Source: Promethearchaeota archaeon (GTDB taxonomy: Archaea > Asgardarchaeota > Lokiarchaeia > Sigyniarchaeales > SOKP01). Taken from it: a DNA stretch of 64,000 nt. The notes under the pieces are model-generated. The model searched no databases, was not told where the DNA came from, and worked only from the letters and a program-made list of their open reading frames with translations. The stretch spans positions 320,001-384,000 of the forward strand of contig JBHLOY010000002.1 of assembly GCA_048939995.1 (NCBI GenBank), in the 5' to 3' direction. Position 1 is the stretch's first letter, and each line of letters starts with the position of its first letter. Position numbers and translations under genes: made by a program. Positions 1 to 64,000 of the stretch are shown here, piece by piece.

Positions 1-1684
1 TGCAAGTTTTAAGTAATGAGACAATGTTGTTTTGAATATCTGCAGAAAAACTAAGGAAATCAATATTTAGTTCATAAATAAGTTTTTCATACATTTTTTT
101 TTCGCTTACGTCCTCTAACCACATTCTAAAGCTTATTAATTTGCCTTTGTCATCAAATTGATTTGTTCGTTTACCCTGCAGCCATTTAATTTTCTCGTCT
201 TTAGAAAATATTCGAAATTCTAAGTCTTTTTCCTTAGTTGCTTTAAATATTTTCTCAATATCATCAGGATGTATTATTTTATCCAATAAATCTCGATTTA
301 CGGCTTCTATATTTTTATACCCTATAATTTCTAATAATTTTGGATTAATATAAGTGAGACTTCTGTTTATCAAGTCAATTTCTAAAATTCCAACTGTTGA
401 TGTTTCTAATAAATCACGATATTTAGCTTCAGTTTCTTTCTTATCCGTAATATCTTGTACTATTGCCTGAAAGTATGTTCTATCTGACAACTTAATTAGT
501 GTCAACTCTGTATTTACCCAAGCAATCGTTCCATTTTTTCTATATACTTGGAATTCAGTTGATTCGATTATTTCTCCTTTATATAATTTAAGGAGCTTTT
601 TATTTAAAATAGAATAAATTTCTATCGGAGCTAGAGGTAGTTCTTCATAAGATCTCCCGATAAAATCATCTTTGCTGTATCCAAATAGTTTTTCTGTAGT
701 TGAATTATAGTCAACTATTATTCCTTGCCTATCAAAAAGAAGGATTGAATAAGGTGAACTTTCAATTAAATGACGATACTTTTCTTCTGATTCCTTTAAA
801 TTTTGTTCTGCCAAGATCCTTTCCGTAACATCCTCAAATGATACTAATACTCCCACGACCTTTCCTTCAGAGTCATATAAAGGAATTCTATTTATATCAA
901 ACCATACTTCATTTCCATTGTTTAAAATCCAAGAATCGATAATATGTAATTCGGGTTTTCCTGATTTTATCACTCCTTTTTCACTTTGCTGGAAGCTATC
1001 TATGTCTCTCTGAGTCCAAGGGAGATCCTCATCCTTTTTATTGATTATGTTTTCGGGATGATCTATTCCAATTAGTTTTGCGTAATTATCATTACACCCT
1101 TGATAATTTAATTCTATATCTTTCCAAAAAATATATTGCGGAATATTCTCCATGACCATCTCTAACATTTCATACGAACTCTGTAGTGCTTCTTCATATT
1201 TTTTTGGATTAAATAGCTTCCAAAATCGAATTTCAGGAATAGTTTCAGTTATTTTTTTAAATCGTTCTTCATTAAGTCTTAATTGTTCCTCTAAATTTTT
1301 CCGTCTTGAAATGTCTTTTATAATAACAAAATATTTCTTAGATCCGTTCTCTAGCTTAAACTTTTTTGACTTTAATTCAACCCAAATTAATTCTCCTTTA
1401 GAGTTTTTGAGCCTAAGTTCTTGAATTCTGTCAGGAAGTTCTGCTCCTTTCTTTAGAACTTTTATAGCCTTTTTTATGTCCTCTGGAGCAATTATACTTA
1501 AAAATGGTTCACCTATTAAGTCCACAGAGGAATATCCTAACTTATATAAAAAAGAACATTTATTAACATATTCTAATCTTAATTCATCTGATGTTTCAAT
1601 TATGAATATTAAATCATCTACAGTATCCATGAAAAGTTGGAGTTGTGTTTCAAGATTTTCATAATCTTTCTCGTCAGTAATCAT
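1..1684 (-). CDS. multi-PAS sensor protein (probable histidine kinase), runs off the window edge
   Basis: Not in the ORF track because no stop falls inside the window. ATG at 1684 reads MITDEKDYENLETQLQLFMDTVDDLIFII; later PAS starts include MENIPQYIFWKD and SEEKYRHLIESSPYSILLFD. Confidence 0.8.
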   Translation of the reverse strand, partial: MITDEKDYENLETQLQLFMDTVDDLIFIIETSDELRLEYVNKCSFLYKLGYSSVDLIGEPFLSIIAPEDIKKAIKVLKKGAELPDRIQELRLKNSKGELIWVELKSKKFKLENGSKKYFVIIKDISRRKNLEEQLRLNEERFKKITETIPEIRFWKLFNPKKYEEALQSSYEMLEMVMENIPQYIFWKDIELNYQGCNDNYAKLIGIDHPENIINKKDEDLPWTQRDIDSFQQSEKGVIKSGKPELHIIDSWILNNGNEVWFDINRIPLYDSEGKVVGVLVSFEDVTERILAEQNLKESEEKYRHLIESSPYSILLFDRQGIIVDYNSTTEKLFGYSKDDFIGRSYEELPLAPIEIYSILNKKLLKLYKGEIIESTEFQVYRKNGTIAWVNTELTLIKLSDRTYFQAIVQDITDKKETEAKYRDLLETSTVGILEIDLINRSLTYINPKLLEIIGYKNIEAVNRDLLDKIIHPDDIEKIFKATKEKDLEFRIFSKDEKIKWLQGKRTNQFDDKGKLISFRMWLEDVSEKKMYEKLIYELNIDFLSFSADIQNNIVSLLKTC

Positions 1685-1915
1685 TGGGAATACCTTAGGG
1701 AATTCTTTTCTAATATTCTCCTGTAAAATGATATTTTAATCCTCTATAACTGAAGAAAAGTCACTTGTATTTATATATTAGTATATACTTTTGATTTTTT
1801 GTAATTGTTATACGTTCAAAGATATTGATTGAATCTTGAAACCCATATGATTATGGTGCAGAATTTAACATTTAATGTAAATACTAGCTACTAAAACTAA
1901 AAAATAGAATTAATT

Positions 1916-3787
1916 TCATTTATATTCTTGATCAATATTTATCCATTCAATATCAAGCTCATTGAGTTTAATTTTAGTAGGAATCCCATCAGTATTCCAA
2001 CCCATTATATTATAATAAATATCCCTAGCTTCATCAAACTTTGTTGCATCAATTGAAATTCTTTCCAATGCTCCTGAGGTGTGTGGTTCAAAGAAACGAG
2101 CAGGAAGCCAATCATCTTCCTTATTAAAACCTTCTCTAATATTGAACATTCTCTCCATATTATTTACCCTCTCACCAAACTTCATTAGTTCCCAAGTAGA
2201 TGCATCCCAACCTGTGACCGCTTTTAATAATTCAGTTTCTTGGTTTATGCTAAATGGCATGAAAAAACAAAATACTAAACTATTTTCCACAGCTCTCCAA
2301 TTAGTTAAGTAAATAAGAGATTTTATCTTTTTTACACTTAAATCCTTAAGAGGAAGTGCATCAAAAATACTTAAAGTTGCAAAACCTTGCATTCTATCTT
2401 GATTAGTTAACCCATCATCATGAAAATTTTTCATATGCTCCGCTCCCGTTGAAGACAAGGCATATCCTATTCCTAAACCATGTTTTAAACGAGGTTCATG
2501 CATTGGTATTTCTTGACCTTTAACATGAATTGCAAATTTATGAGCTTCCTTACCTATTTTTTCTGCAGCTCTCTTTACACCCTCCGCTAATAAATCGCCT
2601 ATTCCCTCACGATTTCCCATCATTTCTAACATCTTTAGCATACTCTGAGAGTCTCCAAAGTTTAATTTCAATCCATTTGTATCTTTTTCAGTTATTATTC
2701 CATTTTCATAACACTCCATCGCAAAACCTATCGTGACACCTGCTGAGATTGTATCCAATGAATATTTATTGCATAATTCATTTGCTTTACAAACCACTAT
2801 TGGATCACTTATACCACAATTTGAACCGAAAGCCGCAAGGGTTTCATATTCAGGTCCCCCGTATTTAGGGTCTAGGTAATTTGATTCATTAATAGACACC
2901 ACTTTTTTACATCTAATAGGACAAGCATAACAAGTTTCTCTTTTTAAATTAATATTTTCACTAAAAATAGCAGGATCTAACTTTTTTGCATTCTTAAATC
3001 CTCCATCTCTAAAATTTCGAGTAGGGAGGTTTCCTGATAAGGCAAATTCTTCCATTCGATTTCCTCCAGTACCAAAAGCAAAATAACGGCTATAGCCTTT
3101 AAAAATTTCATAAGTGTCTTTTAGAATTTGTTTAATTTTATCTTTATTTTCAACTTTTGGCTTAATATTACCTCTAATAGCTATTGCCTTCAAATTTTTG
3201 GACCCCATCACTGCTCCCATTCCACTACGGCCCGCAGCGCTTCTATAGTCGTTTATAACACATGCAAATCGAGTTAAATTTTCACCCGATTTACCAATAC
3301 AGGCTACACGAGCAAAATTGTCATTAACTTCTTTGAGGATTAATTTATGAGTATCTCCAGTAGTCTTACCCCATAAGTGCTTAGCATCTTTTATTTGAAC
3401 CTTATCATTGTGAATCCATAGATAGATTGGACTATTCGCTTTACCTTCAACAATTATTGCATCATAATCCGCGTGTTTTAATTCAGCGCCCCAATATCCT
3501 CCGACTTCAGATACTCCAAAGCCTCCTGTTAAAGGGGATTTAGCCCCAATACTATTTCGTCCTGTTCCTGGAATATTGGTTCCCGTTAATGGTCCTGTGG
3601 CAAAAATTAGCTTATTTTTATCACCTAATGGATTTAATCCCTTTGGGGTTTCTTTAAGAAGAAAATATGCCACAAACCCCTCTCCTCCGAGATATTTTCT
3701 ATAAAAGGATTCCTCTGGATGTTGAACTTTAATTTTGCTAGTTGAAAGGTTGATTCTTAATATATTACCACTATATCCAAATTCCAT
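1916..3787 (-). CDS. aor: tungsten-dependent aldehyde:ferredoxin oxidoreductase family protein
   Basis: GYSGNILRINLS start, AKSPLTGG, AGRSGMGAVMGSKNLKAI, CYACPIRC Fe-S motif, GPEYETL, DTISAG. Confidence 0.93.
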   Translation of the reverse strand: MEFGYSGNILRINLSTSKIKVQHPEESFYRKYLGGEGFVAYFLLKETPKGLNPLGDKNKLIFATGPLTGTNIPGTGRNSIGAKSPLTGGFGVSEVGGYWGAELKHADYDAIIVEGKANSPIYLWIHNDKVQIKDAKHLWGKTTGDTHKLILKEVNDNFARVACIGKSGENLTRFACVINDYRSAAGRSGMGAVMGSKNLKAIAIRGNIKPKVENKDKIKQILKDTYEIFKGYSRYFAFGTGGNRMEEFALSGNLPTRNFRDGGFKNAKKLDPAIFSENINLKRETCYACPIRCKKVVSINESNYLDPKYGGPEYETLAAFGSNCGISDPIVVCKANELCNKYSLDTISAGVTIGFAMECYENGIITEKDTNGLKLNFGDSQSMLKMLEMMGNREGIGDLLAEGVKRAAEKIGKEAHKFAIHVKGQEIPMHEPRLKHGLGIGYALSSTGAEHMKNFHDDGLTNQDRMQGFATLSIFDALPLKDLSVKKIKSLIYLTNWRAVENSLVFCFFMPFSINQETELLKAVTGWDASTWELMKFGERVNNMERMFNIREGFNKEDDWLPARFFEPHTSGALERISIDATKFDEARDIYYNIMGWNTDGIPTKIKLNELDIEWINIDQEYK

Positions 3788-3898
3788 TTTATCCTCAGTT
3801 ATTCGTATCTTTTATATTAGTTTTTATTATATTTTAATTCAAAATAAAGTTTTTAAAAATGAAGTTCATATATACTTCGAAGAAAATTCGAAATTAAT

Positions 3899-5068
3899 CT
3901 AGATTCCATGGCTTTCAAGAACATTAATAACCCTATTTATATCCTCCTCGTTATTATAGTAATGAAATGCGAACCTAAGTAATGTTTGTTCATGAAAATC
4001 AGGGTATCGTTTCAAGGTAACATAAATCTTATTTTTCAGTAAAGTATTGTAAATTTTTTCTGCTTTCTGATGTTCAATAGTAATGATTCCTGATCTAAAT
4101 TCCGGTTCTAATGGTGTTATTATCTTAAAATTATATGATTTTATTTTATTAATGAAAATATTTGTCAGATATATAATTCTTTCTTGTATTCTTTTAATGC
4201 CATCACTTATTTTTCCTCTTCCTATTTGAGTTTTTATTAAATTTAGGGTCCCACTAAAAGATAAAAGAGCTGGAAAGTTAGCACACCCTCCAAAACCGTC
4301 CATATATTTTACTTTGTTAATTACTTCAACATTTTCATTATTTAAATAAAAAGGATTAGCAACACTTAACCAGCTTGAAAAAGGGATCTCTTTTTTATTT
4401 AATAGTTCTTGATTCATGTAGAGAATTCCCACACCATATCCACATGCACCCCACTTTAATGGATTTGCTACAAGAATATCTAGATTATGGTTTTTAGTAT
4501 CAATATCAAATGAACAAAATGATTGAGTTGCATTAATGATGCTAAGTAAATTATGTTCTCTACAGAATACACCCAATTTCTCAAGATTTTGTCTAAAACC
4601 CGTAAGTGATTGTACATGACTATGTATTATATATTTAGTTTCATCTGAAATATTCTGCTTGAAATTATCAATTAAATAAGAATGACTTGTATCTTCCACT
4701 CTCTTACTTGAAAACTTTAAACGTTTAAAAATATGTATGGAAGCAGGAAATTCAATTGAAGGATATAAAAATTCACCCTTTTCCAGAAATCTGGCAATAA
4801 TATTCATTCCTGAAGAAGTGTTGGTTAAAAAGGCGATCTCGTCTGGTTCAGAATTAATATATTCAGCCACATTTTTTCTAGTTTTTTCAATTTCTTCACA
4901 AAAATTCTCATAATGAATATCACCAAAATATAACATGTCTTCAAAATAAGAAATACCCTTTCTATAAGCATCCATGTTTAAAGGAGAAGCCGAACCGGCC
5001 ATAATATAAGTTAGGTTTTTTAAAATCGGAAATTGTTCATTTCGTAATTTTTCCCAATTCACACTCAT
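3899..5068 (-). CDS. class V PLP aminotransferase / cysteine desulfurase-like
   Basis: LRNEQFP...YIMAGSASP, NTSSGMN, EFPAS, PLP lysine in PLKW, RSGI, LRFAFHYYNNEEDI. Confidence 0.85.
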   Translation of the reverse strand: MSVNWEKLRNEQFPILKNLTYIMAGSASPLNMDAYRKGISYFEDMLYFGDIHYENFCEEIEKTRKNVAEYINSEPDEIAFLTNTSSGMNIIARFLEKGEFLYPSIEFPASIHIFKRLKFSSKRVEDTSHSYLIDNFKQNISDETKYIIHSHVQSLTGFRQNLEKLGVFCREHNLLSIINATQSFCSFDIDTKNHNLDILVANPLKWGACGYGVGILYMNQELLNKKEIPFSSWLSVANPFYLNNENVEVINKVKYMDGFGGCANFPALLSFSGTLNLIKTQIGRGKISDGIKRIQERIIYLTNIFINKIKSYNFKIITPLEPEFRSGIITIEHQKAEKIYNTLLKNKIYVTLKRYPDFHEQTLLRFAFHYYNNEEDINRVINVLESHGI

Positions 5069-5234
5069 ATTCTTCCTTAATTTATTTTCATTTAAAATTC
5101 ATATCAATTTTGAGGATTATTCATTCTAAAGAAGAAACAATTAAAATTTTATTATTTATAAACACAAGTTATTTGTTTCTATAAGAGTTATTTCTTCTAT
5201 TATATTCTTCTTAAACAGTATATTGTGAAGTACA

Positions 5235-6080
5235 ATGAAGATGGAAGAATTTATTAGATGTTTAAATTGTGGAAAAAAATTAGGATCTAAATCTGGGAAA
5301 ATTCATAATCAATGTACAGAATGCATGTTAAGATTAGATTTCAGATCAGAAGATATAAATCATAAAGATATAGATGAAAATCTGCAAAAAATTTTGGATT
5401 TCTTTATTTCCGATGTAAATGCCGCCTTTAATAAGGATCCTGCAGCTAATACATTACTAGAAGTATTAACAAGCTATCCTGGAATCAAGGCCATTTTATT
5501 GCATCGCATAGCGCATTTTTTCTGGAAAATTAAAATGCCTTTTGTACCAAGATATATTTCGGAAATTTCTCGAGATCTTAGTGGAATCGAAATTCACCCA
5601 GGAGCAGAAATCGGAAGTGATTTCTTTATAGACCATGGGGGGAGTGTAGTCATCGGAGAGACTTCTGTAATTGGCGATAATGTTACAATTTACGCAGGTG
5701 TAGTCTTAGGGGGTACTAACTTAGAGAAAACTAAACGACATCCGTCCATAGGCGATAATGTAGTTATAGGGTCAGGAGCAAAAATTTTAGGTCCTATTAA
5801 TATAGGAAATAATGTTAGAATAGGAGCAAATTCAGTTGTTGTAGAAGATGTTCCACCAAATTGCGTAGTAGTTGGAGTACCCGGTAAAATTGTCTCAAAA
5901 AAAGGCGAAAAAATTGAAAAAATAGATTTAAGACATGGAGATTTACCCGATCCCATTTCTATTGCACTCTCGAGTTTGGAAAAAAGAATTAAGCAATTAG
6001 AGGGTAAACTTTCTATAAGCCCCGACCATAAGAAGGAAGATATAGAAATTTTTTACGGAAATTATGGTGGAGGAATTTAG
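5235..6080 (+). CDS. cysE: serine O-acetyltransferase with N-terminal CxxC...CxxC extension
   Basis: DPAA, YPGIKA..HRIAH, GIEIHPGA, FIDHG, VIGET, KRHP and hexapeptide repeats. Confidence 0.95.
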   Translation: MKMEEFIRCLNCGKKLGSKSGKIHNQCTECMLRLDFRSEDINHKDIDENLQKILDFFISDVNAAFNKDPAANTLLEVLTSYPGIKAILLHRIAHFFWKIKMPFVPRYISEISRDLSGIEIHPGAEIGSDFFIDHGGSVVIGETSVIGDNVTIYAGVVLGGTNLEKTKRHPSIGDNVVIGSGAKILGPINIGNNVRIGANSVVVEDVPPNCVVVGVPGKIVSKKGEKIEKIDLRHGDLPDPISIALSSLEKRIKQLEGKLSISPDHKKEDIEIFYGNYGGGI

Positions 6081-6097
6081 TATTCACATATTAAAAG

Positions 6098-7042
6098 GTG
6101 ATTAAAATAGGTAGAATATATCAAAATATAATTGAAACTATAGGAAATACACCACTAGTTAAATTAAACAAAATAGTTGAAGAAATATCTCCCAAACCAA
6201 ATATTTATGCTAAATTAGAATATTTTAATCCGGGAGGTAGTGTTAAGGATAGGATCGGAATGGCCATGATTGAAACTGCTGAGGATAATGATTTAATTAA
6301 TAAAGATAATATAATTGTAGAGCCTACGTCTGGAAACACTGGTATTGGGTTAGCATTAATCTGTGCTGCTAAAGGATATAAATTAATTTTAACTATGCCA
6401 GAGAGTGTCTCAATCGAACGAAGGAAGATCTTAAAAGCCTACGGAGCACAAGTAATTTTGACTTCCAAAGAAAGCGGAATGAAAGGAGCTATATTAAAAG
6501 CCGAAGAACTTGCAAAAGAAAAAGACATGGTTTTTATACCTCAGCAATTTAAAAATTTAGCAAATCCAGAAATTCATAGAAGAACCACAGCAAAAGAAAT
6601 TTTTAATGATTTGGATGGAAGAGTTGATGCATTTGTAGCGGGGGTAGGTACTGGAGGAACTATTACCGGAGTAGGTGAAATTCTTAAAAAAACAGTAGGA
6701 GCTCGTCTAAAGGTATATGCTGTTGAACCCAAAGATTCTCCTGTTTTATCCGGAGGATCTCCAGGACCACATAAAATCCAAGGAATTGGAGCCGGGTTTG
6801 TTCCAGAAGTATTAAATACACAAATTTATGATAGAATAATACAAGTTGAATATGAAGATGCAATAATAACAGCTAGAAAATTAGCTAAATTGGAAGGAAT
6901 ATTCGCTGGAATAAGTTCAGGAGCAATCGCCTGGGCAGCAATCTACGATATATCTAAAGAGTTTAGTGTAGGAGAAAATGTTGTTTTTGTAGTTTGTGAT
7001 ACTGGAGAACGCTATTTATCTACTGAATTATATGATATCTAA
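6098..7042 (+). CDS. cysK: cysteine synthase A (O-acetylserine sulfhydrylase)
   Basis: IGNTPLV, KLEYFNPGGSVKDR, EPTSGNTGIGLA, GVGTGGT, HKIQGIGAGF, DTGERYLST. Confidence 0.97.
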   Translation: MIKIGRIYQNIIETIGNTPLVKLNKIVEEISPKPNIYAKLEYFNPGGSVKDRIGMAMIETAEDNDLINKDNIIVEPTSGNTGIGLALICAAKGYKLILTMPESVSIERRKILKAYGAQVILTSKESGMKGAILKAEELAKEKDMVFIPQQFKNLANPEIHRRTTAKEIFNDLDGRVDAFVAGVGTGGTITGVGEILKKTVGARLKVYAVEPKDSPVLSGGSPGPHKIQGIGAGFVPEVLNTQIYDRIIQVEYEDAIITARKLAKLEGIFAGISSGAIAWAAIYDISKEFSVGENVVFVVCDTGERYLSTELYDI

Positions 7043-7047
7043 TTGAA

Positions 7048-7947
7048 TCAGGTACTTAGAGGGAGTACACTTGTTGTTAGAATCTCAGTAACTTTTTTCC
7101 AAAGTTCCTTAAAGTCAGGTTTCTTTTTGCCATTTATCCTTCTTGAAATTTCATGGAATAATGCTTTTATCTTTAAAGAATGAAAATAACTAATATTTGG
7201 CGCAATTATGGCTAGCATATATTGTTTTTGACCAAATCTTTCATTTTCTGCTGGAAAAGAATCAAAGTAAGCATAACCAGACATTTTAATATTCTCAAGA
7301 TTTAAAAGTATTCCTTCAGCATTAGTTATTTTACCATGTCCATATATAAATAATGTTGCTTGAAAAAGCTGAGTTCCAACGTCTTCGATAGATACGGGGA
7401 GATTAATAGTTGAGGGATAATGATCATCTAGTTTTGGACCATATTTATCATCCCAGAACATTGAGAGTAAAAATATCTTCTCTTGGTCCTCCATTGAAAT
7501 TGAAGGTTGAACATTTATATCTAGAGAAGACAAGACTGCTTCCATCTTTTCTTTAATAACCTGTCTTTTTTTATTCCTAGTAATCTTACCAGAAATAACA
7601 GCTAATAAATCATCTTCATTAAAAGGTTTTGTTAAATAATCATCTATCCCCAATAATTTACCAAAACGAATATCTTCTGGAGATGATTTTGCTGTAAGGA
7701 ATATGAAAGGAATATGATTCAGAGCTGGATTTTTAGAAATTTCAGTAAAGAATTCATATCCATCTACTTCGGGCATCATAATATCACTAATAATAACCTC
7801 GGGGAGAATATCTGATTGCGAAATGAGATCAAGGGCTTCCTTTCCATTTTTTGCAGATAAAACTCGATATTTATTTGCCTCTAAATTCAATTTAATTGCA
7901 TAAAGGAGATCCACATTATCCTCTACAATCATAATTAGAGGTTTCAT
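7048..7947 (-). CDS. response regulator: REC domain plus C-terminal uDENN/longin-like domain
   Basis: IMIVEDN, SDIMMPEVDG (phospho-Asp), FLTAK, YLTKPF; C-terminal IFLLSMFWDDKYGPKLDDHYP. Confidence 0.85.
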   Translation of the reverse strand: MKPLIMIVEDNVDLLYAIKLNLEANKYRVLSAKNGKEALDLISQSDILPEVIISDIMMPEVDGYEFFTEISKNPALNHIPFIFLTAKSSPEDIRFGKLLGIDDYLTKPFNEDDLLAVISGKITRNKKRQVIKEKMEAVLSSLDINVQPSISMEDQEKIFLLSMFWDDKYGPKLDDHYPSTINLPVSIEDVGTQLFQATLFIYGHGKITNAEGILLNLENIKMSGYAYFDSFPAENERFGQKQYMLAIIAPNISYFHSLKIKALFHEISRRINGKKKPDFKELWKKVTEILTTSVLPLST

Positions 7948-8023
7948 TGTTATGCCCTTTAATAAAATAGATGTCTTTATTTTTATATTTATTGAATGAT
8001 TATTTAAAAGTTATCAATTTTTA

Positions 8024-10708
8024 TCATGGAATTCTTGGAAAGAAAATGGAAAATGTTGTTCCATTTCCATATTCGCTTTCTACATATACTTTTCCTTGAT
8101 GAAGTTGGATCAATTCTTTTGCTATTGTTAATCCAAGCCCTGTTCCTGGGATATCTTTGACTGATCTGGCTCGATAAAACCTATTAAAAATAAAAGGAAG
8201 GTCTTCTTCATGAATTCCCATTCCATAATCTATAATTTGAAATAAAATTCCATCAATCCCTTCAGGATTAAATTGTCCAGTGTAGTGATCAACAGCTTTA
8301 ATTATTATTTTGGATTCCTTTTCAGAGTATTTCCAGGCATTATCTATAAATATTCTGAAAATCTGCTTAATATGATTGAGATCCCCATTTATCCGTAGAT
8401 CTTTTTTTAAATCTAATTCAACTATAATATTTTTCGATTTAATGTTTAGATCCATTAAATCAAGAACTTCGGAGATAAGCTCAAAAGGAGAATAAACCTC
8501 TAAATTTAAGAGCATTTTTTTCTCATCTATCCTTGATAACATTAAAAGATCATTTACTAATTCATTAAGCAAATTAACATTTCTCATAATTCCCCGCATC
8601 AAATTATATTCTTGCTCATTTGTTATATTTTCACGATATTTATTTAAGTAATTTAATGACATCAATAAAACAGCTATAGGATTCCGCAATTCATGCGAGA
8701 CAGTAGATACAAATTGTTCTAACTTTTGCTCAGCTTGTTTATGCTCAATAAAACGGCTAATAATTTCAGCAATCGTACGGGTTAACTCCTCTTCTTCTTT
8801 TAAAAAGAGTGAGTTATTATCATGTAAATAAATTTCAATTGAACCTAAATTTTTATCATATACTTTAATATCTGCCTTGATATTCCATTGAGTGAGCATA
8901 AAATTTTTAGCTGTAAATTCGTTTCCATCAAATAAGATCCTTGCATATGTCTTTTCTGGAAACTGAAACGCTGAGGGGAGAATTTCTAGAATTTCATTGA
9001 ATAGATCAGATTCTTCTTTTTCAAATTCTGAAGCAAAACCTGAAGTTTGATATAAGCATGTAAACTCTTTTACTCTTTCTTTCAATTCACTTTCGCTTTT
9101 AGTTAAAGCTCTTTCGAATTTTTTTCGTAACGTAATATTTGAGATAATTCCATCATATCGAATAATATTGCCTTTTTCATCCTCAATTGGGACTCCTTGA
9201 TCTCTTAAATAAAATACTTCACCTGTATCATTGTGAACAACCCGATATTCTAAATCATATCCTATTTTTAAAGAAATATTTTCATGAATTTGATTCTTGA
9301 TTTTATCTCGATCCTCAGGATGGATAACTTTTAACCACAGATTCTCATCATCATAATGCTCTTTTGGTGTTATACCCGTCCAGACTTTCCATAAGTCTGA
9401 GATAAAGATTACAGTTCTTTTTTCATTTGATAAAGTTGAATAAATTACGTTAGGTATATTCTCAACTAAGTTACGATACTTTTTTTCGCTATTTATAAGG
9501 GCCAATTCTGCTTTTTTATGTTCTGTTATATCTGATATAAAAGCGATTGCACCATCGTATTCTAGTTTTTCATCAAGAAGAGGTGCTGTTTCTAATCTAG
9601 TATAGACTTTGTTACCATTTTTATGTAAAAATTCAAATTCATGCTGTTCTTTAATGCCTTCCTCCCTCCTTTTCAAATATTTCTTAGACTTTTCAACATT
9701 TTCCTTATCCATAAAAGCAAATAGATGTTTTCCTATCATTTCTTGTTCAGAGTAACCCAAAATTTCCGTCATTCTTTTATTAACGTAAGTAGTATATGCA
9801 TTTTTATCGATTGCCCAAATACCTTCATGGGCACTCTCTACAAATAATCTATACTTTTCTTCGCTTTCCTTAATCTTAAGGAAAGAATCTTCAAGGGCAA
9901 TTGTTTTAGAAAGAAGCCTTTTTTCACTTAATTTTAATTTCCGGTATAAAAGATCAATTGGATTTCGCAAACCTATACTAATAATAGCTTTATATAAGAG
10001 GAAAAATGCTGGAATTTTTAAAATGTGACCAATTAAGTTGGAAATATCAAAAGCGGAAATATAGAAAGTAAAAGCTAATTCTGATACAATTGTTAATATT
10101 ATTGAGAATATTAATAAAATAAAAATATTAAAATCGAAAATTAATCGATTCCTATACATTATAAGAAGTGTTATTACCAAAATAATATCAATAATATACT
10201 CACTAATTACTTTAAACGGGGTTAATCCACTCCCTTCAATGTAACAAACTGGAAATAACCTTAAAAAAATTAATATAATTAATATTGCGGTATAAAAGGT
10301 AAATCCAAGCAGATAATACTTCGCATTGACTTTTTTATTTAGTACTAAAGAAGCTATTAAAAGCGATATTGATTGCAAATACCGAGCTGCTATCCATAAT
10401 TGAGCAGGAAGATTAGTATCATATCCAATAAAAATATTCATCCCAGGATAGGCTAATGTGTGGATTAAATCAATAAATCCTATAAAAATAAAAGATAGTC
10501 CAACAACTAAAAAGAAATTGTTATCAATATGTTCCCTGGAATTATATAAAATTGCAAAGATAGTGACCTTTATTACGATGCTAAACAATTCAGCAAGATT
10601 ATGAAAAAGCAAATAACTGTAAAAATTTGTTAAATATATTAAAATAAGTATTAAGACAAAAATGTAATAATCAATGTGATAATTCTTCCTTGTTTGTTGA
10701 TCACTCAT
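8024..10708 (-). CDS. membrane sensor histidine kinase (MASE3-PAS-PAS-GAF-like-HisKA-HATPase)
   Basis: MASE3-type LLFHNLAELFS / HTLAYPGM / QLWIAAR; two PAS domains; H-box VSHELRNP; DNAWKYS; DYGMGI; GTGLGL. Confidence 0.93.
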   Translation of the reverse strand: MSDQQTRKNYHIDYYIFVLILILIYLTNFYSYLLFHNLAELFSIVIKVTIFAILYNSREHIDNNFFLVVGLSFIFIGFIDLIHTLAYPGMNIFIGYDTNLPAQLWIAARYLQSISLLIASLVLNKKVNAKYYLLGFTFYTAILIILIFLRLFPVCYIEGSGLTPFKVISEYIIDIILVITLLIMYRNRLIFDFNIFILLIFSIILTIVSELAFTFYISAFDISNLIGHILKIPAFFLLYKAIISIGLRNPIDLLYRKLKLSEKRLLSKTIALEDSFLKIKESEEKYRLFVESAHEGIWAIDKNAYTTYVNKRMTEILGYSEQEMIGKHLFAFMDKENVEKSKKYLKRREEGIKEQHEFEFLHKNGNKVYTRLETAPLLDEKLEYDGAIAFISDITEHKKAELALINSEKKYRNLVENIPNVIYSTLSNEKRTVIFISDLWKVWTGITPKEHYDDENLWLKVIHPEDRDKIKNQIHENISLKIGYDLEYRVVHNDTGEVFYLRDQGVPIEDEKGNIIRYDGIISNITLRKKFERALTKSESELKERVKEFTCLYQTSGFASEFEKEESDLFNEILEILPSAFQFPEKTYARILFDGNEFTAKNFMLTQWNIKADIKVYDKNLGSIEIYLHDNNSLFLKEEEELTRTIAEIISRFIEHKQAEQKLEQFVSTVSHELRNPIAVLLMSLNYLNKYRENITNEQEYNLMRGIMRNVNLLNELVNDLLMLSRIDEKKMLLNLEVYSPFELISEVLDLMDLNIKSKNIIVELDLKKDLRINGDLNHIKQIFRIFIDNAWKYSEKESKIIIKAVDHYTGQFNPEGIDGILFQIIDYGMGIHEEDLPFIFNRFYRARSVKDIPGTGLGLTIAKELIQLHQGKVYVESEYGNGTTFSIFFPRIP

Positions 10709-10767
10709 ATTAATCCTAAAGGAATTAGAACAATACTGATTTTTGCATTAAAATAATTTCTAAATTT

Positions 10768-11307
10768 TTAAATATTTGCTCTTTCGAAAACAGTGTAAAT
10801 TGTTGTTTTATAAATTTCATCCCAAAATTTAGTAGGAATAATTTCTTTTATCTTTGCAATTAATTCTCCTATTAATGTATCAGTAATTTCAGGTTTAACT
10901 TCTTTTAAATTAGGATCACTTTTATGTAAAAAAATTGAAAATTTAATTTGATCTTTCTCACCGCTAATTTTATTAAATATTCTCTTTAAATAATCTAGCG
11001 CTATATCATATCTCTCTGGGTCTTGTATATCTATAACATATATTAGTTTATCAGTCTCTTTAAAATTATCTTTAAAATCTTGCAGATGTTTCATTCTATA
11101 TTGTTCTTGGCCCCCAAAATCCCAAATATTAAAATATTCATCATTTAAAGTCAAATTTGAGGTTTCAATTCCTCGTGTTGGATTAGAAGTTTTTAATGAC
11201 ATTAAGTTCATTCCCTTTAAGCTTAACACTATGGAAGTTTTTCCACCATTATCTAAACCAACAAAAATGATTTTTTTTGCAGTCAAATTTACATTTTTTT
11301 TTGGCAT
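10768..11307 (-). CDS. small GTPase, Rag/Arf-like Asgard type
   Basis: G1 GLDNGGKT, G2 PTRG, G3 WDFGGQ, G4 HKSD, G5 KTTIY. Confidence 0.92.
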   Translation of the reverse strand: MPKKNVNLTAKKIIFVGLDNGGKTSIVLSLKGMNLMSLKTSNPTRGIETSNLTLNDEYFNIWDFGGQEQYRMKHLQDFKDNFKETDKLIYVIDIQDPERYDIALDYLKRIFNKISGEKDQIKFSIFLHKSDPNLKEVKPEITDTLIGELIAKIKEIIPTKFWDEIYKTTIYTVFERANI

Positions 11308-11342
11308 TAAAATACCTTTTTACAATACTCCTGTTAAACAAG

Positions 11343-11690
11343 TTAGGATAATATATCATACATTTCTCTTTTTTTTCGCTCTAAAAATTCTTTATTATTA
11401 GAGTTTTCGATGAAAGTTTTCATTTGAGATAATAATTTAAAGATATCTTTGTTTTTAATCCCATAATAATTAATATTCTTTTTGTTAATTTCTCTAATAT
11501 CAGATTCTACTAAATTAAATTCAATTAAAGTGTTTAAATGATGAGAAATTGTTGATTGCTTTTTTCCTAATAATTCTTCAATTTGTTTGGAAGTTTTTTG
11601 GTTACCTTTTAATTGTTCTAATATGTTTAAGCGAGTTTCATCACATAGTAGTTTTAAAAATTTAATTAGTTGCAGATTCGTTTCAGACAT
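11343..11690 (-). CDS. ArsR/SmtB family transcriptional regulator
   Basis: LKLLCDETRLNILEQL, QSTISHHLNTL. Confidence 0.88.
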   Translation of the reverse strand: MSETNLQLIKFLKLLCDETRLNILEQLKGNQKTSKQIEELLGKKQSTISHHLNTLIEFNLVESDIREINKKNINYYGIKNKDIFKLLSQMKTFIENSNNKEFLERKKREMYDILS

Positions 11691-11871
11691 CCTAATTCCT
11701 CCTAACTCTATTAATAAAGTTAATCGTAATGGTGGTTTTTAATTATTCTTATTATAACTTATTTATCTTTATAAATAAATATCCGTCAACCGAAATATTT
11801 AAATATCGGCATATCAACATATATCAATATACATAAAATAATTATATAACAAAATATTAGAGGGTCAAAAA

Positions 11872-12399
11872 ATGGCAACAGAACTATTTGAAATTGATGA
11901 TATTGATAAAAATATTATCCAATTAATCCAACAAGAACCCACGCTTACACATACAGAGATTGCTAAAAAAGTTAATCGTTCTCAACCAACAATTGGAATG
12001 CGGATAAGGAAATTGGAAGAAAATGGAATATTAAAGTTTCAAGCAGGAATTAACGTGAGAACAACTGATTTATTTCTTGCTCGAGCAGAAATTCAAGCAT
12101 TAAATACTTCTGAGATTATAAATTTGGTAAAAAAATGCCCTTATATGTTGAATGCATTTAGATTAAGTGGGTCTTCGAATATTAGTGTATTAATGGCGAG
12201 CCCTAGATTAGATCGCTTAGATCATATCGTAAATCACCATTTTAGAAAAAATCCAAATGTTATTTCAGTGTATATTGATGTAATTACTGAGATTGTTGAA
12301 GATTTTGTATTAAATTTTGATTTTGATTTTGATAAATGTGGTATAACAAAAGAAGGGCTCTGCTGTGAAAAATGTTTAAATAAAGTTTGTAAAAAATAG
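11872..12399 (+). CDS. Lrp/AsnC family regulator with Cys-rich C-terminal tail
   Basis: IDDIDKNIIQLIQ...EIAKKVNRSQPTIGMRIRKLEENGIL HTH; RAM domain; tail CGITKEGLCCEKCLNKVC. Confidence 0.9.
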   Translation: MATELFEIDDIDKNIIQLIQQEPTLTHTEIAKKVNRSQPTIGMRIRKLEENGILKFQAGINVRTTDLFLARAEIQALNTSEIINLVKKCPYMLNAFRLSGSSNISVLMASPRLDRLDHIVNHHFRKNPNVISVYIDVITEIVEDFVLNFDFDFDKCGITKEGLCCEKCLNKVCKK

Positions 12400-12634
12400 G
12401 TTTTTTCTTAATTAGTTTATTCTAAAATATCTATTTTCATGATTTTTCTCTATATTATAAAAAGAAAATTTTTAGATTAAATTGAAATATTAATTAATAT
12501 AGTTTAAGATCAAGAGTTAATAAAAAGAAAAATAATAAAATTAAATAATTGATTATAAAAAACCATCTAGGAGAATTCCTCTTCCAACTCTAGAATTGGG
12601 CTAAATTAAGGGGATAAAACTAAGATTATGTCAC

Positions 12635-12737
12635 GCCAGTGTATCCGAGGAGTTAAGGAGGCGGCCTGCAGAGCCGTTATTCATGGGTGCAAAAGATTCT
12701 AGGAGGTCCCTTTAATCTACAATTCCCATCACTGGCT
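12635..12737 (+). tRNA. tRNA-Cys(GCA) with a 30-nt intron in the T-loop
   Basis: Acceptor GCCAGTG/CACTGGC plus U73; anticodon arm GCGGC-CTGCAGA-GCCGT; T stem ATGGG/CCCAT encloses 37 nt instead of 7; 73 nt after intron removal; directly upstream of cysS. Confidence 0.9.
12693..12722 (+). other. non-canonical tRNA intron (about position 58/59)
   Basis: 30 extra nt in the T-loop with inner helix AGATT/AATCT. Only a relaxed BHB-like motif, so boundaries are uncertain by 1-2 nt. Confidence 0.72.
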
Positions 12738-12760
12738 TCCTTTTTTTAAGGTGATTAATT

Positions 12761-14203
12761 ATGAAAATTTATAATAGTTTAACATTTGCAAAGGAAGAGT
12801 TCAAAACCATTGAACCGAATAAAGTAAAGATATACGTCTGTGGTCCCACAGTCTACGATAGTCCACATTTGGGTCATGCTAAATCAGCTGTAGCATTCGA
12901 TATAATACATCGATATTTTAAATATAAGAATTTTGAGGTCAATATTGTCAAGAATTATACAGATATAGATGATAAAATTATCAAACGAGCCAATGAACTA
13001 AACGCAGATTATCAAGATTTAGCTAAAAAGTATATTAAAGAGTACCAAGAAGTTACTAAAGCTTTGAACATTGAAAAGGAGACTAAAAATCCACGTGCGA
13101 CTGAAGTAATTCCTTTTATAATTGAGTTCATTAAAGAATTGATTAGAAAGGGACATGCCTATGAAAATAATGGATCTGTCTATTTCTCCGTTAAAAGCTT
13201 CCCTAGATACGATTCAATTTTACAAAATGTAAAAGACAATATAGTTCAAGAAGAAGATGAGGATTATATTGATGATCAAGATACTGCATTTGGTGAAGAT
13301 AAATTAGATACTAGAGATTTTGCATTATGGAAAAAAGCAAAGGAAGGTGAGCCTTTCTGGGAAAGTCCATGGGGTAGAGGTCGACCTGGATGGCATATCG
13401 AATGCTCTGCAATGATTTTAAACTTCTTAGGTGAGACTATTGATATACATGGAGGAGGACAAGATTTAAAGTTCCCACATCATCGAAATGAAATCGCTCA
13501 ATCAGAGTCATATACTGGGAAACCTTTCGTGAATTACTTTATACATAATGGATTTGTCAATATCGATGATGAGAAGATGTCCAAAAGTCAAGGTAATTAT
13601 TTCTTAGTATCAGAAATTTTAAAAGATTATGATCCTATGGTAATCCGATTGTTCCTTATCTCAAGTCATTATCGTAGTTCAATAAATTATACACTTGATA
13701 ATATAGAACAAGCAAGAAAGAACTATAATAGATTAATTAATACAATAAAAAAAGTAAGGGGAGCTGAAATAACACAAAAACTGACTGAGGATAATTTAGT
13801 CATTAAAATTAGTGATACTAAAGAAAGTATCATCAATGCAATGGATGACGATTTTGACACGCCTACTGCATTGGCTGAATTATTCACTCTCTTTAGAGAG
13901 GTGAATAAGGTAATACTTGAGGAAAAAGTTAAAACTTCACCTGAATTTCATAAAAAATTCTTCGAATTCATTAAATTTATAGATCAAATTCTTGGAATTT
14001 TTCCTAACTTAGAACAAAAGTTAGAGAATTTCCCAATTGAAGGTGTTGATGAAAGTGATAAACTTATTAAAAATCTTATTGACCTCCTCGATGAAATTAG
14101 GACAAGGCTGAGAGAAAGAAAGCAATTTGACATTAGCGATTACATAAGAGACAAATTAAACGAGTTTGGAATAAAAGTTGAAGATAAAGCATTAAATCAA
14201 TAA
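12761..14203 (+). CDS. cysS: cysteine--tRNA ligase
   Basis: YVCGPTVYD, HLGH, DFALWK, GRPGWHIECSAM, HGGGQDLKFPHH, KMSKS; GGTGA RBS upstream. Confidence 0.98.
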   Translation: MKIYNSLTFAKEEFKTIEPNKVKIYVCGPTVYDSPHLGHAKSAVAFDIIHRYFKYKNFEVNIVKNYTDIDDKIIKRANELNADYQDLAKKYIKEYQEVTKALNIEKETKNPRATEVIPFIIEFIKELIRKGHAYENNGSVYFSVKSFPRYDSILQNVKDNIVQEEDEDYIDDQDTAFGEDKLDTRDFALWKKAKEGEPFWESPWGRGRPGWHIECSAMILNFLGETIDIHGGGQDLKFPHHRNEIAQSESYTGKPFVNYFIHNGFVNIDDEKMSKSQGNYFLVSEILKDYDPMVIRLFLISSHYRSSINYTLDNIEQARKNYNRLINTIKKVRGAEITQKLTEDNLVIKISDTKESIINAMDDDFDTPTALAELFTLFREVNKVILEEKVKTSPEFHKKFFEFIKFIDQILGIFPNLEQKLENFPIEGVDESDKLIKNLIDLLDEIRTRLRERKQFDISDYIRDKLNEFGIKVEDKALNQ

Positions 14204-14414
14204 AAAGTAGTATAAAAGGAAAGTCGATTCAATCAAATTTAAATAATTAGGAAAGATTATTAGTGTTTTATACACTAGCGAAATCAAACGTTCGATTAAA
14301 TCAAATTCCTTTTGCTAAACTAATTTAAATTTGTATATATAGATAAATGCCATTATTGCATTCTATTTTATAAAAATTAAAAATTTCTAATATCATAGAT
14401 TTTAGTAAGAGAGA

Positions 14415-15440
14415 TTGAGGATGAATTATAAAAAAGAAAGTGACGTATTAGGAATAGGATTAATTTCCGGGGGTTTGGACAGTTTAATTGCTTCATTAAT
14501 ACTTAAACTTCAAGATGTAGAAATCATAGGTCTTAACTTTAAATCTCCCTTTTGTATATGCGACAAAGCTCTAAAGAATGCTGAATGTGGTTTAAACCTC
14601 TATTATGAAAAATTAGGGATCAGGCTTTTTCACATTCAAAAAGAAGATGATTATTTAGAGATTATCCGTAATCCTAAATTTGGATATGGAAGAAACTTAA
14701 ATCCTTGTATTGATTGTAGGATTTACATACTCAAAAAAGCAAAAGAATTTATGTATAACACCAATGCTGATTTTGTATTTACAGGAGAAGTGCTAAACCA
14801 AAGACCCAAATCTCAAAATCTAAAAGCTTTAAATATAATTGAAAAAGAAGCTGGACTTGAAGGACAATTGTTGAGACCCTTATCTGCTTTATTATTAAAA
14901 CCTTCAAAAATAGAAGAAAATGGCTTGATTGACAGATCCAAGTTATTAGGAATAAAAGGTAGGAGTAGAAAAATTCAACTCGAATTAGCTAGGAAAAATG
15001 ATCTTTTAAAAGAATATTATGCATGTGGAGGTTGTTTATTAACTGATCAACAATTTTCAAGAAGAATGAGGGATTATCTTGAATTTAATACTAATTTATC
15101 GATGAAAGACATAAGTTTTCTAAAATTTGGGCGGCATTTTCGATATAATAATTCTAAGATAATTATAGGTAGAAATAGATTTGAGAATGAAATGTTAGTT
15201 CAAATAAGAAATACGAATGATATAATAATGGAGGTAAAAGATGTACCTGGACCAATTACTCTTATTCAGGGAAAATTTAATAAAGAATCTATTCATATGG
15301 CTGCTCAACTCACTTTAAGATATTCAGATGCTAAAGGGAATAATGGATCCATAATTTATGGAAATCATCCCGATAAATTAGACAAATTAATGACAGTCAA
15401 AAAAGTAAATGATAACTCTCTCAAAACTTATTTAATATAA
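14415..15440 (+). CDS. ThiI/MnmA-like PP-loop tRNA thiolation enzyme with DUF814-like C-terminus
   Basis: SGGLDS PP-loop, NPCIDCR, TGEVLNQRPKSQ, CGGCLLTD, GRHFR, IIGRN. Confidence 0.82.
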   Translation: MRMNYKKESDVLGIGLISGGLDSLIASLILKLQDVEIIGLNFKSPFCICDKALKNAECGLNLYYEKLGIRLFHIQKEDDYLEIIRNPKFGYGRNLNPCIDCRIYILKKAKEFMYNTNADFVFTGEVLNQRPKSQNLKALNIIEKEAGLEGQLLRPLSALLLKPSKIEENGLIDRSKLLGIKGRSRKIQLELARKNDLLKEYYACGGCLLTDQQFSRRMRDYLEFNTNLSMKDISFLKFGRHFRYNNSKIIIGRNRFENEMLVQIRNTNDIIMEVKDVPGPITLIQGKFNKESIHMAAQLTLRYSDAKGNNGSIIYGNHPDKLDKLMTVKKVNDNSLKTYLI

Positions 15441-15446
15441 CTTAAA

Positions 15447-15986
15447 TTAAGATTCCATTTTCTTATATTCACAATATTTACAATTAGTACTACACCCATC
15501 TTCTAAATTTGGGAACATAAGTTCAGAATCAGTATCAATGGGTAAAACAAAATTTTTTACTGTGTCAGTTATAAATTCCAGCAAAATTTCATGAACATTA
15601 CTATTATCCCTAAAATGTTGATCAACAACATTATTTAGCTTCTTAATATCAGTATTTGCTATTAAAATGGACAAATTATACTTTCCACTTAATCTAAAAG
15701 CATTAAGCATAAATGGGCAATGATTTACCATATCTACAATTTCCTCAGGATTTTTAGTATTTAAATTTACAAATGCTAATTGAATTCCTATCTTTTTAAA
15801 ATTTAATCCTGCTTGTAGCTGCAAAATTCCTTTTTCTTTAAGTTTTCTTAATCTAGTCCCTACAGTTGGTTGACTACGATTAACAATTTCTGCAATTTGA
15901 TAATGAGTTAAATTTGGATCTTCTTGCAATAATGATATTAGTTTTAAATCAATTTTATCTAACTTTAATTTTTTATCATTCAACAT
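15447..15986 (-). CDS. Lrp/AsnC family regulator with Cys-rich tail (paralog of 11872..12399)
   Basis: LDKIDLKLISLLQ, NRSQPTVGTRLRKL, CPFMLNAFRLSG shared with the paralog; tail CSTNCKYC. Confidence 0.9.
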   Translation of the reverse strand: MLNDKKLKLDKIDLKLISLLQEDPNLTHYQIAEIVNRSQPTVGTRLRKLKEKGILQLQAGLNFKKIGIQLAFVNLNTKNPEEIVDMVNHCPFMLNAFRLSGKYNLSILIANTDIKKLNNVVDQHFRDNSNVHEILLEFITDTVKNFVLPIDTDSELMFPNLEDGCSTNCKYCEYKKMES

Positions 15987-16193
15987 GTGTTATCCCTCTT
16001 AACTTCTTTTAATCTTAAAGAAGTTTTTTGAAACTTTTATATTATAAATCTAATTCTCTCATACTTTTTAATTAGAAAATTATTCCAAAATAAAAGATTA
16101 AGTGCAATTTTGTCACATAATTTAATCCTTTCTATCTCTAACCAGCTGATGAAATAAATGTTGTGACAAAATATTAGTCGCTTTTTAATAAAT

Positions 16194-16242
16194 TAGTTTC
16201 AAATTGAAACTATAATTTAATATTGATTGCAAATCGAAACTA
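16194..16242. promoter_or_regulatory. palindromic operator pair upstream of the MarR-like gene
   Basis: Perfect TAGTTTCAA-A-TTGAAACTA at 16194-16212 and an imperfect copy TGATTGCAAATCGAAACTA at 16224-16242. Confidence 0.55.
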
Positions 16243-16356
16243 GGATTAGAAGAATCGTTTAAGTAAGCCACTATTCAAAATACTTATTAAAGAGAAATGA
16301 GTATATTAAATTGAAGAGTTTAGTTCAAATAATTAATTTCTTGAAAGGAAAATTAA

Positions 16357-16614
16357 ATGATTGTGGAAGATAAATATTCAGTTTCTAGTTACGAAGAAAA
16401 GAATAACCTATATTCTTTATCACCATCAAGTAAATTTATATTATACATATTAAAACAACGGGGTCCTTTAAGCCAAATAGAAATATTAAAAAAGAGTCTT
16501 CTTCCTAAACGCACAGTTGCTTACGCATTAAAGAAGTTACAAGAATATGATTTTATAGAACGATTTAAAGCTCCCTTCGATAAAAGAATAAGCATCTTTA
16601 AAATAAAAATTTAA
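16357..16614 (+). CDS. MarR-like winged-helix regulator
   Basis: LSPSSKFILYILKQRGPLSQIEI...LPKRTVAYALKKL...DKRIS. Confidence 0.85.
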   Translation: MIVEDKYSVSSYEEKNNLYSLSPSSKFILYILKQRGPLSQIEILKKSLLPKRTVAYALKKLQEYDFIERFKAPFDKRISIFKIKI

Positions 16615-16724
16615 AATTTTAAGTTTTTCCTAAAAAAACCTTTTAGATATAAAAATTATTTTTATAAATCTTATTGGTTTAAAAATTATTTAATTAAAAT
16701 TTGAACCTTTCTTAAAGAGAAATA

Positions 16725-18239
16725 ATGAAGATAAAGAAGATTGCTCCCATTATTATTATTGTTTTAATTGGAATATTAATTATTGCTTTAGTTATCATCT
16801 TTTTACCATTAAACCCGACATCCGCCAGTGGTTCAAGAAAAGCACTCATTCTTAGTAGTGCTAATGATTATTACAGAAAGGATGGGGAACCTGACTTTAA
16901 TAATGGAAAGGACTCAAAATTTGATATTGAAGGGCCAACTACGTGGATACCAGATTTTAATAATGCATCTGGAGGAATTGACACCTCACTTCCTGGTCAT
17001 AATACTCCTGGATTTATATTTTTATATGCATTAACTACTCCTCCCCAACCCAAATATGTTAATACTGAATTTGTATACAATTGGACAAACTATTATAGTT
17101 TACTTAAATTTGCGGCATACAGAATTTCTGCTTGGGTTAACATCACAACTAATATTAATTTTCCACCTGTAACACCTGCAATTATAGCACCTCCTGGATC
17201 TGGGGTGAGAATAGGACTAAGGTGGTTAAATTCTAGCAATGGTATAGTGAGAGAAGATTGGTCAATAGGATTATATGGAGGTTATTGGGGATGGTCATTT
17301 TTGAATGTTACTGGTATTGCCGATAATTCAACTCTAAATGAGATAACTCAACTACATTTAGTTTTAGCCGTTGAAGGTTATATGAATGGTAATGATATGG
17401 TACTTTTTGATGATATTAAGGTAGAATATTGGTTTCCACCCCCAATCCCAAATCCACCCCTAAGCAATATAGACTCAGATGGATTTCCTGCCCAAGCACT
17501 TCAAGTTTATTGGACTTTGAAAAATCATGGATATACAGATGACAATATATATTTAATGTTATATCATACTGGAGATGACATAATCGATATTGATGCATTT
17601 GATGGATTTCCTAACGATTTAAATAGATCAGGAGTTCTTGCTGAAGTAGATGTTGAAAATGATGATGTAAACGCTAGCAGACTTAAACAAGAACTAGATG
17701 GGTCAATTTCTGGTTCTTTTGCTTCTGGTATTCAATCTAATGATCAATTAATAATATACATGGTAGATCATGGTTCAAATAAAATTCTAGGAGATGCTAA
17801 TGCTACCTTTCATTTTGAAGCAGATGATAGCTATATTACTGAGTTGGAATTTTTTAATCTTATTAGACAGATAAATTGTAAAAGAATTTTGATAAATATT
17901 GATATATGTTTCAGTGGAAACTTTTTGAACCAAGACTCAAATATAGGTTTAAGCTGGTACAATATTCCCAATTCTATACTAATAACATCTACAACAGATA
18001 TTCTTTCATGGTACTGGCGAGATAACAATAATCCTGATGGGTTTGCTGGTTCATGGTTTTTTCATCAGTTTTGGGATCATTTAAACCAAAATCAGTCAAT
18101 AGGAAGCGCATTTTACTTTGCAGTAAATTTTACGCCCACAGGATTCTTGAAGAATATCAGTCAAATTCAAACTCCTTTAATTCAAGACAATCTTGGAATT
18201 AAAGATTTGTGGAGTTTTAATAGTAGCACACAATTATAA
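16725..18239 (+). CDS. membrane-anchored C13 (legumain/caspase-fold) peptidase with an inserted beta-rich domain
   Basis: N-terminal hydrophobic anchor; KALILS first strand; YWTLKNHGYTDDNI; catalytic YMVDHG and IDICFSG. Confidence 0.75.
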   Translation: MKIKKIAPIIIIVLIGILIIALVIIFLPLNPTSASGSRKALILSSANDYYRKDGEPDFNNGKDSKFDIEGPTTWIPDFNNASGGIDTSLPGHNTPGFIFLYALTTPPQPKYVNTEFVYNWTNYYSLLKFAAYRISAWVNITTNINFPPVTPAIIAPPGSGVRIGLRWLNSSNGIVREDWSIGLYGGYWGWSFLNVTGIADNSTLNEITQLHLVLAVEGYMNGNDMVLFDDIKVEYWFPPPIPNPPLSNIDSDGFPAQALQVYWTLKNHGYTDDNIYLMLYHTGDDIIDIDAFDGFPNDLNRSGVLAEVDVENDDVNASRLKQELDGSISGSFASGIQSNDQLIIYMVDHGSNKILGDANATFHFEADDSYITELEFFNLIRQINCKRILINIDICFSGNFLNQDSNIGLSWYNIPNSILITSTTDILSWYWRDNNNPDGFAGSWFFHQFWDHLNQNQSIGSAFYFAVNFTPTGFLKNISQIQTPLIQDNLGIKDLWSFNSSTQL

Positions 18240-18267
18240 CTTTTTAACTTTTTACTTTAATTTCTAT

Positions 18268-18837
18268 TTATTTTTTATATTTCCTTCCGATTTTCCACGC
18301 TTTTCCGACTTCTTGACCTAAACTCCAATAGGCTCTATTTGATGGTGAATAGATTATCAGATTTATTCTTTTAACATCTGGAACTTCATTAGTTAGGCAA
18401 TCTTCACTGATATAAGTGTTAATTATCTGGCCGATGTATAAATCCTTTCTATCTGCAAGTTCTACAATCTTTACTACTTTACAAGCATGATTGACTGGTG
18501 CTTCACTTATTAAAGGGGCTTTTGTTAGATCTCCAAAAAATGTTTCAAAAATATGCGATTTATCAATTTCTACTCCTGATTTCATACCAATGAAGTCTAC
18601 AATTTCCACCATTTCTAATGAGGGAATGTTAACACTAATCTCCATATTATTTAGGATACCTTTTGTTGTATAATGACCTGGCCCACATTCGATTGAAATC
18701 ATGGGAGGGGAAAGATTTACTACGCCGCAGAATGCAATGGTGCAATAATTTGGTTTTTCGTTAACTATTGATCCGGCAATAACTGTGGGCATTGGATATA
18801 ATAAAGTTCGTGGCTTTCGTAGTTTTTTTTTCAACAT
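18268..18837 (-). CDS. flavin reductase family protein (flavoredoxin-like)
   Basis: LYPMPTVIAG, HYTTKGI, SVNIP, APLISEAPVNHAC. Confidence 0.88.
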   Translation of the reverse strand: MLKKKLRKPRTLLYPMPTVIAGSIVNEKPNYCTIAFCGVVNLSPPMISIECGPGHYTTKGILNNMEISVNIPSLEMVEIVDFIGMKSGVEIDKSHIFETFFGDLTKAPLISEAPVNHACKVVKIVELADRKDLYIGQIINTYISEDCLTNEVPDVKRINLIIYSPSNRAYWSLGQEVGKAWKIGRKYKK

Positions 18838-19114
18838 TTTATTAAAACTCCATTTTTAAACAATCTTATTCGTGAAAGTATTTAAATGCATTTATTATTA
18901 ATTACATTACTTATCATAGATGAAGTCCCATCTGTCAAATAAAACTTTAATAAACAGTTATTAAAAATCTTATATGTTTACTATATTTCCATAGTTTTAT
19001 GTAAATAATTAAAATCAGAATTCTGCTTTTTTCTTTATAAAACTTTATGTAAAGCTTTTTATAGCAAATTCTCTCATAATAAAATAATTAATTCGGAAAT
19101 TTGAGAATAAAAAA

Positions 19115-19627
19115 TTGAATTTAGAAAATATAAAGAATTATATCTGGTTGTTAAATATCATAGCAGCAACGCTAGGATTGATTTTAACATTCATACCTAT
19201 TGTTCACCATTCTGAACTTGGCTTAAGTAGTGATTATTTTCTTGTGGGATTTAAGATGGATCATTATCCCATTGGCGATCAACCTACCTATTATGAATCT
19301 AGCACTCTAATTTATAGAGTTGGCATGACCACATTAATAATTATTGTTATTGGAAGCATTTTATTGATAATGAGCTCATTACCCTTATTAAAAGAAAAGT
19401 TAAATGCATGGCCAAAAGCATGGATTTTCTCGATTTTCTGGTTATTTTGCGGTCTATTAATGATTTCAGGGATAATATATTATTATTTAGGAATGAACTC
19501 TGTGGATTCATCATTTTGGAATTATTGGTCACTTTCCGGAGGAATAGTAGTATTAATTGGTGGGGCTATAGCTATTTCTTCTGCTATTTTTAGGGAAATT
19601 GCTCCTAAATTAATCAAAAATCGATGA
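19115..19627 (+). CDS. hypothetical four-helix membrane protein
   Basis: Four hydrophobic segments in a 170-aa ORF. Confidence 0.65.
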   Translation: MNLENIKNYIWLLNIIAATLGLILTFIPIVHHSELGLSSDYFLVGFKMDHYPIGDQPTYYESSTLIYRVGMTTLIIIVIGSILLIMSSLPLLKEKLNAWPKAWIFSIFWLFCGLLMISGIIYYYLGMNSVDSSFWNYWSLSGGIVVLIGGAIAISSAIFREIAPKLIKNR

Positions 19628-19678
19628 TGTTTAAGAAATACTCTGATAATTCCTAGCGAGAAACAATATGAAAAAATA

Positions 19679-20509
19679 TTAAAAATATTTCTCTAGAAAA
19701 TCAATTGTAGCCTTCACTTCTTTTTTTGTGCATAAAGTACCATGGCCGGGTATATAGATGTCTAAATCCTTCTCATAGTATGTATTCATTATTTCTCTAA
19801 AATTTTGAGGATCTAAAGCCCAAGGTGTACCATTGATACCTTTAGCCCATTCTGGATCCAGAGTGGCAAAAAGTAGATCACCCATAAAACTAATTTTCTC
19901 ATTTGGAAAATAAGCAATTATATCTTCACTTGAATGGGCATTTCCTACATTAATAATTTCAACTGATCTATTAGTTCCATAAATTGTCATTCTATCATGT
20001 AGAATAAGATCTGGTGGTCTTAATTTGAAGTTAGGATCTTGAACTTCTTTATATGTTATTAGATCATTTTGTAATTCAACAATTTTGTTTGGATCTTTTT
20101 CTTTTTGTAATAGTTCCTCCGTATTATTATACTGTGTAGGAGCATTATTCCGTAGATTATCAATTTGTTCCATTAATTCTTTCTGAAATCTATTTAAGGT
20201 CCCTTTACTACTTAATATAGGCATTGAGTTAGGAAATAATCTATTTCCAAATACATGATCCATGTGAGCATGACTATTTATTAATAAAAAGGGATCTTTA
20301 CCTGTAATCGACGTGGCAGCAGCTATCATATCTTTAGTGGAAAATGGATCCATCATTGTATCAAAAACTATAGTAATATTCCCTAAATCAAAAAACCCCG
20401 CATTAGAGCTAGGACCAAGTTTTTGATTCCAAATTGATGCATAAATACCTTCCGATAGTTTATATATTTCTAAATAGATTGAGTCAAAAGGAATTCTCTC
20501 AACATTCAT
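19679..20509 (-). CDS. MBL-fold metallo-hydrolase
   Basis: SHAHMDHVFGN, AHS, GDL, IPGHG. Confidence 0.92.
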   Translation of the reverse strand: MNVERIPFDSIYLEIYKLSEGIYASIWNQKLGPSSNAGFFDLGNITIVFDTMMDPFSTKDMIAAATSITGKDPFLLINSHAHMDHVFGNRLFPNSMPILSSKGTLNRFQKELMEQIDNLRNNAPTQYNNTEELLQKEKDPNKIVELQNDLITYKEVQDPNFKLRPPDLILHDRMTIYGTNRSVEIINVGNAHSSEDIIAYFPNEKISFMGDLLFATLDPEWAKGINGTPWALDPQNFREIMNTYYEKDLDIYIPGHGTLCTKKEVKATIDFLEKYF

Positions 20510-20603
20510 GATAAAAACTTAGACTTTTTCATCTACTAAGTAAAAGTAAACTATTATAGATTTACTTCAGAAGTTCAATTGAAGTATGAGAAATTCTAAA
20601 TTC

Positions 20604-21548
20604 TCATTTATGGATATTTCCAGAACCTCGCTGAAAATTAATTAACTCTTGTGTGGACTTTCTAAAACTCAATTCGATACACATAGTTCTTTTATTCATC
20701 ATCGTTTCTAAAAAGAAAAATTTGATTGAAAAAATATCTTGATTTCTGATAAATATTGGAAATAATGTCCATTTAGCATAATAATAATCTTTCTTACAGA
20801 GTTCTATTCCCTTTTTAAAAAGAAGCAATTCCTCAGAACCTAAAATTGTATTAAAATTTTTAATTTCTATTGTGTTCGAAAAATGAGATCTCTTTTCTAA
20901 AGCTAATGAGATTTCATTATCTATAATATTATGATCATAAATAGTATAATAAAAGGGTAAAATTCCGGGAAGATATTTCTGATTATTTTTAAGTTTTGAT
21001 GAAAACCAACTTTTCGATATAATGCGATAAAAGTAATATATTATAAAAAAGTACGTATAAGAATTAATCAGTAAACTAAAAAGGAATAAACTAGCAGAGC
21101 TATAAAATAGTATTCCTAATAGGATAAGGAAGATTACAGAATTCACCATTGTGAAAAAACTTCCGGCCTTTTCAACATAAAAACAATATTCTCTCTTAGA
21201 AAGTGGATATAAGTAGGGAATTTTGGTAGTAGTTAGAAGATCCATGGAGATATGTAGACTATAAAAGACCATGCCTATAATCCAAGCTATAAAAAAAGCT
21301 TGTCGTGTTAATAATGAATAAAAAATCCCTCCAATACTGGAAACTATTATTCCTATAATATAGGAGTGAGACCCTCCGCGATGTTCCAGATAATTTGATT
21401 TAATTATTTTTTTCAAAGGTATGATAAATATATCTAAATCGGGTAGGATTGAAAATATTATCGCTAGTAATAAGTAGTTGAACGTAACTTCCTTTAGAAA
21501 AAGGATATACATTAAGGCTCCAAAAACTAAATGAGTAATTAAGTCCAT
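20604..21548 (-). CDS. membrane-bound metal-dependent hydrolase (YdjM-like)
   Basis: MDLITH, LPDLD, HRGGSHS, HISMDLLT. Confidence 0.88.
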   Translation of the reverse strand: MDLITHLVFGALMYILFLKEVTFNYLLLAIIFSILPDLDIFIIPLKKIIKSNYLEHRGGSHSYIIGIIVSSIGGIFYSLLTRQAFFIAWIIGMVFYSLHISMDLLTTTKIPYLYPLSKREYCFYVEKAGSFFTMVNSVIFLILLGILFYSSASLFLFSLLINSYTYFFIIYYFYRIISKSWFSSKLKNNQKYLPGILPFYYTIYDHNIIDNEISLALEKRSHFSNTIEIKNFNTILGSEELLLFKKGIELCKKDYYYAKWTLFPIFIRNQDIFSIKFFFLETMMNKRTMCIELSFRKSTQELINFQRGSGNIHK

Positions 21549-21696
21549 TTTTAGGCTTTATTTTAATTTTCAATCTAATAACAAGGAATAAAACGGAGGT
21601 TAAAACTCAAAAATTAAGAAGGAAATTTTAATATTTTTATTTAAAAAAATTAAATATTGATAGGTTTTATTTATAATAAATTAAATGAATTAAGTA

Positions 21697-22146
21697 ATGG
21701 CTAACAAACAAAAAGTCCTCGAAAATTATGTAGAACCAGATATCACTGTAGAATATATCTTTATCGAAAAAGCAGAAGAACAAATTAAACCGATTAATGA
21801 TGATCAAGGATATCTAATGGGATTTATCAATTTATTCATTTCTGGTACTTTTAAAAATGATAATCTCCTTGCTTTTAAGACTCAAATATTGAATGAACTA
21901 AATTACAGTGTGAAAACCTATGAACATTTTAAATCAGAAGCAATAAATCTGAATGAATATAAGTTTGGGTTGATTGACAATGATAAAGAAGTTACAGAAT
22001 TTAGAGTAATGGATGATGCATTTTTTAAGGCACTAATGGAATCATTAAGAAATTTAATTATAGTTGGCACAAATTTTAATATTGAAAATTTTAAATCCCA
22101 TGACATTTTTAACACCTGGTTTGATAAATATACTAACAGAATCTAA
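21697..22146 (+). CDS. hypothetical protein
   Basis: 149-aa ORF filling the gap; no motif recognised. Confidence 0.6.
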   Translation: MANKQKVLENYVEPDITVEYIFIEKAEEQIKPINDDQGYLMGFINLFISGTFKNDNLLAFKTQILNELNYSVKTYEHFKSEAINLNEYKFGLIDNDKEVTEFRVMDDAFFKALMESLRNLIIVGTNFNIENFKSHDIFNTWFDKYTNRI

Positions 22147-22215
22147 GTATGAAATAGAAAAACTAAAATCTTTATAAATAATTATACTATAGTCTTAACT
22201 AAAAAGAAATAATAT

Positions 22216-22884
22216 TTGAGAATGAAGGATATAGTAAAAAAACTGCTACTTTTCATATTTGTATATATTATTTATCAGAACATATTCTATCTAATTTTTG
22301 TACCAGAGATGTACTCAATTCCAATTTATGTTATATATTTACTAACAGCATATATGTTTACTCTTGCTGACACGTTAATACGTTCCATTCCAGAAGAACG
22401 AAGTTCTAAAATTTATGATATTTTAATTTTGTCTATGCTCTTATTATCTCCTTTCTTCCTGATTGGTGGGTATTTTGAGAATAGTTTGCTTATTTCCCAG
22501 TTATTCCCTTTCTGGGATAACATTATTATCAGTTATATAGGATTCACTCTTTATCTTGCTGGTTGTTTACTAATACTTGTTGCTCGAACTCAACTTGGAC
22601 GATTCGGGACTGCTGAATTAATTACTGACGAGGACCATCAGCTTTTTACTTGGGGGGTATATAAATATATTAGAAATCCTATGTATTCTGGTGCATTGAT
22701 TGCAACTGTTGGTTTCTGCCTTGTTTTCAGATGTTTAATTACCCTTATCGTTATGTTTATATATAGTTTCTTAATATATAGAATGCGAATTATTGAAGAA
22801 GAAAGAGTTTTATTAGAGAAATTTGGTAAAGAGTATGAAGATTATAAAAATAAGACAAAAAGATTAATTCCAATTCTTTATTGA
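22216..22884 (+). CDS. isoprenylcysteine carboxyl methyltransferase (ICMT/Ste14) family protein
   Basis: HQLFTWGVYKYIRNPMYSG, RIIEEERVLLEKFGKEYEDY. Confidence 0.9.
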   Translation: MRMKDIVKKLLLFIFVYIIYQNIFYLIFVPEMYSIPIYVIYLLTAYMFTLADTLIRSIPEERSSKIYDILILSMLLLSPFFLIGGYFENSLLISQLFPFWDNIIISYIGFTLYLAGCLLILVARTQLGRFGTAELITDEDHQLFTWGVYKYIRNPMYSGALIATVGFCLVFRCLITLIVMFIYSFLIYRMRIIEEERVLLEKFGKEYEDYKNKTKRLIPILY

Positions 22885-22907
22885 AGGTGTCTCATATCAT
22901 TTTTATT

Positions 22908-23369
22908 TTATTTTTGAAGATTTAAGGCTATTTCTTTCCCAAAAGTTTTACATTTAGGAAGTTCACCCTCAGCTATTGGACCTTTTAGCCCAATTACCTT
23001 CACAGGAAGTCCCGGAAGTACTCTTTTAAAACTAGGTATCTTTTTGCTGATTTTTTTTTCCAATTTCTTAGAAGCTTTATTCAGAATGGGAAGATCATTG
23101 TTAGTATCAAATACAGCATAATATTTTTCACTTAATGAAAACTCTGCAAGTCCGTTTATAAATTTTTTGATGCTACCAGCATAAGTACCTCCCCAATTAG
23201 GAGAACCTATAATTATTGCATCAAAATCTTCAACCTTACTATAATCAGTATCACTTACATGCATTACTTCAGTTTTGATTTGTTCAGTTTCTCTTATGCC
23301 CTCAGCAATGACTTCTGCCACTTTCTTAGTATTACCAAAATTTGTTTCATAAACAACTAATACATTCAA
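22908..23369 (-). CDS. flavodoxin family protein
   Basis: YETNFGNTKKVAE, IIGSPNWGG, AVFDT. Confidence 0.9.
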   Translation of the reverse strand: MNVLVVYETNFGNTKKVAEVIAEGIRETEQIKTEVMHVSDTDYSKVEDFDAIIIGSPNWGGTYAGSIKKFINGLAEFSLSEKYYAVFDTNNDLPILNKASKKLEKKISKKIPSFKRVLPGLPVKVIGLKGPIAEGELPKCKTFGKEIALNLQK

Positions 23370-23578
23370 TTAACTTCAATTCACTTCATTTTAATTTATT
23401 AGTAAGTATGATAAGCCTAAAGTATTTCAATATTTTTATTTAGAAACATTAAAAATTTACTATATTTGTTTATCAAAATTAGTTAATGATTTTTGGTGCA
23501 AATTTTAGTATTGAAAATTTTAAGTTAAATGATATTTTAAATAAAAAACAGATACTAACAGATTCTAAAAAATTCGCA

Positions 23579-24022
23579 TCAAGTTCTTAATTTTTCAATA
23601 ATTTTAGCCTTGTCTTCAAATTTAATTTCAAGAATAATTCTGCCCCATCCTCCACATTTTAATCCTATATCGAAACAACCAACTCTTTTAATTCTCATCT
23701 CATTAGGATCGATTCCCGCATAAAATAGTTCTTGAGCCGCAAAGATTAACCTTTCCATCTCACTTAAGGCATAAATACATATTCGTTTAGGATTTAATTT
23801 AGTAAGAAGATTTCCTGGGCCATCAAAATAAAATTTATCACCAACCTTATGTAGGCTACTGCATCCATGAGATTCTACAACCTCAATTATGATAGTTTTT
23901 TGCAATAATCCCGGTACTTTCAGAAGGGCTTCCTGATTTCTAGGGTTTTCTAACCAGAGCGCCATCTCCTCATCTGTATACCCTAAATGCTTTTTAATAA
24001 AATTTTGAGTCTCCTTAGACAT
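23579..24022 (-). CDS. TIGR04076-like Cys-containing protein
   Basis: EVVESHGC...HKVGDKF, ICIYAL, CFD...GRIILEI. Confidence 0.55.
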   Translation of the reverse strand: MSKETQNFIKKHLGYTDEEMALWLENPRNQEALLKVPGLLQKTIIIEVVESHGCSSLHKVGDKFYFDGPGNLLTKLNPKRICIYALSEMERLIFAAQELFYAGIDPNEMRIKRVGCFDIGLKCGGWGRIILEIKFEDKAKIIEKLRT

Positions 24023-24098
24023 GTCTCTAAACTAAGATTATTCTTTAATTTTTATTAATTTTAATACTTTAATAATATTTTAATTTGAATATTTCCAA

Positions 24099-24893
24099 CT
24101 AAAGTTCTTCTAAATTATAATCCTTTAATCCTACTCCATAATCCAAAGCATATTTAATATATTTTATTTGTAATGGATTTTCTATATCTTTCAATTTTGT
24201 TGAAATGGGCCGTAGCAACTCATAACCATAATAATCTAAAGCAATAGGATCAATTCCGGCAAAAAGGTACCCTAATTCTTTTTCTTCTCCGCCATGCCTG
24301 AATTCCTGGGCCTTAACCATAACTTTTAAGGCATCACAAATGATCAAATTAGATTTGAATATAGTGTTTAATTCAGCAATTCCTTTGTGAATATCTTTGA
24401 ATTTGGTGTGAATTTTTAATCGTTCAGCTTTAGATAGATATCCAAATTTATCTTTCAGAGCATTAGTAAGTTTTACAATAAAGTGATCTTTTAAAATTGG
24501 AAGAGAGATGATATAATCTTGCTGAAATGGAATTTCTGATACTTTTAAGCTAAACCCTCTCGAAGTTTTTAATTTTTTGAAAGGATGGTCATAAAAGTTT
24601 ACAAAACGTATCCCTAATTCTTGGCATTTTTCGATAATCGGATGATCTTCTATTTTTCTAGCTGATAAATCAATGCTCTGGCCATCTCCACAGATAATCT
24701 CTGATGCGCTAGTCTTAATTTGCTCATACACGGCTTCAATCATTTCAGGATGAGTAGTTGTAGGATAAGGGTTATATGAGACCAGATTTACTTTTATAAG
24801 AACATTCCCTTCAATTTGATTCCTAATTCTTGACATTAATGATGCTACAAATCTTTTTCTATCTTGATTTTTAGTAAAATAAATTGTTGACAT
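24099..24893 (-). CDS. DUF362 domain protein
   Basis: VLIKVNLV, TTHPE, ISLPILKDH, TNALKD, DPIALD. Confidence 0.85.
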   Translation of the reverse strand: MSTIYFTKNQDRKRFVASLMSRIRNQIEGNVLIKVNLVSYNPYPTTTHPEMIEAVYEQIKTSASEIICGDGQSIDLSARKIEDHPIIEKCQELGIRFVNFYDHPFKKLKTSRGFSLKVSEIPFQQDYIISLPILKDHFIVKLTNALKDKFGYLSKAERLKIHTKFKDIHKGIAELNTIFKSNLIICDALKVMVKAQEFRHGGEEKELGYLFAGIDPIALDYYGYELLRPISTKLKDIENPLQIKYIKYALDYGVGLKDYNLEEL

Positions 24894-25203
24894 AGTTTCT
24901 TAAGTTTCAGTTAGCTTTAATTCAGAAAAGAAAAATTACAATTTAAAGTCTTAGTCTGGAGATTTAAACAATATATCTTTTCTTTAGAGTTTATAGCCAT
25001 TGACTAAGTAATTTTTATATTAATCACAATATTCCTATTTCTTGTCTTTGACATGAGTCTTCACATATCTTTTCATTTTAATACCAAAAAGCAAATTCTG
25101 AATTTAAAGTAGTTGTTTAGAGATTTGAATAGAAGAAATATAATAATGCTTTATATTTTTAAAAGATAATACAAGAAAAAAAAGTAAAAAATTAAATAAT
25201 TTT

Positions 25204-25947
25204 TCAGCTAATTTTTGAACCGCATTGAGCGCAAAATTGTCCTAAATCAGATAATTTTGCCCCACAATTTGAGCAGAAATTTATTTTATGCTCATAGCTG
25301 ATTACTGGTTGTGATTTGGGTACAGTAGTTTGCAATTCTACAGATTTTGGAGCATCATAAGTTGATAATTTTTTTAACGTTGCAAGCATAAAGTATCCTT
25401 TCACATGATAGATAAAACCGATGATTGCCGGAACAATTAAAAATCCTAATGAGCTTAATAGTGTACCTGTTTTTAGTTTATCGCACCCCTTAATTGCCTC
25501 TTCAGACATATATGCTGGAAACATCTTAAAATTATTCTCAAAAAATAATTTTAAATTTTTCCAGGCCTTCATTTCAGCTGCCACACCTACATATATAAGT
25601 ACTATACCAGATATCATAAGAATTATAGGTATAGAAAGTGAGACGTAGATTGGGATTGAGGTTGTGCTAAAGAAAAATAGAGCAAGGTTAACTCCTCCGA
25701 TAATCAAGATAACCATACCGCATATTCGTGATATAAAACCCTTGATGTATTGTGAACGAAATTCATGTAACGACAAGTTATTTAAGGTTAAATTTACTAT
25801 TTTAAGACTTCTCATCGCAATAAAGACAAAAATCATTGCTATGAAACCAGCTATTCCTGTGCTAATGCTTACAATCGTTAAAATTGCAGCAACTTGAATA
25901 TATTTCCCAAAATCATGGAAATTTTTTCTAACTTCTATATTTGTCAT
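25204..25947 (-). CDS. membrane protein with C-terminal double zinc ribbon
   Basis: Several TM segments; FCSNCG...FCAQCG. Confidence 0.8.
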   Translation of the reverse strand: MTNIEVRKNFHDFGKYIQVAAILTIVSISTGIAGFIAMIFVFIAMRSLKIVNLTLNNLSLHEFRSQYIKGFISRICGMVILIIGGVNLALFFFSTTSIPIYVSLSIPIILMISGIVLIYVGVAAEMKAWKNLKLFFENNFKMFPAYMSEEAIKGCDKLKTGTLLSSLGFLIVPAIIGFIYHVKGYFMLATLKKLSTYDAPKSVELQTTVPKSQPVISYEHKINFCSNCGAKLSDLGQFCAQCGSKIS

Positions 25948-26216
25948 TTTTATTTTTGATTTTTAATTTTTAGAAATTTAATATATTTAATTCAAAGATG
26001 ATTGATTAAAGAGTGGGAGTCCATTAATTGTGATTATGAGAATTTTTACTAATATGTAGAAAATGTTATATATCCATTTTTCTTATTATTTCAATCGAAT
26101 TCCAAAAGAACGCGAAACAATGTTAAATACTTTTATATGAAAATTAACGTCTTGTTTAAAGGAGCAATCCTTTCAAGGCGAAATAAAATTAAGATTAAAC
26201 AAAAAGAATATTTGAG

Positions 26217-26897
26217 GTGAAAATAGTAGTGAAAAGGAAATCAAAAATGACTAAAACGCTGATTGTAGCAACATTTCTACTAATCATCGTCGCATTTATT
26301 ACAACAGTGAACGCTTGTCCCCCTAATCGCATCTTAGTCATAGCAAAAGGGGATGACTTAGACCCAGGGTTTATTGGGGCAACGAATTTTATCATAGCAA
26401 AGGTTAAAGATGGTAAAGCACATGTAGAATTCAATCAAAGAATCTATGAATCTGGAGAAAAAGTTTATGACATGAAAGGGAAACTCAAAGATGGATTACT
26501 TCTAACTACTCATCATTATTTTTATTGCCCAATCTTTAATTGCTGGTGGATTAACATTTCGTTTATCATGGGTGAGGGAGTGGTTAAAACTACTGATACC
26601 GATTTTCCTGTATTTTTTCGAAACTCGTTTCCAATAATCATGCCTAATACTGAAGGTAAATATGTATCAGTACAGATTTTAATTTTCCTTAGCCTTACAG
26701 CTGAATATTATGAAGTTGATCCTAATGATCCCTTCAATCCTGCGACAATTCCCTGGGACGAAGAACCTTTAGTTTGGGAGGAAGGAGTATGGATTCTTGC
26801 TGCGGTTTTATGGGATGTTGGCATCCCAATGGATGTGGGGTTTGGATATGGAATAGTACCGGTCGGTCCGGCATCCTATTTAACAATGGTTACATAA
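26217..26897 (+). CDS. secreted hypothetical protein
   Basis: Signal peptide-like MTKTLIVATFLLIIVAFITTVNA; T-run after the stop. Confidence 0.7.
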   Translation: MKIVVKRKSKMTKTLIVATFLLIIVAFITTVNACPPNRILVIAKGDDLDPGFIGATNFIIAKVKDGKAHVEFNQRIYESGEKVYDMKGKLKDGLLLTTHHYFYCPIFNCWWINISFIMGEGVVKTTDTDFPVFFRNSFPIIMPNTEGKYVSVQILIFLSLTAEYYEVDPNDPFNPATIPWDEEPLVWEEGVWILAAVLWDVGIPMDVGFGYGIVPVGPASYLTMVT

Positions 26898-26981
26898 CTC
26901 AATCGTAAAGATAACAAATATATTCTAAAATCTTTTTTTTTTACAGTCCGTTAGTATCGTACTCGAAACGAGTCGTATTCT

Positions 26982-28229
26982 TTAAATTTTAATCTTTTTT
27001 TTTTCTTGGGGTTGGTTATTGTCAGAGATTTGATTGAGTGATTTCTTATATATTTGGATTTGTTGGTACAATTTTTCACAAAAATCTTCAAATTCCATTG
27101 GATCAAAGCTAGAACCAATTTCTCTATGAACTTCTAGCTTTCTCAAATCATCCCAACTTAGCCCAACTCCCAATATGGGAATAATTGTCAGCCCCGTATC
27201 TCGAGCAATATTTAATTCAGTAGCGCAATCAACTGATGTTAATGACTTTTCAGTAGAAATGAAAAGTAGTAATTGACAACGGGGCACCGTTTTTTGCATC
27301 CAAGCATCAATATTTCCAGTTAAATCAGCTTCGCAATAATAGACATAGCGTATTCCTTTTTGGTTCTCTAAGAAATGGGCAATTTCATTAATCCTATATC
27401 TATTATAATCCTCAACCGCGTGAGTAATAAAGATACGAATCCCTCGCTTGAAAGTTGTCCCTAATTCTATAAATCGACTTGCAATTACAACTCCAATTAA
27501 AGAAGTTAAAAGCGCTATGAAAGAATAAATATCTATCTGAGCTACGATGTAGAAAATGAAAGTGAATATCCATCTCACAAAAAAAGCTCCGAAAAACATA
27601 ATTCCGCTTAAAGTAAAATAAATCGTTCTTATTCTTTGTCCAAAAAATATCAAATAACTAGCTGAAATCGTAGCTAAAAGAAAAGTTGAATAAAGAAACA
27701 GGAGGTAAAATGTTGCGTTATATGACAATGTAATATGAATAACTAAATTAAATAACCTGTCTACCAAATACAAAATTGCGAACGCGATCATATAATTTCC
27801 ATAATATTTTCTGTTACTAAATCCAAACAGCACAAAGGTAAAAATTAAAAGAAAGACAGCGCCATCGGAAATGGTTAGCATTAGCCAATATAAGTTTGGA
27901 AAAGTATTTATTATGAAATTTAGGAAGAAAAAATCAAGGCTATATCCTAATAACATATTAATAAAAGTATATCCCACTTGAGTTATCATAAAATACACGT
28001 AAGGTATAACCGGAATAATCTTTATCAGCTTTAATTGTTTGAATTCTCTTTTATCCGTCTCTAAATCTTTACTTCCTATTACCAAAAGAGATAAATAAAT
28101 TAAATTTAGAGAGTAATCTAGATACAAATTAACAGCAAAAAAGTAAATCAGAACATGTAAAGGAAGGATAAAATTAATTAAAACAACCAAACCAATCTTA
28201 TATTTTGTTTGCATATATAACACTCTCAT
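26982..28229 (-). CDS. multipass membrane protein with C-terminal TIR domain
   Basis: About 8 TM segments, then IFITHAVED, YYCEADL, LLLFISTEKSLTSVDCATEL, IIPIL. Confidence 0.8.
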   Translation of the reverse strand: MRVLYMQTKYKIGLVVLINFILPLHVLIYFFAVNLYLDYSLNLIYLSLLVIGSKDLETDKREFKQLKLIKIIPVIPYVYFMITQVGYTFINMLLGYSLDFFFLNFIINTFPNLYWLMLTISDGAVFLLIFTFVLFGFSNRKYYGNYMIAFAILYLVDRLFNLVIHITLSYNATFYLLFLYSTFLLATISASYLIFFGQRIRTIYFTLSGIMFFGAFFVRWIFTFIFYIVAQIDIYSFIALLTSLIGVVIASRFIELGTTFKRGIRIFITHAVEDYNRYRINEIAHFLENQKGIRYVYYCEADLTGNIDAWMQKTVPRCQLLLFISTEKSLTSVDCATELNIARDTGLTIIPILGVGLSWDDLRKLEVHREIGSSFDPMEFEDFCEKLYQQIQIYKKSLNQISDNNQPQEKKKIKI

Positions 28230-28435
28230 TAAAGCCCATTATTACCTAATGATATCTTATATCCCAATTGAAGAAAAAAATATTATAATCGTATTATGTT
28301 AAATTAATATATAAAGGCTTTCCTAGTTTTAACCAGAGCCATATATTCGGTGATATTTGAAGAAATCCACTCCTTCAAATGATAAAAGATTCAGCAAATA
28401 ATTTCTGAGTATTACGAATTTGTTACCCAAATAAA

Positions 28436-28660
28436 TTATCTCCAATCTTTAGCCTTTTCATCAATACTATTAATAAAATTATCCTTTCCCTTTATATAGC
28501 CATCAATATTCTTTGGGCATTCTCGCGCGAGTCTTTCTTTTAGTTGGCTATATTTTTGTGCTTCTTTAGGAGGAGCTATAATTTCTAAAATTTAGTAGAC
28601 GTTTTATTTCAGAATTCTCTATTTCAAAGATAATGCCCAAATGATATAAAGTTCCTGGTA
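28436..28660 (-). pseudogene. GrpB (UPF0157) family 3' remnant
   Basis: Minus-strand FEIENSEIKRLLNFRNY, then a frameshift to PKEAQKYSQLKERLARECPKNIDGYIKGKDNFINSIDEKAKDWR*; no start found. Confidence 0.6.
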
Positions 28661-28693
28661 CTGATTTATACTATTTTACCTTAAAATTATGTA

Positions 28694-31588
28694 TTAAGAA
28701 ATCTTTTCTAAATTTTCCTTTTTCTTATTTCTAAATTTCTCAACATTCGCTATTTCTTCTTCATTTTCAAATTCTGCTAAAAATTGGGATATTTCCTCAC
28801 ATTTTCCGTATATTTGGGCAGCAGTTTCAAAGAAATCATTATTTGATAATGAATCAGCTTCATGTTCTAAATTTGATCTATAATTTTCAATATCTTTTAT
28901 TTTGAATTGATTCATTTGGAAATATTGAATTAATTCTGATTTGTACATGTTTATAGCGTCAAAATCTCTTAATTTTCTAGAAATCTCGATAATGTCACAA
29001 AATGATTCAAAAATTTTTACGGAATCTTCATTAATTTTTTCCTTTTCCAAAAGTTCTAATCGTTTTTCACGCTCTTCAATTAGACCTTCGATCCCTTCAA
29101 TTAAATCTGAAATTAGTGCTACTTCTTCAATTTTACTTTGCTTTGAGAGAATTTCCTTCGCATTTTGAAACTGCTTGATTGCCTCTAAATAAGCCCCCTC
29201 ATTGAATAATTCTTCTCCTAAACTTTTAATCTCATCAATATTAACCTCTAAATCCACTTTATCAAATAATTCTTCACTATAAGGTTGAATTTGCTCTTTT
29301 TGATAAGGTGGAGATTTTTGTGGTAATAATTTATCAATGTGAGCTAAGATTAATTTAAGAGGCACTTTTTTCCGTGGTGGATTAATTTTCTTATGTGTTT
29401 TTTTCCTCACTATTGTAATAGCAGTGATAGAAACTGCCACACTTATTAGAATCACGGCAAAAATTAGAGTGATTAAAAGATCAGTACTATTAGGATTTGA
29501 ATTAAATGTAAAGGTACCTATTGTATAACTACTTTCATGTCCCGCTCCATCTACTTGAGATAAAAAATAATAATACTTACCTGAAAGAAGAGTCTCGTTA
29601 AGTTCGAAATAACTGCTCTCAGATCCTGTGTTGGTTATATTAAACTTATAAACATAACCAGGGGTTATTGATGGGTCAGTCTCATTATCAATGATTAATA
29701 TATAATAAGAAATACCCGAAGGATCAGAACCCTCCAGCCAATTGAATATTAAATTGCCACTAACCGCCCCACTGGGGGCATTAGTTAAGATAGGTGGAGA
29801 GGGTGTAATCGTGTCAACAACTGTAATGTTATTAAGAATCATCTTCCAATTTCCATTATTGTCTTTCATATGAATTTTATATTGATATAAAGTCCAATCT
29901 TCCGGTGTCCATGAATCATATTGCCAAATATTATCTCCAATATTGGTCATTGAATGATTTAAATCTTCAAATTCGATCTTAACCTCAAGAATCCCTGATG
30001 GATCGGACACATTTATCTGAATAACTTCTGTTTCACCCAGTTCTAACGGATCTGAATTTTCTATAAGATTTGAATAAGTTGGTGGAGTAGTATCTATTAC
30101 TTCAATAGTACCTGTAGTAGAATTCCAATTATTAAAATAATCTTCCATCCATATCGTATAATTATGATTACCTACACTAATAGGTTGCCAAGAGTCATAT
30201 TGCCAAGTATCACCACCAATATTGATCATGGTATGATTTCTGATTACATGATCAGAGTCTTCATATTCGATTAATGTTTGCTTAATTCCTTCTGGATCGG
30301 AAACATTTATTGTAATAAGCTCAATCTCGCCTAATTCTAATGGATCTAAACTTTCTATTAGATTGGAATAAGTAGGGGGGAAAATATCGAACTCTTCTTC
30401 TCCAATAGAATAAAAGGAATTTGGAGCATATTGATTATTATATTCTGTTTCAAACCAACCGGGTGAACGAACACTTGAAGTGATTCTAAATTCCTCAATT
30501 ATTGCGTTAATAACATCAGTGTAATCTAAGTCAGTACCGATTGTATAAGCTGTCCACGAAGAAGAATTCCCTAAAGCTTCGACATCATATTGATCTATAT
30601 TTAATGTTCCGTTAAGATAAGCTCTTTTACGCCCAACTGATCCACCTTCCCACGTCATAACTAAATGATAAAATTGATCCTTCCATGCATCGAAGGAACA
30701 CTTTATATCAGAAGTATCTCCAAGATGGTTTTTAATTCGAGTTATAATCCTGTTACTCCCATTTAAAATTATATCAGGCCTGGCACCAGTTGCGGTAAAA
30801 TATCTTTGATAAACATAATATAATTGGGGTCTAAACCACATTTCAAGAGAGAGGCTATTTGTCGGATTAGAAAAACCTGAAGTCATTTCAAGATATTCCG
30901 AACTGGGATACTCTCCCGAATCGAACTTTATAGCTTTACCGATAACTCCATCTACAAGATCTCCAGAATTGAATCCTGAACCTGGAGTTAAGTCATAACT
31001 ATTAGCTGTGCTATCCAGAACAGAGGATGAGCTTGGGTCTTGATTCATATGATAAACCGCATAATAATTGCTATCCCACACACCCTCAGGATTTTGTCTC
31101 GAATCCATTGTCGAATTACCATAATACATTCTAAGAATAGTATCATTAGTGATTGATAATTTTGGAATTCGAACCCAAGCCACCAATTTAGCATGCGTGC
31201 TATTATAAGTCTTTTCAAATAGTTCAATTTCATGGTTTAACCACACAGTATTGTTAGCAAATACTATATCGTTCCCGTTTGATTGAACATCATCATGTAA
31301 ATCGGTATCAAAAATCGAAATTAGCATGGGGAAATTCTTATGATCCCCCATTCCATTAACCTGGTTATGGTCAATTAGTATCTCCTTATAATATTTGAAG
31401 TAGTGCTTATTAGGAAGAGTGCTTGAAGACGTTTGAATTAAGGATTTTGGAATTCCTAGTGAATTTTCATAATCATTTTCCTTAATAGCGCCAATTGGAA
31501 GTAAAACAATAGTTAGAAGGTTAACAATGAAAATAAAAAACACTAAATAGCATTGCTTATTTCGCTTATAATATCGTTTTCTAATCAT
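28694..31588 (-). CDS. cell-surface protein: DUF2341 + LamG + Ig/FN3-like repeats + TM + helical cytoplasmic tail
   Basis: HDDVQSNGNDIVF...WLNHEIE...AWVRIP...MYYGN; LamG; two PPTYSNLIE..DPLELGE repeats; single TM; TPR-like tail. Confidence 0.85.
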   Translation of the reverse strand: MIRKRYYKRNKQCYLVFFIFIVNLLTIVLLPIGAIKENDYENSLGIPKSLIQTSSSTLPNKHYFKYYKEILIDHNQVNGMGDHKNFPMLISIFDTDLHDDVQSNGNDIVFANNTVWLNHEIELFEKTYNSTHAKLVAWVRIPKLSITNDTILRMYYGNSTMDSRQNPEGVWDSNYYAVYHMNQDPSSSSVLDSTANSYDLTPGSGFNSGDLVDGVIGKAIKFDSGEYPSSEYLEMTSGFSNPTNSLSLEMWFRPQLYYVYQRYFTATGARPDIILNGSNRIITRIKNHLGDTSDIKCSFDAWKDQFYHLVMTWEGGSVGRKRAYLNGTLNIDQYDVEALGNSSSWTAYTIGTDLDYTDVINAIIEEFRITSSVRSPGWFETEYNNQYAPNSFYSIGEEEFDIFPPTYSNLIESLDPLELGEIELITINVSDPEGIKQTLIEYEDSDHVIRNHTMINIGGDTWQYDSWQPISVGNHNYTIWMEDYFNNWNSTTGTIEVIDTTPPTYSNLIENSDPLELGETEVIQINVSDPSGILEVKIEFEDLNHSMTNIGDNIWQYDSWTPEDWTLYQYKIHMKDNNGNWKMILNNITVVDTITPSPPILTNAPSGAVSGNLIFNWLEGSDPSGISYYILIIDNETDPSITPGYVYKFNITNTGSESSYFELNETLLSGKYYYFLSQVDGAGHESSYTIGTFTFNSNPNSTDLLITLIFAVILISVAVSITAITIVRKKTHKKINPPRKKVPLKLILAHIDKLLPQKSPPYQKEQIQPYSEELFDKVDLEVNIDEIKSLGEELFNEGAYLEAIKQFQNAKEILSKQSKIEEVALISDLIEGIEGLIEEREKRLELLEKEKINEDSVKIFESFCDIIEISRKLRDFDAINMYKSELIQYFQMNQFKIKDIENYRSNLEHEADSLSNNDFFETAAQIYGKCEEISQFLAEFENEEEIANVEKFRNKKKENLEKIS

Positions 31589-31924
31589 GCTTCATTAATC
31601 TCATTAAATTTAGTTGAATAAAAATTAAACTTATAAAGCAAGCTTCATCAAATTCTTCGACAAAATGGTATAATATACTCTTATTCAACTAATACATGAA
31701 TGTCCTTTTATATAAATTTATCTCAAGTATAGGGAGAACAGTTTAAATTACTTACGTACTTAAATCTAATTTAATTATTTGCAAGGGAAAAAAAAAGAGA
31801 AAAGTGCTCAATAGGTCATCAGGTTGTGCTGAAAAGGTAATTGATCTATACTCTTACATTCTTAGAAGAGATAAATAAAAAAAAAGTTTAAATTCCACTT
31901 TACTAAAAATAGAGCGTCTTTTTT

Positions 31925-32239
31925 TCATGATGAGCCTGACGTCTTTGAAGACATTAAATCAACCAAGGATTCAGATGATATTACAGAATCACATTTTGAA
32001 CAAGAGTGCCATATCAAGGGCATGGCTCCAATTCGATCTAAATATTTGTCAACAAATTTTAGACCATACTTTGCCATACTTTTTAGCATCTTACCTCCAA
32101 ATGGGATAATCTCGGCCTGAATTTCTATGAAAGCCTCGTAGACTTTTAATATATCATCTCTAAACTTATCATTGATAGGTGCTGAGTTTATTTCAACTTT
32201 TAATTCGAGTTCATCTTTACAATATGGACATTTTGGCAA
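31925..32239 (-). CDS. small zinc-binding protein
   Basis: CPYC at the N-terminus and CSKC near the C-terminus; GTGA RBS-like upstream of TTG. Confidence 0.7.
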   Translation of the reverse strand: MPKCPYCKDELELKVEINSAPINDKFRDDILKVYEAFIEIQAEIIPFGGKMLKSMAKYGLKFVDKYLDRIGAMPLIWHSCSKCDSVISSESLVDLMSSKTSGSS

Positions 32240-32323
32240 TAGAAATCACATCTTTACGATTTTAAACAATGAATTTCTGCATTATAGTTAAACATATTAT
32301 TTAAAGGGTAGAACAATTTCCTA

Positions 32324-34240
32324 TTAAGGATTGAAAATGTCGTTTATTATGGTTCCAAGGGAGGAAGGATTGTTTACTTCTAACACTTCACCGGTCTGAG
32401 TTGCGTTTTTCAAGCGCGTCCATATTTCAGGATTTTCTTTGATAGCTTTTGAGAAAAGATTTAATTTCTTTAAACCCGGGTAGGATTGGCCTTTTATTAC
32501 ATAAACTATCAGAAAAGAATCAATCGAGTTGATTAGAATTAGATTTTCACCAATTTTTATACGATCGATGGACTCAGAAAAAAGTTCGGAGCTAAAAGTG
32601 TTAAATGCTGACATGAAAGAGCTAAAAATAGACTCAAAATCCCAACCTTGTCTAAAAGAATAATTAAAGTATGAAATTCCGGCTTTACTTACTATCGTAA
32701 GTACAATAGGTTCTTCATCAGTTAATTCAACTGGTTCTATAGCATCATTACGAATCATTCTGTCCATCTGTCCTCTTATATTCGCTAGTTTCATTCGATC
32801 ACTTAAGGAGGAATTTGATTGTTTTATTCCTTCCCATCTATTCAATTGCTTGAGCAATTCATCATGTTCGGTTGAAATTCTTACCGCTAGACGATTAAGA
32901 TGATATTTTTCGGCTATATTCTGGGCTTTAGTTAAAAATTCTTGAGCTTTATTTAACTCAAGGTTCACTAATGCTAATTTTGCCTGGAAAATGTAAACTT
33001 CAGCCAATAATGGGTATGAATGATTTTTTTCACCTATGTCAAGTAATTTAATTATGTTAGGTTTAATTTCATTAACTATTTCAAGATCGCTAGTGTTTTG
33101 CAATTCACTTAAAAGCAAATCACATAGATGTAATAGTGCAATTATTGTAATTTCATAGTCAACCATTTCTCCCTCGATTACTTGTTTCAACATTTCCTCA
33201 GCTTTACCTCGATGGATGGATCTTAGACTGGTCTTTAAGTATATAGCCTTATCAACGTGATAAGCCATACTACTTAATTTTGATCGATCTTGAATTTCCT
33301 CCAATTGTTCTAGGTATTTTTGCGCCATCTCGAGGTCACTCTCTTCAAGAGCTAAATGAAATAAACTATCTATAGAAGTTACTCCAGAGATACCTATTTC
33401 TTTAAAGATTTTTACACTTTTTTCCAAAGATTCTCGAGCCAGATTAGAATTACCTTGTTTCCGATACAGATCTCCAAGATTATTGAGGGATTGTGCAATT
33501 CCGAATTTATATTCAATTTCCTTAGCAATTTCTAAAGCTTTATTATAGTACTCTATAGCATTATTCACCTCACCTCTAAAAGCATAAATTAAACCAAAAT
33601 TGATATAACAGTTTAGAATTTGTGCTTTGTAGTCAATTTCCTTGGCACTTAGGAAGCACTGATTTAAATACTCTAATGACTTATCAAACTCACCCAAATA
33701 ATAGTATATATTTTTCATTACATCGAGTGATTCAACTATACCCAATTTAAGGTTTAGCTTTTTATTCAACGTTAGTGTTAGCTCTGCATATTTGAGAGCC
33801 TTATCAAATTCTCTCATTATAAAATAAATATTTGCTCTAAGGCGGGAAATTTCAGCATCTCTTTTGATATGTTCTTCCGAAGCTTCTAAATTAAAGGATT
33901 TAAGAATTTTTTCGCTTTGTAAGAGTAATTTTAAAGCTTCTTCAAATTTATAAACCGAAATATAAGCCGTTGATTTTATAATATAAATGTCCACTAATTG
34001 AAGAGAGTCTTTTAGTCCTTGACTTGCTTGATAAGCTCTTTCAGCATAATCTAATAGTTTTTCTTTTTCTTTTAATTTGTCAGATAAAGAGCCCATAAGA
34101 ATATAATAAGATATTTGTTCATATTGTGAAATATCTTTTTTTTCCCCGAAGTCTTTTAAAACTTGAAAAGCTTTACCGAAATTTCCATTTTCAATGAAAT
34201 GCTTTGCATTAACCAATTCCGTGGGTTCTAATTCTGACAT
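32324..34240 (-). CDS. TPR repeat protein with C-terminal longin/roadblock-like domain
   Basis: TPRs (LNNLGDLYRKQG, INFGLIYAFRGE); C-terminal PIVLTIVSKAGISYF...SSFMSAFNTFSSELF...IDRIKIGE. Confidence 0.85.
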   Translation of the reverse strand: MSELEPTELVNAKHFIENGNFGKAFQVLKDFGEKKDISQYEQISYYILMGSLSDKLKEKEKLLDYAERAYQASQGLKDSLQLVDIYIIKSTAYISVYKFEEALKLLLQSEKILKSFNLEASEEHIKRDAEISRLRANIYFIMREFDKALKYAELTLTLNKKLNLKLGIVESLDVMKNIYYYLGEFDKSLEYLNQCFLSAKEIDYKAQILNCYINFGLIYAFRGEVNNAIEYYNKALEIAKEIEYKFGIAQSLNNLGDLYRKQGNSNLARESLEKSVKIFKEIGISGVTSIDSLFHLALEESDLEMAQKYLEQLEEIQDRSKLSSMAYHVDKAIYLKTSLRSIHRGKAEEMLKQVIEGEMVDYEITIIALLHLCDLLLSELQNTSDLEIVNEIKPNIIKLLDIGEKNHSYPLLAEVYIFQAKLALVNLELNKAQEFLTKAQNIAEKYHLNRLAVRISTEHDELLKQLNRWEGIKQSNSSLSDRMKLANIRGQMDRMIRNDAIEPVELTDEEPIVLTIVSKAGISYFNYSFRQGWDFESIFSSFMSAFNTFSSELFSESIDRIKIGENLILINSIDSFLIVYVIKGQSYPGLKKLNLFSKAIKENPEIWTRLKNATQTGEVLEVNNPSSLGTIINDIFNP

Positions 34241-34378
34241 ATTTATATAGATATTAAAAATTTGGTTTTATACTATCATAAAATTATAAGCAATATAATT
34301 ATATCGATTCAAGTAATTCAAATTTTACATGAAGGATTTATGTTGAGCTTTAAATTTAACATTTTTTTTATGTTTTAT

Positions 34379-36115
34379 CTATATTTTGGGTTCATTAATT
34401 CCAAATGGTACCATATCATCTAGTAATGATAGAATCTTTTCTCGTTCAGGCTCTTTAAGTTCAGCATTAATGAGATCAAGAACGATTTGAAGAGTAACAG
34501 TCTCTTTCAAGTAGGAAATTCTTAGATCTTCATTATTCGCATCAAGGACTAAAATCTTATTTTTTCCTTCAGTCATATCCCAAGGAGGCCAATGAGGTAG
34601 GTTATCTCCGTTTGGATTTCCTGATCTCGCGAAATTGGCTAGATAATTCATACATAAATCTGTCAGCTTTTCCCTACTACGTCGATTACTTTTAGTAAAG
34701 GTGTTTCCAATCATCATTGATAACCGCCCCATCCCCATCCCTAAGAAGAAAGGAATCTCTGCTGCGTGGTGAGCACCCAAGTCTCGACCCTTTTGTTTGG
34801 GAAGAACGCTAACACCTTCATTATCTGGACTTCCCCAATCAAACCGGTACGCATAAACAGGTACATTTGAATTTGAAGTCATTGGACACACTAAGGAATC
34901 GAGGCCACTCACACGCCAAAGTAGGGAACGATAACCCCAGATCAAGTCATATTCTCTTGTACGATGTGGAGGATCCTTTCTAAAGTAGCCAAAGAGTTTT
35001 AATTCATCTTTATTACAACCAATAATTAATGGAACCATATTCGCCCACTCTCCAGTTGAAAACACCGCATACCCTTCCTTCGGTATTACAATACCATCGG
35101 TAAAAATAGTTCGCCATTCTGCCATTCCAAAATCCATAGTAGAGATACTTTTTGTAATTTCAAACCCAGATTTTGAGCGAAGATATTCATTAATCTCTTG
35201 TTCCGACATTTTTCCGATAAGCTGCTCTGCTTCTTCTTGATTCTCAACTTTACGATCTTTGATTAGAAGATTCATAAGAAGTTTAATACTTTGGGCTTTT
35301 GCAGTGTCAATACTCCAAATAAAAGATAATCCACTTTCAGCGATTGCACGATGGAAAAGGCCTTTTGCATTTGGAGAAATAAGGAGTGAAAGAACATTAA
35401 AGGCACCACCAGATTCTCCTGCGATAGTAATATTATCAGGATCGCCTCCAAATGCTTTAATATTGTCTCTTACCCATTCCAAGGCTTTTATTAGATCAAG
35501 AGTTCCAAAATTGCCACTTTTGTCTTCAAGAGAGCCACTATCTGTTATTGCAGGATGTGTAAACCAACCCATTACTCCAAGACGGTAATTAACTGATATA
35601 TATAATAAGTTAGAGTTCTCAGCTACTGCATTACCATAATATGCGACATCCGCAGAGCTACCAATTGAGTTTCCTCCCCCATGGATATAGAAATAAACTG
35701 GTAATTTATTCTCCAGAGTTTTCGGACGCCAAACGTTGAGATAAAGACAATCCTCCGAACCAATCGGGCCCAGAATGGTCATTACTTGTGCAGCAGAGTT
35801 CCCAAACTTTCTTACTTTGCGTATTCCAACCCATGGAATAGGATCAAGAGGTGCTTTCCATCGGAGTAGTCCTTCTGGTGGAGTTGCATATGGGATTCCC
35901 TTCCAACACCAAGATTCTCTATCTGAGAAACCTGATATCAAACCATACTTAGTTTGGACAAGAGGATCATTATTCCATGAACCAATTTTAAAGGTAGAGT
36001 TAGATGGCTTTAATCTTTTAAAATGCTTAATATAAGGAGATAGAGCCCTTGTAACTAAATTACCAAATCTAATAAAGGGAATGAACAAGTAAACCAACTT
36101 CATTAATAAACGCAT
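34379..36115 (-). CDS. type-B carboxylesterase
   Basis: KGIPYA, EDCLYLNVW, HGGG, GESGG nucleophile, HAAEIPF. Confidence 0.94.
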   Translation of the reverse strand: MRLLMKLVYLFIPFIRFGNLVTRALSPYIKHFKRLKPSNSTFKIGSWNNDPLVQTKYGLISGFSDRESWCWKGIPYATPPEGLLRWKAPLDPIPWVGIRKVRKFGNSAAQVMTILGPIGSEDCLYLNVWRPKTLENKLPVYFYIHGGGNSIGSSADVAYYGNAVAENSNLLYISVNYRLGVMGWFTHPAITDSGSLEDKSGNFGTLDLIKALEWVRDNIKAFGGDPDNITIAGESGGAFNVLSLLISPNAKGLFHRAIAESGLSFIWSIDTAKAQSIKLLMNLLIKDRKVENQEEAEQLIGKMSEQEINEYLRSKSGFEITKSISTMDFGMAEWRTIFTDGIVIPKEGYAVFSTGEWANMVPLIIGCNKDELKLFGYFRKDPPHRTREYDLIWGYRSLLWRVSGLDSLVCPMTSNSNVPVYAYRFDWGSPDNEGVSVLPKQKGRDLGAHHAAEIPFFLGMGMGRLSMMIGNTFTKSNRRSREKLTDLCMNYLANFARSGNPNGDNLPHWPPWDMTEGKNKILVLDANNEDLRISYLKETVTLQIVLDLINAELKEPEREKILSLLDDMVPFGINEPKI

Positions 36116-36366
36116 AACTTCACACCAGTAAAACTCTTAATTAATATACCGACTTTAAAATCTTGTGCTCTTTGATACTTCGGAGAATTACTTGCTAATG
36201 ATACATAGCCACTAATCATTGCAATGATAGCAAAGGGAGTCACATAAAAAATATAAAGAGTGTTGTGAAAGATAAGAATAACTATTCCCACGATTATATC
36301 AATAATAATTGCAAGAATAGCAGATATCGGTGTATTTGAAAAATCAATAAGTCCAAGGAAAGACAT
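36103..36366 (-). CDS. small membrane protein
   Basis: Two hydrophobic segments; overlaps the esterase start. Confidence 0.5.
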   Translation of the reverse strand: MSFLGLIDFSNTPISAILAIIIDIIVGIVILIFHNTLYIFYVTPFAIIAMISGYVSLASNSPKYQRAQDFKVGILIKSFTGVKLCVY

Positions 36367-36490
36367 AGAATATCTTTTTTAGTATCTTAATTATTATTAA
36401 TAATTTTTGTATACATATTTTATAAATCTTATAAAAAATTTTATGAAAAATATTTATAATCAATGTAAACATAAAAAATATCGAATGTGA

Positions 36491-36796
36491 TTGATGAATA
36501 TCCCTGAAAAATATCTTGATGAAACTATACGCGCTATAGGAACTATTACCAAATCGAAATATAACTCACTTATATCGGTAAAAAAGATTAGAAAATTATA
36601 TAAGATTGACCCACTAGATCACTCTAAAATCAACTTCTATTGGAGATCCTTACACTATCTGGAAAAACATAAAATTTTAAAGAGATATGAATCTAAATCA
36701 CCAAGAAAATATCAAGTTCTTAATTTTTTCAAGTTTTTTGAGCTACTTTATAAGGTTTATATTAATCAGATAAAAATAGCTAATAGTAGTAATTAG
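36491..36796 (+). CDS. small winged-helix-like protein
   Basis: ISVKKIRK...FYWRSLHYLEKHKILKR...PRKYQV. Confidence 0.6.
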   Translation: MMNIPEKYLDETIRAIGTITKSKYNSLISVKKIRKLYKIDPLDHSKINFYWRSLHYLEKHKILKRYESKSPRKYQVLNFFKFFELLYKVYINQIKIANSSN

Positions 36797-36930
36797 TTAA
36801 AAAAAGGAAACCTTTAAAGAAAAAATACCTTTTATAGTTAAAAATCTCTTTATCAAAAATGGGTTAATAAAACTCTTTGAAATGTTCCTAAAATCTTAGA
36901 CAAAATTTTCTAGGAATTTAAATATTATAA

Positions 36931-39900
36931 ATGCTTTGTGTTTTATCAGATAATTTTAAAAGATTTATTCTACGAATAGGGTTAAAATTGAAGTTAAAAG
37001 TATCAAAAGCAGGTTTTATTCTTTTCTTGCTTTCAATTCAAATAATATCAGCTACAGTTTTTCTCGGTAATAATACTAATTTAAATGAAGTAGAAAAGAT
37101 TAATAAAGATTTTAAAAAAAAAAGTATCCGCGCATCATCAACTTATCCGAATGACGCTCTCCACTTTAAATATTACAAAAATATATCTATAAATCATGAT
37201 AAAGTCATGGGAATTGGTAATCATTCGAATTTTCCCGTTCTAATTTCAATTCTAGACAACGATTTACATTCTTACACTCAACCTGATGGAGATGACATAG
37301 CATTTTCTATGGGAAGTATCTGGTTAGACCATGAAATAGAAATGTATAATCGAGATTACAGTGCAACACAAGCCAAATTAATTGCTTGGGTTCGAGTCCC
37401 AGGCCTCTCAACATCTAATGATACAATAATTAGGATGTATTTTTGCAATTTAACCATGACATCGCGAGAAAATCCTGCAGGAGTTTGGAATAATAATTAT
37501 CTGGGAGTATGGCATCTTTCGGAATCAAATGGAAACGCAAAAGATTCTACTTCCTATATGGAAGATGGAACTGTATCAGGAGGCGTCACGCAAGGGACAT
37601 CCGGGCAAATAGCTAATTCTTATTATTTTGATCGCGATAGTATGGGTACCGTAAATATGGGAGATCCTTCAGATGGGCACCTTGATTTTAGAGATGGAGA
37701 TGACTTTTCTATTAGTTTTTGGATTAATTTAGATTATTTTTATTATTACAATCCATTTATTGTCAGTAAAAGAGCTGGTATTGGATCATCAAGTCAGGGA
37801 TATTCTGTTCAAATGTATGATGACTCACATGGAATACCTTTTTATGGTATATCTTCTAATGGCCCAGAATATGAAGTAGATGGAACTAATGATTGTTTGT
37901 ATCAAGGATGGAAATATATTACCGCAACATGGGATGAAGATAATAGCTCAGGTTGTAAAATTTATTTGGATGGTTTAGAGGAGACATCAAACAGAATTGG
38001 AACAATAGGAAATATAGATGATATATCAAATGCAGAAAATTTCAAGTTAAATGGCCCAAGTAGTCCAAATACGGAATATATGTTTGATGGTAAATTGGAT
38101 GAAGTCCGCGTATCAGATATTGTTCGTTCATCGGATTGGATTGCTACTGAATATAACAATCAATATGATCCAGCAAGCTTTTATTCTATTGGTCTAGTTA
38201 AAGAAGTAATTCCTCTGAAATCAGAATATTTCAACTTTTACAAAGTAATGACCATTGATCATACTAAAGTCGCTGGAACGAATGATCTTGTCGATTATCC
38301 GTTATTTCTCTCACTCATAGATCCAGATCTAAAAGATCAAGTTCAATCTGATGGAGATGATATAGTTTTTGCAATGGATGGAAGTTGGCTCGATCACGAG
38401 ATAGAATTATTTGATCAGAATTATGATCCAAATTATGGGAAACTAATTGCCTGGATACGCATTCCGATACTATACCATAGTATAGACACTGAGATATATA
38501 TGTATTATGGGAATTCTACTATGAGATCACACCAAAATCCATTAGGAGTATGGAATAATAATTATAAGGGAGTTTGGCATTTATCTGAGTTAAGTGGTAA
38601 TTCAATGGATTCCACAGGATATGGAACTGAAGGAGTTCCTACAGTTGGAGTTACTCAGGGAGAAAGTAGTCTATCTGGTTATGGATATGATTTTGATGGG
38701 ATTGATAGTAATGTTGATTTTGGAGATCCTATTGATGATCATCTCGATTTTGGTATCAATAGTTTTACTATTAGTATGTGGCTAAGGATTGATAGCAGTA
38801 CGGCCACCTGGCAAGTCCCTCTCACTAAAGGACACCCAAGTGGTGCTAGTAATGATGGATACAGATTTGAAACCTCATCAGATGGACAAAGAATATATTT
38901 TCAAATAGGTGATGGAAATATTTTTGAATCCAGTTATTCTCAGAATATTATATTTGGAGCATGGATGCATATTGTTGGTCGTGTTGATAGAACTAGTAAT
39001 AGGATATATCTGTTTAAAGATGGTGGTCATAGTGGATATAAAGACATTAGTAGTATTGGAAATATAATTACATCAAGTCCTCTCACATTTTCACGTATGA
39101 ATAATGCACTTGATGGAGTTCTTGATGAAGTCCGTATATCTGATACTTCTCGTTCAGATGGTTGGATTGCTACCGAATACAATAACCAATATAATCCTGA
39201 TACGTTTTATTCCATTAGTGATCGTAATCATGTGAGACGCCCAAAACCAGAATATTTCAACTTTTATAAAGCATTAACAATTGATCATAATAAAGTTTCA
39301 GGAATAACTAACCTTATCGATTTTCCACTATTGATCTCACTTGAAGATCCAGATCTAAAAGATCAAGTACAATCTGATGGAGATGATATTGCCTTTTGGA
39401 ATGGTTCAGCATGGTTAGACCATGAAATAGAATTTTTTGATCAAAATTATAATCCAAGTTTTGGGAAGTTAGTTGTATGGGTACGAATTCCTATACTTTA
39501 TTATTATAAAGACACCACTATATACATGTGCTACGGAAACCTTACATTATGTTCTCAAGAATCTTCTAAAGGTGTGTGGGATAGAGACTATGATTTTGTA
39601 CTTCACATGAATCAGGATCCTTCTTCTTCAGATATTTTAGACAGTACTTTAAACGGATTTGATTTCAATGTCGAAACTGGAGGAGTAATGACATCAGGTG
39701 ACCTTGTTGATGGAAAAGCTGGAAAAGCAATTGCTTTTGACGGAAATGATGATTATATTTATTTACCTGAGTCTGAAGGTTTTTCGGGATCAATTGACAA
39801 AATGACATTCGAATTTTGGCTAATGCTTCCAAATGGAGTTCCTAGTGTGCGGGATACTTTAGCAAGACCAGCAACCACAGATAGATCTCCTAATCTATAT

Positions 39901-42900
39901 TTCCTTCAAGAGTTTAGTTTCCAATTAGATACCATTACTAGTTCTACTGTAATAAAAACAACTGAAAGCTTTCAAACAGCTATCGGTAGATGGATTCATT
40001 TTGCTTGCGTATGGGATGGAACTGGAGGCGGGCTCCATCAAATCTATGTTAATGGATCGCTAAATAGTGAAGATTCCACACCATTAACAGGAACACATGT
40101 TAACTGGAATACAATATCTGTAGGAACTGATGATGATCCTAGTGATGGTCCCGGTGGGATTGCTGATGGTGCTCGTTTTCTTGAAGTAACACTAAGTGAA
40201 TTTCGTGTATCAAAAGTTGTAAGATCAGCTGATTGGATAGCTACTGAATATAACAATCAATATGATCCAGACAATTTCTATTCTATTAGTACTCGAATCC
40301 ATGTAAAGCGTCCAAAACCAGAAGATTTCCAATCTCTAAAGATGATCTTCATTGACCATAATAAAGTTTCTGGATCAAGTGATCTTATTAATTTTCCATT
40401 TTTAATTTCGATTTATGACGAAGATTTGCATGATGATGTCCAACCAGATGGCGATGACATTGCATTTTGGAATGGTACAGAATGGCTAGATCATGAAATT
40501 GAACTATTTGATCAAACATTTAATAATACACATGCTCAACTGGTTACTTGGATTCGTATTCCGAAATTATATCACGATGTAGATACGATAATTTACATGT
40601 ATTATGGGAACTCTACTCTATGTTCTCAAGAGAATTCAGGCGGAGTTTGGAATTCAAATTATGCTGGAGTATGGCACCTTTTAGAATCCAATGGGTATGC
40701 TGTTGATTCAACTATTTATGGAGAACATGGATTTATCTCAGGAGCAGTAGAACAAGGTTCTATTGGTAAAATAAATAGTGCATATAATTTTGATGTAAAT
40801 GGGTCGGTTAATGTAGGAGATCCTTCTGATGGTCATCTTGATTTTAATGAAGTTACTGATTTTACTGTTAGTTTTTGGTTAAATATAGATGCAACAACGA
40901 CCGTAAAACAACGTCCCTTATATAAAGGAGGATCATCTCTTTCTGATGGAGGATATAGCTTTGAAACATCTACTTCCGGAGACTTAATTAAATTTTACAT
41001 ATGTGATGAAACTAACAGAGTAGGTTCTTATAGTGCCCCAATTACTTATGATCAATGGACTTACATAACTGGAGTAGTTGATCGTACAAATGGTTATATT
41101 TACATTTATAAAGATCATTCTGTAATAACTGGAGCAGTATCTATTAGTAGTGTTGGTGGTTCCTTGAGTAACGATGTTGAGCTTCAGTTCCCATTGGCTG
41201 CTTCCGATTTAGATGGATTAATTGATGAAATAAGGATATCAAATGTGAAACGATCAGCGGACTGGATAGCTACTGAGTATTATTCCCAACATGATCCAAA
41301 TTCCTTCTTCTCTGTCGGTCCGGAGATAGAAGTGGGGGAGGTTAGCGTGGAAGTGCATGTAATTGATTTATATGGAAATTTTATCCCTAATCTAAATGTA
41401 ACCATGGGATATAATAGCATTATATATGAGACTATAGCAAATAATGCCGGTATAGCGACATTTGAAAATGTTTCCAAACTAGCTTATAACTTTACAGTGG
41501 AGATGACTTCTGATATAGGTGCTCATACTGTAATAGTGAATAAAACAACTGATCCAATATTAGTTGATGACCCAATTGAAGTTGTATATCTGATCTGTAA
41601 TGTAAGTACTAATTTCATTGAAGTCAGAGATATAGATGGGATCTCTCTGAATTCTGGCTGGGTAATTGTCGGGAATAGTTCCCACAATCTTCAAAATTGT
41701 ACAATTGAAGAAACGGGATATTCGAGATTTTGGTGGTTAAACAGCACACCATATAATTATAATTTTACAGTCTATTATAGGGATGCGAACTATAATCCAA
41801 GCACCGTGAATGTGGGCTCAGGCTATATTACAACGGTAAATTCAACAATTTTCGCAGCAACAAGATTAACTACTGTTAACTTTTCTGTAAATACCGAAGA
41901 ATTTGAACCAATAGGTGGAGCAAAATTAATATTAAACTATACACATACCCTAGAAAACGTAATAAATTTAACTACGGATGTTGATGGAAAGACAACTTTC
42001 AGGTGGTTAAATACCACCTCTTTTTATGACTATTCATTAAAAATTATTTTCTTAGGAAAACGCTGGAATTTTGATATATCTAGCGTCACTCCTGGTTATG
42101 TTTCAGAGTTCGATCTTTCCATAAGCTCAAGAATTACCTACAATATCGTTATTAAAATTACTCAAACTGAAATTGAAGAGTATGAAACAGCAATAGTTTC
42201 CTTAAATCCTGTAACAACTATATCTATTGAATGGGGTTCGATATTAGCCTTAAGAGCGTTATTTAACGTAACTAAGGTTCCCGGGAGCTCATCAATCCCA
42301 TTAGGTCCCACTTCGGCAGATTCAATATTTTATAAAATATATCTCTTCGGGGATACAAATACCCTTAAAACGGGTTTGATGGCTATAGATACAGAATATA
42401 AGGGTTCATATCGATGTGATATTGATATAAAGGGATTAGAATGTGAATTATATTCTATAAAAATATCTGCTTATAAATCGGGTTATGTAATACCGCAAGA
42501 TCTATTGATTACTTTAAATGTCTTAAAGAATGAATTATTCTTAAATCAATCAGAAAATAATGATTCTCCTCAAAATATATATTGGTTAGATCATGTAAAC
42601 ATGACAGTTGCGCCTTATGGAGAAAATTCTGAAAGTTTTACCTTGGAAGATTCGCTTTTACAAAGTAACAATCAAGCATTTGATGTTATCATTTATGATA
42701 TTACTAATTATTGGAATCTATCATCTTTAACTTTAAATATTCAAGAGATTTCATGGACTACCTCCGAACCTAATATATATATCGAGATTGTCGATCCTTA
42801 TTTTAATACATGGAAATATGATCCAAGCAACTTTTCATATTACGATTATGATAAAGGTGTATGTTATATAACTCTTAATCTGAATAAAGGGAGTCCGACT

Positions 42901-45900
42901 TTTGATAATATCTTTAGATTCAACGTAACAGGATCCTTCAATGGCTCTATAGATATTGCTGCTGAAAGCTGCTTTATCAGGGACAATTTGGAAGTTCAGT
43001 ATTCACAATTCAATATAAAGGATGAAATAATTATTATTAACGAAGCTGAAGGATGGGCAATTAAAAACATTACTTTTAATATTTCAAATTTCTATAATGT
43101 TAGCTCGGGACAATTAATAGATCCAGCTACAGCCATAGATTGTATAACAACCAGAGAAGGATTCAAATATGCATTAGAATCTAGTGAACTTGGAAAAGGA
43201 ACATTATCCATTAACAATATAACTATTTATCCACTTGATAATCAATTCTCATTTGGAGTTCAGAGCAATATTGATATCATATTTGATGTGGTTATTAATG
43301 TGAAATATATTCAATATTTTTATCAAAATGAATATTTAGAATCGTTTAATTCTTCAATATTTGTACAAAATTTTGATAATTCATTAGAATATCTTCAAGT
43401 TAGTGCTATTGAAAGTGATTGGACTGAAAATTTAGCAGAATTTATAATTACAGATATATATGATGGAATAAAATATGTGACCCCTTCTGAAGTTGCGATG
43501 AACATCACGATAGGTGGGCAATCTTACTCTATTATGCAAAATGTGGAAGGTGAAGGCATCATATCAATAGGAAGTCTTGAAAAGGGAATAATTCATTCAA
43601 TCATTATTCAGGCGAATAAACAAGTTAATTTTTCATTCATTTATAAAATAATTTATACAAGAACTAATATTTATGAAATAGGATGTACTGTAAATTTCAT
43701 CATAAGAGAAGCACCTGATATTTTTGGGCCAGTTGAATATTATGATGACTTAAATTGTTATATTAAAGAAATAGATACCTCATTAATCGATGCGGATAAT
43801 TATACAGTAAGATTTACAGCTACTAAAGATTATTTTTTTGAATGCTTAAAAGATTTGAAGTTAAATGTTATTAGTCGACGCACTCTAATAAATGGAACTT
43901 TAGATTATTTTAGAGAGATAGAAAGTATTTATGTCGGAGATGTTGTTAATCTTGAATTTGAGTTTACTGATGCAATAACTGGAGAAAAAATCATCAATCT
44001 GACAACGCATTATTTTGTATGGGAACAATACTCTGCTGATGGAAGTGTAATTTCTTCGGGAAATGGTATTCTTAATACTACTATAGATAATTTTTATGCT
44101 TTAGATTTCGATTCAGAAACTCGTCCAATCGGGAATTATATGCTTATCGCCACTTTAGATAAGGAAAATTATGATTATAAGAATGTTATGATTTTCCTTA
44201 CAATAGAAACAAGATTTCTTCAATATTCTCTCTCAAGTAACATTAAAAATTATAAAATATCTATTGTTCAAGGGAATACAGTTCAAATTAGTTTAAACTT
44301 AACAGATCCTACTCGAGGAGGTATTCCTTTATTAAATGCCACGATTAATCTATCGATAAATGATATTGATTATAATTTTGAGGAAGTTAGTAATGGGACT
44401 TATATTCTTAATTTTCGTACTGATAATGTAGATTCTTTCTTCTCTCCTCAAATTTTTACAGGAATTATCAATATTACCAAAAAAGATTATTTCTCAGAAA
44501 CGTTTAGTGTTACTATTGTTGTTGAGATGATTGAAATTTTCCCTGGGATGCCAATGTTTTACTTTTTATTAATTATCTTCAGCATTCTTGCGGTCGTCGG
44601 AAGCCTTGTTGGTTATAGGGTGTATAAACATGCAAAAATCCCCACCTTCGTTAAAAAAGTAAGAGAGATGCAAAAAGAAATTAAAAGAGAAAAATCAATC
44701 TCAGAAGCTCTACTGTATCAACCAAAAGAGGAATTCATTGGAGAGTTAGTAAGAGATAAATGGAGCGCCATCGGTTTATCATTAGGAGATATCTTAGGTA
44801 TTGAAATTACAAAGAGTAAGAAATTACCTCGAAAATTGTCATCTAGAGCTGGTGAAGTTCATGATCTCAAACCATTAGGATTAATTTTGACGAAATGGGA
44901 TGAAAGAGTAGGAATGGAACTCTTAGCAAAATATCCGCAAGATATTCACGTTTCTGATAAAACTTTTATGCAGATTTATGGAACACATGAATATAGTGGT
45001 GAAAAAGGAATAATCACATTGATATCTGGGGGTCAAAATGTTTTATCGTATTATACAGGACCAGAAACGGCTTATTATATTACGTTAATTTTAGATACAA
45101 ATGATGATTCTGATATATATGAAGCTGCAATGCCAAATATTGCACGTATTATTTTGGAAAACCTTGAAGATCAGATCTATCTTCAAATGATTCCTTCATT
45201 TTTCCAACGTTTATCGGTTTATCCTTCTCTTACTGATGAACAGAATCTGATCTTTCATTATCAGGATGATATCAAACGAATGATTATAAATTTCTTAAGA
45301 GATTATGGGGTAATTTCTAAATCAGAATTGATGATTTGGATGAAAGATCGTAAATTAGAAGGCATTACGGATTTAGAAGCGATTTTAGCAGAACTTATTA
45401 AAAGTGAGTTGATCAAGGTAGCTTCGGTAAAAGGAATTCCTTCTGAACTGATTTTTTTCACTAAAGATATTTTCATGCTCCGGGTGCCACCTGATAAATT
45501 ATTTGAAAATCCTGTGAATTATGGCCTACCAAAACAATTTGCGAAGTCATATCAAACTGAAGTTAATAAATTTTTTAATGAATATCATCCAACCGAAGAG
45601 GACGAGCTTAAACTTCTTGATAACTTAATTGATCCAGAAGTGTATGAGGCCATACGTCTGTTAAGAACAGCAATAATTACGATGAAAGATTTTGAAAAAT
45701 TAAAAAAGAAAGGAATTAATGATATTTATGCTGTCTTAAAAAAGCTCTGGGACACAAATATGATCAAAGTCTTCAATGATAAAGATGGAACAGAATATTA
45801 TGCTCTCCTCACTGACTTTTATATTGGACAGATTTTTCCAAAATATATTTTAAATATTATCAAGTTATCCTATGAACAAAAATCTAAAACAAATAAAGTT

Positions 45901-45960
45901 CTGCAAGAATATCTTAGCTTGCTTGAAAACACGTATACAGACTTTAAATCAAAAAAGTAA
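36931..45960 (+). CDS. giant surface protein: 4x(DUF2341-LamG), Ig-like stalk, single TM, cytoplasmic uDENN/longin-like plus winged-helix-like region
   Basis: Four repeats of QxDGDDI...WLDHEIE...W(I/V)R(I/V)P...WIATEY; TM FYFLLIIFSILAVVGSLVGY; cytoplasmic LGLILTKWDERVGMELLAKYP. True start may be the TTG near 36988. Confidence 0.88.
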   Translation: MLCVLSDNFKRFILRIGLKLKLKVSKAGFILFLLSIQIISATVFLGNNTNLNEVEKINKDFKKKSIRASSTYPNDALHFKYYKNISINHDKVMGIGNHSNFPVLISILDNDLHSYTQPDGDDIAFSMGSIWLDHEIEMYNRDYSATQAKLIAWVRVPGLSTSNDTIIRMYFCNLTMTSRENPAGVWNNNYLGVWHLSESNGNAKDSTSYMEDGTVSGGVTQGTSGQIANSYYFDRDSMGTVNMGDPSDGHLDFRDGDDFSISFWINLDYFYYYNPFIVSKRAGIGSSSQGYSVQMYDDSHGIPFYGISSNGPEYEVDGTNDCLYQGWKYITATWDEDNSSGCKIYLDGLEETSNRIGTIGNIDDISNAENFKLNGPSSPNTEYMFDGKLDEVRVSDIVRSSDWIATEYNNQYDPASFYSIGLVKEVIPLKSEYFNFYKVMTIDHTKVAGTNDLVDYPLFLSLIDPDLKDQVQSDGDDIVFAMDGSWLDHEIELFDQNYDPNYGKLIAWIRIPILYHSIDTEIYMYYGNSTMRSHQNPLGVWNNNYKGVWHLSELSGNSMDSTGYGTEGVPTVGVTQGESSLSGYGYDFDGIDSNVDFGDPIDDHLDFGINSFTISMWLRIDSSTATWQVPLTKGHPSGASNDGYRFETSSDGQRIYFQIGDGNIFESSYSQNIIFGAWMHIVGRVDRTSNRIYLFKDGGHSGYKDISSIGNIITSSPLTFSRMNNALDGVLDEVRISDTSRSDGWIATEYNNQYNPDTFYSISDRNHVRRPKPEYFNFYKALTIDHNKVSGITNLIDFPLLISLEDPDLKDQVQSDGDDIAFWNGSAWLDHEIEFFDQNYNPSFGKLVVWVRIPILYYYKDTTIYMCYGNLTLCSQESSKGVWDRDYDFVLHMNQDPSSSDILDSTLNGFDFNVETGGVMTSGDLVDGKAGKAIAFDGNDDYIYLPESEGFSGSIDKMTFEFWLMLPNGVPSVRDTLARPATTDRSPNLYFLQEFSFQLDTITSSTVIKTTESFQTAIGRWIHFACVWDGTGGGLHQIYVNGSLNSEDSTPLTGTHVNWNTISVGTDDDPSDGPGGIADGARFLEVTLSEFRVSKVVRSADWIATEYNNQYDPDNFYSISTRIHVKRPKPEDFQSLKMIFIDHNKVSGSSDLINFPFLISIYDEDLHDDVQPDGDDIAFWNGTEWLDHEIELFDQTFNNTHAQLVTWIRIPKLYHDVDTIIYMYYGNSTLCSQENSGGVWNSNYAGVWHLLESNGYAVDSTIYGEHGFISGAVEQGSIGKINSAYNFDVNGSVNVGDPSDGHLDFNEVTDFTVSFWLNIDATTTVKQRPLYKGGSSLSDGGYSFETSTSGDLIKFYICDETNRVGSYSAPITYDQWTYITGVVDRTNGYIYIYKDHSVITGAVSISSVGGSLSNDVELQFPLAASDLDGLIDEIRISNVKRSADWIATEYYSQHDPNSFFSVGPEIEVGEVSVEVHVIDLYGNFIPNLNVTMGYNSIIYETIANNAGIATFENVSKLAYNFTVEMTSDIGAHTVIVNKTTDPILVDDPIEVVYLICNVSTNFIEVRDIDGISLNSGWVIVGNSSHNLQNCTIEETGYSRFWWLNSTPYNYNFTVYYRDANYNPSTVNVGSGYITTVNSTIFAATRLTTVNFSVNTEEFEPIGGAKLILNYTHTLENVINLTTDVDGKTTFRWLNTTSFYDYSLKIIFLGKRWNFDISSVTPGYVSEFDLSISSRITYNIVIKITQTEIEEYETAIVSLNPVTTISIEWGSILALRALFNVTKVPGSSSIPLGPTSADSIFYKIYLFGDTNTLKTGLMAIDTEYKGSYRCDIDIKGLECELYSIKISAYKSGYVIPQDLLITLNVLKNELFLNQSENNDSPQNIYWLDHVNMTVAPYGENSESFTLEDSLLQSNNQAFDVIIYDITNYWNLSSLTLNIQEISWTTSEPNIYIEIVDPYFNTWKYDPSNFSYYDYDKGVCYITLNLNKGSPTFDNIFRFNVTGSFNGSIDIAAESCFIRDNLEVQYSQFNIKDEIIIINEAEGWAIKNITFNISNFYNVSSGQLIDPATAIDCITTREGFKYALESSELGKGTLSINNITIYPLDNQFSFGVQSNIDIIFDVVINVKYIQYFYQNEYLESFNSSIFVQNFDNSLEYLQVSAIESDWTENLAEFIITDIYDGIKYVTPSEVAMNITIGGQSYSIMQNVEGEGIISIGSLEKGIIHSIIIQANKQVNFSFIYKIIYTRTNIYEIGCTVNFIIREAPDIFGPVEYYDDLNCYIKEIDTSLIDADNYTVRFTATKDYFFECLKDLKLNVISRRTLINGTLDYFREIESIYVGDVVNLEFEFTDAITGEKIINLTTHYFVWEQYSADGSVISSGNGILNTTIDNFYALDFDSETRPIGNYMLIATLDKENYDYKNVMIFLTIETRFLQYSLSSNIKNYKISIVQGNTVQISLNLTDPTRGGIPLLNATINLSINDIDYNFEEVSNGTYILNFRTDNVDSFFSPQIFTGIINITKKDYFSETFSVTIVVEMIEIFPGMPMFYFLLIIFSILAVVGSLVGYRVYKHAKIPTFVKKVREMQKEIKREKSISEALLYQPKEEFIGELVRDKWSAIGLSLGDILGIEITKSKKLPRKLSSRAGEVHDLKPLGLILTKWDERVGMELLAKYPQDIHVSDKTFMQIYGTHEYSGEKGIITLISGGQNVLSYYTGPETAYYITLILDTNDDSDIYEAAMPNIARIILENLEDQIYLQMIPSFFQRLSVYPSLTDEQNLIFHYQDDIKRMIINFLRDYGVISKSELMIWMKDRKLEGITDLEAILAELIKSELIKVASVKGIPSELIFFTKDIFMLRVPPDKLFENPVNYGLPKQFAKSYQTEVNKFFNEYHPTEEDELKLLDNLIDPEVYEAIRLLRTAIITMKDFEKLKKKGINDIYAVLKKLWDTNMIKVFNDKDGTEYYALLTDFYIGQIFPKYILNIIKLSYEQKSKTNKVLQEYLSLLENTYTDFKSKK

Positions 45961-46277
45961 ATAATATATTTTTTTAAAAATTTCATATTTTTATTTTAAT
46001 TTTTATTGGTTATCCACCAATTTATCATTTTTGCTCAATCTGTACACCTATAATAAATTGCCCCCTTTGGAGTCTAAGGAACATTTTTGCCAGAATCTAA
46101 TATTTCTATATCTTTTAGCATTGTTTTTCATCCCCATTCACGGAATTTTTCAGATTTTTTTCTTTAAAATTACTTTTTTTTCCTTGATTTTTGTTATTTA
46201 TAAATTAAAGAAAGAGGTTAGATTGGATTAGACAAATAAGCAATTAAAAAAAGAAAAAAAATCAAATTTTAAATATC

Positions 46278-46946
46278 CTATAGAATTTGCTTTAATTTTA
46301 ACCAATCGGATTCTTCTAATGAGTCTTGAGCAATTTTCAAAATACCTTCAAAAGCAGTTTCTGGTATGTTTTTTTTCATTCCCATTAATAAACCTGTTCG
46401 TTCCATAGGATTTATTGCTCTGAAATAATAAGGTAATAAATATTGCATTAATTCTGGAGGCTGCTTAGATACTATCTTATTTATAATATCCATGAGTTCA
46501 CTATCATTTAATGCTTTCCAAAGGATCGGATTTGCCTCTAGTTCTTCATCTTGTAGGTGTGAAAAGTATTGTGAAAGAAACGTATTATATTGTTTTATAA
46601 ATGAAGATACCTGACCTGGGCGTTTTTCTATCTCTATATCCTCTCCCGTGATTCTCCTAAAATCATTTCTGAAAATACCTATTTGTTCTTCAAATTTTTC
46701 GTGGGCTTGTTTTAATTTGATAAAAATTGATTCAGCTTCCCTTTTCAAATGAGGAAATATAAATTCCTCCTCTCCCTGAGCATGAGCTTCAAGTAAATTC
46801 CATAGATTTTCTAATCTTTCTGCCAGTAAAGCTAATTCAGATAAATTATTTGGGTCTACCTTACCGAGTTCATACATAATTTCAGTCATTATTAATCTTA
46901 TTGCTTTATGAATAGGACCATATACATCAATTCTTGGTTGACTCAT
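46278..46946 (-). CDS. hemerythrin-like domain protein
   Basis: IHKAIR, HAQGEEEFIFP, HEKFE, HLQDEE. Confidence 0.88.
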   Translation of the reverse strand: MSQPRIDVYGPIHKAIRLIMTEIMYELGKVDPNNLSELALLAERLENLWNLLEAHAQGEEEFIFPHLKREAESIFIKLKQAHEKFEEQIGIFRNDFRRITGEDIEIEKRPGQVSSFIKQYNTFLSQYFSHLQDEELEANPILWKALNDSELMDIINKIVSKQPPELMQYLLPYYFRAINPMERTGLLMGMKKNIPETAFEGILKIAQDSLEESDWLKLKQIL

Positions 46947-47044
46947 ATTCCTACCACCTTAATGTCTAATTTTATACTTAACCTTATTTGTAATTAGCTT
47001 AAAAAGCTGATCTTTATATTTCTTAAATTTATGGTAAAAAAAAG

Positions 47045-48535
47045 TTATAAAACTGTTTGCTCCAATTCAAATCTTTTTTTGATCATTATCCTCTTGCGAT
47101 TATGAAAATCTTTCATGTAAAATTTCCATGGTAATATCCAAAAAAGTGAACCAAATAACCATATTAATAATACTAATAGAATAGAATATGATAAGAACAT
47201 GATATTTTGGTATACAATTACTGAAACAAGCAAGTTTCCGCATATACCACCAATATTTAGCATTAGACCATTTAAAGCATTCACAGTACTCCGTACTTCA
47301 GGAGTGCACAATTCGGCATATATTGCATATTGTGTTCCGCTATTAAAAGATATGAAGAAATATCCTAAAATTCCCAATGGTAACAAAAGAATCCAATAGC
47401 TAATATGCACTAAATAAAATCCTAATAGTGATATTGATCCAGTTAATATTGATATTACGCAAATCAGAAATTGTTTGTCTCTTTTATTATTCTCAAAGAA
47501 ATAATCGCTAATCTTCCCTCCTATAACTGCTCCTGGAAGAGCTGCGGTACCTACTATCAAATAAGCTATAGCTGCAAATGCGGAGTTACCAAATTTTAGT
47601 GTTAAAAAATAAATTCCCCAATTAGCTAAAGTAGAAGTGAGAATCCCCCCACATAAAACCGAAAGTAAAATTCCTATAATAGATTTAGTATTTACTAGTT
47701 GAATTAAATGGTCTTTAGTAGTTCTATAGTTATAATTTATAATACCCGGGAAATCTACAAATTCAGAATCCATTCTACCACGTTCTGGTTGTATTGCTAT
47801 CAACGAATAGGCGGATAGAATCAACATATTTAGCAAAACTGCAAATAAATACGCAATCCGCCACCCGTTTTGTTTGAAGATATTGGTAAATGTTATTCCT
47901 ATTATGATTCCCAGTCCATTTCCTAAGATTAATCCAAATTGCATAATTCCAAATTTTTTTCCACGATCTTTCGCATTAAAAAATTCACCCACCATTGAAA
48001 ATCCTAATGGAATAAATGCACCAGTTCCAATAGCACTTATGATGAGCATACTAAGAAAAAGTACATAATTAGGAGAAAGAGACAAAAATCCATATCCAAA
48101 TATCCATATAGAGTTAGTTAAAATGAAAAGTCGCTTCACAGAAGTTTTTTCAGACATCCTATCTCCAAAATAACCAAAAATCATTACACTAAAAGAGTTA
48201 ACGATTAAATTGATAGCAATTGCTAAGCTAATTTGAAATTCAGAAATACTCGAAACAGTATTAATAATATTACTTATGTTTGGTGGGATAATCCCAATAC
48301 AGAAATACATCATAAAATAAAGGGAAAAAATAAGTCGGAATGTATGCTTCGTCAAAGATTTTTCTCTAAATAAATAATTTCGCTTGAATTTTGTACATTT
48401 ATTTGAAATAGGACCTCTGGGAAGATACCATTTGATACAAAAATCGTTTTTGAAAAACTTACAAAAAAGGCATGCACTATATTTGATTGTAATTAGACTC
48501 CAACTCTGTTTCATTCCTTTCATAGACTGACTCAA
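47045..48535 (-). CDS. MFS transporter
   Basis: About 12 TM segments, FGYFGDRM and GGKISDYF motif A; possible N-terminal 4-Cys extension, start uncertain. Confidence 0.88.
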   Translation of the reverse strand: MSQSMKGMKQSWSLITIKYSACLFCKFFKNDFCIKWYLPRGPISNKCTKFKRNYLFREKSLTKHTFRLIFSLYFMMYFCIGIIPPNISNIINTVSSISEFQISLAIAINLIVNSFSVMIFGYFGDRMSEKTSVKRLFILTNSIWIFGYGFLSLSPNYVLFLSMLIISAIGTGAFIPLGFSMVGEFFNAKDRGKKFGIMQFGLILGNGLGIIIGITFTNIFKQNGWRIAYLFAVLLNMLILSAYSLIAIQPERGRMDSEFVDFPGIINYNYRTTKDHLIQLVNTKSIIGILLSVLCGGILTSTLANWGIYFLTLKFGNSAFAAIAYLIVGTAALPGAVIGGKISDYFFENNKRDKQFLICVISILTGSISLLGFYLVHISYWILLLPLGILGYFFISFNSGTQYAIYAELCTPEVRSTVNALNGLMLNIGGICGNLLVSVIVYQNIMFLSYSILLVLLIWLFGSLFWILPWKFYMKDFHNRKRIMIKKRFELEQTVL

Positions 48536-48825
48536 TAAATTATTAGGTAATTATGTTTAAGTCTAAGATGCGCCATCTATATATAAAAGAAAAATTAAAT
48601 TTTGTTTCTCAATTTCTCCATTTCTTTATTTTTACTTGTGAAAAGATTTTTAAGACAATTTTGTCTAATATAATTTAAATTTATTAAGTAAATGGAATCT
48701 AGAAAACCACTCCTGCTATTGAAGTAGCTAAGGTACTGCCAGATGTGTTAAAATTGAAAAAACAAATAAAAGGTTAATATTAAAGAGACTTATTTTTTTT
48801 TTCTTTAGATATAATTTTATAAATT

Positions 48826-49338
48826 TTATTTAATTTGGACGAATAAGGAACTTTCCAATATGTAATTAGCTGTCGAAAAACCATATATGACCACAGTTAC
48901 ATTGTGAGTTCCAAGCATTAAATTGTACCTTACATCCTGTAAATAGATCATTTCATGTATCGTAAAAGCTCCATTATACATTCCAACTTGCGCATTAGGA
49001 CTAGTTGCCATAAATCCGTCTACACTAAAAAAGACGCTAATATAAGACCAGGCAGTCAGAACAGCCTCAATATGAGCTCGGCATGTAAAACTAAAATATA
49101 CTGATTCGCCAGTTCCTACTTCAAATTCAATTATTAAACCTTCAAACGTAAGATATGAATATACAGGATTTGTATTGAAATTGGTGCCATTGAATCGATA
49201 CCATGAATTCCTTTCTAACAAGTTGGTTACTTGTGTCTCTATTCGTGACACCGATATAAATGTAAAAGCTCCTAAAGTTAAACCACTAATAGCCAAGATT
49301 ATTGCCAAAATTGGCACGGCTGGTCTACCATTACCCAT
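48826..49338 (-). CDS. membrane-anchored beta-rich hypothetical protein
   Basis: GGAGG RBS before the ATG at 49338 (MGNGRPAVPILAIILAISG); GTHNVTV. Confidence 0.7.
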   Translation of the reverse strand: MGNGRPAVPILAIILAISGLTLGAFTFISVSRIETQVTNLLERNSWYRFNGTNFNTNPVYSYLTFEGLIIEFEVGTGESVYFSFTCRAHIEAVLTAWSYISVFFSVDGFMATSPNAQVGMYNGAFTIHEMIYLQDVRYNLMLGTHNVTVVIYGFSTANYILESSLFVQIK

Positions 49339-49564
49339 AATTAATATCCTCCTTAATTTTTTAATTAAACACAATTGTAAAAATTCTATTAATTCTATCT
49401 TTATGCTTTAATAATATTTAAATTAAACTAGAAAGTAGGTAGATTTTTAATCTAGATTCCCTACAATAATCCCCTTTTTCTGTAATAAAATTTTAATACC
49501 AAAGATCCATTTGAATGTCATTAATGTGTTTTCAAACAATTGAAAGTAAAAAATTGAGTTAAAA

Positions 49565-50365
49565 ATGAATGAAGTTAAAAAATTCGAAACTCGTAATATA
49601 TTACTTTTTCTTTTAATTACATTTACTTGGACTTGGTTATTCTGGTTGCCCTCTGTGTTATCTCCAACGGGAAATTCCAATCAAATGATTTTTGCATTAT
49701 TTATAATTGGTGGTTATGGTCCATTTGTAGGCGCATTCTTAATAACGTTTATTAATGAAAGAAAGAGTGGTGTGAAGGTTTTATGGAAAAGATTTTGGAA
49801 CCCAAAAATAAAGATAAAATGGCTATTAATAACGTTCTTGCTTATCCCTTCACTATACATCCTATCATCTGTGATAGCTATTTTGTTTCAAGGAGATCCG
49901 CCCATTTTAGAGTGGATATCTCAACCTTGGGTGATTATCAGTTATATTATCACTGCATTTTTTGCTGGAGGCTTCCCCGAGGAGTTTGGTTGGAGAGGTT
50001 ACTTACTCGATCGTTTTCAAGTAAGAGGGAACATGATTATTTCTAGCCTAATTATAGGAATAATTTGGGGCTTCTGGCATTTACCAGTTTGGCTTATGCC
50101 TGATGATTCTCACAGTTTGGGAATATTAAATTTTTTCCTCTTTCTAATAGACGTCATATTTGCATCAATATTGTTCACATGGTTATACAATAATACAAAT
50201 AAAAGCATCTTAATTGCTGTGATTCTACATACTATGTTAAATTTCACAAGTTTTTTAATCTTTTTATCAAGTTTGGGAGAGGAAATCTATCGAATTTTAT
50301 TATATATAACTGGAATACTCGTGATCGTATTTTCTAGGGAAAAAGAAAAGAGCCATTTAAAATAA
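49565..50365 (+). CDS. CPBP (CAAX/Abi) intramembrane metalloprotease
   Basis: EEFGWRGY, WGFWHLP, HTMLN. Confidence 0.93.
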   Translation: MNEVKKFETRNILLFLLITFTWTWLFWLPSVLSPTGNSNQMIFALFIIGGYGPFVGAFLITFINERKSGVKVLWKRFWNPKIKIKWLLITFLLIPSLYILSSVIAILFQGDPPILEWISQPWVIISYIITAFFAGGFPEEFGWRGYLLDRFQVRGNMIISSLIIGIIWGFWHLPVWLMPDDSHSLGILNFFLFLIDVIFASILFTWLYNNTNKSILIAVILHTMLNFTSFLIFLSSLGEEIYRILLYITGILVIVFSREKEKSHLK

Positions 50366-50532
50366 TCAATTAAAGCCTTATGGATATAAATGAGCAGACC
50401 ATTAAGATCGTTCTGGAGTATATCCTTTTGCTCTTCTGGAGTAAGATAGCTAAATAAGCGTTCCTCGAAAATATCTTGGATTTGGATAAAGAAGAAATGA
50501 AAATCTTTGTAATATGGTAATTTTGATGAAGT

Positions 50533-50589
50533 AATTGGTATAAATTTTAAATATTTCCCCGTCTTAATTGCATCTTTGAACTCCAATAT
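50533..50589 (+). repeat. 57-bp TATA-containing element, copy 1 (upstream of proS)
   Basis: 50/57 identical to 55763-55819 by manual alignment. Confidence 0.8.
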
Positions 50590-50669
50590 AAAATAGAATT
50601 CTAATTTAAATTAATTATCACTTTCAGTTTAAAGTCGAAATTAAAAAAAATATGAGGAAATGAAACTAT

Positions 50670-52217
50670 ATGGGGAAGAAGGCAAAGGAATCACTAGTTA
50701 ATTCCATGAAAAAACTACCTGATCGTGAATCAAATTTTACGGACTGGTTAAATGCTGTATTATTAAGATCGGACGTGCTGGACTATAGATATAACCTTAA
50801 AGGTTGTGGAGTCTGGCGTGGTTATGGGTTCAAATTAAGGAAATTGGTCATGCAAATCATACGCGATTTATTGGATACCACACTTATTCCCCATGAAGAA
50901 TATTTATTCCCATTGCTGGTACCCGAACCCCAATTTATGAAGGAAGCTCAATATGTTAAAGGATTCGAGGATGAAGTATACTGGGTCACACACGGAGGAT
51001 TAACACCTCTCGCCGTGAAACTGGCAGTTAGACCTACCAGTGAAACTGCAATTTACCCAATGTTCTCTCTTTGGGTACGTTCTCACCAAGATTTGCCCCT
51101 GAAAACCTACCAAATTGTAAATATTTTCCGGTTTGAGGGTAAAAATACCCGTCCACTCATTAGAGTTAGGGAAGTAACCACATTTAAAGAAGCACATACA
51201 GTTCATTCAAGCGCGAAGGAATGTGAAAACCAGATCAGAGAAGCAATCGCTGTTTACAGCGAATTTTTTGATACCCTAGGATTATCATATATAATTAATA
51301 GGAGACCTGAGTGGGATAAATTTCCTGGTGCTGATTATACAATAGCATATGATGTAATATTTCCAGGTCGCCATCTTGCTTTACAAATTGGAACAGTGCA
51401 TAATTTGGGTCAAACGTTTTCTAAAACGTTTGATATTAAATTTGAAAATAACAATGGGAAAATTGAATATGCCTATCAAACATGTTATGGAATTAGTGAA
51501 CGTATTATAGCTTCGGTGATCGGGCTTCATGGTGATGACAATGGAATGATATTGCCTGCGCACATCGCCCCCATCCAAATTGTAATTGTACCCATAATTT
51601 TCAAGGAATCCGAAGAAGAATTACTCAAAGAAAGCAAAAAATTGGAAATTTTTCTCAAAAAAGAAGATTTTAGAGTGTTACTTGATGATAGAAATTTAAA
51701 TCCAGGTTCAAAATACTATTATTGGGAGTTGAAAGGAGTTCCTATACGAATTGAAATTGGTCCAAAAGATATTGCGAATAAACAAGTCGTTTTAGTCAGA
51801 AGGGATACGAATAAAAAAATCAAGATAGCAAATACAGAAATTGAGTTGATTAAGAAAATAAGGGACACTTTCAGTGAAATAAAGAATAATCAAACACAGA
51901 AAATCTCCAACCACACAAAAAAACTTCTCTTCAGAACTAAAGACTTGAACGAAGGTTTGAGATATGTAGAAAAAGATAAAGGAATAGTTGAGATTCCATT
52001 TTGTGGTTCGGAGGAATGTGCTTCAGAGATTGAAAAAAAGGTTGAAAAATTGAAATTCTTAGGAATCCCAGCCAGATATTTGGATTTTCTGGATTTTTCG
52101 GACGGAAAACTTGGGAAAAATATAATGAATGCGGAGATGCCCGAAAAAGAAGAGATATTTTGTGTGATATGTTCACGGAGGACAAATGAGTACTGGACAA
52201 TCGGAAGAAGTTATTGA
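50670..52217 (+). CDS. proS: proline--tRNA ligase (archaeal/eukaryotic type)
   Basis: RPTSETAIYPM, DLPLK, FRFEGKNTRPLIRVRE, QIGTVHNLGQ, CYGISER, C-terminal Cys domain. Confidence 0.97.
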   Translation: MGKKAKESLVNSMKKLPDRESNFTDWLNAVLLRSDVLDYRYNLKGCGVWRGYGFKLRKLVMQIIRDLLDTTLIPHEEYLFPLLVPEPQFMKEAQYVKGFEDEVYWVTHGGLTPLAVKLAVRPTSETAIYPMFSLWVRSHQDLPLKTYQIVNIFRFEGKNTRPLIRVREVTTFKEAHTVHSSAKECENQIREAIAVYSEFFDTLGLSYIINRRPEWDKFPGADYTIAYDVIFPGRHLALQIGTVHNLGQTFSKTFDIKFENNNGKIEYAYQTCYGISERIIASVIGLHGDDNGMILPAHIAPIQIVIVPIIFKESEEELLKESKKLEIFLKKEDFRVLLDDRNLNPGSKYYYWELKGVPIRIEIGPKDIANKQVVLVRRDTNKKIKIANTEIELIKKIRDTFSEIKNNQTQKISNHTKKLLFRTKDLNEGLRYVEKDKGIVEIPFCGSEECASEIEKKVEKLKFLGIPARYLDFLDFSDGKLGKNIMNAEMPEKEEIFCVICSRRTNEYWTIGRSY

Positions 52218-52280
52218 TTAAGCTTTGGCTTCTTGGGATATTGTTGTTAAATATTCTTTATTCAAATCGTTTTCTCATTT

Positions 52281-52556
52281 TCATTTATCAGTTGTAATGT
52301 TTTTCCGTCTTAAAATCTTTTTTATTCCATAACGAATAAGTCCTATACTGATGCCAATAAGGATTATCAATAATGATACTAAGAGAATATTTATTAATCC
52401 CGAAAATATGGTATATCCCAATAAAGGATTATATATTGATATTAATATTAATCCTAATATTGATGTTAATCCTATTATTATGCCGCCTATGATTGCTATT
52501 ACATAGAGAACATATTTTGGTTTTTTTACCTTGTCATTTTGAATCAATTGTTTCAT
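52281..52556 (-). CDS. small two-TM membrane protein
   Basis: Two hydrophobic helices; GAGG upstream. Confidence 0.6.
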   Translation of the reverse strand: MKQLIQNDKVKKPKYVLYVIAIIGGIIIGLTSILGLILISIYNPLLGYTIFSGLINILLVSLLIILIGISIGLIRYGIKKILRRKNITTDK

Positions 52557-52900
52557 CCTCTAAATTTTTCATTTCCATCTCTTTAATTCTTCGTTTGCTT
52601 TTAGGTGGTCCTAAAATTCCACCAAGCAATACTAAGAACGGACCTCTCCTTTTCTATAAAGTTTATTAGATTTATATAAAATTGTAATAAAGCTTGGTAG
52701 ACAGGCTCTATCAGTTGTTCCGAAATATTATGATTGGTATCTAAAAGCTCACCTCGATCACTCTCCTCGATTAGTTGATGTAATGAATCTAAAATATAAG
52801 GGGTTCCTCTTATCTCTGTAAGCAGTCCCATAAATCTCATCTCTACTTGGACGTATAGAAGCTGGAAGATATATAAATAATCGGCCTATGAAATAGAAAT

Positions 52901-55093
52901 TCAAATTTTTCTTTTACTGAAATTTCTCTTTTCCTGATACCATTTGAGACCACCAAGTAATACAAAAATCGGAAAAATCAATGTAATTACTAAGAATGAA
53001 TCCAAATCGTAGGGTGGCACCATATATTCAGCTATAACTGTTACACTTAAAGAAATTAAACCTAGGATACCCGCACCTATCATAAACCCTCCTCCAACAG
53101 TTTTTTTACCAGTAAAACTTAAGATTGCTCCGATTAAACCTAAAACTCCTATAAGTAAAGGCAAAACAAAAGGCAAAACATAAATGGGACGCATCCTTAA
53201 AAAAAAGGGAATCATCTCAACAAACATAGCGGCTATAAGAAGGCCACTCCCAATTACGCCTAATATAGGACTTACCTCTTCTTTACTACTAGCTTTCATC
53301 CTAAGAGGAGCCAATAATTTTTCCCGTCTTTTCCTTGGCACTAAAATTCCACCAATTAGTATTAAGAACGGATAAATCAGTGTAATTAGATATAGCGCAT
53401 CCGTATCGTATGGCGGAAAAAATCTTTCAACTAAAGCCAACACACCTACAAACATTAAACCTAGGCTGCCTGCCCCTATCATAAGGCCTCCTCCAAGACC
53501 TCCTTTAACCTTAAAACTTAAAGTTGCTCCAATTAAGCCTAAAACCCCACAGCCAATAAAAGGCACAAGAGCGAGTCTACTAAAAGAGGGAGTTACTGGT
53601 ACGATAAATGTGGCGACTATAAGAAGAGAACTCCCAATTACGCCAAAAGCAAGACCTGCAGGTTCTTTACCTTTAATTAAAATAACTCTAGAATTTCGCC
53701 AAAATTGTTTTGGCACCAAAAAAATTGTAAGTATGCTGATTGTTACAATTGAAAGTAAACTAATTAGAAAGATTAAGCTATTCACTAGTGCCATTAATGG
53801 TACTGGTTCTATTGGTTCTTCTTGACCATAAGTGCAATCACCATTATCACTAAAAGTATTTCCTTGGCTATTTTCCTCTGAGATGCACTCAAAATTTCCC
53901 AGTAAGGTGTTTCCAGATACGGTATTATAATTACTGTAATAAAATAATATCCCACCTAAATTATTATTTGCGCTGTTTCCCGAAATGATGTTATTATCAG
54001 CATAATATAAATATATCCCAAAGGAGTTGCTATTTGCGGTGTTTCCCGAAATGGTATTATAATTACTCTCAGATAAAGATATCCCAAGTGAATTGTCATT
54101 TGTGATGTTCCCTGAAACTATGCTATTATGGCAATCATCTAATGATATCCCATCAGAGGAATTGTTATTTGCGGTGTTTCCCGAAATGATGTTATTATTA
54201 CAAAGGGCTAAATATATCCCAAGAGAGTTAAAATTCGCGATGTTTCCCAAAACTGTGTTAACATTACAAATAACTAAAATTATCCCTATAAGGTTGTTAC
54301 TTACAGTGTTTCCTGAAATGACATTATTATCACAATTGTATAGATATATTCCATCTGAATTGTTATATGCAGTATTTCCCGAAATGATATTGTTATCACA
54401 ATTGTATAGATATATTCCGTCTGAATTGTTATTTGCGGTATTTCCCGAAATGATATTATTATTAGAAGATTTTAAATGAATCCCAAGTGAATTGTTATTT
54501 GCAATATTCCCCGAAACCATGTTATTATTACAATTGTTTAAACTTATCCCATATGAGTTGTTATTTGCAGTGTTTCCCGATATTGTGTTATTATTGCAAA
54601 TATCTAAATGGATTCCTCTGGCGCTAAATGAACAATTATTTATAATTAATTTTCCTTTAGTTACATAGCTTAATTTGATACCTGCGTTTTGAGATCCAGC
54701 ATTATAAAGCGTACAATTCTCAATCCTAAAGTATACAGCAGAATTTTCAATCAAGATACAATTCCCCGAACCTCCTCCATCTATCACCAAATCTTCTATA
54801 ACAAATGGGTTGTGATAGGTGCCATTCCCAGTACATATTCCTTTTCCTTCCGCAGCCGTCCAATTATTATTAATATGAATTTTTCCCGAGATATCTGAGA
54901 TTTTCAAATCATTTATATCAGGGGTAAGATCATCTTTATAGCCCAAATTTCTGTTATCGTCCATTATATAACTAAAATTAGTGATAACTATTATTGGTAC
55001 AATAAACATAGCAACTATGAGAAGAGAGCTTCCTATTACACCTAAAATAGAACCAACAAGTTCTTTACCTTTGACTTTCATCCGAAGGTTCAA
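52901..55093 (-). CDS. NosD/parallel beta-helix repeat membrane protein
   Basis: Many SGNTANNNS.GI.L repeats; GNGTYHNPFVIEDL cap; three copies of a G(K/E)E...GVIGSSLLIVA TM module. Confidence 0.85.
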   Translation of the reverse strand: MNLRMKVKGKELVGSILGVIGSSLLIVAMFIVPIIVITNFSYIMDDNRNLGYKDDLTPDINDLKISDISGKIHINNNWTAAEGKGICTGNGTYHNPFVIEDLVIDGGGSGNCILIENSAVYFRIENCTLYNAGSQNAGIKLSYVTKGKLIINNCSFSARGIHLDICNNNTISGNTANNNSYGISLNNCNNNMVSGNIANNNSLGIHLKSSNNNIISGNTANNNSDGIYLYNCDNNIISGNTAYNNSDGIYLYNCDNNVISGNTVSNNLIGIILVICNVNTVLGNIANFNSLGIYLALCNNNIISGNTANNNSSDGISLDDCHNSIVSGNITNDNSLGISLSESNYNTISGNTANSNSFGIYLYYADNNIISGNSANNNLGGILFYYSNYNTVSGNTLLGNFECISEENSQGNTFSDNGDCTYGQEEPIEPVPLMALVNSLIFLISLLSIVTISILTIFLVPKQFWRNSRVILIKGKEPAGLAFGVIGSSLLIVATFIVPVTPSFSRLALVPFIGCGVLGLIGATLSFKVKGGLGGGLMIGAGSLGLMFVGVLALVERFFPPYDTDALYLITLIYPFLILIGGILVPRKRREKLLAPLRMKASSKEEVSPILGVIGSGLLIAAMFVEMIPFFLRMRPIYVLPFVLPLLIGVLGLIGAILSFTGKKTVGGGFMIGAGILGLISLSVTVIAEYMVPPYDLDSFLVITLIFPIFVLLGGLKWYQEKRNFSKRKI
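54326..54457 (-). repeat. near-identical 66-bp tandem repeat inside the beta-helix gene
   Basis: Two adjacent units encoding NNSDGIYLYNCDN with few substitutions. Confidence 0.75.
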
Positions 55094-55223
55094 ACACTCT
55101 GTTGTTTTTGGATTTCATTTTCCGAATAAAAATAAATTACATTAGACAACACTGTCTTAAAAACCTTTTTACAAAATTATAAAGATCTTTTTATGAATTT
55201 TTAAAGCTATTTTCTAAACTTAA

Positions 55224-55705
55224 TTAGAGCCACATGCTAATTATGAGGATTTTTGGAAAGAATACGTAAACGATCTTAAAAAGAGATACTATAAAGTCAT
55301 TTTGCAACAAAAAAAAGATGTAAATAATTATATTATTTATATCGATAAGGAACAATATCTCCAGGCTCTTAAAGATAAGATAAAGAAATTAAAAGCAAAA
55401 GGAGATAAAACCAATCTAAGAAATTACGGTTGGCTTATCTTAGGGGTGCTTATGATGCAGATGGATTTAGTAATCGTACAAGCCTTAGTAGTTTTAGTAG
55501 AGAATACTTAAAACAAATTAGAGATATTTTCAACATTCCATATCCAGTTCGTCTACATAAAGAAAGGTATAGCTATCTCGATACAAATGGAAATCTACAT
55601 GTTCGGAAGTCACATTGGGTCTTAACCCTCGGTGTTAATTTGTTTAAGGAGATGACTAATTTATGTTCTGATTATGGTTTGGATTTAAAAAGGAAAAATA
55701 AGTAG
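55224..55705 (+). pseudogene. LAGLIDADG homing endonuclease remnant
   Basis: LAYLRGAYDADG motif; frameshift near 55430 relative to the upstream frame ...KTNLRNYG; no start codon (TAA just before 55224). Confidence 0.7.
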
Positions 55706-55759
55706 AAGGGTAAATAAATTTAATAAAAAAGTTAGTTTCCAGTAAATACTTGTTCTTTT
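55615..55759. repeat. diverged direct repeat, copy 1: endonuclease C-terminus plus duplicate of the fwdA 3' end
   Basis: Plus strand WVLTLGVNLFKEMTNLCSDYGLDLK; minus strand KEQVFTGN*; matches 56574-56704. Confidence 0.85.
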
Positions 55760-55762
55760 ACA

Positions 55763-55819
55763 AATTAGTATAAATCTTAAATATTCCCTCTTCTTAATTG
55801 CATTCTTGAACTCCAATAT
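55763..55819 (+). repeat. 57-bp TATA-containing element, copy 2
   Basis: Matches 50533-50589; ends 24 bp before the ATG at 55844. Confidence 0.8.
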
Positions 55820-55843
55820 TAAGTTTTAATTTGGTGAAATTCA

Positions 55844-56518
55844 ATGAAAAAATCTAAATTAAAAATTCTAATTCCATTAACATTAGGAATCTTGTTCCTT
55901 AGCCTTACCTCAACCGTTAATGTTGTGGCTGATCCTTCAACAGTAACTTTTAGACCATTAAGTCATTGGATACTTAATAATCCCAGAGTGTCCTATGGTT
56001 GGGGAGGCCAACCCCCAACAGGTGATCTGCCTTTATATATCTTAATGTTGAGTTATCCCTGGGCTATACCTGATCCCAATACATATGATGGCTACATAAT
56101 GGAAAGAACGTTGAAAGACGGAAGAGCAGAACTTACTGTTTACATAGAATTCTTCAATGCCCCCTTTTGGCTTTTTGGATTTTTACCGGATATTGGGTTA
56201 TTCCCCCTTGTTCTACAACAAGGTTCTATGATTAATTGTAGGGAAACCACCAAATTTACTCTTCCTGAACCCGGCATGGTAATCCCAAACTTATTTGAAA
56301 TATTATATAATTTTGATTTAATTATGATTTCAATAGAGGGAACGGGTGCTGGGATTTTTACGACGGAGGCTTCTATAATAGGATTTACACCTGGGGCTCA
56401 ATGTAAGGTAGTTGTTAACCAACGTGGCTTTGGGTGGATGGACGTTTTACCTCTACCTCCACCCTTGGAGAATTATATGCCTATAGAACTAATAAACGTT
56501 CTTGAAATTGGGGATTAA
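55844..56518 (+). CDS. secreted hypothetical protein lying between the two direct repeats
   Basis: Signal peptide MKKSKLKILIPLTLGILFLSLTSTVNVVA; GGTGA RBS; T-run after the stop. Confidence 0.8.
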   Translation: MKKSKLKILIPLTLGILFLSLTSTVNVVADPSTVTFRPLSHWILNNPRVSYGWGGQPPTGDLPLYILMLSYPWAIPDPNTYDGYIMERTLKDGRAELTVYIEFFNAPFWLFGFLPDIGLFPLVLQQGSMINCRETTKFTLPEPGMVIPNLFEILYNFDLIMISIEGTGAGIFTTEASIIGFTPGAQCKVVVNQRGFGWMDVLPLPPPLENYMPIELINVLEIGD

Positions 56519-56573
56519 AACAGAGAAAAAAATAGTTATAACTTTTTTTTTTTATCAAGAGATTCCAGAAATG

Positions 56574-56704
56574 TTGGGTGTTATCTTTCAGTGTTGATTT
56601 TTTTAAGGAACTACCTAATTTATCTTCTAATTATGGTTTGGGTTTAAAAGCAAAAATAAATAGATTTAATAAAAAGTTAGTTTCCAGTAAATATTTTCTC
56701 TTTT
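56574..56704. repeat. diverged direct repeat, copy 2: endonuclease C-terminal scrap plus the true fwdA 3' end
   Basis: Plus strand WVLSFSVDFFKELPNLSSNYGLGLK; minus strand KEKIFTGN*. Confidence 0.85.
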
Positions 56705-58428
56705 GGGGCGTAGGCATCTTGGACAGCATAATTGTTAAAGTTGATGCTATAATGATCCCTCCAGCTATGGCGCACATCATCTAACATCTCCTCCATGAGG
56801 CTCTCCTTAAGCTTACCTTCTGCTCGAAGTAAATTCCCCATCGGTGATGCTGTAATCTCTCCGTCTTTCACCACAATTATTCCATCCTTAATTGTATATG
56901 CCGTCGAGCTAAATGCCTTCTCAATATCATGCCCAGTATAATTGTTAGGATCAATCTTATACACTGCCACGTCTCCAATAGCGCCCACACCGAGATGACC
57001 GCGATCTTTCATTCCCAGAATCTTCGAAGTTCCAGCGCGGGTTACCACAGCCAGTTCATAAAGCGAATATTCCCTGTCGATGTCTGCCAACGTAGACGCC
57101 GTGCTTGCTTTCTTATGGACCACATTTTTGAGCATGTCATCTCGAGTTTTCCTATCCATCAACCATTTGAAGGCCATCGGATACGTGGTAAACGGGGCTC
57201 CATTTGGATGGTCGGTCGTAAATCCGATTTGAAAAGGATCCTTTACCAAAAGCATAAGCTCAAGACCAATTGCCCATTGAACCGCATTTACGCTATTTTT
57301 TGCATCAAAAAAATACGGAACTATCCCTGATCCTGATTCTGCTTCAACTTGGCCGTTAACCCACTTAATACCCGGCTTAGATCCCCAACCTGAAAAACCA
57401 CCTAAATGATGGAGAGCAAACTCTCATGCACAGACAAGATGCTCGTCTGTGACCCATGGTCCGTCTCCAGTCATCGTAGTGGTCGCATATTTAGTGAATA
57501 CTACTTGACCGTTATCAATCGTAAGATGCTTATGTGAATTCACATACTCAGCAATTTCTACGGCACCAGAAGTAAAGTCATTCCAATTAGTGCCTCCATA
57601 TGCATTAAATTGACAATGAGTCACATGAAGACTTGTTGTTCGGCTATCACCAGCCTTGATTTTCTCACAGACTTGAAAGGTTTCGAGAGAATGCTTGAAA
57701 TTGCCGGGATGTCCGAGATTGTTGCAATGGACATGAATTGAATGTGGTAATTTCAGAATCTCGTTAACCTTCGCTAGACTCTCAATAATCTGACGAGGAG
57801 TTACATTCCAATGGAAAACAGGATCATTTAAAGATTCACAATTCTTGCCCCAAGCCCAATTTTCAACCCCCCCAGGATTTACAATTTTTATAGCATAGCC
57901 TTTGGTTGCTTGGAGGATCCAATTGACGTATGCGGCGAGCTTATCGATGTCGTTGTCGCGTATATATTTCAGGACGAACCAATTATTTCCATAGATGGGG
58001 AGGGCAGCTTTATCGATGATTGGCATTTCGAGGAATTCTTCATGGGTATGTCGAGCTTCGAGGAGAGGCATTGCGGGTTCGACAGCGGTTGTATAGCCCA
58101 TTTGGGCATATTTATAACCTGTATACCAAGTGCTAAGCACGCTGAACCCGGTACCGGATCGTGTAGTTTTAGTTTTCTTTAGGTTCGATTCGGGCACCTT
58201 GTCTTCAGGTCGTAAAGCTCGTCCGACATTGACTTTAGGTCCAGCAATGTGAGTGTGCATATCAACTCCACCAGGCATTACGACCATTCCAGAAGCATCG
58301 ATTACTTTTGCGTCAGAGTTAACTTTTTCGGCGATAAGTCCATCTTTTATATAGATATCTTTCTTTTCGCCATCGATCTTATTGAGCGGGTCATATACCA
58401 ATCCATTTTTAATGATTAAGTTGCTCAT
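56677..58428 (-). CDS. fwdA: formylmethanofuran dehydrogenase subunit A, intron-interrupted; join(57453..58428, 56677..57422), 573 aa spliced
   Basis: PGGVDMHTHIAG, KIVNPGG, HVHCNNLG, TTMTGDGPW|EFALH, ESGSGIVPY, QWAIGLEL, TTDHPNGAPF. Both ORF-track pieces are in the same frame. Confidence 0.93.
57423..57452 (-). other. 30-nt bulge-helix-bulge mRNA intron in fwdA
   Basis: Exon helix, CAUG/CAUG 4-bp central helix, 3-nt bulges GGU and AGA, 10-bp intron hairpin; contains the in-frame UGA; excision restores the frame. Confidence 0.88.
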
Positions 58429-58631
58429 AGTTGATTTCCTATTTTAAAATTTAATTAAGCTCAATCAAATCTCATGATTTAAATTTGAACTAGTTCTATT
58501 GAAGAGAAAAATCAATGATTTTTATAAAGATTTATTATTATTTTTAGGTTAAAGTGGGGAATGGATTTTAGATTTAAAATATTGGTTTAATAAAAAATTA
58601 AGTCAGAAAGAATGAGATGTATTTTTCACAT

Positions 58632-60509
58632 TCATTTTCTTTGGAGACCAGCATAAAGTAGAAAGAATCCGATAACTAGTAGGATAATAATGAAACCTGG
58701 AAAAAAAGTTGCGAGGGGAACAATATATAAAAATTCTCTAGCTACACTAATGTCACCAGCCAGTGAAATAATTCTGGGATCGGAAAAACCTAAAAAATCA
58801 ATACCGGCATCAACTATCAAAACAAAACCAATAAATAATGGAATATATGGAATTACTTTCTTCGTGATTTCAAACCCATTTAGTCGAGTTTTAGCTATTA
58901 ATAAGGAGAAGAAAGGAATTAAAAAGATCCCATATACTATAGGGAACATCAAGAATCTTGTCCATAGGATAGCTATAGTCGTTAGGATGCCGAAAAATAG
59001 AGGAATACAAAAAAATACAATCATAGAAATTTCAGTTGATAATTTAAATTTACGATTTAAGAGTCCCATTGGAATTCCACATAATAGTCCTCCGATAAAG
59101 CCAATTCCAATTGGAATTAGTACAAAAATAAATGAAGTTCGCATTCCATAAATTGTTCTTGCTAAAACATCACGACCAAATTTTGTTTGGCCAAGAGGAT
59201 GCAGTGGTGAGGGGGGAGACCAAGCTCCTGGAAACACTCCATTTGCATCTTCAAGTGAATATGGAGTTAATATTTGAGGGAAAATTGAAATTAGAACTAA
59301 AAATAAAAGAATCATCGAGCTAATAATTGTTAGGGGAGATAATAATTTTTTATTAAAATAAGATAAAAAGTCTTTAAATTGTTTTTTGAGTTTATTCTTA
59401 TAATTTATATTCACAGTGTTAGTACTATTAATTTTAGATTTTAGGTTGGACGATTTTTGATTTGCTTCTTTAATGTCAGAATGTCTGGAGGTAATTTTAT
59501 TTTTAAGCCGAGGTTTAAGAGCTCCATATCCAACAAATAGAAGATTAGATAACACTAAAAAAATGACAGAAATCATAGCACTTAAAAATAGTATTCCACT
59601 ATGCACCCAATAATCAGAATTCCTTATTGATTGAACGAATAATTGCCCTATTCCAGCTAAACCAAATGTGGTTTCCACCAAAATTATAAACCCAAAAAAG
59701 AGTCCAATACTTATTACTGAATTAAAAGAGTTTGGAACTATTGAACGTGTTTTAGATTTATTAAGATTTAATAAGTATATCCGAACCATTAAGGTGGTTA
59801 AGGATCCGATCCCAATAGTTAAAACTGACCATGGGAGTACCAAATGATATAAGTAATCGGGGATGAGATATAGTTGTCTAGATAACAATGAATCAATAAT
59901 GCGAAAACCTGTTACAAAGGGAGGATCTGGGTATGAATATGTTTTGAAGCCTGTTGTCGGAAATATTGGCAAAAGATAACCTAGAAAGTACTGAAACAGC
60001 ATTCCAAGAAAGAATAAAGGTAACGCACATCCAATAAATGTGAGAATTTGAAATAGTTTATCGCTCCATTTATGTCTAAATTTGACAGAAAGATTTCCAA
60101 ATAATAAACCTAATGAAATGCCAATGAGGAAAGGTAAGATGAATAAATCAATTGTTCTAGGTAAAATAAGCTGAATTAAATTCCATACAGGCATACCCCG
60201 AACGATACTAATAGAAATCCCCCAGTTCCCTGTAAACATTTTCCCAAGATATATGAAAAATTGTTCAATAAGGGGCTTATCTAATCCCAGTTGTCGATAC
60301 ACTTGCATATATAAATTGGGATCAACATGACCCTCGGGTAAATATGCTAAAACGGGATCTCCGGGCAAAAACCTTGATAGCATAAATGATACGTACAGTG
60401 CAAGAAAAAATAGCACCCCCCCTATAATTAAAGTATAAATTAAGTTTAAGTAGATTTTTTTTATTCCAAATCGAGTATTATTATTACTCATAATAAAATT
60501 AAACCACAA
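58632..60509 (-). CDS. fused DppB-DppC-like ABC permease
   Basis: LPGDP, GLDKPLIEQF, ETTFGLAGIG; PPSPLHPLGQTKFGRDVLARTIYG. Confidence 0.88.
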   Translation of the reverse strand: MWFNFIMSNNNTRFGIKKIYLNLIYTLIIGGVLFFLALYVSFMLSRFLPGDPVLAYLPEGHVDPNLYMQVYRQLGLDKPLIEQFFIYLGKMFTGNWGISISIVRGMPVWNLIQLILPRTIDLFILPFLIGISLGLLFGNLSVKFRHKWSDKLFQILTFIGCALPLFFLGMLFQYFLGYLLPIFPTTGFKTYSYPDPPFVTGFRIIDSLLSRQLYLIPDYLYHLVLPWSVLTIGIGSLTTLMVRIYLLNLNKSKTRSIVPNSFNSVISIGLFFGFIILVETTFGLAGIGQLFVQSIRNSDYWVHSGILFLSAMISVIFLVLSNLLFVGYGALKPRLKNKITSRHSDIKEANQKSSNLKSKINSTNTVNINYKNKLKKQFKDFLSYFNKKLLSPLTIISSMILLFLVLISIFPQILTPYSLEDANGVFPGAWSPPSPLHPLGQTKFGRDVLARTIYGMRTSFIFVLIPIGIGFIGGLLCGIPMGLLNRKFKLSTEISMIVFFCIPLFFGILTTIAILWTRFLMFPIVYGIFLIPFFSLLIAKTRLNGFEITKKVIPYIPLFIGFVLIVDAGIDFLGFSDPRIISLAGDISVAREFLYIVPLATFFPGFIIILLVIGFFLLYAGLQRK

Positions 60510-60854
60510 GTGGATTTCTAATATTTATTTAAACCAAATTAATATTTAAACATTATTTTAGGCTCAAATCAATACAGAGAAAGAAATAAAAAATATTTTA
60601 CCATTCCCATTTGGATTTATAGCCAATATATAGCAAGAATCCGAATAGAAAGATAATAAGAATTAAGCTTTTAAGGAAGTTTTGTCTGTAAATTTACTTT
60701 GCTATAAGTTTTTAGGTAAAGTTCATATTAGAGAAAGAGAAAAAAGCTTTTATACTCATATTAAATAACATAATAATTAATATATTAACTTTTATGTGAA
60801 ATTCTACTAACAACCAAGTGTTGAATGAAATTTTTGAATGGAAAGGTAATCTAA

Positions 60855-61103
60855 TTGATGGAAAAAATTGAAAAATGTTTAATTTGTGGGAAGGAATTTA
60901 ATATTAACCAGGGAGGACGAGAAGTAAAGGATGATAGTATTTGGTTTCAAAATATGCAGAGCCATATAGAAGAACAAACACAACGGGAAAAGGAAAAGAG
61001 AAAGAAGCTTAATAGAAGGATTAATATTAGTTCTCTTGTAGAGTTGGCTATTGGATTAATAATAGTAATAATAATTATATTTGTAATAATAGTTCTTATT
61101 TGA
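60855..61103 (+). CDS. small protein with CxxC and C-terminal TM
   Basis: KCLICGKEF; hydrophobic tail. Confidence 0.55.
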   Translation: MMEKIEKCLICGKEFNINQGGREVKDDSIWFQNMQSHIEEQTQREKEKRKKLNRRINISSLVELAIGLIIVIIIIFVIIVLI

Positions 61104-61199
61104 TCACTTGAATTGAATCATATTTTCAGGGTTTTGTTTATAAATGAGGTATGAGTTTTTAGGTAATAAAAATTAAGGAAAAAAATAAGAATTAAGCTT

Positions 61200-61685
61200 T
61201 TAAGGGAGTTTTGTTCCTAATTTGATGCCGAATTCTTTGCATTTTGGAAGGTCTTCTTCTGCTATTGGACCTTTCATACCCTTAACTCTGATAGAGAGTC
61301 CTGGGCTTGCTTTTGTTAAATGTGGCATTTTTTCACTGATCTGATTCTCAATTTTATCCACCATTTTCGTATAGGAGCATACTCCCTCTTCTGTATTTTC
61401 AGACTCATCTCCCATATAAGTGTCAAATATAGCATAAGTTTTTGCCTTTAATTGAGCTTTTGGGAGTTTATTGATAAATTTCTTTATCGATCCTACGTGG
61501 CTTCCAAAATGGACTGGAGATCCTATTAAAAGTAAGTCATAGGAATCAAGGTTTTTAAGTTTTATATCTTTAACATTTTTAATAACAACTTCATTATTAT
61601 CAACAGAAGTAATTCCTTCTGCAATTAATTTGGCTACTTGTTCTGTATTTCCATATTTTGAATAATAAGCTATGAAAGCTCTCAT
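61200..61685 (-). CDS. flavodoxin family protein (paralog of 22908..23369)
   Basis: YSKYGNTEQVA, IGSPVH, shared KGPIAEEDLPKCKEFG. Confidence 0.9.
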   Translation of the reverse strand: MRAFIAYYSKYGNTEQVAKLIAEGITSVDNNEVVIKNVKDIKLKNLDSYDLLLIGSPVHFGSHVGSIKKFINKLPKAQLKAKTYAIFDTYMGDESENTEEGVCSYTKMVDKIENQISEKMPHLTKASPGLSIRVKGMKGPIAEEDLPKCKEFGIKLGTKLP

Positions 61686-62078
61686 TTTGTTATACCTCTT
61701 TTAATCATATTATTGAGATTCAATATTCCTAATTAACCCTTATAATTAAACTTTTCCAGTAAATTATTTTATTATTATTACTCCTTTAAAGAAAGTGAAA
61801 TAAATGAAGTTCTAATGAGTCTATCTGATGGTGTATTAAGATCTGTCCCATAGGTCACTATAGTTAATCTCAAGGGGAAGTCTATACTGCTTTTTTAGTG
61901 AATAGTTTATCAAAAAAATTATCGATATTGGACAAATTGTAATAGAAAGTTATTCTTTCTTCATCACCAAATCATTATTTATTATTGATTTAGTTAAGAT
62001 CGAGAAAATTTTACCCAATAAATAATTTTCTTAAATAATCTACAAACTAGATTAATGAAAAAATAGAAAAAATATAAT

Positions 62079-63935
62079 TTAATTTTCCAGGACTGATTTT
62101 CGTAGACCAAGATATAGGAAGAAGAATCCTAAGACTAATAAGATTGTAAAGAGACCCGGAAAAAAAGATGCCCAAGGAGCCACATATAGAAATGTTCTTG
62201 CGACACTCATATCATAGCCAAGTGAAATCATTGTGGGATTAGAAAAACCTAGAAAGCCTAAACCTAATTGGATTAATATAACAAAACCAACAAATAAAGG
62301 AATGTAGGGAATAACTTTTTTCATTATATCAAATCCATTTAATCGAGTTTTAGCTATTATTAGAGTAAAAAATGGAATCAATAATAATCCAAGCCCTGTC
62401 ATAGGTATAGGAATAATCATTCCTACAATTGAACTAACGATTAATAAACCAATAATCATAGGATAGATAAAAAAGATAATCATAGATATTTCAACTGACA
62501 TTTTAAATCGTCGATTTAATAGACTCATAGGGATTCCAATTAGTAAGCCTCCTAATAACCCAATTCCAATAGGAATTAGGGAAGTTAGTAATGAACTTTG
62601 AATACCATATACAATCCTAGCGTACACATCGCGACCAAATTGCGTTGTACCTAGAGGATGTAGTGGTGATGGTGCGTTCCATGGATCAGCGTATATTCCA
62701 ATTGCATCTTCAAATGTATATGGAGTTAATATTTGAGGGAATATTGAAATCAGAAGGAAGAAAATAACAAACACTGAACCAATTATGGTTGACGGTGAGA
62801 TCAACTTCTTATAGAAATAGTGTGAGAATGTTCTAAATGAACTCTTTGTCGTATTATTTTGTCTTTTGTGTTCTTGATTAATACTTTTTTCATTATTCTC
62901 CGTAGATCCTTCTTCCTTACTTTCATTATTTGGATTTCCAAATTTTTTTTTCCCAATGTGAGGTCTGATAACTCCAAATACTATATATAGAAGATTAACA
63001 AACACAATTAGGATAATGAAAGTAATAGGGATCAAAAACATTACTGCGTTAATTACCCAATAATCAGCATACATTAATCCTTCGATTGCTAGCTCAGTAA
63101 ATCCATGTAGATTAAAAATAGTTTCGATAAATATCAGGTTAGCAAAAATTATCCCAAAAGAGATAGCAATGTTAAAAGAATTTGGAACTATTGAGCGCCT
63201 TCTAGACTTATTTTTCAAGTATATTCGAGTTAGTAATGTGACTAATGAACCAATCCCAATTGTTAAAATAGACCACGGTTGGACAAAATGATATAGATAG
63301 TCTGGTATATAATATAACTCTCCTGATAGAAGTGAATCAATAATTCGAAATCCAGTAACAAAAGAGGGATCGCCATATGAAAAGGTTTTATATCCAGTAG
63401 TGGGAAATAATGGAATTAAATAGCCAAGAAAGTATTGAAATAACATTCCAAGTAAAAACACAGGAATGGCACATCCTATAAGAGCAAGAGTTTGAAAACT
63501 TCTATCTAGCCATTTATTCTTCAGTTTAACTCCAAGATTTCCAAATAAAAGCCCTAAAGTAGTCCCAACTAACAAAGGTAGCAAGAGAAGATCAATTGTT
63601 CTTGGCAGATTTGTTTTAATCATAAAAGAAACATCCGCACCATGAGCAATAGATAAAGAAATTCCCCAGTTTCCAGTAAACATTCTAAAAAGGTACATAA
63701 TGAATTGTTCATAAAGAGGTCTATCAAATCCTAATTGGTGATACATTTGATCATATTCTGCAGGTGTAAATGGAGTAGGAAGATACGCTAGTACAGGATC
63801 TCCGGGTAAAAATCTTGAAATTAGAAACGAGAGCACTAATACTAGAAAATACAGTACTAATCCGATAGTGAAAGTGTAAATTAGGTTTAGGTAAACTTTT
63901 GGTATCTTGGCATAAGTTCTATTAATATCTTGCAT
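62079..63935 (-). CDS. fused DppB-DppC-like ABC permease (paralog of 58632..60509)
   Basis: LPGDP, GFDRPLYEQF, HPLGTTQFGRDVYARIVYG. Confidence 0.88.
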   Translation of the reverse strand: MQDINRTYAKIPKVYLNLIYTFTIGLVLYFLVLVLSFLISRFLPGDPVLAYLPTPFTPAEYDQMYHQLGFDRPLYEQFIMYLFRMFTGNWGISLSIAHGADVSFMIKTNLPRTIDLLLLPLLVGTTLGLLFGNLGVKLKNKWLDRSFQTLALIGCAIPVFLLGMLFQYFLGYLIPLFPTTGYKTFSYGDPSFVTGFRIIDSLLSGELYYIPDYLYHFVQPWSILTIGIGSLVTLLTRIYLKNKSRRRSIVPNSFNIAISFGIIFANLIFIETIFNLHGFTELAIEGLMYADYWVINAVMFLIPITFIILIVFVNLLYIVFGVIRPHIGKKKFGNPNNESKEEGSTENNEKSINQEHKRQNNTTKSSFRTFSHYFYKKLISPSTIIGSVFVIFFLLISIFPQILTPYTFEDAIGIYADPWNAPSPLHPLGTTQFGRDVYARIVYGIQSSLLTSLIPIGIGLLGGLLIGIPMSLLNRRFKMSVEISMIIFFIYPMIIGLLIVSSIVGMIIPIPMTGLGLLLIPFFTLIIAKTRLNGFDIMKKVIPYIPLFVGFVILIQLGLGFLGFSNPTMISLGYDMSVARTFLYVAPWASFFPGLFTILLVLGFFFLYLGLRKSVLEN

Positions 63936-64000
63936 GATATATTTAAACTATAATTATTTTTGGATTTTCTTAATATTATAAGTATGAAGATAGGATATAT

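Follow-up and report, generated by a model that had tools for sequence, protein, structure and literature searches.

A 64,000-nucleotide stretch of DNA from a Lokiarchaeia-type genome of the Asgard archaea (the window) carries on its minus strand a cassette of four genes in the order ArsR, small GTPase, histidine kinase and response regulator, with gaps of 35, 59 and 76 bp by open reading frame calls. The original prediction had described four co-oriented genes with these gaps, and the coordinates were reproduced from the reading frames. Asgard archaea are close kin of the ancestors of eukaryotes. The features of the locus are given below by position in the window, with the basis of the assignment in parentheses.

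5235-6080, plus strand, cysE, serine acetyltransferase (Pfam)
6098-7042, plus strand, cysK, cysteine synthase (Pfam)
7048-7947, minus strand, response regulator, 299 aa (Pfam and structure prediction)
7048-7506, minus strand, predicted GAP-class longin output domain, regulator residues 148-296 (AF2, fold searches, conservation, profile chain)
7237-7239, minus strand, R237, candidate arginine finger in the β4-β5 loop
7507-7593, minus strand, charged linker between receiver and longin, residues 119-147 (sequence)
7594-7947, minus strand, receiver (REC) domain, residues 1-118 (PF00072, E 5e-25)
7783-7785, minus strand, codon of the predicted phospho-acceptor D55
8024-10708, minus strand, membrane sensor histidine kinase, 894 aa (Pfam and motif positions)
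10768-11307, minus strand, stand-alone Rag-like small GTPase, 179 aa (Pfam)
11343-11690, minus strand, ArsR-family winged-helix protein, 115 aa (Pfam HTH_5, PF01022)
11872-12399, plus strand, Lrp/AsnC-family regulator, divergent from the cassette (Pfam)
12761-14203, cysS

The cysE and cysK genes converge tail to tail with the regulator gene. The short co-oriented gaps, kept in 28 loci, suggest that the cassette is a single operon. A scan for sigma-70 promoters and terminators, which is ill-suited to archaea, returned counts at chance level. DNA contigs from four runs span the cassette region in pieces and are uninformative on transcription.

Components of the cassette

The kinase comprises, by Pfam, MASE3 (residues 28-250), PAS, PAS_3, HisKA and HATPase_c domains, with a probable GAF-like segment at ~540-660. 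The HisKA histidine is H672, and boxes N, G1, F and G2 of HATPase_c are all intact. On the regulator, the Pfam Response_reg match covers residues 5-118 and includes an intact acidic pocket (E9/D10), the phospho-acceptor D55, T85 and K107; D55 is present in 79 of the 80 receiver-longins whose loci were fetched. Kinase and receiver thus have the marks of a classical two-component system, namely the HisKA histidine and ATP boxes in the former and the Asp, Thr and Lys in the latter. The linker that follows the receiver is likely to be helical or a coiled coil. The genome as a whole contains ~10 kinase-like and seven receiver genes.

The GTPase matches Pfam Arf (78.5 bits, residues 11-146) and Gtr1_RagA (71.3 bits, residues 12-174). 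Motifs G1-G5 are intact, comprising a P-loop at residues 17-24, PT at 43-44, WDFGGQ at 62-67 with the predicted catalytic Q67, HKSD at 128-131 and TTIY at 168-171; G4 and G5 follow the Rag-type patterns HKxD and T-S/T-I. Of these, WDFGGQ, HKSD and TTIY and the lack of a roadblock tail had been noted at the outset; the motifs were located, and the chain stops at residue 179. G1 is Arf-like. The sequence has no Gly2, C-terminal cysteine or transmembrane helix, and ten polar residues precede strand 1, so that neither the N-terminal amphipathic helix nor the myristoylated Gly2 of Arf and ArfR proteins is found. A profile search returned Asgard Rag-like proteins first, followed by RagC/D as the best eukaryotic matches over the full domain. 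In fold comparisons, the modeled GTPase is closer to Rag/Gtr than to Arf (LokiRagO Z 21.9, Gtr1/RagA Z 20-21, Arf Z ~17). We refer to it as Rag-like rather than as a Rag proper because its 179-residue chain ends after G5 and lacks the C-terminal roadblock of the obligately heterodimeric Rag/Gtr GTPases. LokiRagO (8yl2) and LokiRagM (8zla/9m28), the closest solved G domains (32% identity), are proteins of 342-385 aa with extra domains, whereas the GTPase here is a bare G domain; a literature search found no paper on LokiRag. There are ~72-85 small-GTPase-like genes in the genome, of which 11 are Rag/Arf-like.

The ArsR-family protein lacks conserved metal-binding Cys or His residues. It is the most constant neighbor of the GTPase in the loci with aligned neighbors and is a candidate for either operon regulator or GTPase effector.

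A longin output domain and its predicted GTPase complex

No Pfam family matches the C-terminal 180 aa of the regulator, and sequence searches of Pfam and the PDB gave no significant family, whether the query was the output domain or its alignment of 110 rows, so the fold assignment rests on structure and profile-profile comparison. A contig scan with the whole regulator protein returned chiefly bacterial receiver domains. The AF2 model of the output domain (pLDDT 92.6, pTM 0.88) has the topology ββ-α-βββ-αα, a five-stranded sheet with an extra C-terminal helix and no N-terminal roadblock helix (DSSP of the model: E12-19, E23-30, H40-55, E64-70, E75-85, E93-102, H107-125, H132-144). Its best Foldseek matches are FLCN-FNIP2 and GATOR1/SEA. 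VIA comparisons rank the Loki longin 8yqg highest (Z 13.8, rmsd 2.9, 134 residues aligned), followed by Lst4 (Z 12.1, rmsd 2.8, 123), C9orf72-SMCR8 (Z 11.7, rmsd 3.3, 139) and the FLCN complex (Z 11.1, rmsd 2.8, 132), with TRAPP and SNARE longins lower at Z 8-9.4. The domain therefore almost certainly adopts a longin fold, and the uDENN/NPRL2-type longin originally proposed is borne out by model and fold searches as a longin of the FLCN/SMCR8/C9orf72/NPRL2 kind. It is a lone, uDENN-like longin and not a DENN protein proper (longin, cDENN and dDENN), as the regulator ends three residues past the modeled longin and a cDENN/dDENN part is absent. ESM Atlas feature matches for the domain reach 0.78-0.81, at lead level only.

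Three marks place this longin, very likely, in the GAP class: a GP motif where strand 2 begins, a WD five residues earlier and an arginine in the β4-β5 loop. The first two lie in a strand-WDDKYGP-x5-P stretch (residues 158-178) whose WD-x3-GP motif (W165-P171, at ~7435-7455) falls on the predicted β1-β2 hairpin with the same spacing as W33-D34...G38-P39 of C9orf72. The GP motif is reportedly specific to GAP longins (PMC12290439). Its resemblance to a known signature goes beyond chance, as W165 (96%), G170 (95%) and P171 (93%) are conserved in 110 relatives, together with D166 (78%) and R237 (76%). By hhalign (96.6%, E 4.9e-10), R237 aligns with an arginine that is invariant among the folliculin-like longins of Asgard archaea; the profile of these longins in turn aligns that arginine with FLCN residue 164, making the link a two-step alignment of which the second step is modest (E 0.006). 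Arg164 is the catalytic finger of FLCN (10.1101/2022.06.28.498039). The folliculin-like longin of this genome had no match when searched directly against the PDB. R237 is retained in 43 of the 46 receiver-longins adjoining either of two partner GTPase clades and is missing from those of Heimdallarchaeum.

The complex of regulator and GTPase was predicted for the longin part, as an assembly of two longins and one GTPase with GTP and Mg. It scored 0.72 (best of three controls, 0.00), passing a mark attained by 58 of 80 complexes with a solved structure and by 2 of 110 mismatched pairs; given that FLCN-RagC, GATOR1-Rag and C9orf72-SMCR8-Arf1 are themselves solved, this pass denotes likeness rather than proof that this copy binds, and proteins closely related to a genuine partner are able to pass as well. 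The runs share at least 91% of contacts, with partner pLDDT of at least 80. The closest modeled pairs include G170-Q67, D167-D19/N20 and R237-P43/N20, which brings both R237 and the GP loop up to the active site of the GTPase. Overall, the longin probably binds the neighboring GTPase.

Conservation of the gene neighborhood

The order ArsR, GTPase, kinase, regulator recurs in 28 loci, for the most part with short gaps, across six genera and two families, and the expected conservation of the GTPase with the kinase-regulator pair across Asgard genomes thus holds. Most loci come from one family, so these counts do not represent independent events. The system is centered on Lokiarchaeia. Rearranged loci retain the link between GTPase and regulator, three without the intervening kinase and two with a divergently oriented GTPase, and a second GTPase clade is encoded downstream of a paralogous receiver-longin at a distance of 22-182 bp. 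In a reciprocal check done by hand, 54 of the best 60 evaluable GTPase matches were within ~5.5 kb of a longin match; five of the other six are near contig ends and one is separate. For comparison, the share of genes in this genome at such a distance is 0.3% for this GTPase and 3% for any Rag/Arf-like GTPase. Since 17% of genes have some small GTPase within 5.5 kb, only Rag/Arf-like neighbors were weighed in distant lineages.

The pairing is common and not obligatory: 24 of 80 sampled receiver-longins lack a small GTPase at distances up to 5.5 kb, some of them at contig ends, and weaker-scoring GTPase paralogs occur at 13 loci, chosen for a missing receiver-longin, with ArsR alongside in 10. 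Neither GTPase nor longin was matched in genus g20 (0/4) or in two genomes of the window's own genus, and searches of 71 genomes from a single large family of the phylum, and of several others, did not turn up the output domain.

Of 38 cassette loci, some of them ended by contig edges, 32 include an Lrp/AsnC gene, and most sampled genera have it. The cysteine-gene setting stressed in the original prediction stands for this locus, which is flanked by cysE, cysK and cysS, but is largely genus-limited: the cysE/cysK flank was confined to loci from the genus of the window, and cysS was nearby in three genera. It is consequently weak evidence for an amino-acid signal, and cysteine genes were rejected as a defining part of the cassette.

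A proposed phosphorylation-gated GAP and its alternatives

On balance, we favor a reading in which the two-component output is a phosphorylation-gated GAP for the neighboring GTPase. The kinase would sense a signal through its MASE3 and PAS domains, autophosphorylate H672 by standard two-component chemistry and, as adjacency and the intact residues suggest, pass the phosphate to D55. The longin would dock on the nucleotide face of the GTPase, with the modeled WDDKYGP hairpin facing both the P-loop and Q67 and with R237 extending into the space between the P-loop and switch I, and by its equivalence in fold and residues would speed up GTP hydrolysis as do FLCN, NPRL2 and SMCR8. Phosphorylation would gate this activity, activation being slightly favored, probably by altering receiver-driven dimerization or by unmasking the GP/Arg face; the dimer step is unsupported by the model, in which the second longin copy barely contacts the GTPase. 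Binding, catalysis and the direction of control are inferences, and gating of the GAP by the adjacent kinase is somewhat more likely than not. In the weakest step, to which gene order alone points, a soluble effector would read the nucleotide state of the GTPase. ArsR, acting on transcription, is the best candidate, but only a tentative one.

The same contacts could serve another purpose. The longin might bind the GTPase as a GEF, inhibitor or effector platform, or the GTPase might act upstream and modulate the regulator. Most longins and longin-roadblock dimers have GEF or platform roles (PMC10933270), FLCN-FNIP has an inactive binding mode in the inactive lysosomal folliculin complex, DENND1, TRAPP and Mon1-Ccz1 also match the fold at lower Z, and the complex model is blind to the difference between catalysis and binding. 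We nevertheless regard such a role as unlikely, given that both reported GAP-class marks (PMC12290439) are conserved here, that R237 persists beside the two partner GTPase clades and that the modeled contacts bring it, together with the GP loop, to the catalytic center. A plain dimerization or scaffold output, or a receiver serving as phosphate sink, would involve no action on a GTPase and would reduce the gene order to a sign of common regulation, such as that of cysteine metabolism. Archaeal response regulators often act through plain protein-protein contact (PMC5847659), and cysE, cysK, cysS and Lrp do flank the cassette here; however, a scaffold would leave the conserved, exposed GP loop and R237 unexplained, and with the cysE/cysK flank restricted to one genus this seems very improbable.

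A further question is which GTPase is served. The longin could act on others among the small GTPases of the genome, and a kinase-gated GAP for another or several of the 11 Rag/Arf-like proteins, with the two-component pair inserted into an older ArsR-GTPase unit, would fit the ArsR-GTPase loci without a receiver-longin (though selected for that absence), the receiver-longins without a nearby GTPase and the tolerance of the complex test for cousins of the true partner. Against this, the GTPase-longin link outlasts loss of the kinase and inversion, also arose with a second GTPase clade and is kept by nine-tenths of the best 60 GTPase matches; we consider the broader-client scheme improbable and retain the neighboring GTPase as the preferred client of the gated GAP.

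Eukaryotic longin GAPs act on Rag and Arf GTPases: FLCN-FNIP2 on RagC/D, GATOR1 (NPRL2-NPRL3) on RagA/B and C9orf72-SMCR8 on Arf1. The regulator shares with them, at ~10-17% identity, the longin fold, the GP on the β1-β2 hairpin, a C9orf72-like WD, an equivalent of FLCN R164 and a likely client of Rag type with a catalytic Gln. It differs in being a single longin behind a phospho-receiver, with no cDENN/dDENN or winged-helix parts, and in having histidine kinase control where eukaryotes have lysosomal transporters and GATOR2; the client differs in being an isolated G domain that lacks a roadblock tail and any evident membrane anchor. The WD motif and arginine, divided between two subunits in eukaryotes, are here on one polypeptide, so the regulator might function as a monomer or a homodimer instead of a heterodimer. 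The Myxococcus system MglA-MglB-RomR/RomX likewise ties a prokaryotic small GTPase to a response regulator and to a GAP of roadblock fold, RomR being a protein separate from MglB. In that system MglB forms a roadblock homodimer and MglA itself provides the catalytic Arg (PMC8336837), whereas here receiver and longin form one chain and the predicted Arg would be supplied in trans.

The domain fusion (2020) and arginine-finger Asgard longins (2025) were known before, and the novelty of the cassette is tempered by these publications and by its centering on Lokiarchaeia. Liu et al. (10.1101/2020.10.19.343400, Fig. 5c) showed an Asgard "NPRL2-like longin" fused to two-component domains and proposed that Asgard growth control combines two-component systems with eukaryote-like regulators; these fusions are of the same kind as the receiver-longin, and the accessible part of that work names no arginine finger, GAP role, GTPase partner or ArsR-GTPase-kinase-regulator cassette. 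Asgard FLCN/SMCR8-type longins with the same GP and arginine-finger motifs and arrangement have been proposed to have GAP activity, with no mention of receiver fusions (PMC12290439, Traffic 2025). That study raises their client GTPases as a question, leaving ArfR versus Rag/Gtr open, and the cassette offers a candidate partner. Strain MK-D1 has a Rag-like GTPase class, but its GTPases are generally not in operons with their regulators, and gene layout is said not to help in matching the two (PMC10933270); the cassette, with its GTPase adjoining a candidate regulator, is an exception. In the literature searched, no Asgard GAP-GTPase pair of FLCN or GATOR1 type was described as tested.

The cassette provides a matched, small and soluble pair, the 179-aa GTPase and either a 150-aa longin or the 299-aa regulator, for which a catalytic residue is predicted and the receiver is a candidate on/off switch. 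It bears on whether the arginine-finger chemistry that controls Rags upstream of mTORC1 predated eukaryotes, on whether one longin can do the work of two in eukaryotes and on whether a bacterial-type phosphorelay can directly drive a Ras-superfamily switch. An Arg-plus and an Arg-minus receiver-longin are paired in three loci elsewhere, whereas this genome has one receiver-longin. As a doubtful extension of the gated-GAP reading, the cassette might represent a minimal prokaryotic forerunner of Rag control, running from the kinase through a longin GAP that has an arginine finger and is encoded by one gene, on to the bare Rag-like G domain and, by way of ArsR (with Lrp), to transcription, with the tandem Arg-plus/minus paralogs showing a possible origin of the FLCN-FNIP and NPRL2-NPRL3 heterodimers. 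Elsewhere in the genome, a single gene joins an Arf-like GTPase to a longin with GP and Arg, a PAS-PAS-GAF segment and a degenerate kinase end.

The cassette and the output domain of its regulator

Judged by the names of close homologues, which are listed as Promethearchaeota, the window belongs to a Lokiarchaeia-type Asgard archaeon. ORF calling in the window recovered the four co-oriented genes that the original prediction had described, with intergenic gaps of 35, 59 and 76 bp:

11343-11690, minus strand: ArsR (Pfam match)
10768-11307, minus strand: small GTPase matching Arf (78.5 bits, residues 11-146) and Gtr1_RagA (71.3 bits, residues 12-174), with motifs G1-G5 intact, including the catalytic Q67
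8024-10708, minus strand: kinase of domain order MASE3-PAS-PAS-HisKA-HATPase (Pfam), with H672 and the ATP-binding boxes intact
7048-7947, minus strand: response regulator with a receiver (Pfam, residues 5-118; E9, D10, the phospho-acceptor D55, T85 and K107 all intact), then 180 residues without any Pfam family

Sequence searches of Pfam and PDB returned no match for the output domain of the regulator, which is common to 149 representatives (50% clustering), most in proteins of ~295 amino acids. An AlphaFold2 model based on a 110-row alignment (pLDDT 92.6) has the topology strand-strand-helix-three strands-two helices, the order of a longin. Its top structural match is a Lokiarchaeal longin (Z 13.8, rmsd 2.9, 134 aligned residues), followed by Lst4 (Z 12.1), C9orf72-SMCR8 (Z 11.7) and the folliculin complex (Z 11.1); TRAPP, SNARE and adaptin longins and roadblocks rank below all of these. 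FLCN-FNIP2 and GATOR1/SEA chains head the Foldseek list, and a structure search of the Atlas found Asgard folliculin-like, SMCR8 and C9orf72 clusters at TM 0.72-0.78. The longin-like output suspected from sequence is thus borne out by topology and by all three comparisons. The domain has no cDENN or dDENN part; fold and residues liken it to GAPs of the FLCN/GATOR1 type, outside those complexes.

GAP-class residues and the modelled complex

Within the longin family W165 (96%), D166 (78%), G170 (95%), P171 (93%) and R237 (76%) are conserved. The GP motif is reported as a mark of GAP longins that adaptins, TRAPP and DENND proteins lack; in C9orf72 it (G38-P39) adjoins the essential W33-D34 (PMC12290439), with spacing identical to that of W165-D166 and G170-P171. 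R237 was placed using a profile of Asgard longins above the Pfam Folliculin cut-off. This profile matches the regulator longin family with 96.6% probability, R237 falling on its invariant arginine, and its best PDB match is human folliculin, where the same arginine falls on residue 164, the catalytic finger (10.1101/2022.06.28.498039). Because R237 aligns with FLCN 164 through these longins and the WD/GP spacing is that of C9orf72, one chain carries both a C9orf72-type WD motif and an FLCN/SMCR8-type arginine.

In a search with a profile of 37 GTPase relatives, two Asgard Rag-like structures come out on top; the best eukaryotic matches are RagC/D over the whole domain, with Arl3 and Arf6 close behind over a shorter span. 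The GTPase model is closer in fold to LokiRagO (Z 21.9) and Gtr1/RagA (Z 20-21) than to Arf (~17). The protein consists of a Rag-like G domain alone and lacks a roadblock tail, as the original prediction had it; its P-loop is Arf-like, and it has no membrane anchor.

Modelled with GTP and Mg, two longins and the GTPase score 0.72 (best of three controls 0.00), passing a mark that 58 of 80 solved complexes attain, versus 2 of 110 mismatched pairs; this pass may stem from likeness, because FLCN-RagC, GATOR1-Rag and C9orf72-SMCR8-Arf1 are already solved. Contact agreement between runs was at least 91% and partner pLDDT at least 80, and nearly all confident contacts come from one of the two longins. 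W165-K172 is placed against the P-loop (D19, N20), switch I (P43) and switch II (Q67-Y70), and R237 against P43, N20 and N42, contacts predicted to have the geometry of an arginine-finger GAP. For the proposed regulator-GTPase complex the pass speaks for likeness to solved complexes, not for binding by this copy.

Conservation and genomic setting

Members of the longin family turned up in 43 of 61 relatives and, across the phylum, in 117 of 301 genomes. Among the latter are 83/91 in the taxonomic family of the window's genome, 19/19 in a family from another class, and Ca. Heimdallarchaeum aukensis and endolithica. At 28 loci from six genera and two families the genes recur in the order ArsR, GTPase, kinase, regulator, mostly with short gaps, so that the GTPase is kept with the kinase-regulator pair as predicted; the compared genomes are kin, and these counts therefore show conservation, not independent events. 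The cassette is a real, conserved feature. In a tree, 38 stand-alone GTPases from such loci group in a single clade (FastTree support 0.994), to the exclusion of every other GTPase of the window's genome. Members still adjoin the receiver-longin at loci that lack the kinase (L050, L179, L197) or have the GTPase inverted (L180, L184). Five more GTPases make up a second clade (support 1.0), whose members sit immediately downstream of a paralogous receiver-longin. In a reverse test, scored manually from listed coordinates, a longin match was within ~5.5 kb for 54 of the 60 best evaluable GTPase matches, five of the others being near contig ends and one separate; the baseline for such proximity is 0.3% for the cassette GTPase and 3% for any Rag/Arf-like GTPase.

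At 10 of 13 loci where lower-scoring paralogues of the GTPase occur without a receiver-longin, ArsR still lies upstream, and ArsR-GTPase therefore looks like a self-contained module. At ten loci (L218, L219, L222-L225, L227, L229-L231) ArsR, lacking the conserved metal-binding residues, precedes a GTPase of the cassette subfamily, with no two-component genes. An Lrp/AsnC gene, divergent or nearby, accompanies most cassette loci. The cysteine-gene setting held for the window's genus, where cysE/cysK flank the cassette, and only there. Further neighbors extend this surrounding; those downstream of cysE recur beside the cassette in the genus, and those beyond cysS add to the sulfur and amino-acid neighborhood:

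1-1684 and 1916-5068, minus strand: second PAS-containing kinase-like gene, aldehyde oxidoreductase, cysteine-desulfurase-like gene
14415-15440, plus strand: ThiI-like/NFACT tRNA-modifying gene
15447-15986, minus strand: second Lrp/AsnC regulator

A predicted switch and related architectures

Beyond the observed domains, intact catalytic residues, fold, motif equivalence and conserved gene order, we predict that the kinase probably phosphorylates D55, gating a GAP that discharges the neighboring GTPase. Phosphotransfer to D55 would gate the longin, with activation slightly the likelier sign of control; the longin, docking as modelled, would stimulate GTP hydrolysis, and an effector would read the GTPase state, ArsR being the leading, though weak, candidate. 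Beside the modelled finger geometry, a GEF, effector or inhibitory mode of the longin seems unlikely. No GTPase lies within 5.5 kb of 24 of the 80 receiver-longins, the link being common and not obligatory, which speaks for a longin acting as GAP for other GTPases; that reading is nonetheless slightly more doubtful still. A plain scaffold, set against the conserved WD/GP and arginine residues, is quite improbable.

For Asgard archaea, Liu et al. (bioRxiv 10.1101/2020.10.19.343400) report many NPRL2-like longin fusions to two-component domains. Longins that combine the GP motif with an arginine finger have also been described from Asgard archaea, their target GTPases being posed as a question (PMC12290439), MK-D1 GTPases are seldom in operons with regulators (PMC10933270), and output domains of this kind do not appear in a 2018 census of archaeal two-component systems. 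The literature searched, with most subscription journals outside its scope, yielded no description of the cassette or of a tested Asgard longin GAP. A gated GAP of the kind we predict would offer a cognate, switchable longin-GTPase pair open to direct test.

Related architectures occur in the window's genome (G000) and at other loci:

L217:4111-7479, minus strand (G000:C31:62110-65478): 1122-aa protein with Arf-like GTPase (residues 146-307), GP/Arg longin (~320-460), PAS-PAS-GAF and a kinase-like end with Asn at the usual histidine position
L071:502-1914, minus strand (G000:C17:450477-451889): 470-aa fusion of a folliculin-like longin (GP motif, DANARG) with a Rag-like GTPase
L179, L193:6973-8856 and L194:6988-8927: two receiver-longins each, one with and one without the arginine
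L162: two receiver-longins, both with the arginine
L172:7037-7942 (UJG41438.1, H. aukensis) and L173:7025-7930 (UJG44242.1, H. endolithica): receiver-longins preceding a kinase, no GTPase nearby; W and GP kept, Leu for the arginine
L052:7019-8701 and L053:7092-8096: same longin subfamily behind PAS domains, no receiver; arginine absent at L053

The 1122-aa protein unites every element of the cassette's logic in a single chain, a further hint that they work together, and the L071 fusion is a candidate GAP, either for the G domain it carries or for that of a partner. The mixed pairs, three cases only, recall catalytic and non-catalytic FLCN-FNIP and NPRL2-NPRL3; the PAS-longins are putative one-component sensor versions. 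Two more genes of the window merit mention:

36931-45960, plus strand: 3009-aa surface protein carrying LamG and DUF2341 repeats; its transmembrane helix is near 2536, and its longin-like tail, which is cytoplasmic, begins WDERVG; two paralogues on contig C28
26982-28229, minus strand: 415-aa protein with a TIR_2 domain (residues 266-353), a possible NADase or defense gene

Follow-up and report, generated by a model that had tools for sequence, protein, structure and literature searches.

A Decayed LAGLIDADG Endonuclease Gene Beside an Intron-Split fwdA Suggests a Route for Mini-Intron Spread in Promethearchaeota

INTRODUCTION

In a 64,000-nt stretch of a Promethearchaeota (Lokiarchaeia) draft genome (3.75 Mb, 30% G+C), hereafter the window, the gene for formylmethanofuran dehydrogenase subunit A (fwdA) is split by a 30-nt BHB intron and adjoins the remnant of a free-standing LAGLIDADG homing endonuclease gene. 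Drawing on sequence comparison and on analogy with a phage system, we consider this locus to be probably the dead remains of a bipartite selfish element that worked like collaborative homing. A dozen other conserved genes in Promethearchaeota show the same pairing of nuclease and intron, which suggests a route by which mini-introns could spread.

RESULTS

A 30-nt intron in fwdA

The fwdA gene lies on the minus strand, with exon 1 at 57453–58428, the intron at 57423–57452 and exon 2 at 56677–57422, which ends in a stop codon at 56677–79. Each half of the gene matches TIGR03121, and the protein of an intact relative scores above the TIGR03121 cut-off. Across the full span (58428–56677), we observe a single in-frame stop, a UGA inside the 30-nt insert, which interrupts the GDGPW-E motif after the first base of the glutamate codon. 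The RNA folds into an exon stem, a 4-bp central helix (CAUG/CAUG) flanked on opposite strands by two 3-nt bulges, and an intron stem of 10 bp; only 4 of 200,000 shuffles of the insert reach a comparable structure. The fold is thus the canonical BHB of the 30-nt intron that had been proposed at GDGPW|E from the sequence. Cuts after the second base of each bulge are predicted to excise 57452–57423, which would join GGACCAUGGG to AGUUUGC in the spliced mRNA and yield a 573-aa FwdA containing GDGPW-EF. The genome holds two matches to PF01974 for the splicing endonuclease EndA and one to PF01139 for the ligase RtcB, and we infer that the host tRNA splicing endonuclease EndA, together with RtcB, removes the intron from the mRNA. 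As a census of introns, an ab initio BHB scan of the whole genome is too noisy (665 candidates).

The intron position is occupied in six genomes of two genera (the window genome, G010 and G029 in one; G149, G124 and G138 in the other), and no comparable stop in fwdA was found in ~100 other genomes of the family. When the six copies are aligned, 91% of cells are paired and six pairs are altered on both sides, with a compensatory change from A-U to U-A in the central helix; pairing falls to 26–49% once the partners are slid. Two genomes have an fwdA insert at another motif, WAWG|KN: that of G010, its second, is 30 nt long and stop-free (L002:1050–1079), while that of G104 is 31 nt long (L184:5758–5788) and has a nuclease gene upstream, one gene away. 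Around the GDGPW|E intron, the fwdA of G029 shifts toward the sequence of the window genome, but the shift is short and local, and BHB pairing could also cause it. The exon bases shared near the intron may reflect BHB pairing rather than co-conversion.

The nuclease remnant and a duplicated junction

Converging on fwdA from the plus strand is what remains of a free-standing two-motif LAGLIDADG endonuclease gene (55409–55705). It carries the second LAGLIDADG motif (LAYLRGAYDADG) at 55430–55465 and is without the N-terminal LAGLIDADG half, the ~70-aa C-terminal domain and a start codon. Since only the second motif is kept, this copy is a pseudogene of the two-motif family, truncated by deletion at both ends. 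Pfam alone is insufficient to identify it, and a profile built from the family was needed: the remnant scores 116 bits against this profile, whereas its match to PF14528 lies below the cut-off (E 0.033). A search of the genome with PF14528 gave no match, and a homologous-protein search with the 93-aa fragment found nothing; an exhaustive search gave 47 relatives.

The initial annotation had described a frameshifted, startless LAGLIDADG ORF converging on the 3′ end of fwdA, together with a diverged scrap of its C-terminus abutting the fwdA stop. The family profile bears out the LAGLIDADG assignment, as Pfam does not, and the absence of a start and the convergent orientation stand. The frameshift does not, as the startless open frame at 55224–55433 (plus strand) lies outside the element and is unrelated to the family (5 bits against the profile; BLAST E 1.2), and the three frames upstream of 55409, scored singly, give ~0 bits against the profile, the level of shuffled DNA. 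We therefore reject a frameshifted N-terminus in this region. The scrap is real as well: a second, shorter copy of the junction between the endonuclease end and the fwdA end (56574–56704, plus strand) is 77% identical over 145 nt to 55615–55759 and adjoins the fwdA stop. What had been missed is an orphan fwdA 3′ end, the last eight codons and stop (KEQVFTGN-stop), repeated at 55732–55758 on the minus strand directly behind the larger fragment. Given this second 3′ end, the fragment and the scrap are seen to be two copies of a single junction, separated by a 224-aa ORF. A partial second fwdA 3′ end is also observed in G138, downstream of its intron-bearing fwdA, and we interpret the duplicated ends in both genomes as recombination scars.

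The 224-aa ORF (55844–56518, plus strand) is probably a passenger; it has no Pfam match, Atlas matches that are all <0.9, and a poor structure model. Its hydrophobic N-terminus is of the signal or membrane type, and its 5′ part is weakly similar at the DNA level to sequences in G141, G131 and G140. Upstream of this ORF, a 60-nt stretch (55763–55822) is 87% identical to 50533–50592, which lies upstream of a prolyl-tRNA-synthetase-like gene, and 55101–55185 is 80% like an inverted stretch at 48623–48710; these repeats are possibly reused promoter regions. An ordinary gene divergent from the remnant (52901–55093) encodes a 730-aa membrane protein with a NosD/beta-helix repeat.

The nuclease family

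The 47 relatives have two LAGLIDADG motifs, and the acidic catalytic positions are kept in the intact ones. Compared with solved enzymes, the family profile best matches I-HjeMI, I-AniI and I-DmoI, and the top 50 structural matches to the predicted structure of an intact relative (P0004; pLDDT 92.9) are all LAGLIDADG proteins. On the basis of these profile comparisons and this model, we assign to the family the fold of a two-motif LAGLIDADG homing endonuclease. Many members are much extended at the N-terminus (up to ~1750 aa) and carry a conserved, helical domain at the C-terminus; at L181:3–3383, L209:5001–10247 and L088:944–4678, the extensions are acidic and of low complexity, with total lengths of 1100–1750 aa. 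An origin of the remnant as the tail of an unrelated multidomain protein, which the initial annotation had named as an outcome that would refute its proposal, is rejected, as even the longest proteins of the family are this nuclease, extended at the N-terminus. An intein origin is also rejected, there being no Intein_splicing match in the genome and the intact relatives being stand-alone ORFs.

Copies of the family are scattered over 28 of the 42 genomes of the genus, with 0–8 per genome. The nuclease clades largely follow single host genes, and the copies are optional, patchy, site-faithful and often decayed. The window genome has exactly two, both dead, and each flanks an intron-split gene (fwdA and EF-1alpha).

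Nuclease lineages at fwdA

In a tree built from the second half of the nuclease (~100 columns, with the bootstrap not settled), the remnant groups with the G149 protein, P0004 and P0009 (support 97/82). The genes for all three converge on the 3′ end of fwdA, as do those of a sister lineage consisting of G010, G018 and P0012. The G149 nuclease (contig CAZALK010000020.1) lies beside an fwdA with the same GDGPW|E intron, while the fwdA on the P0004 contig is without the intron and its site reads GPW-QYSLHKL, which is unique among 44 loci. The G018 genome and the P0012 contig have a nuclease beside fwdA with no intron at GDGPW|E; in G018, the nuclease is intact, the fwdA is intron-less, and a foreign tract at nt 541–1050 of the gene contains WAWSRNC where WAWG[KR]N is otherwise constant. 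These arrangements are consistent with two targets in fwdA, one for each enzyme lineage, at each of which either an intron or altered codons would prevent cutting.

Counting only loci that extend 2 kb or more downstream of fwdA, we find a downstream nuclease gene at 3/5 intron alleles (window, G010 and G149) versus 1/26 intron-less alleles (p 0.008, for genomes that are kin and not independent). No nuclease lies within 2.9 kb of the intron allele in G029 or within 4.6 kb of that in G138. In the window, the remnants lie 0.8–1.7 kb from the GDGPW|E site.

The EF-1alpha locus

At the second copy in the window genome, the P-loop of EF-1alpha (GHIDHG|KST) is split by a 33-nt BHB-like intron at C11:167345 (L036:7313–7345, minus strand), and a frameshifted two-motif LAGLIDADG gene lies directly upstream (C11:167551–169085). 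A nuclease copy or remnant is found at 4/5 intron alleles of EF-1alpha versus 1/24 intron-less alleles. The DNA upstream of the gene falls into two haplotypes that track the intron and the nuclease, not species kinship: that of the window genome is like those of the more distant intron carriers G029 and G018 and unlike those of its closest relatives, the intron-less G019 and G010.

Association across the family

Insertions in genes near the nucleases were found by homology first, with BHB structure scored afterwards; loose ARAGORN calls, which are mostly spurious, were left out of the association test. In the genus set, 17 of the 81 genes directly adjoining a copy have a 26–36-nt BHB-like insert (3 of the 81 came from loci chosen for fwdA), as compared to 4/224 other genes in the same loci and 1/168 in loci without a copy (5/392 together). 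In a second set of 40 Asgard loci, a mini-intron is found in 11/44 adjacent genes versus 0/47 others. Pooling the two sets gives 28/125 versus 5/439, a ~20-fold enrichment over 13 host genes, for which p-values are overstated because the genomes are kin. The co-occurrence of intron and endonuclease in related genomes, on which the initial annotation had made its proposal depend, is thus found both at fwdA and across the family.

The adjacent intron hosts are fwdA, EF-1alpha, EF-2, an aIF2-gamma-like GTPase, phosphofructokinase, GH38 mannosidase, aldolase, acyl-CoA dehydrogenase, a histone-deacetylase-family protein, corrinoid adenosyltransferase, acetoacetate-CoA ligase, one unnamed gene and, by reading of its motifs, a small GTPase. 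The small GTPase gene (L098:3942–4675 in G012; L241:2139–2840) has up to four introns of 29–31 nt within ~300 bases. In about three-quarters of adjacent genes, no intron was detected by a procedure that requires an intact homologue and ignores tRNA genes.

Introns without a neighboring nuclease

Most known introns of the window genome have no nuclease adjoining them. Near the mini-intron-like inserts in purA (C7:109895–109925), metG (C6:82170–82200), dnaG (C11:487220–487250) and acyl-CoA dehydrogenase (C17:23486–23518), there is no nuclease of the family. In G018, the ortholog of this acyl-CoA dehydrogenase gene carries another intron and adjoins a nuclease gene (L120). The purA intron is common to nine related genomes and the metG intron to three, none with a nuclease within 1.5 kb. 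From these distributions, the purA and metG introns look clade-fixed, whereas those of fwdA and EF-1alpha look patchy, a contrast that fits the loss of nucleases after intron fixation but also other routes of intron gain. In the same genome, which is 98% complete, ARAGORN at its defaults finds only ~20 tRNA genes, more than half of them with introns, which suggests that many multi-intron tRNAs are missed.

DISCUSSION

In the mechanism that we favor for the fwdA locus, a free-standing LAGLIDADG gene, still intact and oriented tail to tail with fwdA, would have encoded an enzyme that cleaved fwdA alleles without the intron, at or close to the conserved GDGPW-EF codons. Repair with the donor as template would then have transferred the nuclease gene, the 30-nt intron and the 3′ part of fwdA to the broken chromosome, joint transfer being suggested by the patchy distribution and the local sequence tracts. 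By splitting the target site, the intron would protect its carrier, and FwdA would still be made if, as the BHB structure and the genes present indicate, EndA and RtcB splice the intron from the mRNA. Once targets had been exhausted, the nuclease gene would decay, leaving a stable intron behind; in the window, this decay is seen directly as the gene fragment and the duplicated junction.

Another possibility, to which we give a clearly lower but still appreciable probability, is that the enzyme cut elsewhere in or near fwdA and that the donor was protected by sequence change, with an independent intron merely carried along in the conversion tract. Such intronless homing would account for G018, where an intact nuclease accompanies WAWSRNC, a foreign tract and no intron, and for the P0004 contig, where the GDGPW site is altered without an intron; that most family copies have no detected intron neighbor also speaks for it. 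The altered codons, however, fall at known intron positions, namely WAWG|KN (split in G010 and G104) and GDGPW|E (split in six genomes), which suggests that these positions are the targets. Moreover, an enrichment confined to the adjacent gene is not easily explained by hitchhiking alone.

It is less probable still that homing is not involved, and that the LAGLIDADG proteins have been domesticated or act as splicing helpers or regulators, or that nucleases and introns both gather at recombination-prone conserved genes. Although the long N-terminal extensions, the conserved C-terminal domain and the many introns that persist without a neighboring nuclease would be in keeping with such roles, the copies are patchy and often broken, their clades track single host genes, and their catalytic acidic residues are conserved. 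In the window genome, furthermore, both nuclease copies are dead while the introns are intact, and thus the nucleases are not needed for splicing. Finally, it is very improbable that the 30-nt insert goes unspliced in an fwdA pseudogene or is an assembly error, given that the exons are undecayed and 84–89% identical to those of relatives, that the insert is present with compensatory changes in six independent assemblies, and that the same kind of insert splits the essential EF-1alpha and metG genes of the window genome.

The collaborative reading of the fwdA locus can be set beside several known systems. LAGLIDADG enzymes such as I-DmoI are encoded inside archaeal rRNA BHB introns. The two-motif LAGLIDADG fold and its association with a BHB intron are common to I-DmoI and the fwdA system, but at fwdA the intron interrupts an mRNA and does not contain the nuclease gene. 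Collaborative homing has been described for F-CphI, a free-standing nuclease beside a group I intron of psbA in cyanophage S-PM2 (Zeng, Bonocora, Shub 2009, as described in PMC6083498). In both cases, a free-standing nuclease gene lies next to a conserved gene containing an ORF-less intron, by which the target would be split, and the joint distribution is patchy. The Promethearchaeota pair differs in that it resides on a cellular archaeal chromosome, that its nuclease is of the LAGLIDADG rather than the Endo VII type, that the fwdA intron is a 30-nt BHB intron, predicted to be protein-spliced, rather than a group I ribozyme, and that the archaeal pairing is found at 13 or more host genes.

The fwdA intron is of the same kind as that of cbf5, whose pre-mRNA contains a BHB intron in Desulfurococcales and Sulfolobales that is described as ancestral and as lost in some lineages (Watanabe 2002; Yokobori 2009, PMC2738675). 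Both are short BHB introns that interrupt a conserved motif in archaeal protein-coding sequence; the fwdA intron differs in its gene and phylum, in being patchy and in its link to a nuclease gene. The seg and mob genes of phage T4, which undergo intronless homing (reviewed in PMC2988022), are intergenic and encode GIY-YIG or HNH nucleases. Like them, the nuclease genes described here are intergenic, their cut sites are presumed to lie in the neighboring gene at distances of hundreds to thousands of bases, and there are carriers with altered target codons; unlike them, they are of the LAGLIDADG type and go together with a BHB intron, which seg/mob homing does not involve. In the literature that we covered, which was mostly open-access, BHB introns in archaeal protein-coding genes are reported for cbf5 only and collaborative homing for phage only, and we did not find any account of archaeal mRNAs whose BHB introns are paired with a free-standing nuclease.

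For the family as a whole, we are evenly divided on a broader reading, in which a large Asgard family of free-standing LAGLIDADG nucleases, with each lineage tied to one conserved gene, spreads and possibly selects for protein-spliced mRNA mini-introns that outlive their nucleases and become fixed. The nuclease family, of which intact relatives exist, is a pool of putative meganucleases with predictable targets. Should the pairing prove real, many core genes that look "broken" in Asgard assemblies have been mis-annotated, and the entry of tiny, ORF-less introns into conserved motifs of archaeal genes is explained. The broader reading, if true, would provide a general way for protein-coding genes to gain introns, among the closest prokaryotic relatives of eukaryotes.

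What the first reader, a model, noticed from the sequence alone, without database searches (positions are those of the whole stretch)
57406..57474. Canonical bulge-helix-bulge intron in the mRNA of fwdA
Seen: fwdA is broken only by a 30-nt in-frame insertion (VTDEHLVCA*) between the conserved GDGPW and EFALH. The mRNA reads AUGA-C-UGGAGA-CGGAC [CAUG] GG^U CACAGACGAG-CAU-CUUGUCUGUG [CAUG] AG^A GUUUG-C-UCUCCA-UCAU. This gives an exon-exon helix of about 15 bp, a 4-bp CAUG/CAUG central helix, two 3-nt bulges and a 10-bp intron hairpin. Known: the archaeal splicing endonuclease EndA cuts after the second nucleotide of each bulge and RtcB ligates. Applying that rule removes exactly 57452-57423 and gives CCA UGG G|AG UUU (P-W-E-F), a 573-aa FwdA. 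BHB introns are typical of tRNA and rRNA; the well-documented protein-gene case is crenarchaeal cbf5. Inference: this is a spliced mRNA for a core C1-pathway enzyme in a probable Asgard archaeon. The intronic UGA makes expression depend on splicing, since the unspliced product stops at 334 aa and lacks the TTDHPNG region. Annotation pipelines would call the gene a pseudogene, so other such introns may be hidden.
Basis: partly seen in the sequence, partly recalled or inferred. Interest (0 to 1): 0.96.

Follow-up and report, generated by a model that had tools for sequence, protein, structure and literature searches.

The report
tRNA-type mini-intron splitting Asgard fwdA
The only canonical gene for a core one-carbon enzyme subunit (FwdA) in this Asgard archaeon is broken by a 30-base insert that is very probably an intron cut out of the messenger RNA by the tRNA-splicing enzymes, and a decayed selfish DNA-cutting gene beside it suggests how such introns spread.

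Summary
Observation confirmed; interpretation supported by comparison, splicing not observed. Removing window 57452-57423 gives a 573-aa FwdA, and the bulge-helix-bulge (BHB) is the minimum-energy fold. Fourteen diverged fwdA alleles carry a 30-33-nt insert at this codon. All nine hairpin pairs show two-sided changes, and one central exon-intron pair flips A-U/U-A. In 8 of 10 alleles tested only the EndA register restores the conserved Glu. The exon-exon stem is stronger in every intron allele than in 29 intronless ones. Exon 2 is under purifying selection; EndA (two subunits) and RtcB are present. No RNA run was listed. Added here: the intron is patchy on the tree, and a decayed LAGLIDADG endonuclease lies behind the gene. 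Five fwdA-linked copies form one clade, and this family sits beside BHB mRNA introns at several other genes. Its probable target is a second fwdA intron site (WAWG), which would make this intron a passenger. The scan noted this intron type, and this fwdA intron, before on other DNA. The papers found give only cbf5 and a Haloferax 5' UTR.

The parts
57423..57452 (-). 30-nt BHB intron (10-bp hairpin 57451-57429, central-helix strand CAUG 57428-57425, in-frame UGA 57426-57424)
57453..58428 (-). fwdA exon 1 (codons 1-325 plus the G of Glu326); its last bases give the exon strand of the central helix (57458-57455) and the first bulge
56677..57422 (-). fwdA exon 2, with TTDHPNG (Asp396); under purifying selection
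57459..57475 (-). 5' arm of the exon-exon stem (codons of M-T-G-D-G-P)
57405..57421 (-). 3' arm of the exon-exon stem (codons of E-F-A-L-H-H)
55230..55705 (+). decayed (frameshifted, truncated) LAGLIDADG homing-endonuclease gene of the fwdA-linked clade; second motif at about 55430-55465
56575..56673 (+). second scrap of an endonuclease C-terminus abutting the fwdA stop codon, the slot where intact copies sit in G010, G018 and G062
57844..57858 (-). W-A-W-G-K site (codons 191-195): intronless here, but a second intron site in relatives and the likelier target of the endonuclease

Best explanation
The insert is a real ORF-less BHB intron in a protein-coding message. Shown in sequence: the pre-mRNA can fold into a canonical BHB, and cutting after the second base of each bulge and joining gives the conserved P-W-E-F. 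Inferred from archaeal tRNA and cbf5 splicing: the two-subunit EndA cuts, RtcB ligates, and full-length FwdA is made only from spliced mRNA; unspliced mRNA stops at the intron's UGA. About 0.93 for this part. Inferred, about 0.55: the intron's scattered distribution comes from gene conversion driven by a free-standing LAGLIDADG endonuclease specific to fwdA, plus precise losses. The enzyme more likely cuts the upstream W-A-W-G-K site, so this intron, lying between that site and a downstream endonuclease gene, is carried along. In this genome the endonuclease has decayed and the intron is left as a fixed, splicing-dependent passenger.
For: 14 diverged alleles have a 30-nt (one 33-nt) insert at the same codon. 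92% of cells pair, 12 pairs have two-sided changes, and 0/500 shuffles reach the covariation score while slid controls fall to 28-45% paired. The central pair is A-U in 5, U-A in 6 and U.U in 2; an exon-exon pair flips G-C/C-G with a Gly/Ala change. Only the BHB register gives W-E in 8 of 10 alleles. The exon stem is -11.5 to -17.2 kcal/mol in intron alleles and -2.8 to -11.4 in 29 intronless ones. Exon 2 of two intron alleles differs at 108 synonymous and 25 replacement codons. EndA alpha and beta, RtcB, FwdB and FwdC are present, and the one paralogue has Asn for Asp396. Spread: 9 changes for 10 alleles on a 143-row tree; five fwdA-linked endonucleases form one clade, 98/97; introns lie within about 1 kb of this endonuclease family at 8/21 discovery and 3/20 replication loci, against 0 credible in 197 control gene segments.
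Against: No spliced RNA or peptide was seen, and no full-length protein identical to a spliced allele was among the cluster members listed. Two alleles have a U.U mismatch in the central helix, and in 6 of 14 the BHB is 0.1-3.5 kcal/mol above the minimum-energy fold. Kin are not independent, so p-values overstate. For the homing part: four intron-bearing loci with enough flank have no endonuclease beside fwdA (G029, G063, L033, L034); five of eight introns in this genome other than fwdA and EF-1alpha's neighbours have no copy of this family nearby (six in all); no target site was tested.
Confidence: 0.9

Rival explanations
1. Spliced intron, and true collaborative homing at this very site: the endonuclease cuts the intronless D-G-P-W-E-F sequence and this intron is what protects the host allele.
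For: Three of the four downstream endonuclease carriers (G000, G010, G062) have this intron, and the fourth (G018) has the rare W-E-Y variant. The G000 remnant groups with G062's enzyme although their fwdA genes are distant.
Against: G109 has an intact member of the clade with a plain GDGPWEF site. All four intact carriers have an altered W-A-W-G site: inserts in G010 and G109, WAWSR in G018, WSWG in G062.
Confidence: 0.25
2. Spliced intron that is old in this family and was lost many times; the endonuclease next door is incidental to it.
For: All alleles share position, length and a CA(U/A)GA end. Precise loss is plausible in L072, the intronless sister of this genome, and repeated loss is described for cbf5 (PMC2738675).
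Against: Only 6 of 161 genomes of the class carry it. One intron type is 83-100% identical between lineages whose fourfold sites are near saturation (rough alignment). Endonuclease and introns are associated across genes.
Confidence: 0.35
3. No splicing: the UGA is read through (selenocysteine or leaky stop), or the ribosome bypasses the hairpin, giving a longer or a bypassed FwdA.
For: The insert is a multiple of three and the stop here is UGA.
Against: Five alleles use UAA, and the stop sits two codons earlier in the CAAG type. The ten residues are not conserved, read-through would replace the conserved Glu by Lys, Arg or Thr in most alleles, and none of 120 homologues has the insert as protein. 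Bypassing does not explain conserved 3-4-3 bulge geometry.
Confidence: 0.03
4. Pseudogene, split gene or assembly artefact.
For: No RNA evidence was obtained here; gene callers do call two pieces.
Against: The same insert occurs in 14 alleles from separate assemblies, with compensatory changes. Exon 2 is under purifying selection, and the 80 codons after the insert, which the second called ORF omits, are conserved. No other canonical fwdA is in the genome while fwdB and fwdC are intact.
Confidence: 0.03

Closest known systems
cbf5 pre-mRNA BHB intron of Crenarchaeota (Yokobori 2009, PMC2738675; Watanabe 2002 as cited there)
   Same: Short ORF-less intron inside a conserved coding motif, cut between the second and third base of each bulge by a hetero-oligomeric EndA; patchy, with losses.
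   Different: Other phylum and gene (a metabolic enzyme, not an RNA-modifying one); mostly canonical rather than relaxed motif; long selected exon-exon stem; one of at least eight such introns in the genome; cbf5 splicing is shown by cDNA, this one is not.
BHB intron in the 5' UTR of Haloferax HVO_1309 (PMC7714728)
   Same: EndA substrate in an mRNA.
   Different: Non-coding; does not break a reading frame.
BHB introns of Asgard tRNA genes (bioRxiv 10.64898/2026.10.13.758758)
   Same: Same motif and lineage group, repeated gains, two-subunit EndA.
   Different: tRNA only (the text has no occurrence of 'mRNA'); it found no general route of arrival and no enrichment of mobile elements, by a test it calls able to detect only strong association.
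Collaborative homing: F-CphI and the psbA group I intron of cyanophage S-PM2 (PMC6083498, citing Zeng 2009)
   Same: Free-standing endonuclease gene next to an intron-bearing conserved gene; patchy distribution.
   Different: Here a LAGLIDADG enzyme, a protein-spliced mini-intron and a cellular chromosome; target not mapped, and probably another site of the same gene.
LAGLIDADG-encoding BHB introns of archaeal rRNA (I-DmoI type)
   Same: Same enzyme family and same splicing motif.
   Different: The endonuclease lies outside the intron, and the host is an mRNA.

Membership tests
Archaeal BHB intron | 4-bp central helix flanked by two 3-nt bulges on opposite strands | tested here: met
Archaeal BHB intron | flanking exon-exon and intron helices | tested here: met
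   16-bp and 10-bp helices with covariation
Archaeal BHB intron | cuts after the second base of each bulge restore the product | tested here: met
   only that register gives W-E in 8 of 10 alleles
Archaeal BHB intron | EndA and RtcB encoded | tested here: met
   PF01974 twice (one with the Tyr-His-Lys residues), PF01139 once
Archaeal BHB intron | spliced RNA or excised intron observed | not testable with these tools
Group I or group II self-splicing intron | catalytic RNA core of well over 100 nt | tested here: not met
   30 nt; no Rfam match at E <= 1
Selenocysteine or stop read-through | conserved UGA at a conserved residue, with conserved flanking protein | tested here: not met
   UAA in five alleles, shifted position, insert residues not conserved
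FwdA (formylmethanofuran dehydrogenase subunit A) | full-length match and metal-site residues (HxH, Lys, His, His, Asp) | tested here: met
   the 97%-identical P0129 matches 5t5i_A at 1e-201; motifs present in the spliced product
LAGLIDADG homing endonuclease (intact relatives of the remnant) | two LAGLIDADG helices with acidic residues and the fold | tested here: met
   PF14528 in 15 of 18; profile hits I-HjeMI, I-AniI, I-DmoI; model pLDDT 88.7 matches LAGLIDADG structures. The window's own copy is broken
Collaborative homing | free-standing endonuclease gene tied to the intron-bearing gene | tested here: met
   five fwdA-linked copies form one clade; family-wide enrichment
Collaborative homing | enzyme cuts the intronless insertion site of this intron, and the intron blocks it | tested here: inconclusive
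   sequence variants point more to the W-A-W-G site; cleavage not testable here

The most novel reading that the evidence does not exclude
In this Asgard family, protein-spliced mini-introns in essential coding genes are created or spread by a family of free-standing, site-specific LAGLIDADG endonucleases: each enzyme clade is tied to one host gene (fwdA, EF-1alpha, eIF2-gamma, a GH38 mannosidase, an aldolase, phosphofructokinase and others), and a 30-nt BHB intron at or near its target protects the host or rides along. That would be a DNA-level route of mRNA intron gain in the closest prokaryotic relatives of eukaryotes.
Probability: 0.5. Interest if true: 0.92.

Novelty: new variant of a known kind. 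Interest (0 to 1): 0.82.

Why it matters
The papers I could search report one archaeal coding sequence spliced by EndA (cbf5) and one 5' UTR. Here a core one-carbon enzyme appears to depend on it, with at least seven more cases in the same genome, so some Asgard genes annotated as split or pseudogenes are intact and metabolic reconstructions can be wrong. Selection for the RNA stem reaches into the coding sequence. The link to gene-specific free-standing homing endonucleases gives a testable answer to how tiny ORF-less archaeal introns spread, which a 2026 preprint on Asgard tRNA introns leaves open.

Tried and rejected
RNA evidence: no RNA holder was listed for the locus, which is no evidence either way; read laying was not used because it needs run ids from that tool. 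No full-length protein identical to a spliced allele was among the listed cluster members (only 15 of 33 members of the window's cluster are shown). A purely de novo BHB plus open-frame scan has about 1% background and shows little enrichment until helices are long, so a homology-based, motif-free method was used instead. No donor for the intron was found in this genome or, for the CAAG type, in three genomes that carry it; the likeness of the spliced loop CUUGGGA to a tRNA-Pro anticodon loop stayed untested (the search printed nothing). Separate exon 1 and exon 2 trees gave no clear conversion tract. A sister relation of the EF-1alpha and eIF2-gamma endonucleases (86) did not hold and is not claimed. 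The 265-299-aa ORF behind fwdA in L034 is not LAGLIDADG. Searches were input slips.

Full report
1. Observation. fwdA lies on the minus strand at 58428-56677 with one in-frame TGA. Deleting 57452-57423 yields 573 aa with DGPW-EFALHH; the unspliced frame ends at 334 aa, upstream of TTDHPNG at 394. The minimum-energy fold is a canonical BHB (-33.5 kcal/mol, z -3.7, 0/200 shuffles) and was the most stable of the three candidates left by a strict genome-wide scan. A Logan contig matches the locus at 100% over 2375 nt. Homologue names place the organism in Promethearchaeota.

2. Conservation. Among 30 loci from relatives, two (G010, G029) had a 30-nt insert at the same codon and 27 read WE(F/Y/H)AL directly. 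Seven homologues of 332-337 aa all ended just after DGPW, and their contigs held the insert. Pattern scans, which do not select for a stop, added more. In all there are 14 distinct alleles, 13 of 30 nt and one of 33 nt. All 14 hold an in-frame stop. In the six alleles whose central strand is CAAG the original UGA is gone and another stop (UAA in five, UGA in one) sits two codons earlier. In the class, 6 of 161 genomes searched carry it, in two genera of one family (the seventh match is not an insert).

3. Structure under selection. On an ungapped alignment of 13 alleles, 92% of cells pair; all nine hairpin pairs show two-sided changes; no shuffle of 500 reaches the covariation score, and slid controls collapse. 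The third base of the Pro codon (exon) covaries with its intron partner: A-U 5, U-A 6, U.U 2, plus G-U in the 33-nt allele. An exon-exon pair flips with the protein: Gly with Leu CTC, Ala with Leu CTG. All 10 alleles first tested allow the five exon pairs next to the bulge, against 4 of 27 intronless alleles. The whole exon stem folds at -11.5 to -17.2 kcal/mol in intron alleles and -2.8 to -11.4 in 29 intronless ones, without overlap. Most relatives read K, R or T after the stop; in 8 of 10 only the cut after the second bulge base rebuilds the Glu codon, a residue also present in the methanogen enzyme. Kin are not independent, so these counts are not probabilities.

4. The gene is alive and the machinery is there. 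Exon 2 differs between this genome and G010, both intron-bearing, at 108 synonymous and 25 replacement codons. FwdB and FwdC are intact; the only paralogue is 28% identical and has Asn for Asp396. Two EndA paralogues, one with the catalytic Tyr-His-Lys, and RtcB are encoded, fitting the two-subunit type reported for most Asgard genomes (bioRxiv 10.64898/2026.10.13.758758). Mechanism: fold and register are shown in sequence; cutting by EndA and ligation by RtcB are inferred from tRNA and cbf5 splicing (PMC2738675, PMC7714728). No RNA was examined.

5. Other introns in this genome. A motif-free comparison with 1.5 Mb of an intron-poor relative covered 621 genes and found two BHB introns, fwdA and metG, each at the unique best register. 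Targeted checks added CaiB, EF-1alpha, dnaG, mevalonate kinase, a gene on C23 and one on C17; dnaG and mevalonate kinase have weak outer helices. So at least eight, probably below about 1% of genes; introns near the start codon are under-counted.

6. How it may spread. The intron is scattered on the FwdA tree: 9 changes for 10 alleles among 143, at least 6 forced by well-supported branches. One intron type is 83-100% identical between lineages whose fourfold sites are only 20-60% identical (rough), which fits recent transfer or strong constraint. Intact homologues lie directly behind fwdA in G010 (606 aa), G018 (529 aa) and G062 (over 1000 aa), and upstream of fwdA in G109 (1205 aa). They are two-motif LAGLIDADG proteins by profile and fold. 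These five form one clade, 98/97, among 24 family members, and this genome's remnant groups with G062 rather than with its close relative G010. The only other copy of the family in this genome lies about 250 nt upstream of the EF-1alpha intron. Across relatives, each enzyme clade keeps one genomic slot, and a BHB intron lay within about 1 kb at 8 of 21 discovery loci and 3 of 20 loci fetched afterwards, against none credible in 197 control gene segments from the same contigs (Fisher p 0.0045 for the replication set alone, overstated by kinship). Hosts include a GH38 mannosidase (six genomes), eIF2-gamma, an aldolase and phosphofructokinase (named from their motifs).

7. Which site is the target. 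fwdA has a second intron site at W-A-W-G-K (codons 194-195): an in-frame 30-nt insert in G010 and a 31-nt one in G109. All four intact enzyme carriers are altered there (two inserts, WAWSR, WSWG; 114 of 156 homologues have the plain form), while G109 keeps a plain GDGPWEF. This genome, with a dead enzyme, has the plain W-A-W-G-K. The simplest reading is that the enzyme cuts that site and that the intron studied here, between cut and enzyme gene, is co-converted. Against generality: four intron-bearing fwdA loci and six of this genome's eight introns have no copy of this family nearby. This part is inference, about 0.55.

8. Comparison and verdict. It meets every sequence criterion of an archaeal BHB intron; the RNA criterion could not be tested. 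It works like the cbf5 intron but in another phylum and gene. Seven literature searches found no report of spliced Asgard mRNAs or of endonuclease-linked mRNA introns in archaea (open-access library only). This scan has noted the class on much other DNA (496 notes in at least 97 genomes), this same fwdA intron in another genome (e1-5505671), and endonuclease-intron cassettes at kae1, hutU and metK; I did not check those. Verdict: a real intron with about 0.9 confidence, a new variant of a known kind, interest 0.82.

Noticed in passing
G000 C11:167345-167313 (-); L153: 33-nt BHB intron in the P-loop of EF-1alpha, with a broken LAGLIDADG gene about 250 nt upstream; the same pair is in G029 (L177).
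   Followed up: yes
G000 C6:82172-82203 (+), C38:64707-64737 (+), C11:487250-487217 (-), C28:379867-379897 (+), C23:175447-175418 (-), C17:23476-23508 (+): Further 30-34-nt BHB-type introns in metG, a CaiB CoA-transferase, dnaG, mevalonate kinase and two genes I did not name.
   Followed up: partly
L144:3580-3609 (G010) and L240 (G109): Second fwdA intron site at W-A-W-G-K. The G010 insert is in frame and has no stop, so G010 fwdA holds two introns.
   Followed up: yes
L164:5694-5723, L165:4411-4440, L166:5078-5107, L183:5402-5431, L238, L239: 30-nt BHB intron in the THWDRE-W motif of a GH38-type mannosidase, in six genomes each with a LAGLIDADG gene a few hundred bases upstream; intronless and without the enzyme in this genome.
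   Followed up: partly
L173:5724-5752, L175:2745-2717: 29-nt intron in the P-loop of eIF2-gamma next to a LAGLIDADG gene.
   Followed up: partly
L185:3755-3726, L186:5334-5303, L197:4741-4772, L178:3443-3413, L179:3723-3755, L189:2081-2110: More endonuclease-adjacent introns: an aldolase, phosphofructokinase (GGDC motif), two unnamed genes and, 2 kb away, a zinc dehydrogenase. L181 may hold up to four introns in one gene.
   Followed up: partly
L034:3049-4533: Behind an intron-bearing fwdA lie an unknown 265-299-aa ORF and an 81%-identical duplicate of the last 457 nt region of fwdA, which looks like the scar of a cassette insertion.
   Followed up: partly
G000 C6:43131-46471: Second fwdB beside a divergent fwdA-like paralogue (28%) that has Asn in place of the catalytic Asp.
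   Followed up: no
window 55844-56518 (+): 224-aa signal-peptide ORF of higher GC (about 0.4), with at least five paralogues in the genome, lying between the two endonuclease remnants.
   Followed up: no
whole genome: ARAGORN finds only 20 tRNA genes in a 98%-complete genome, several poorly modelled, consistent with heavily interrupted tRNA genes.
   Followed up: no
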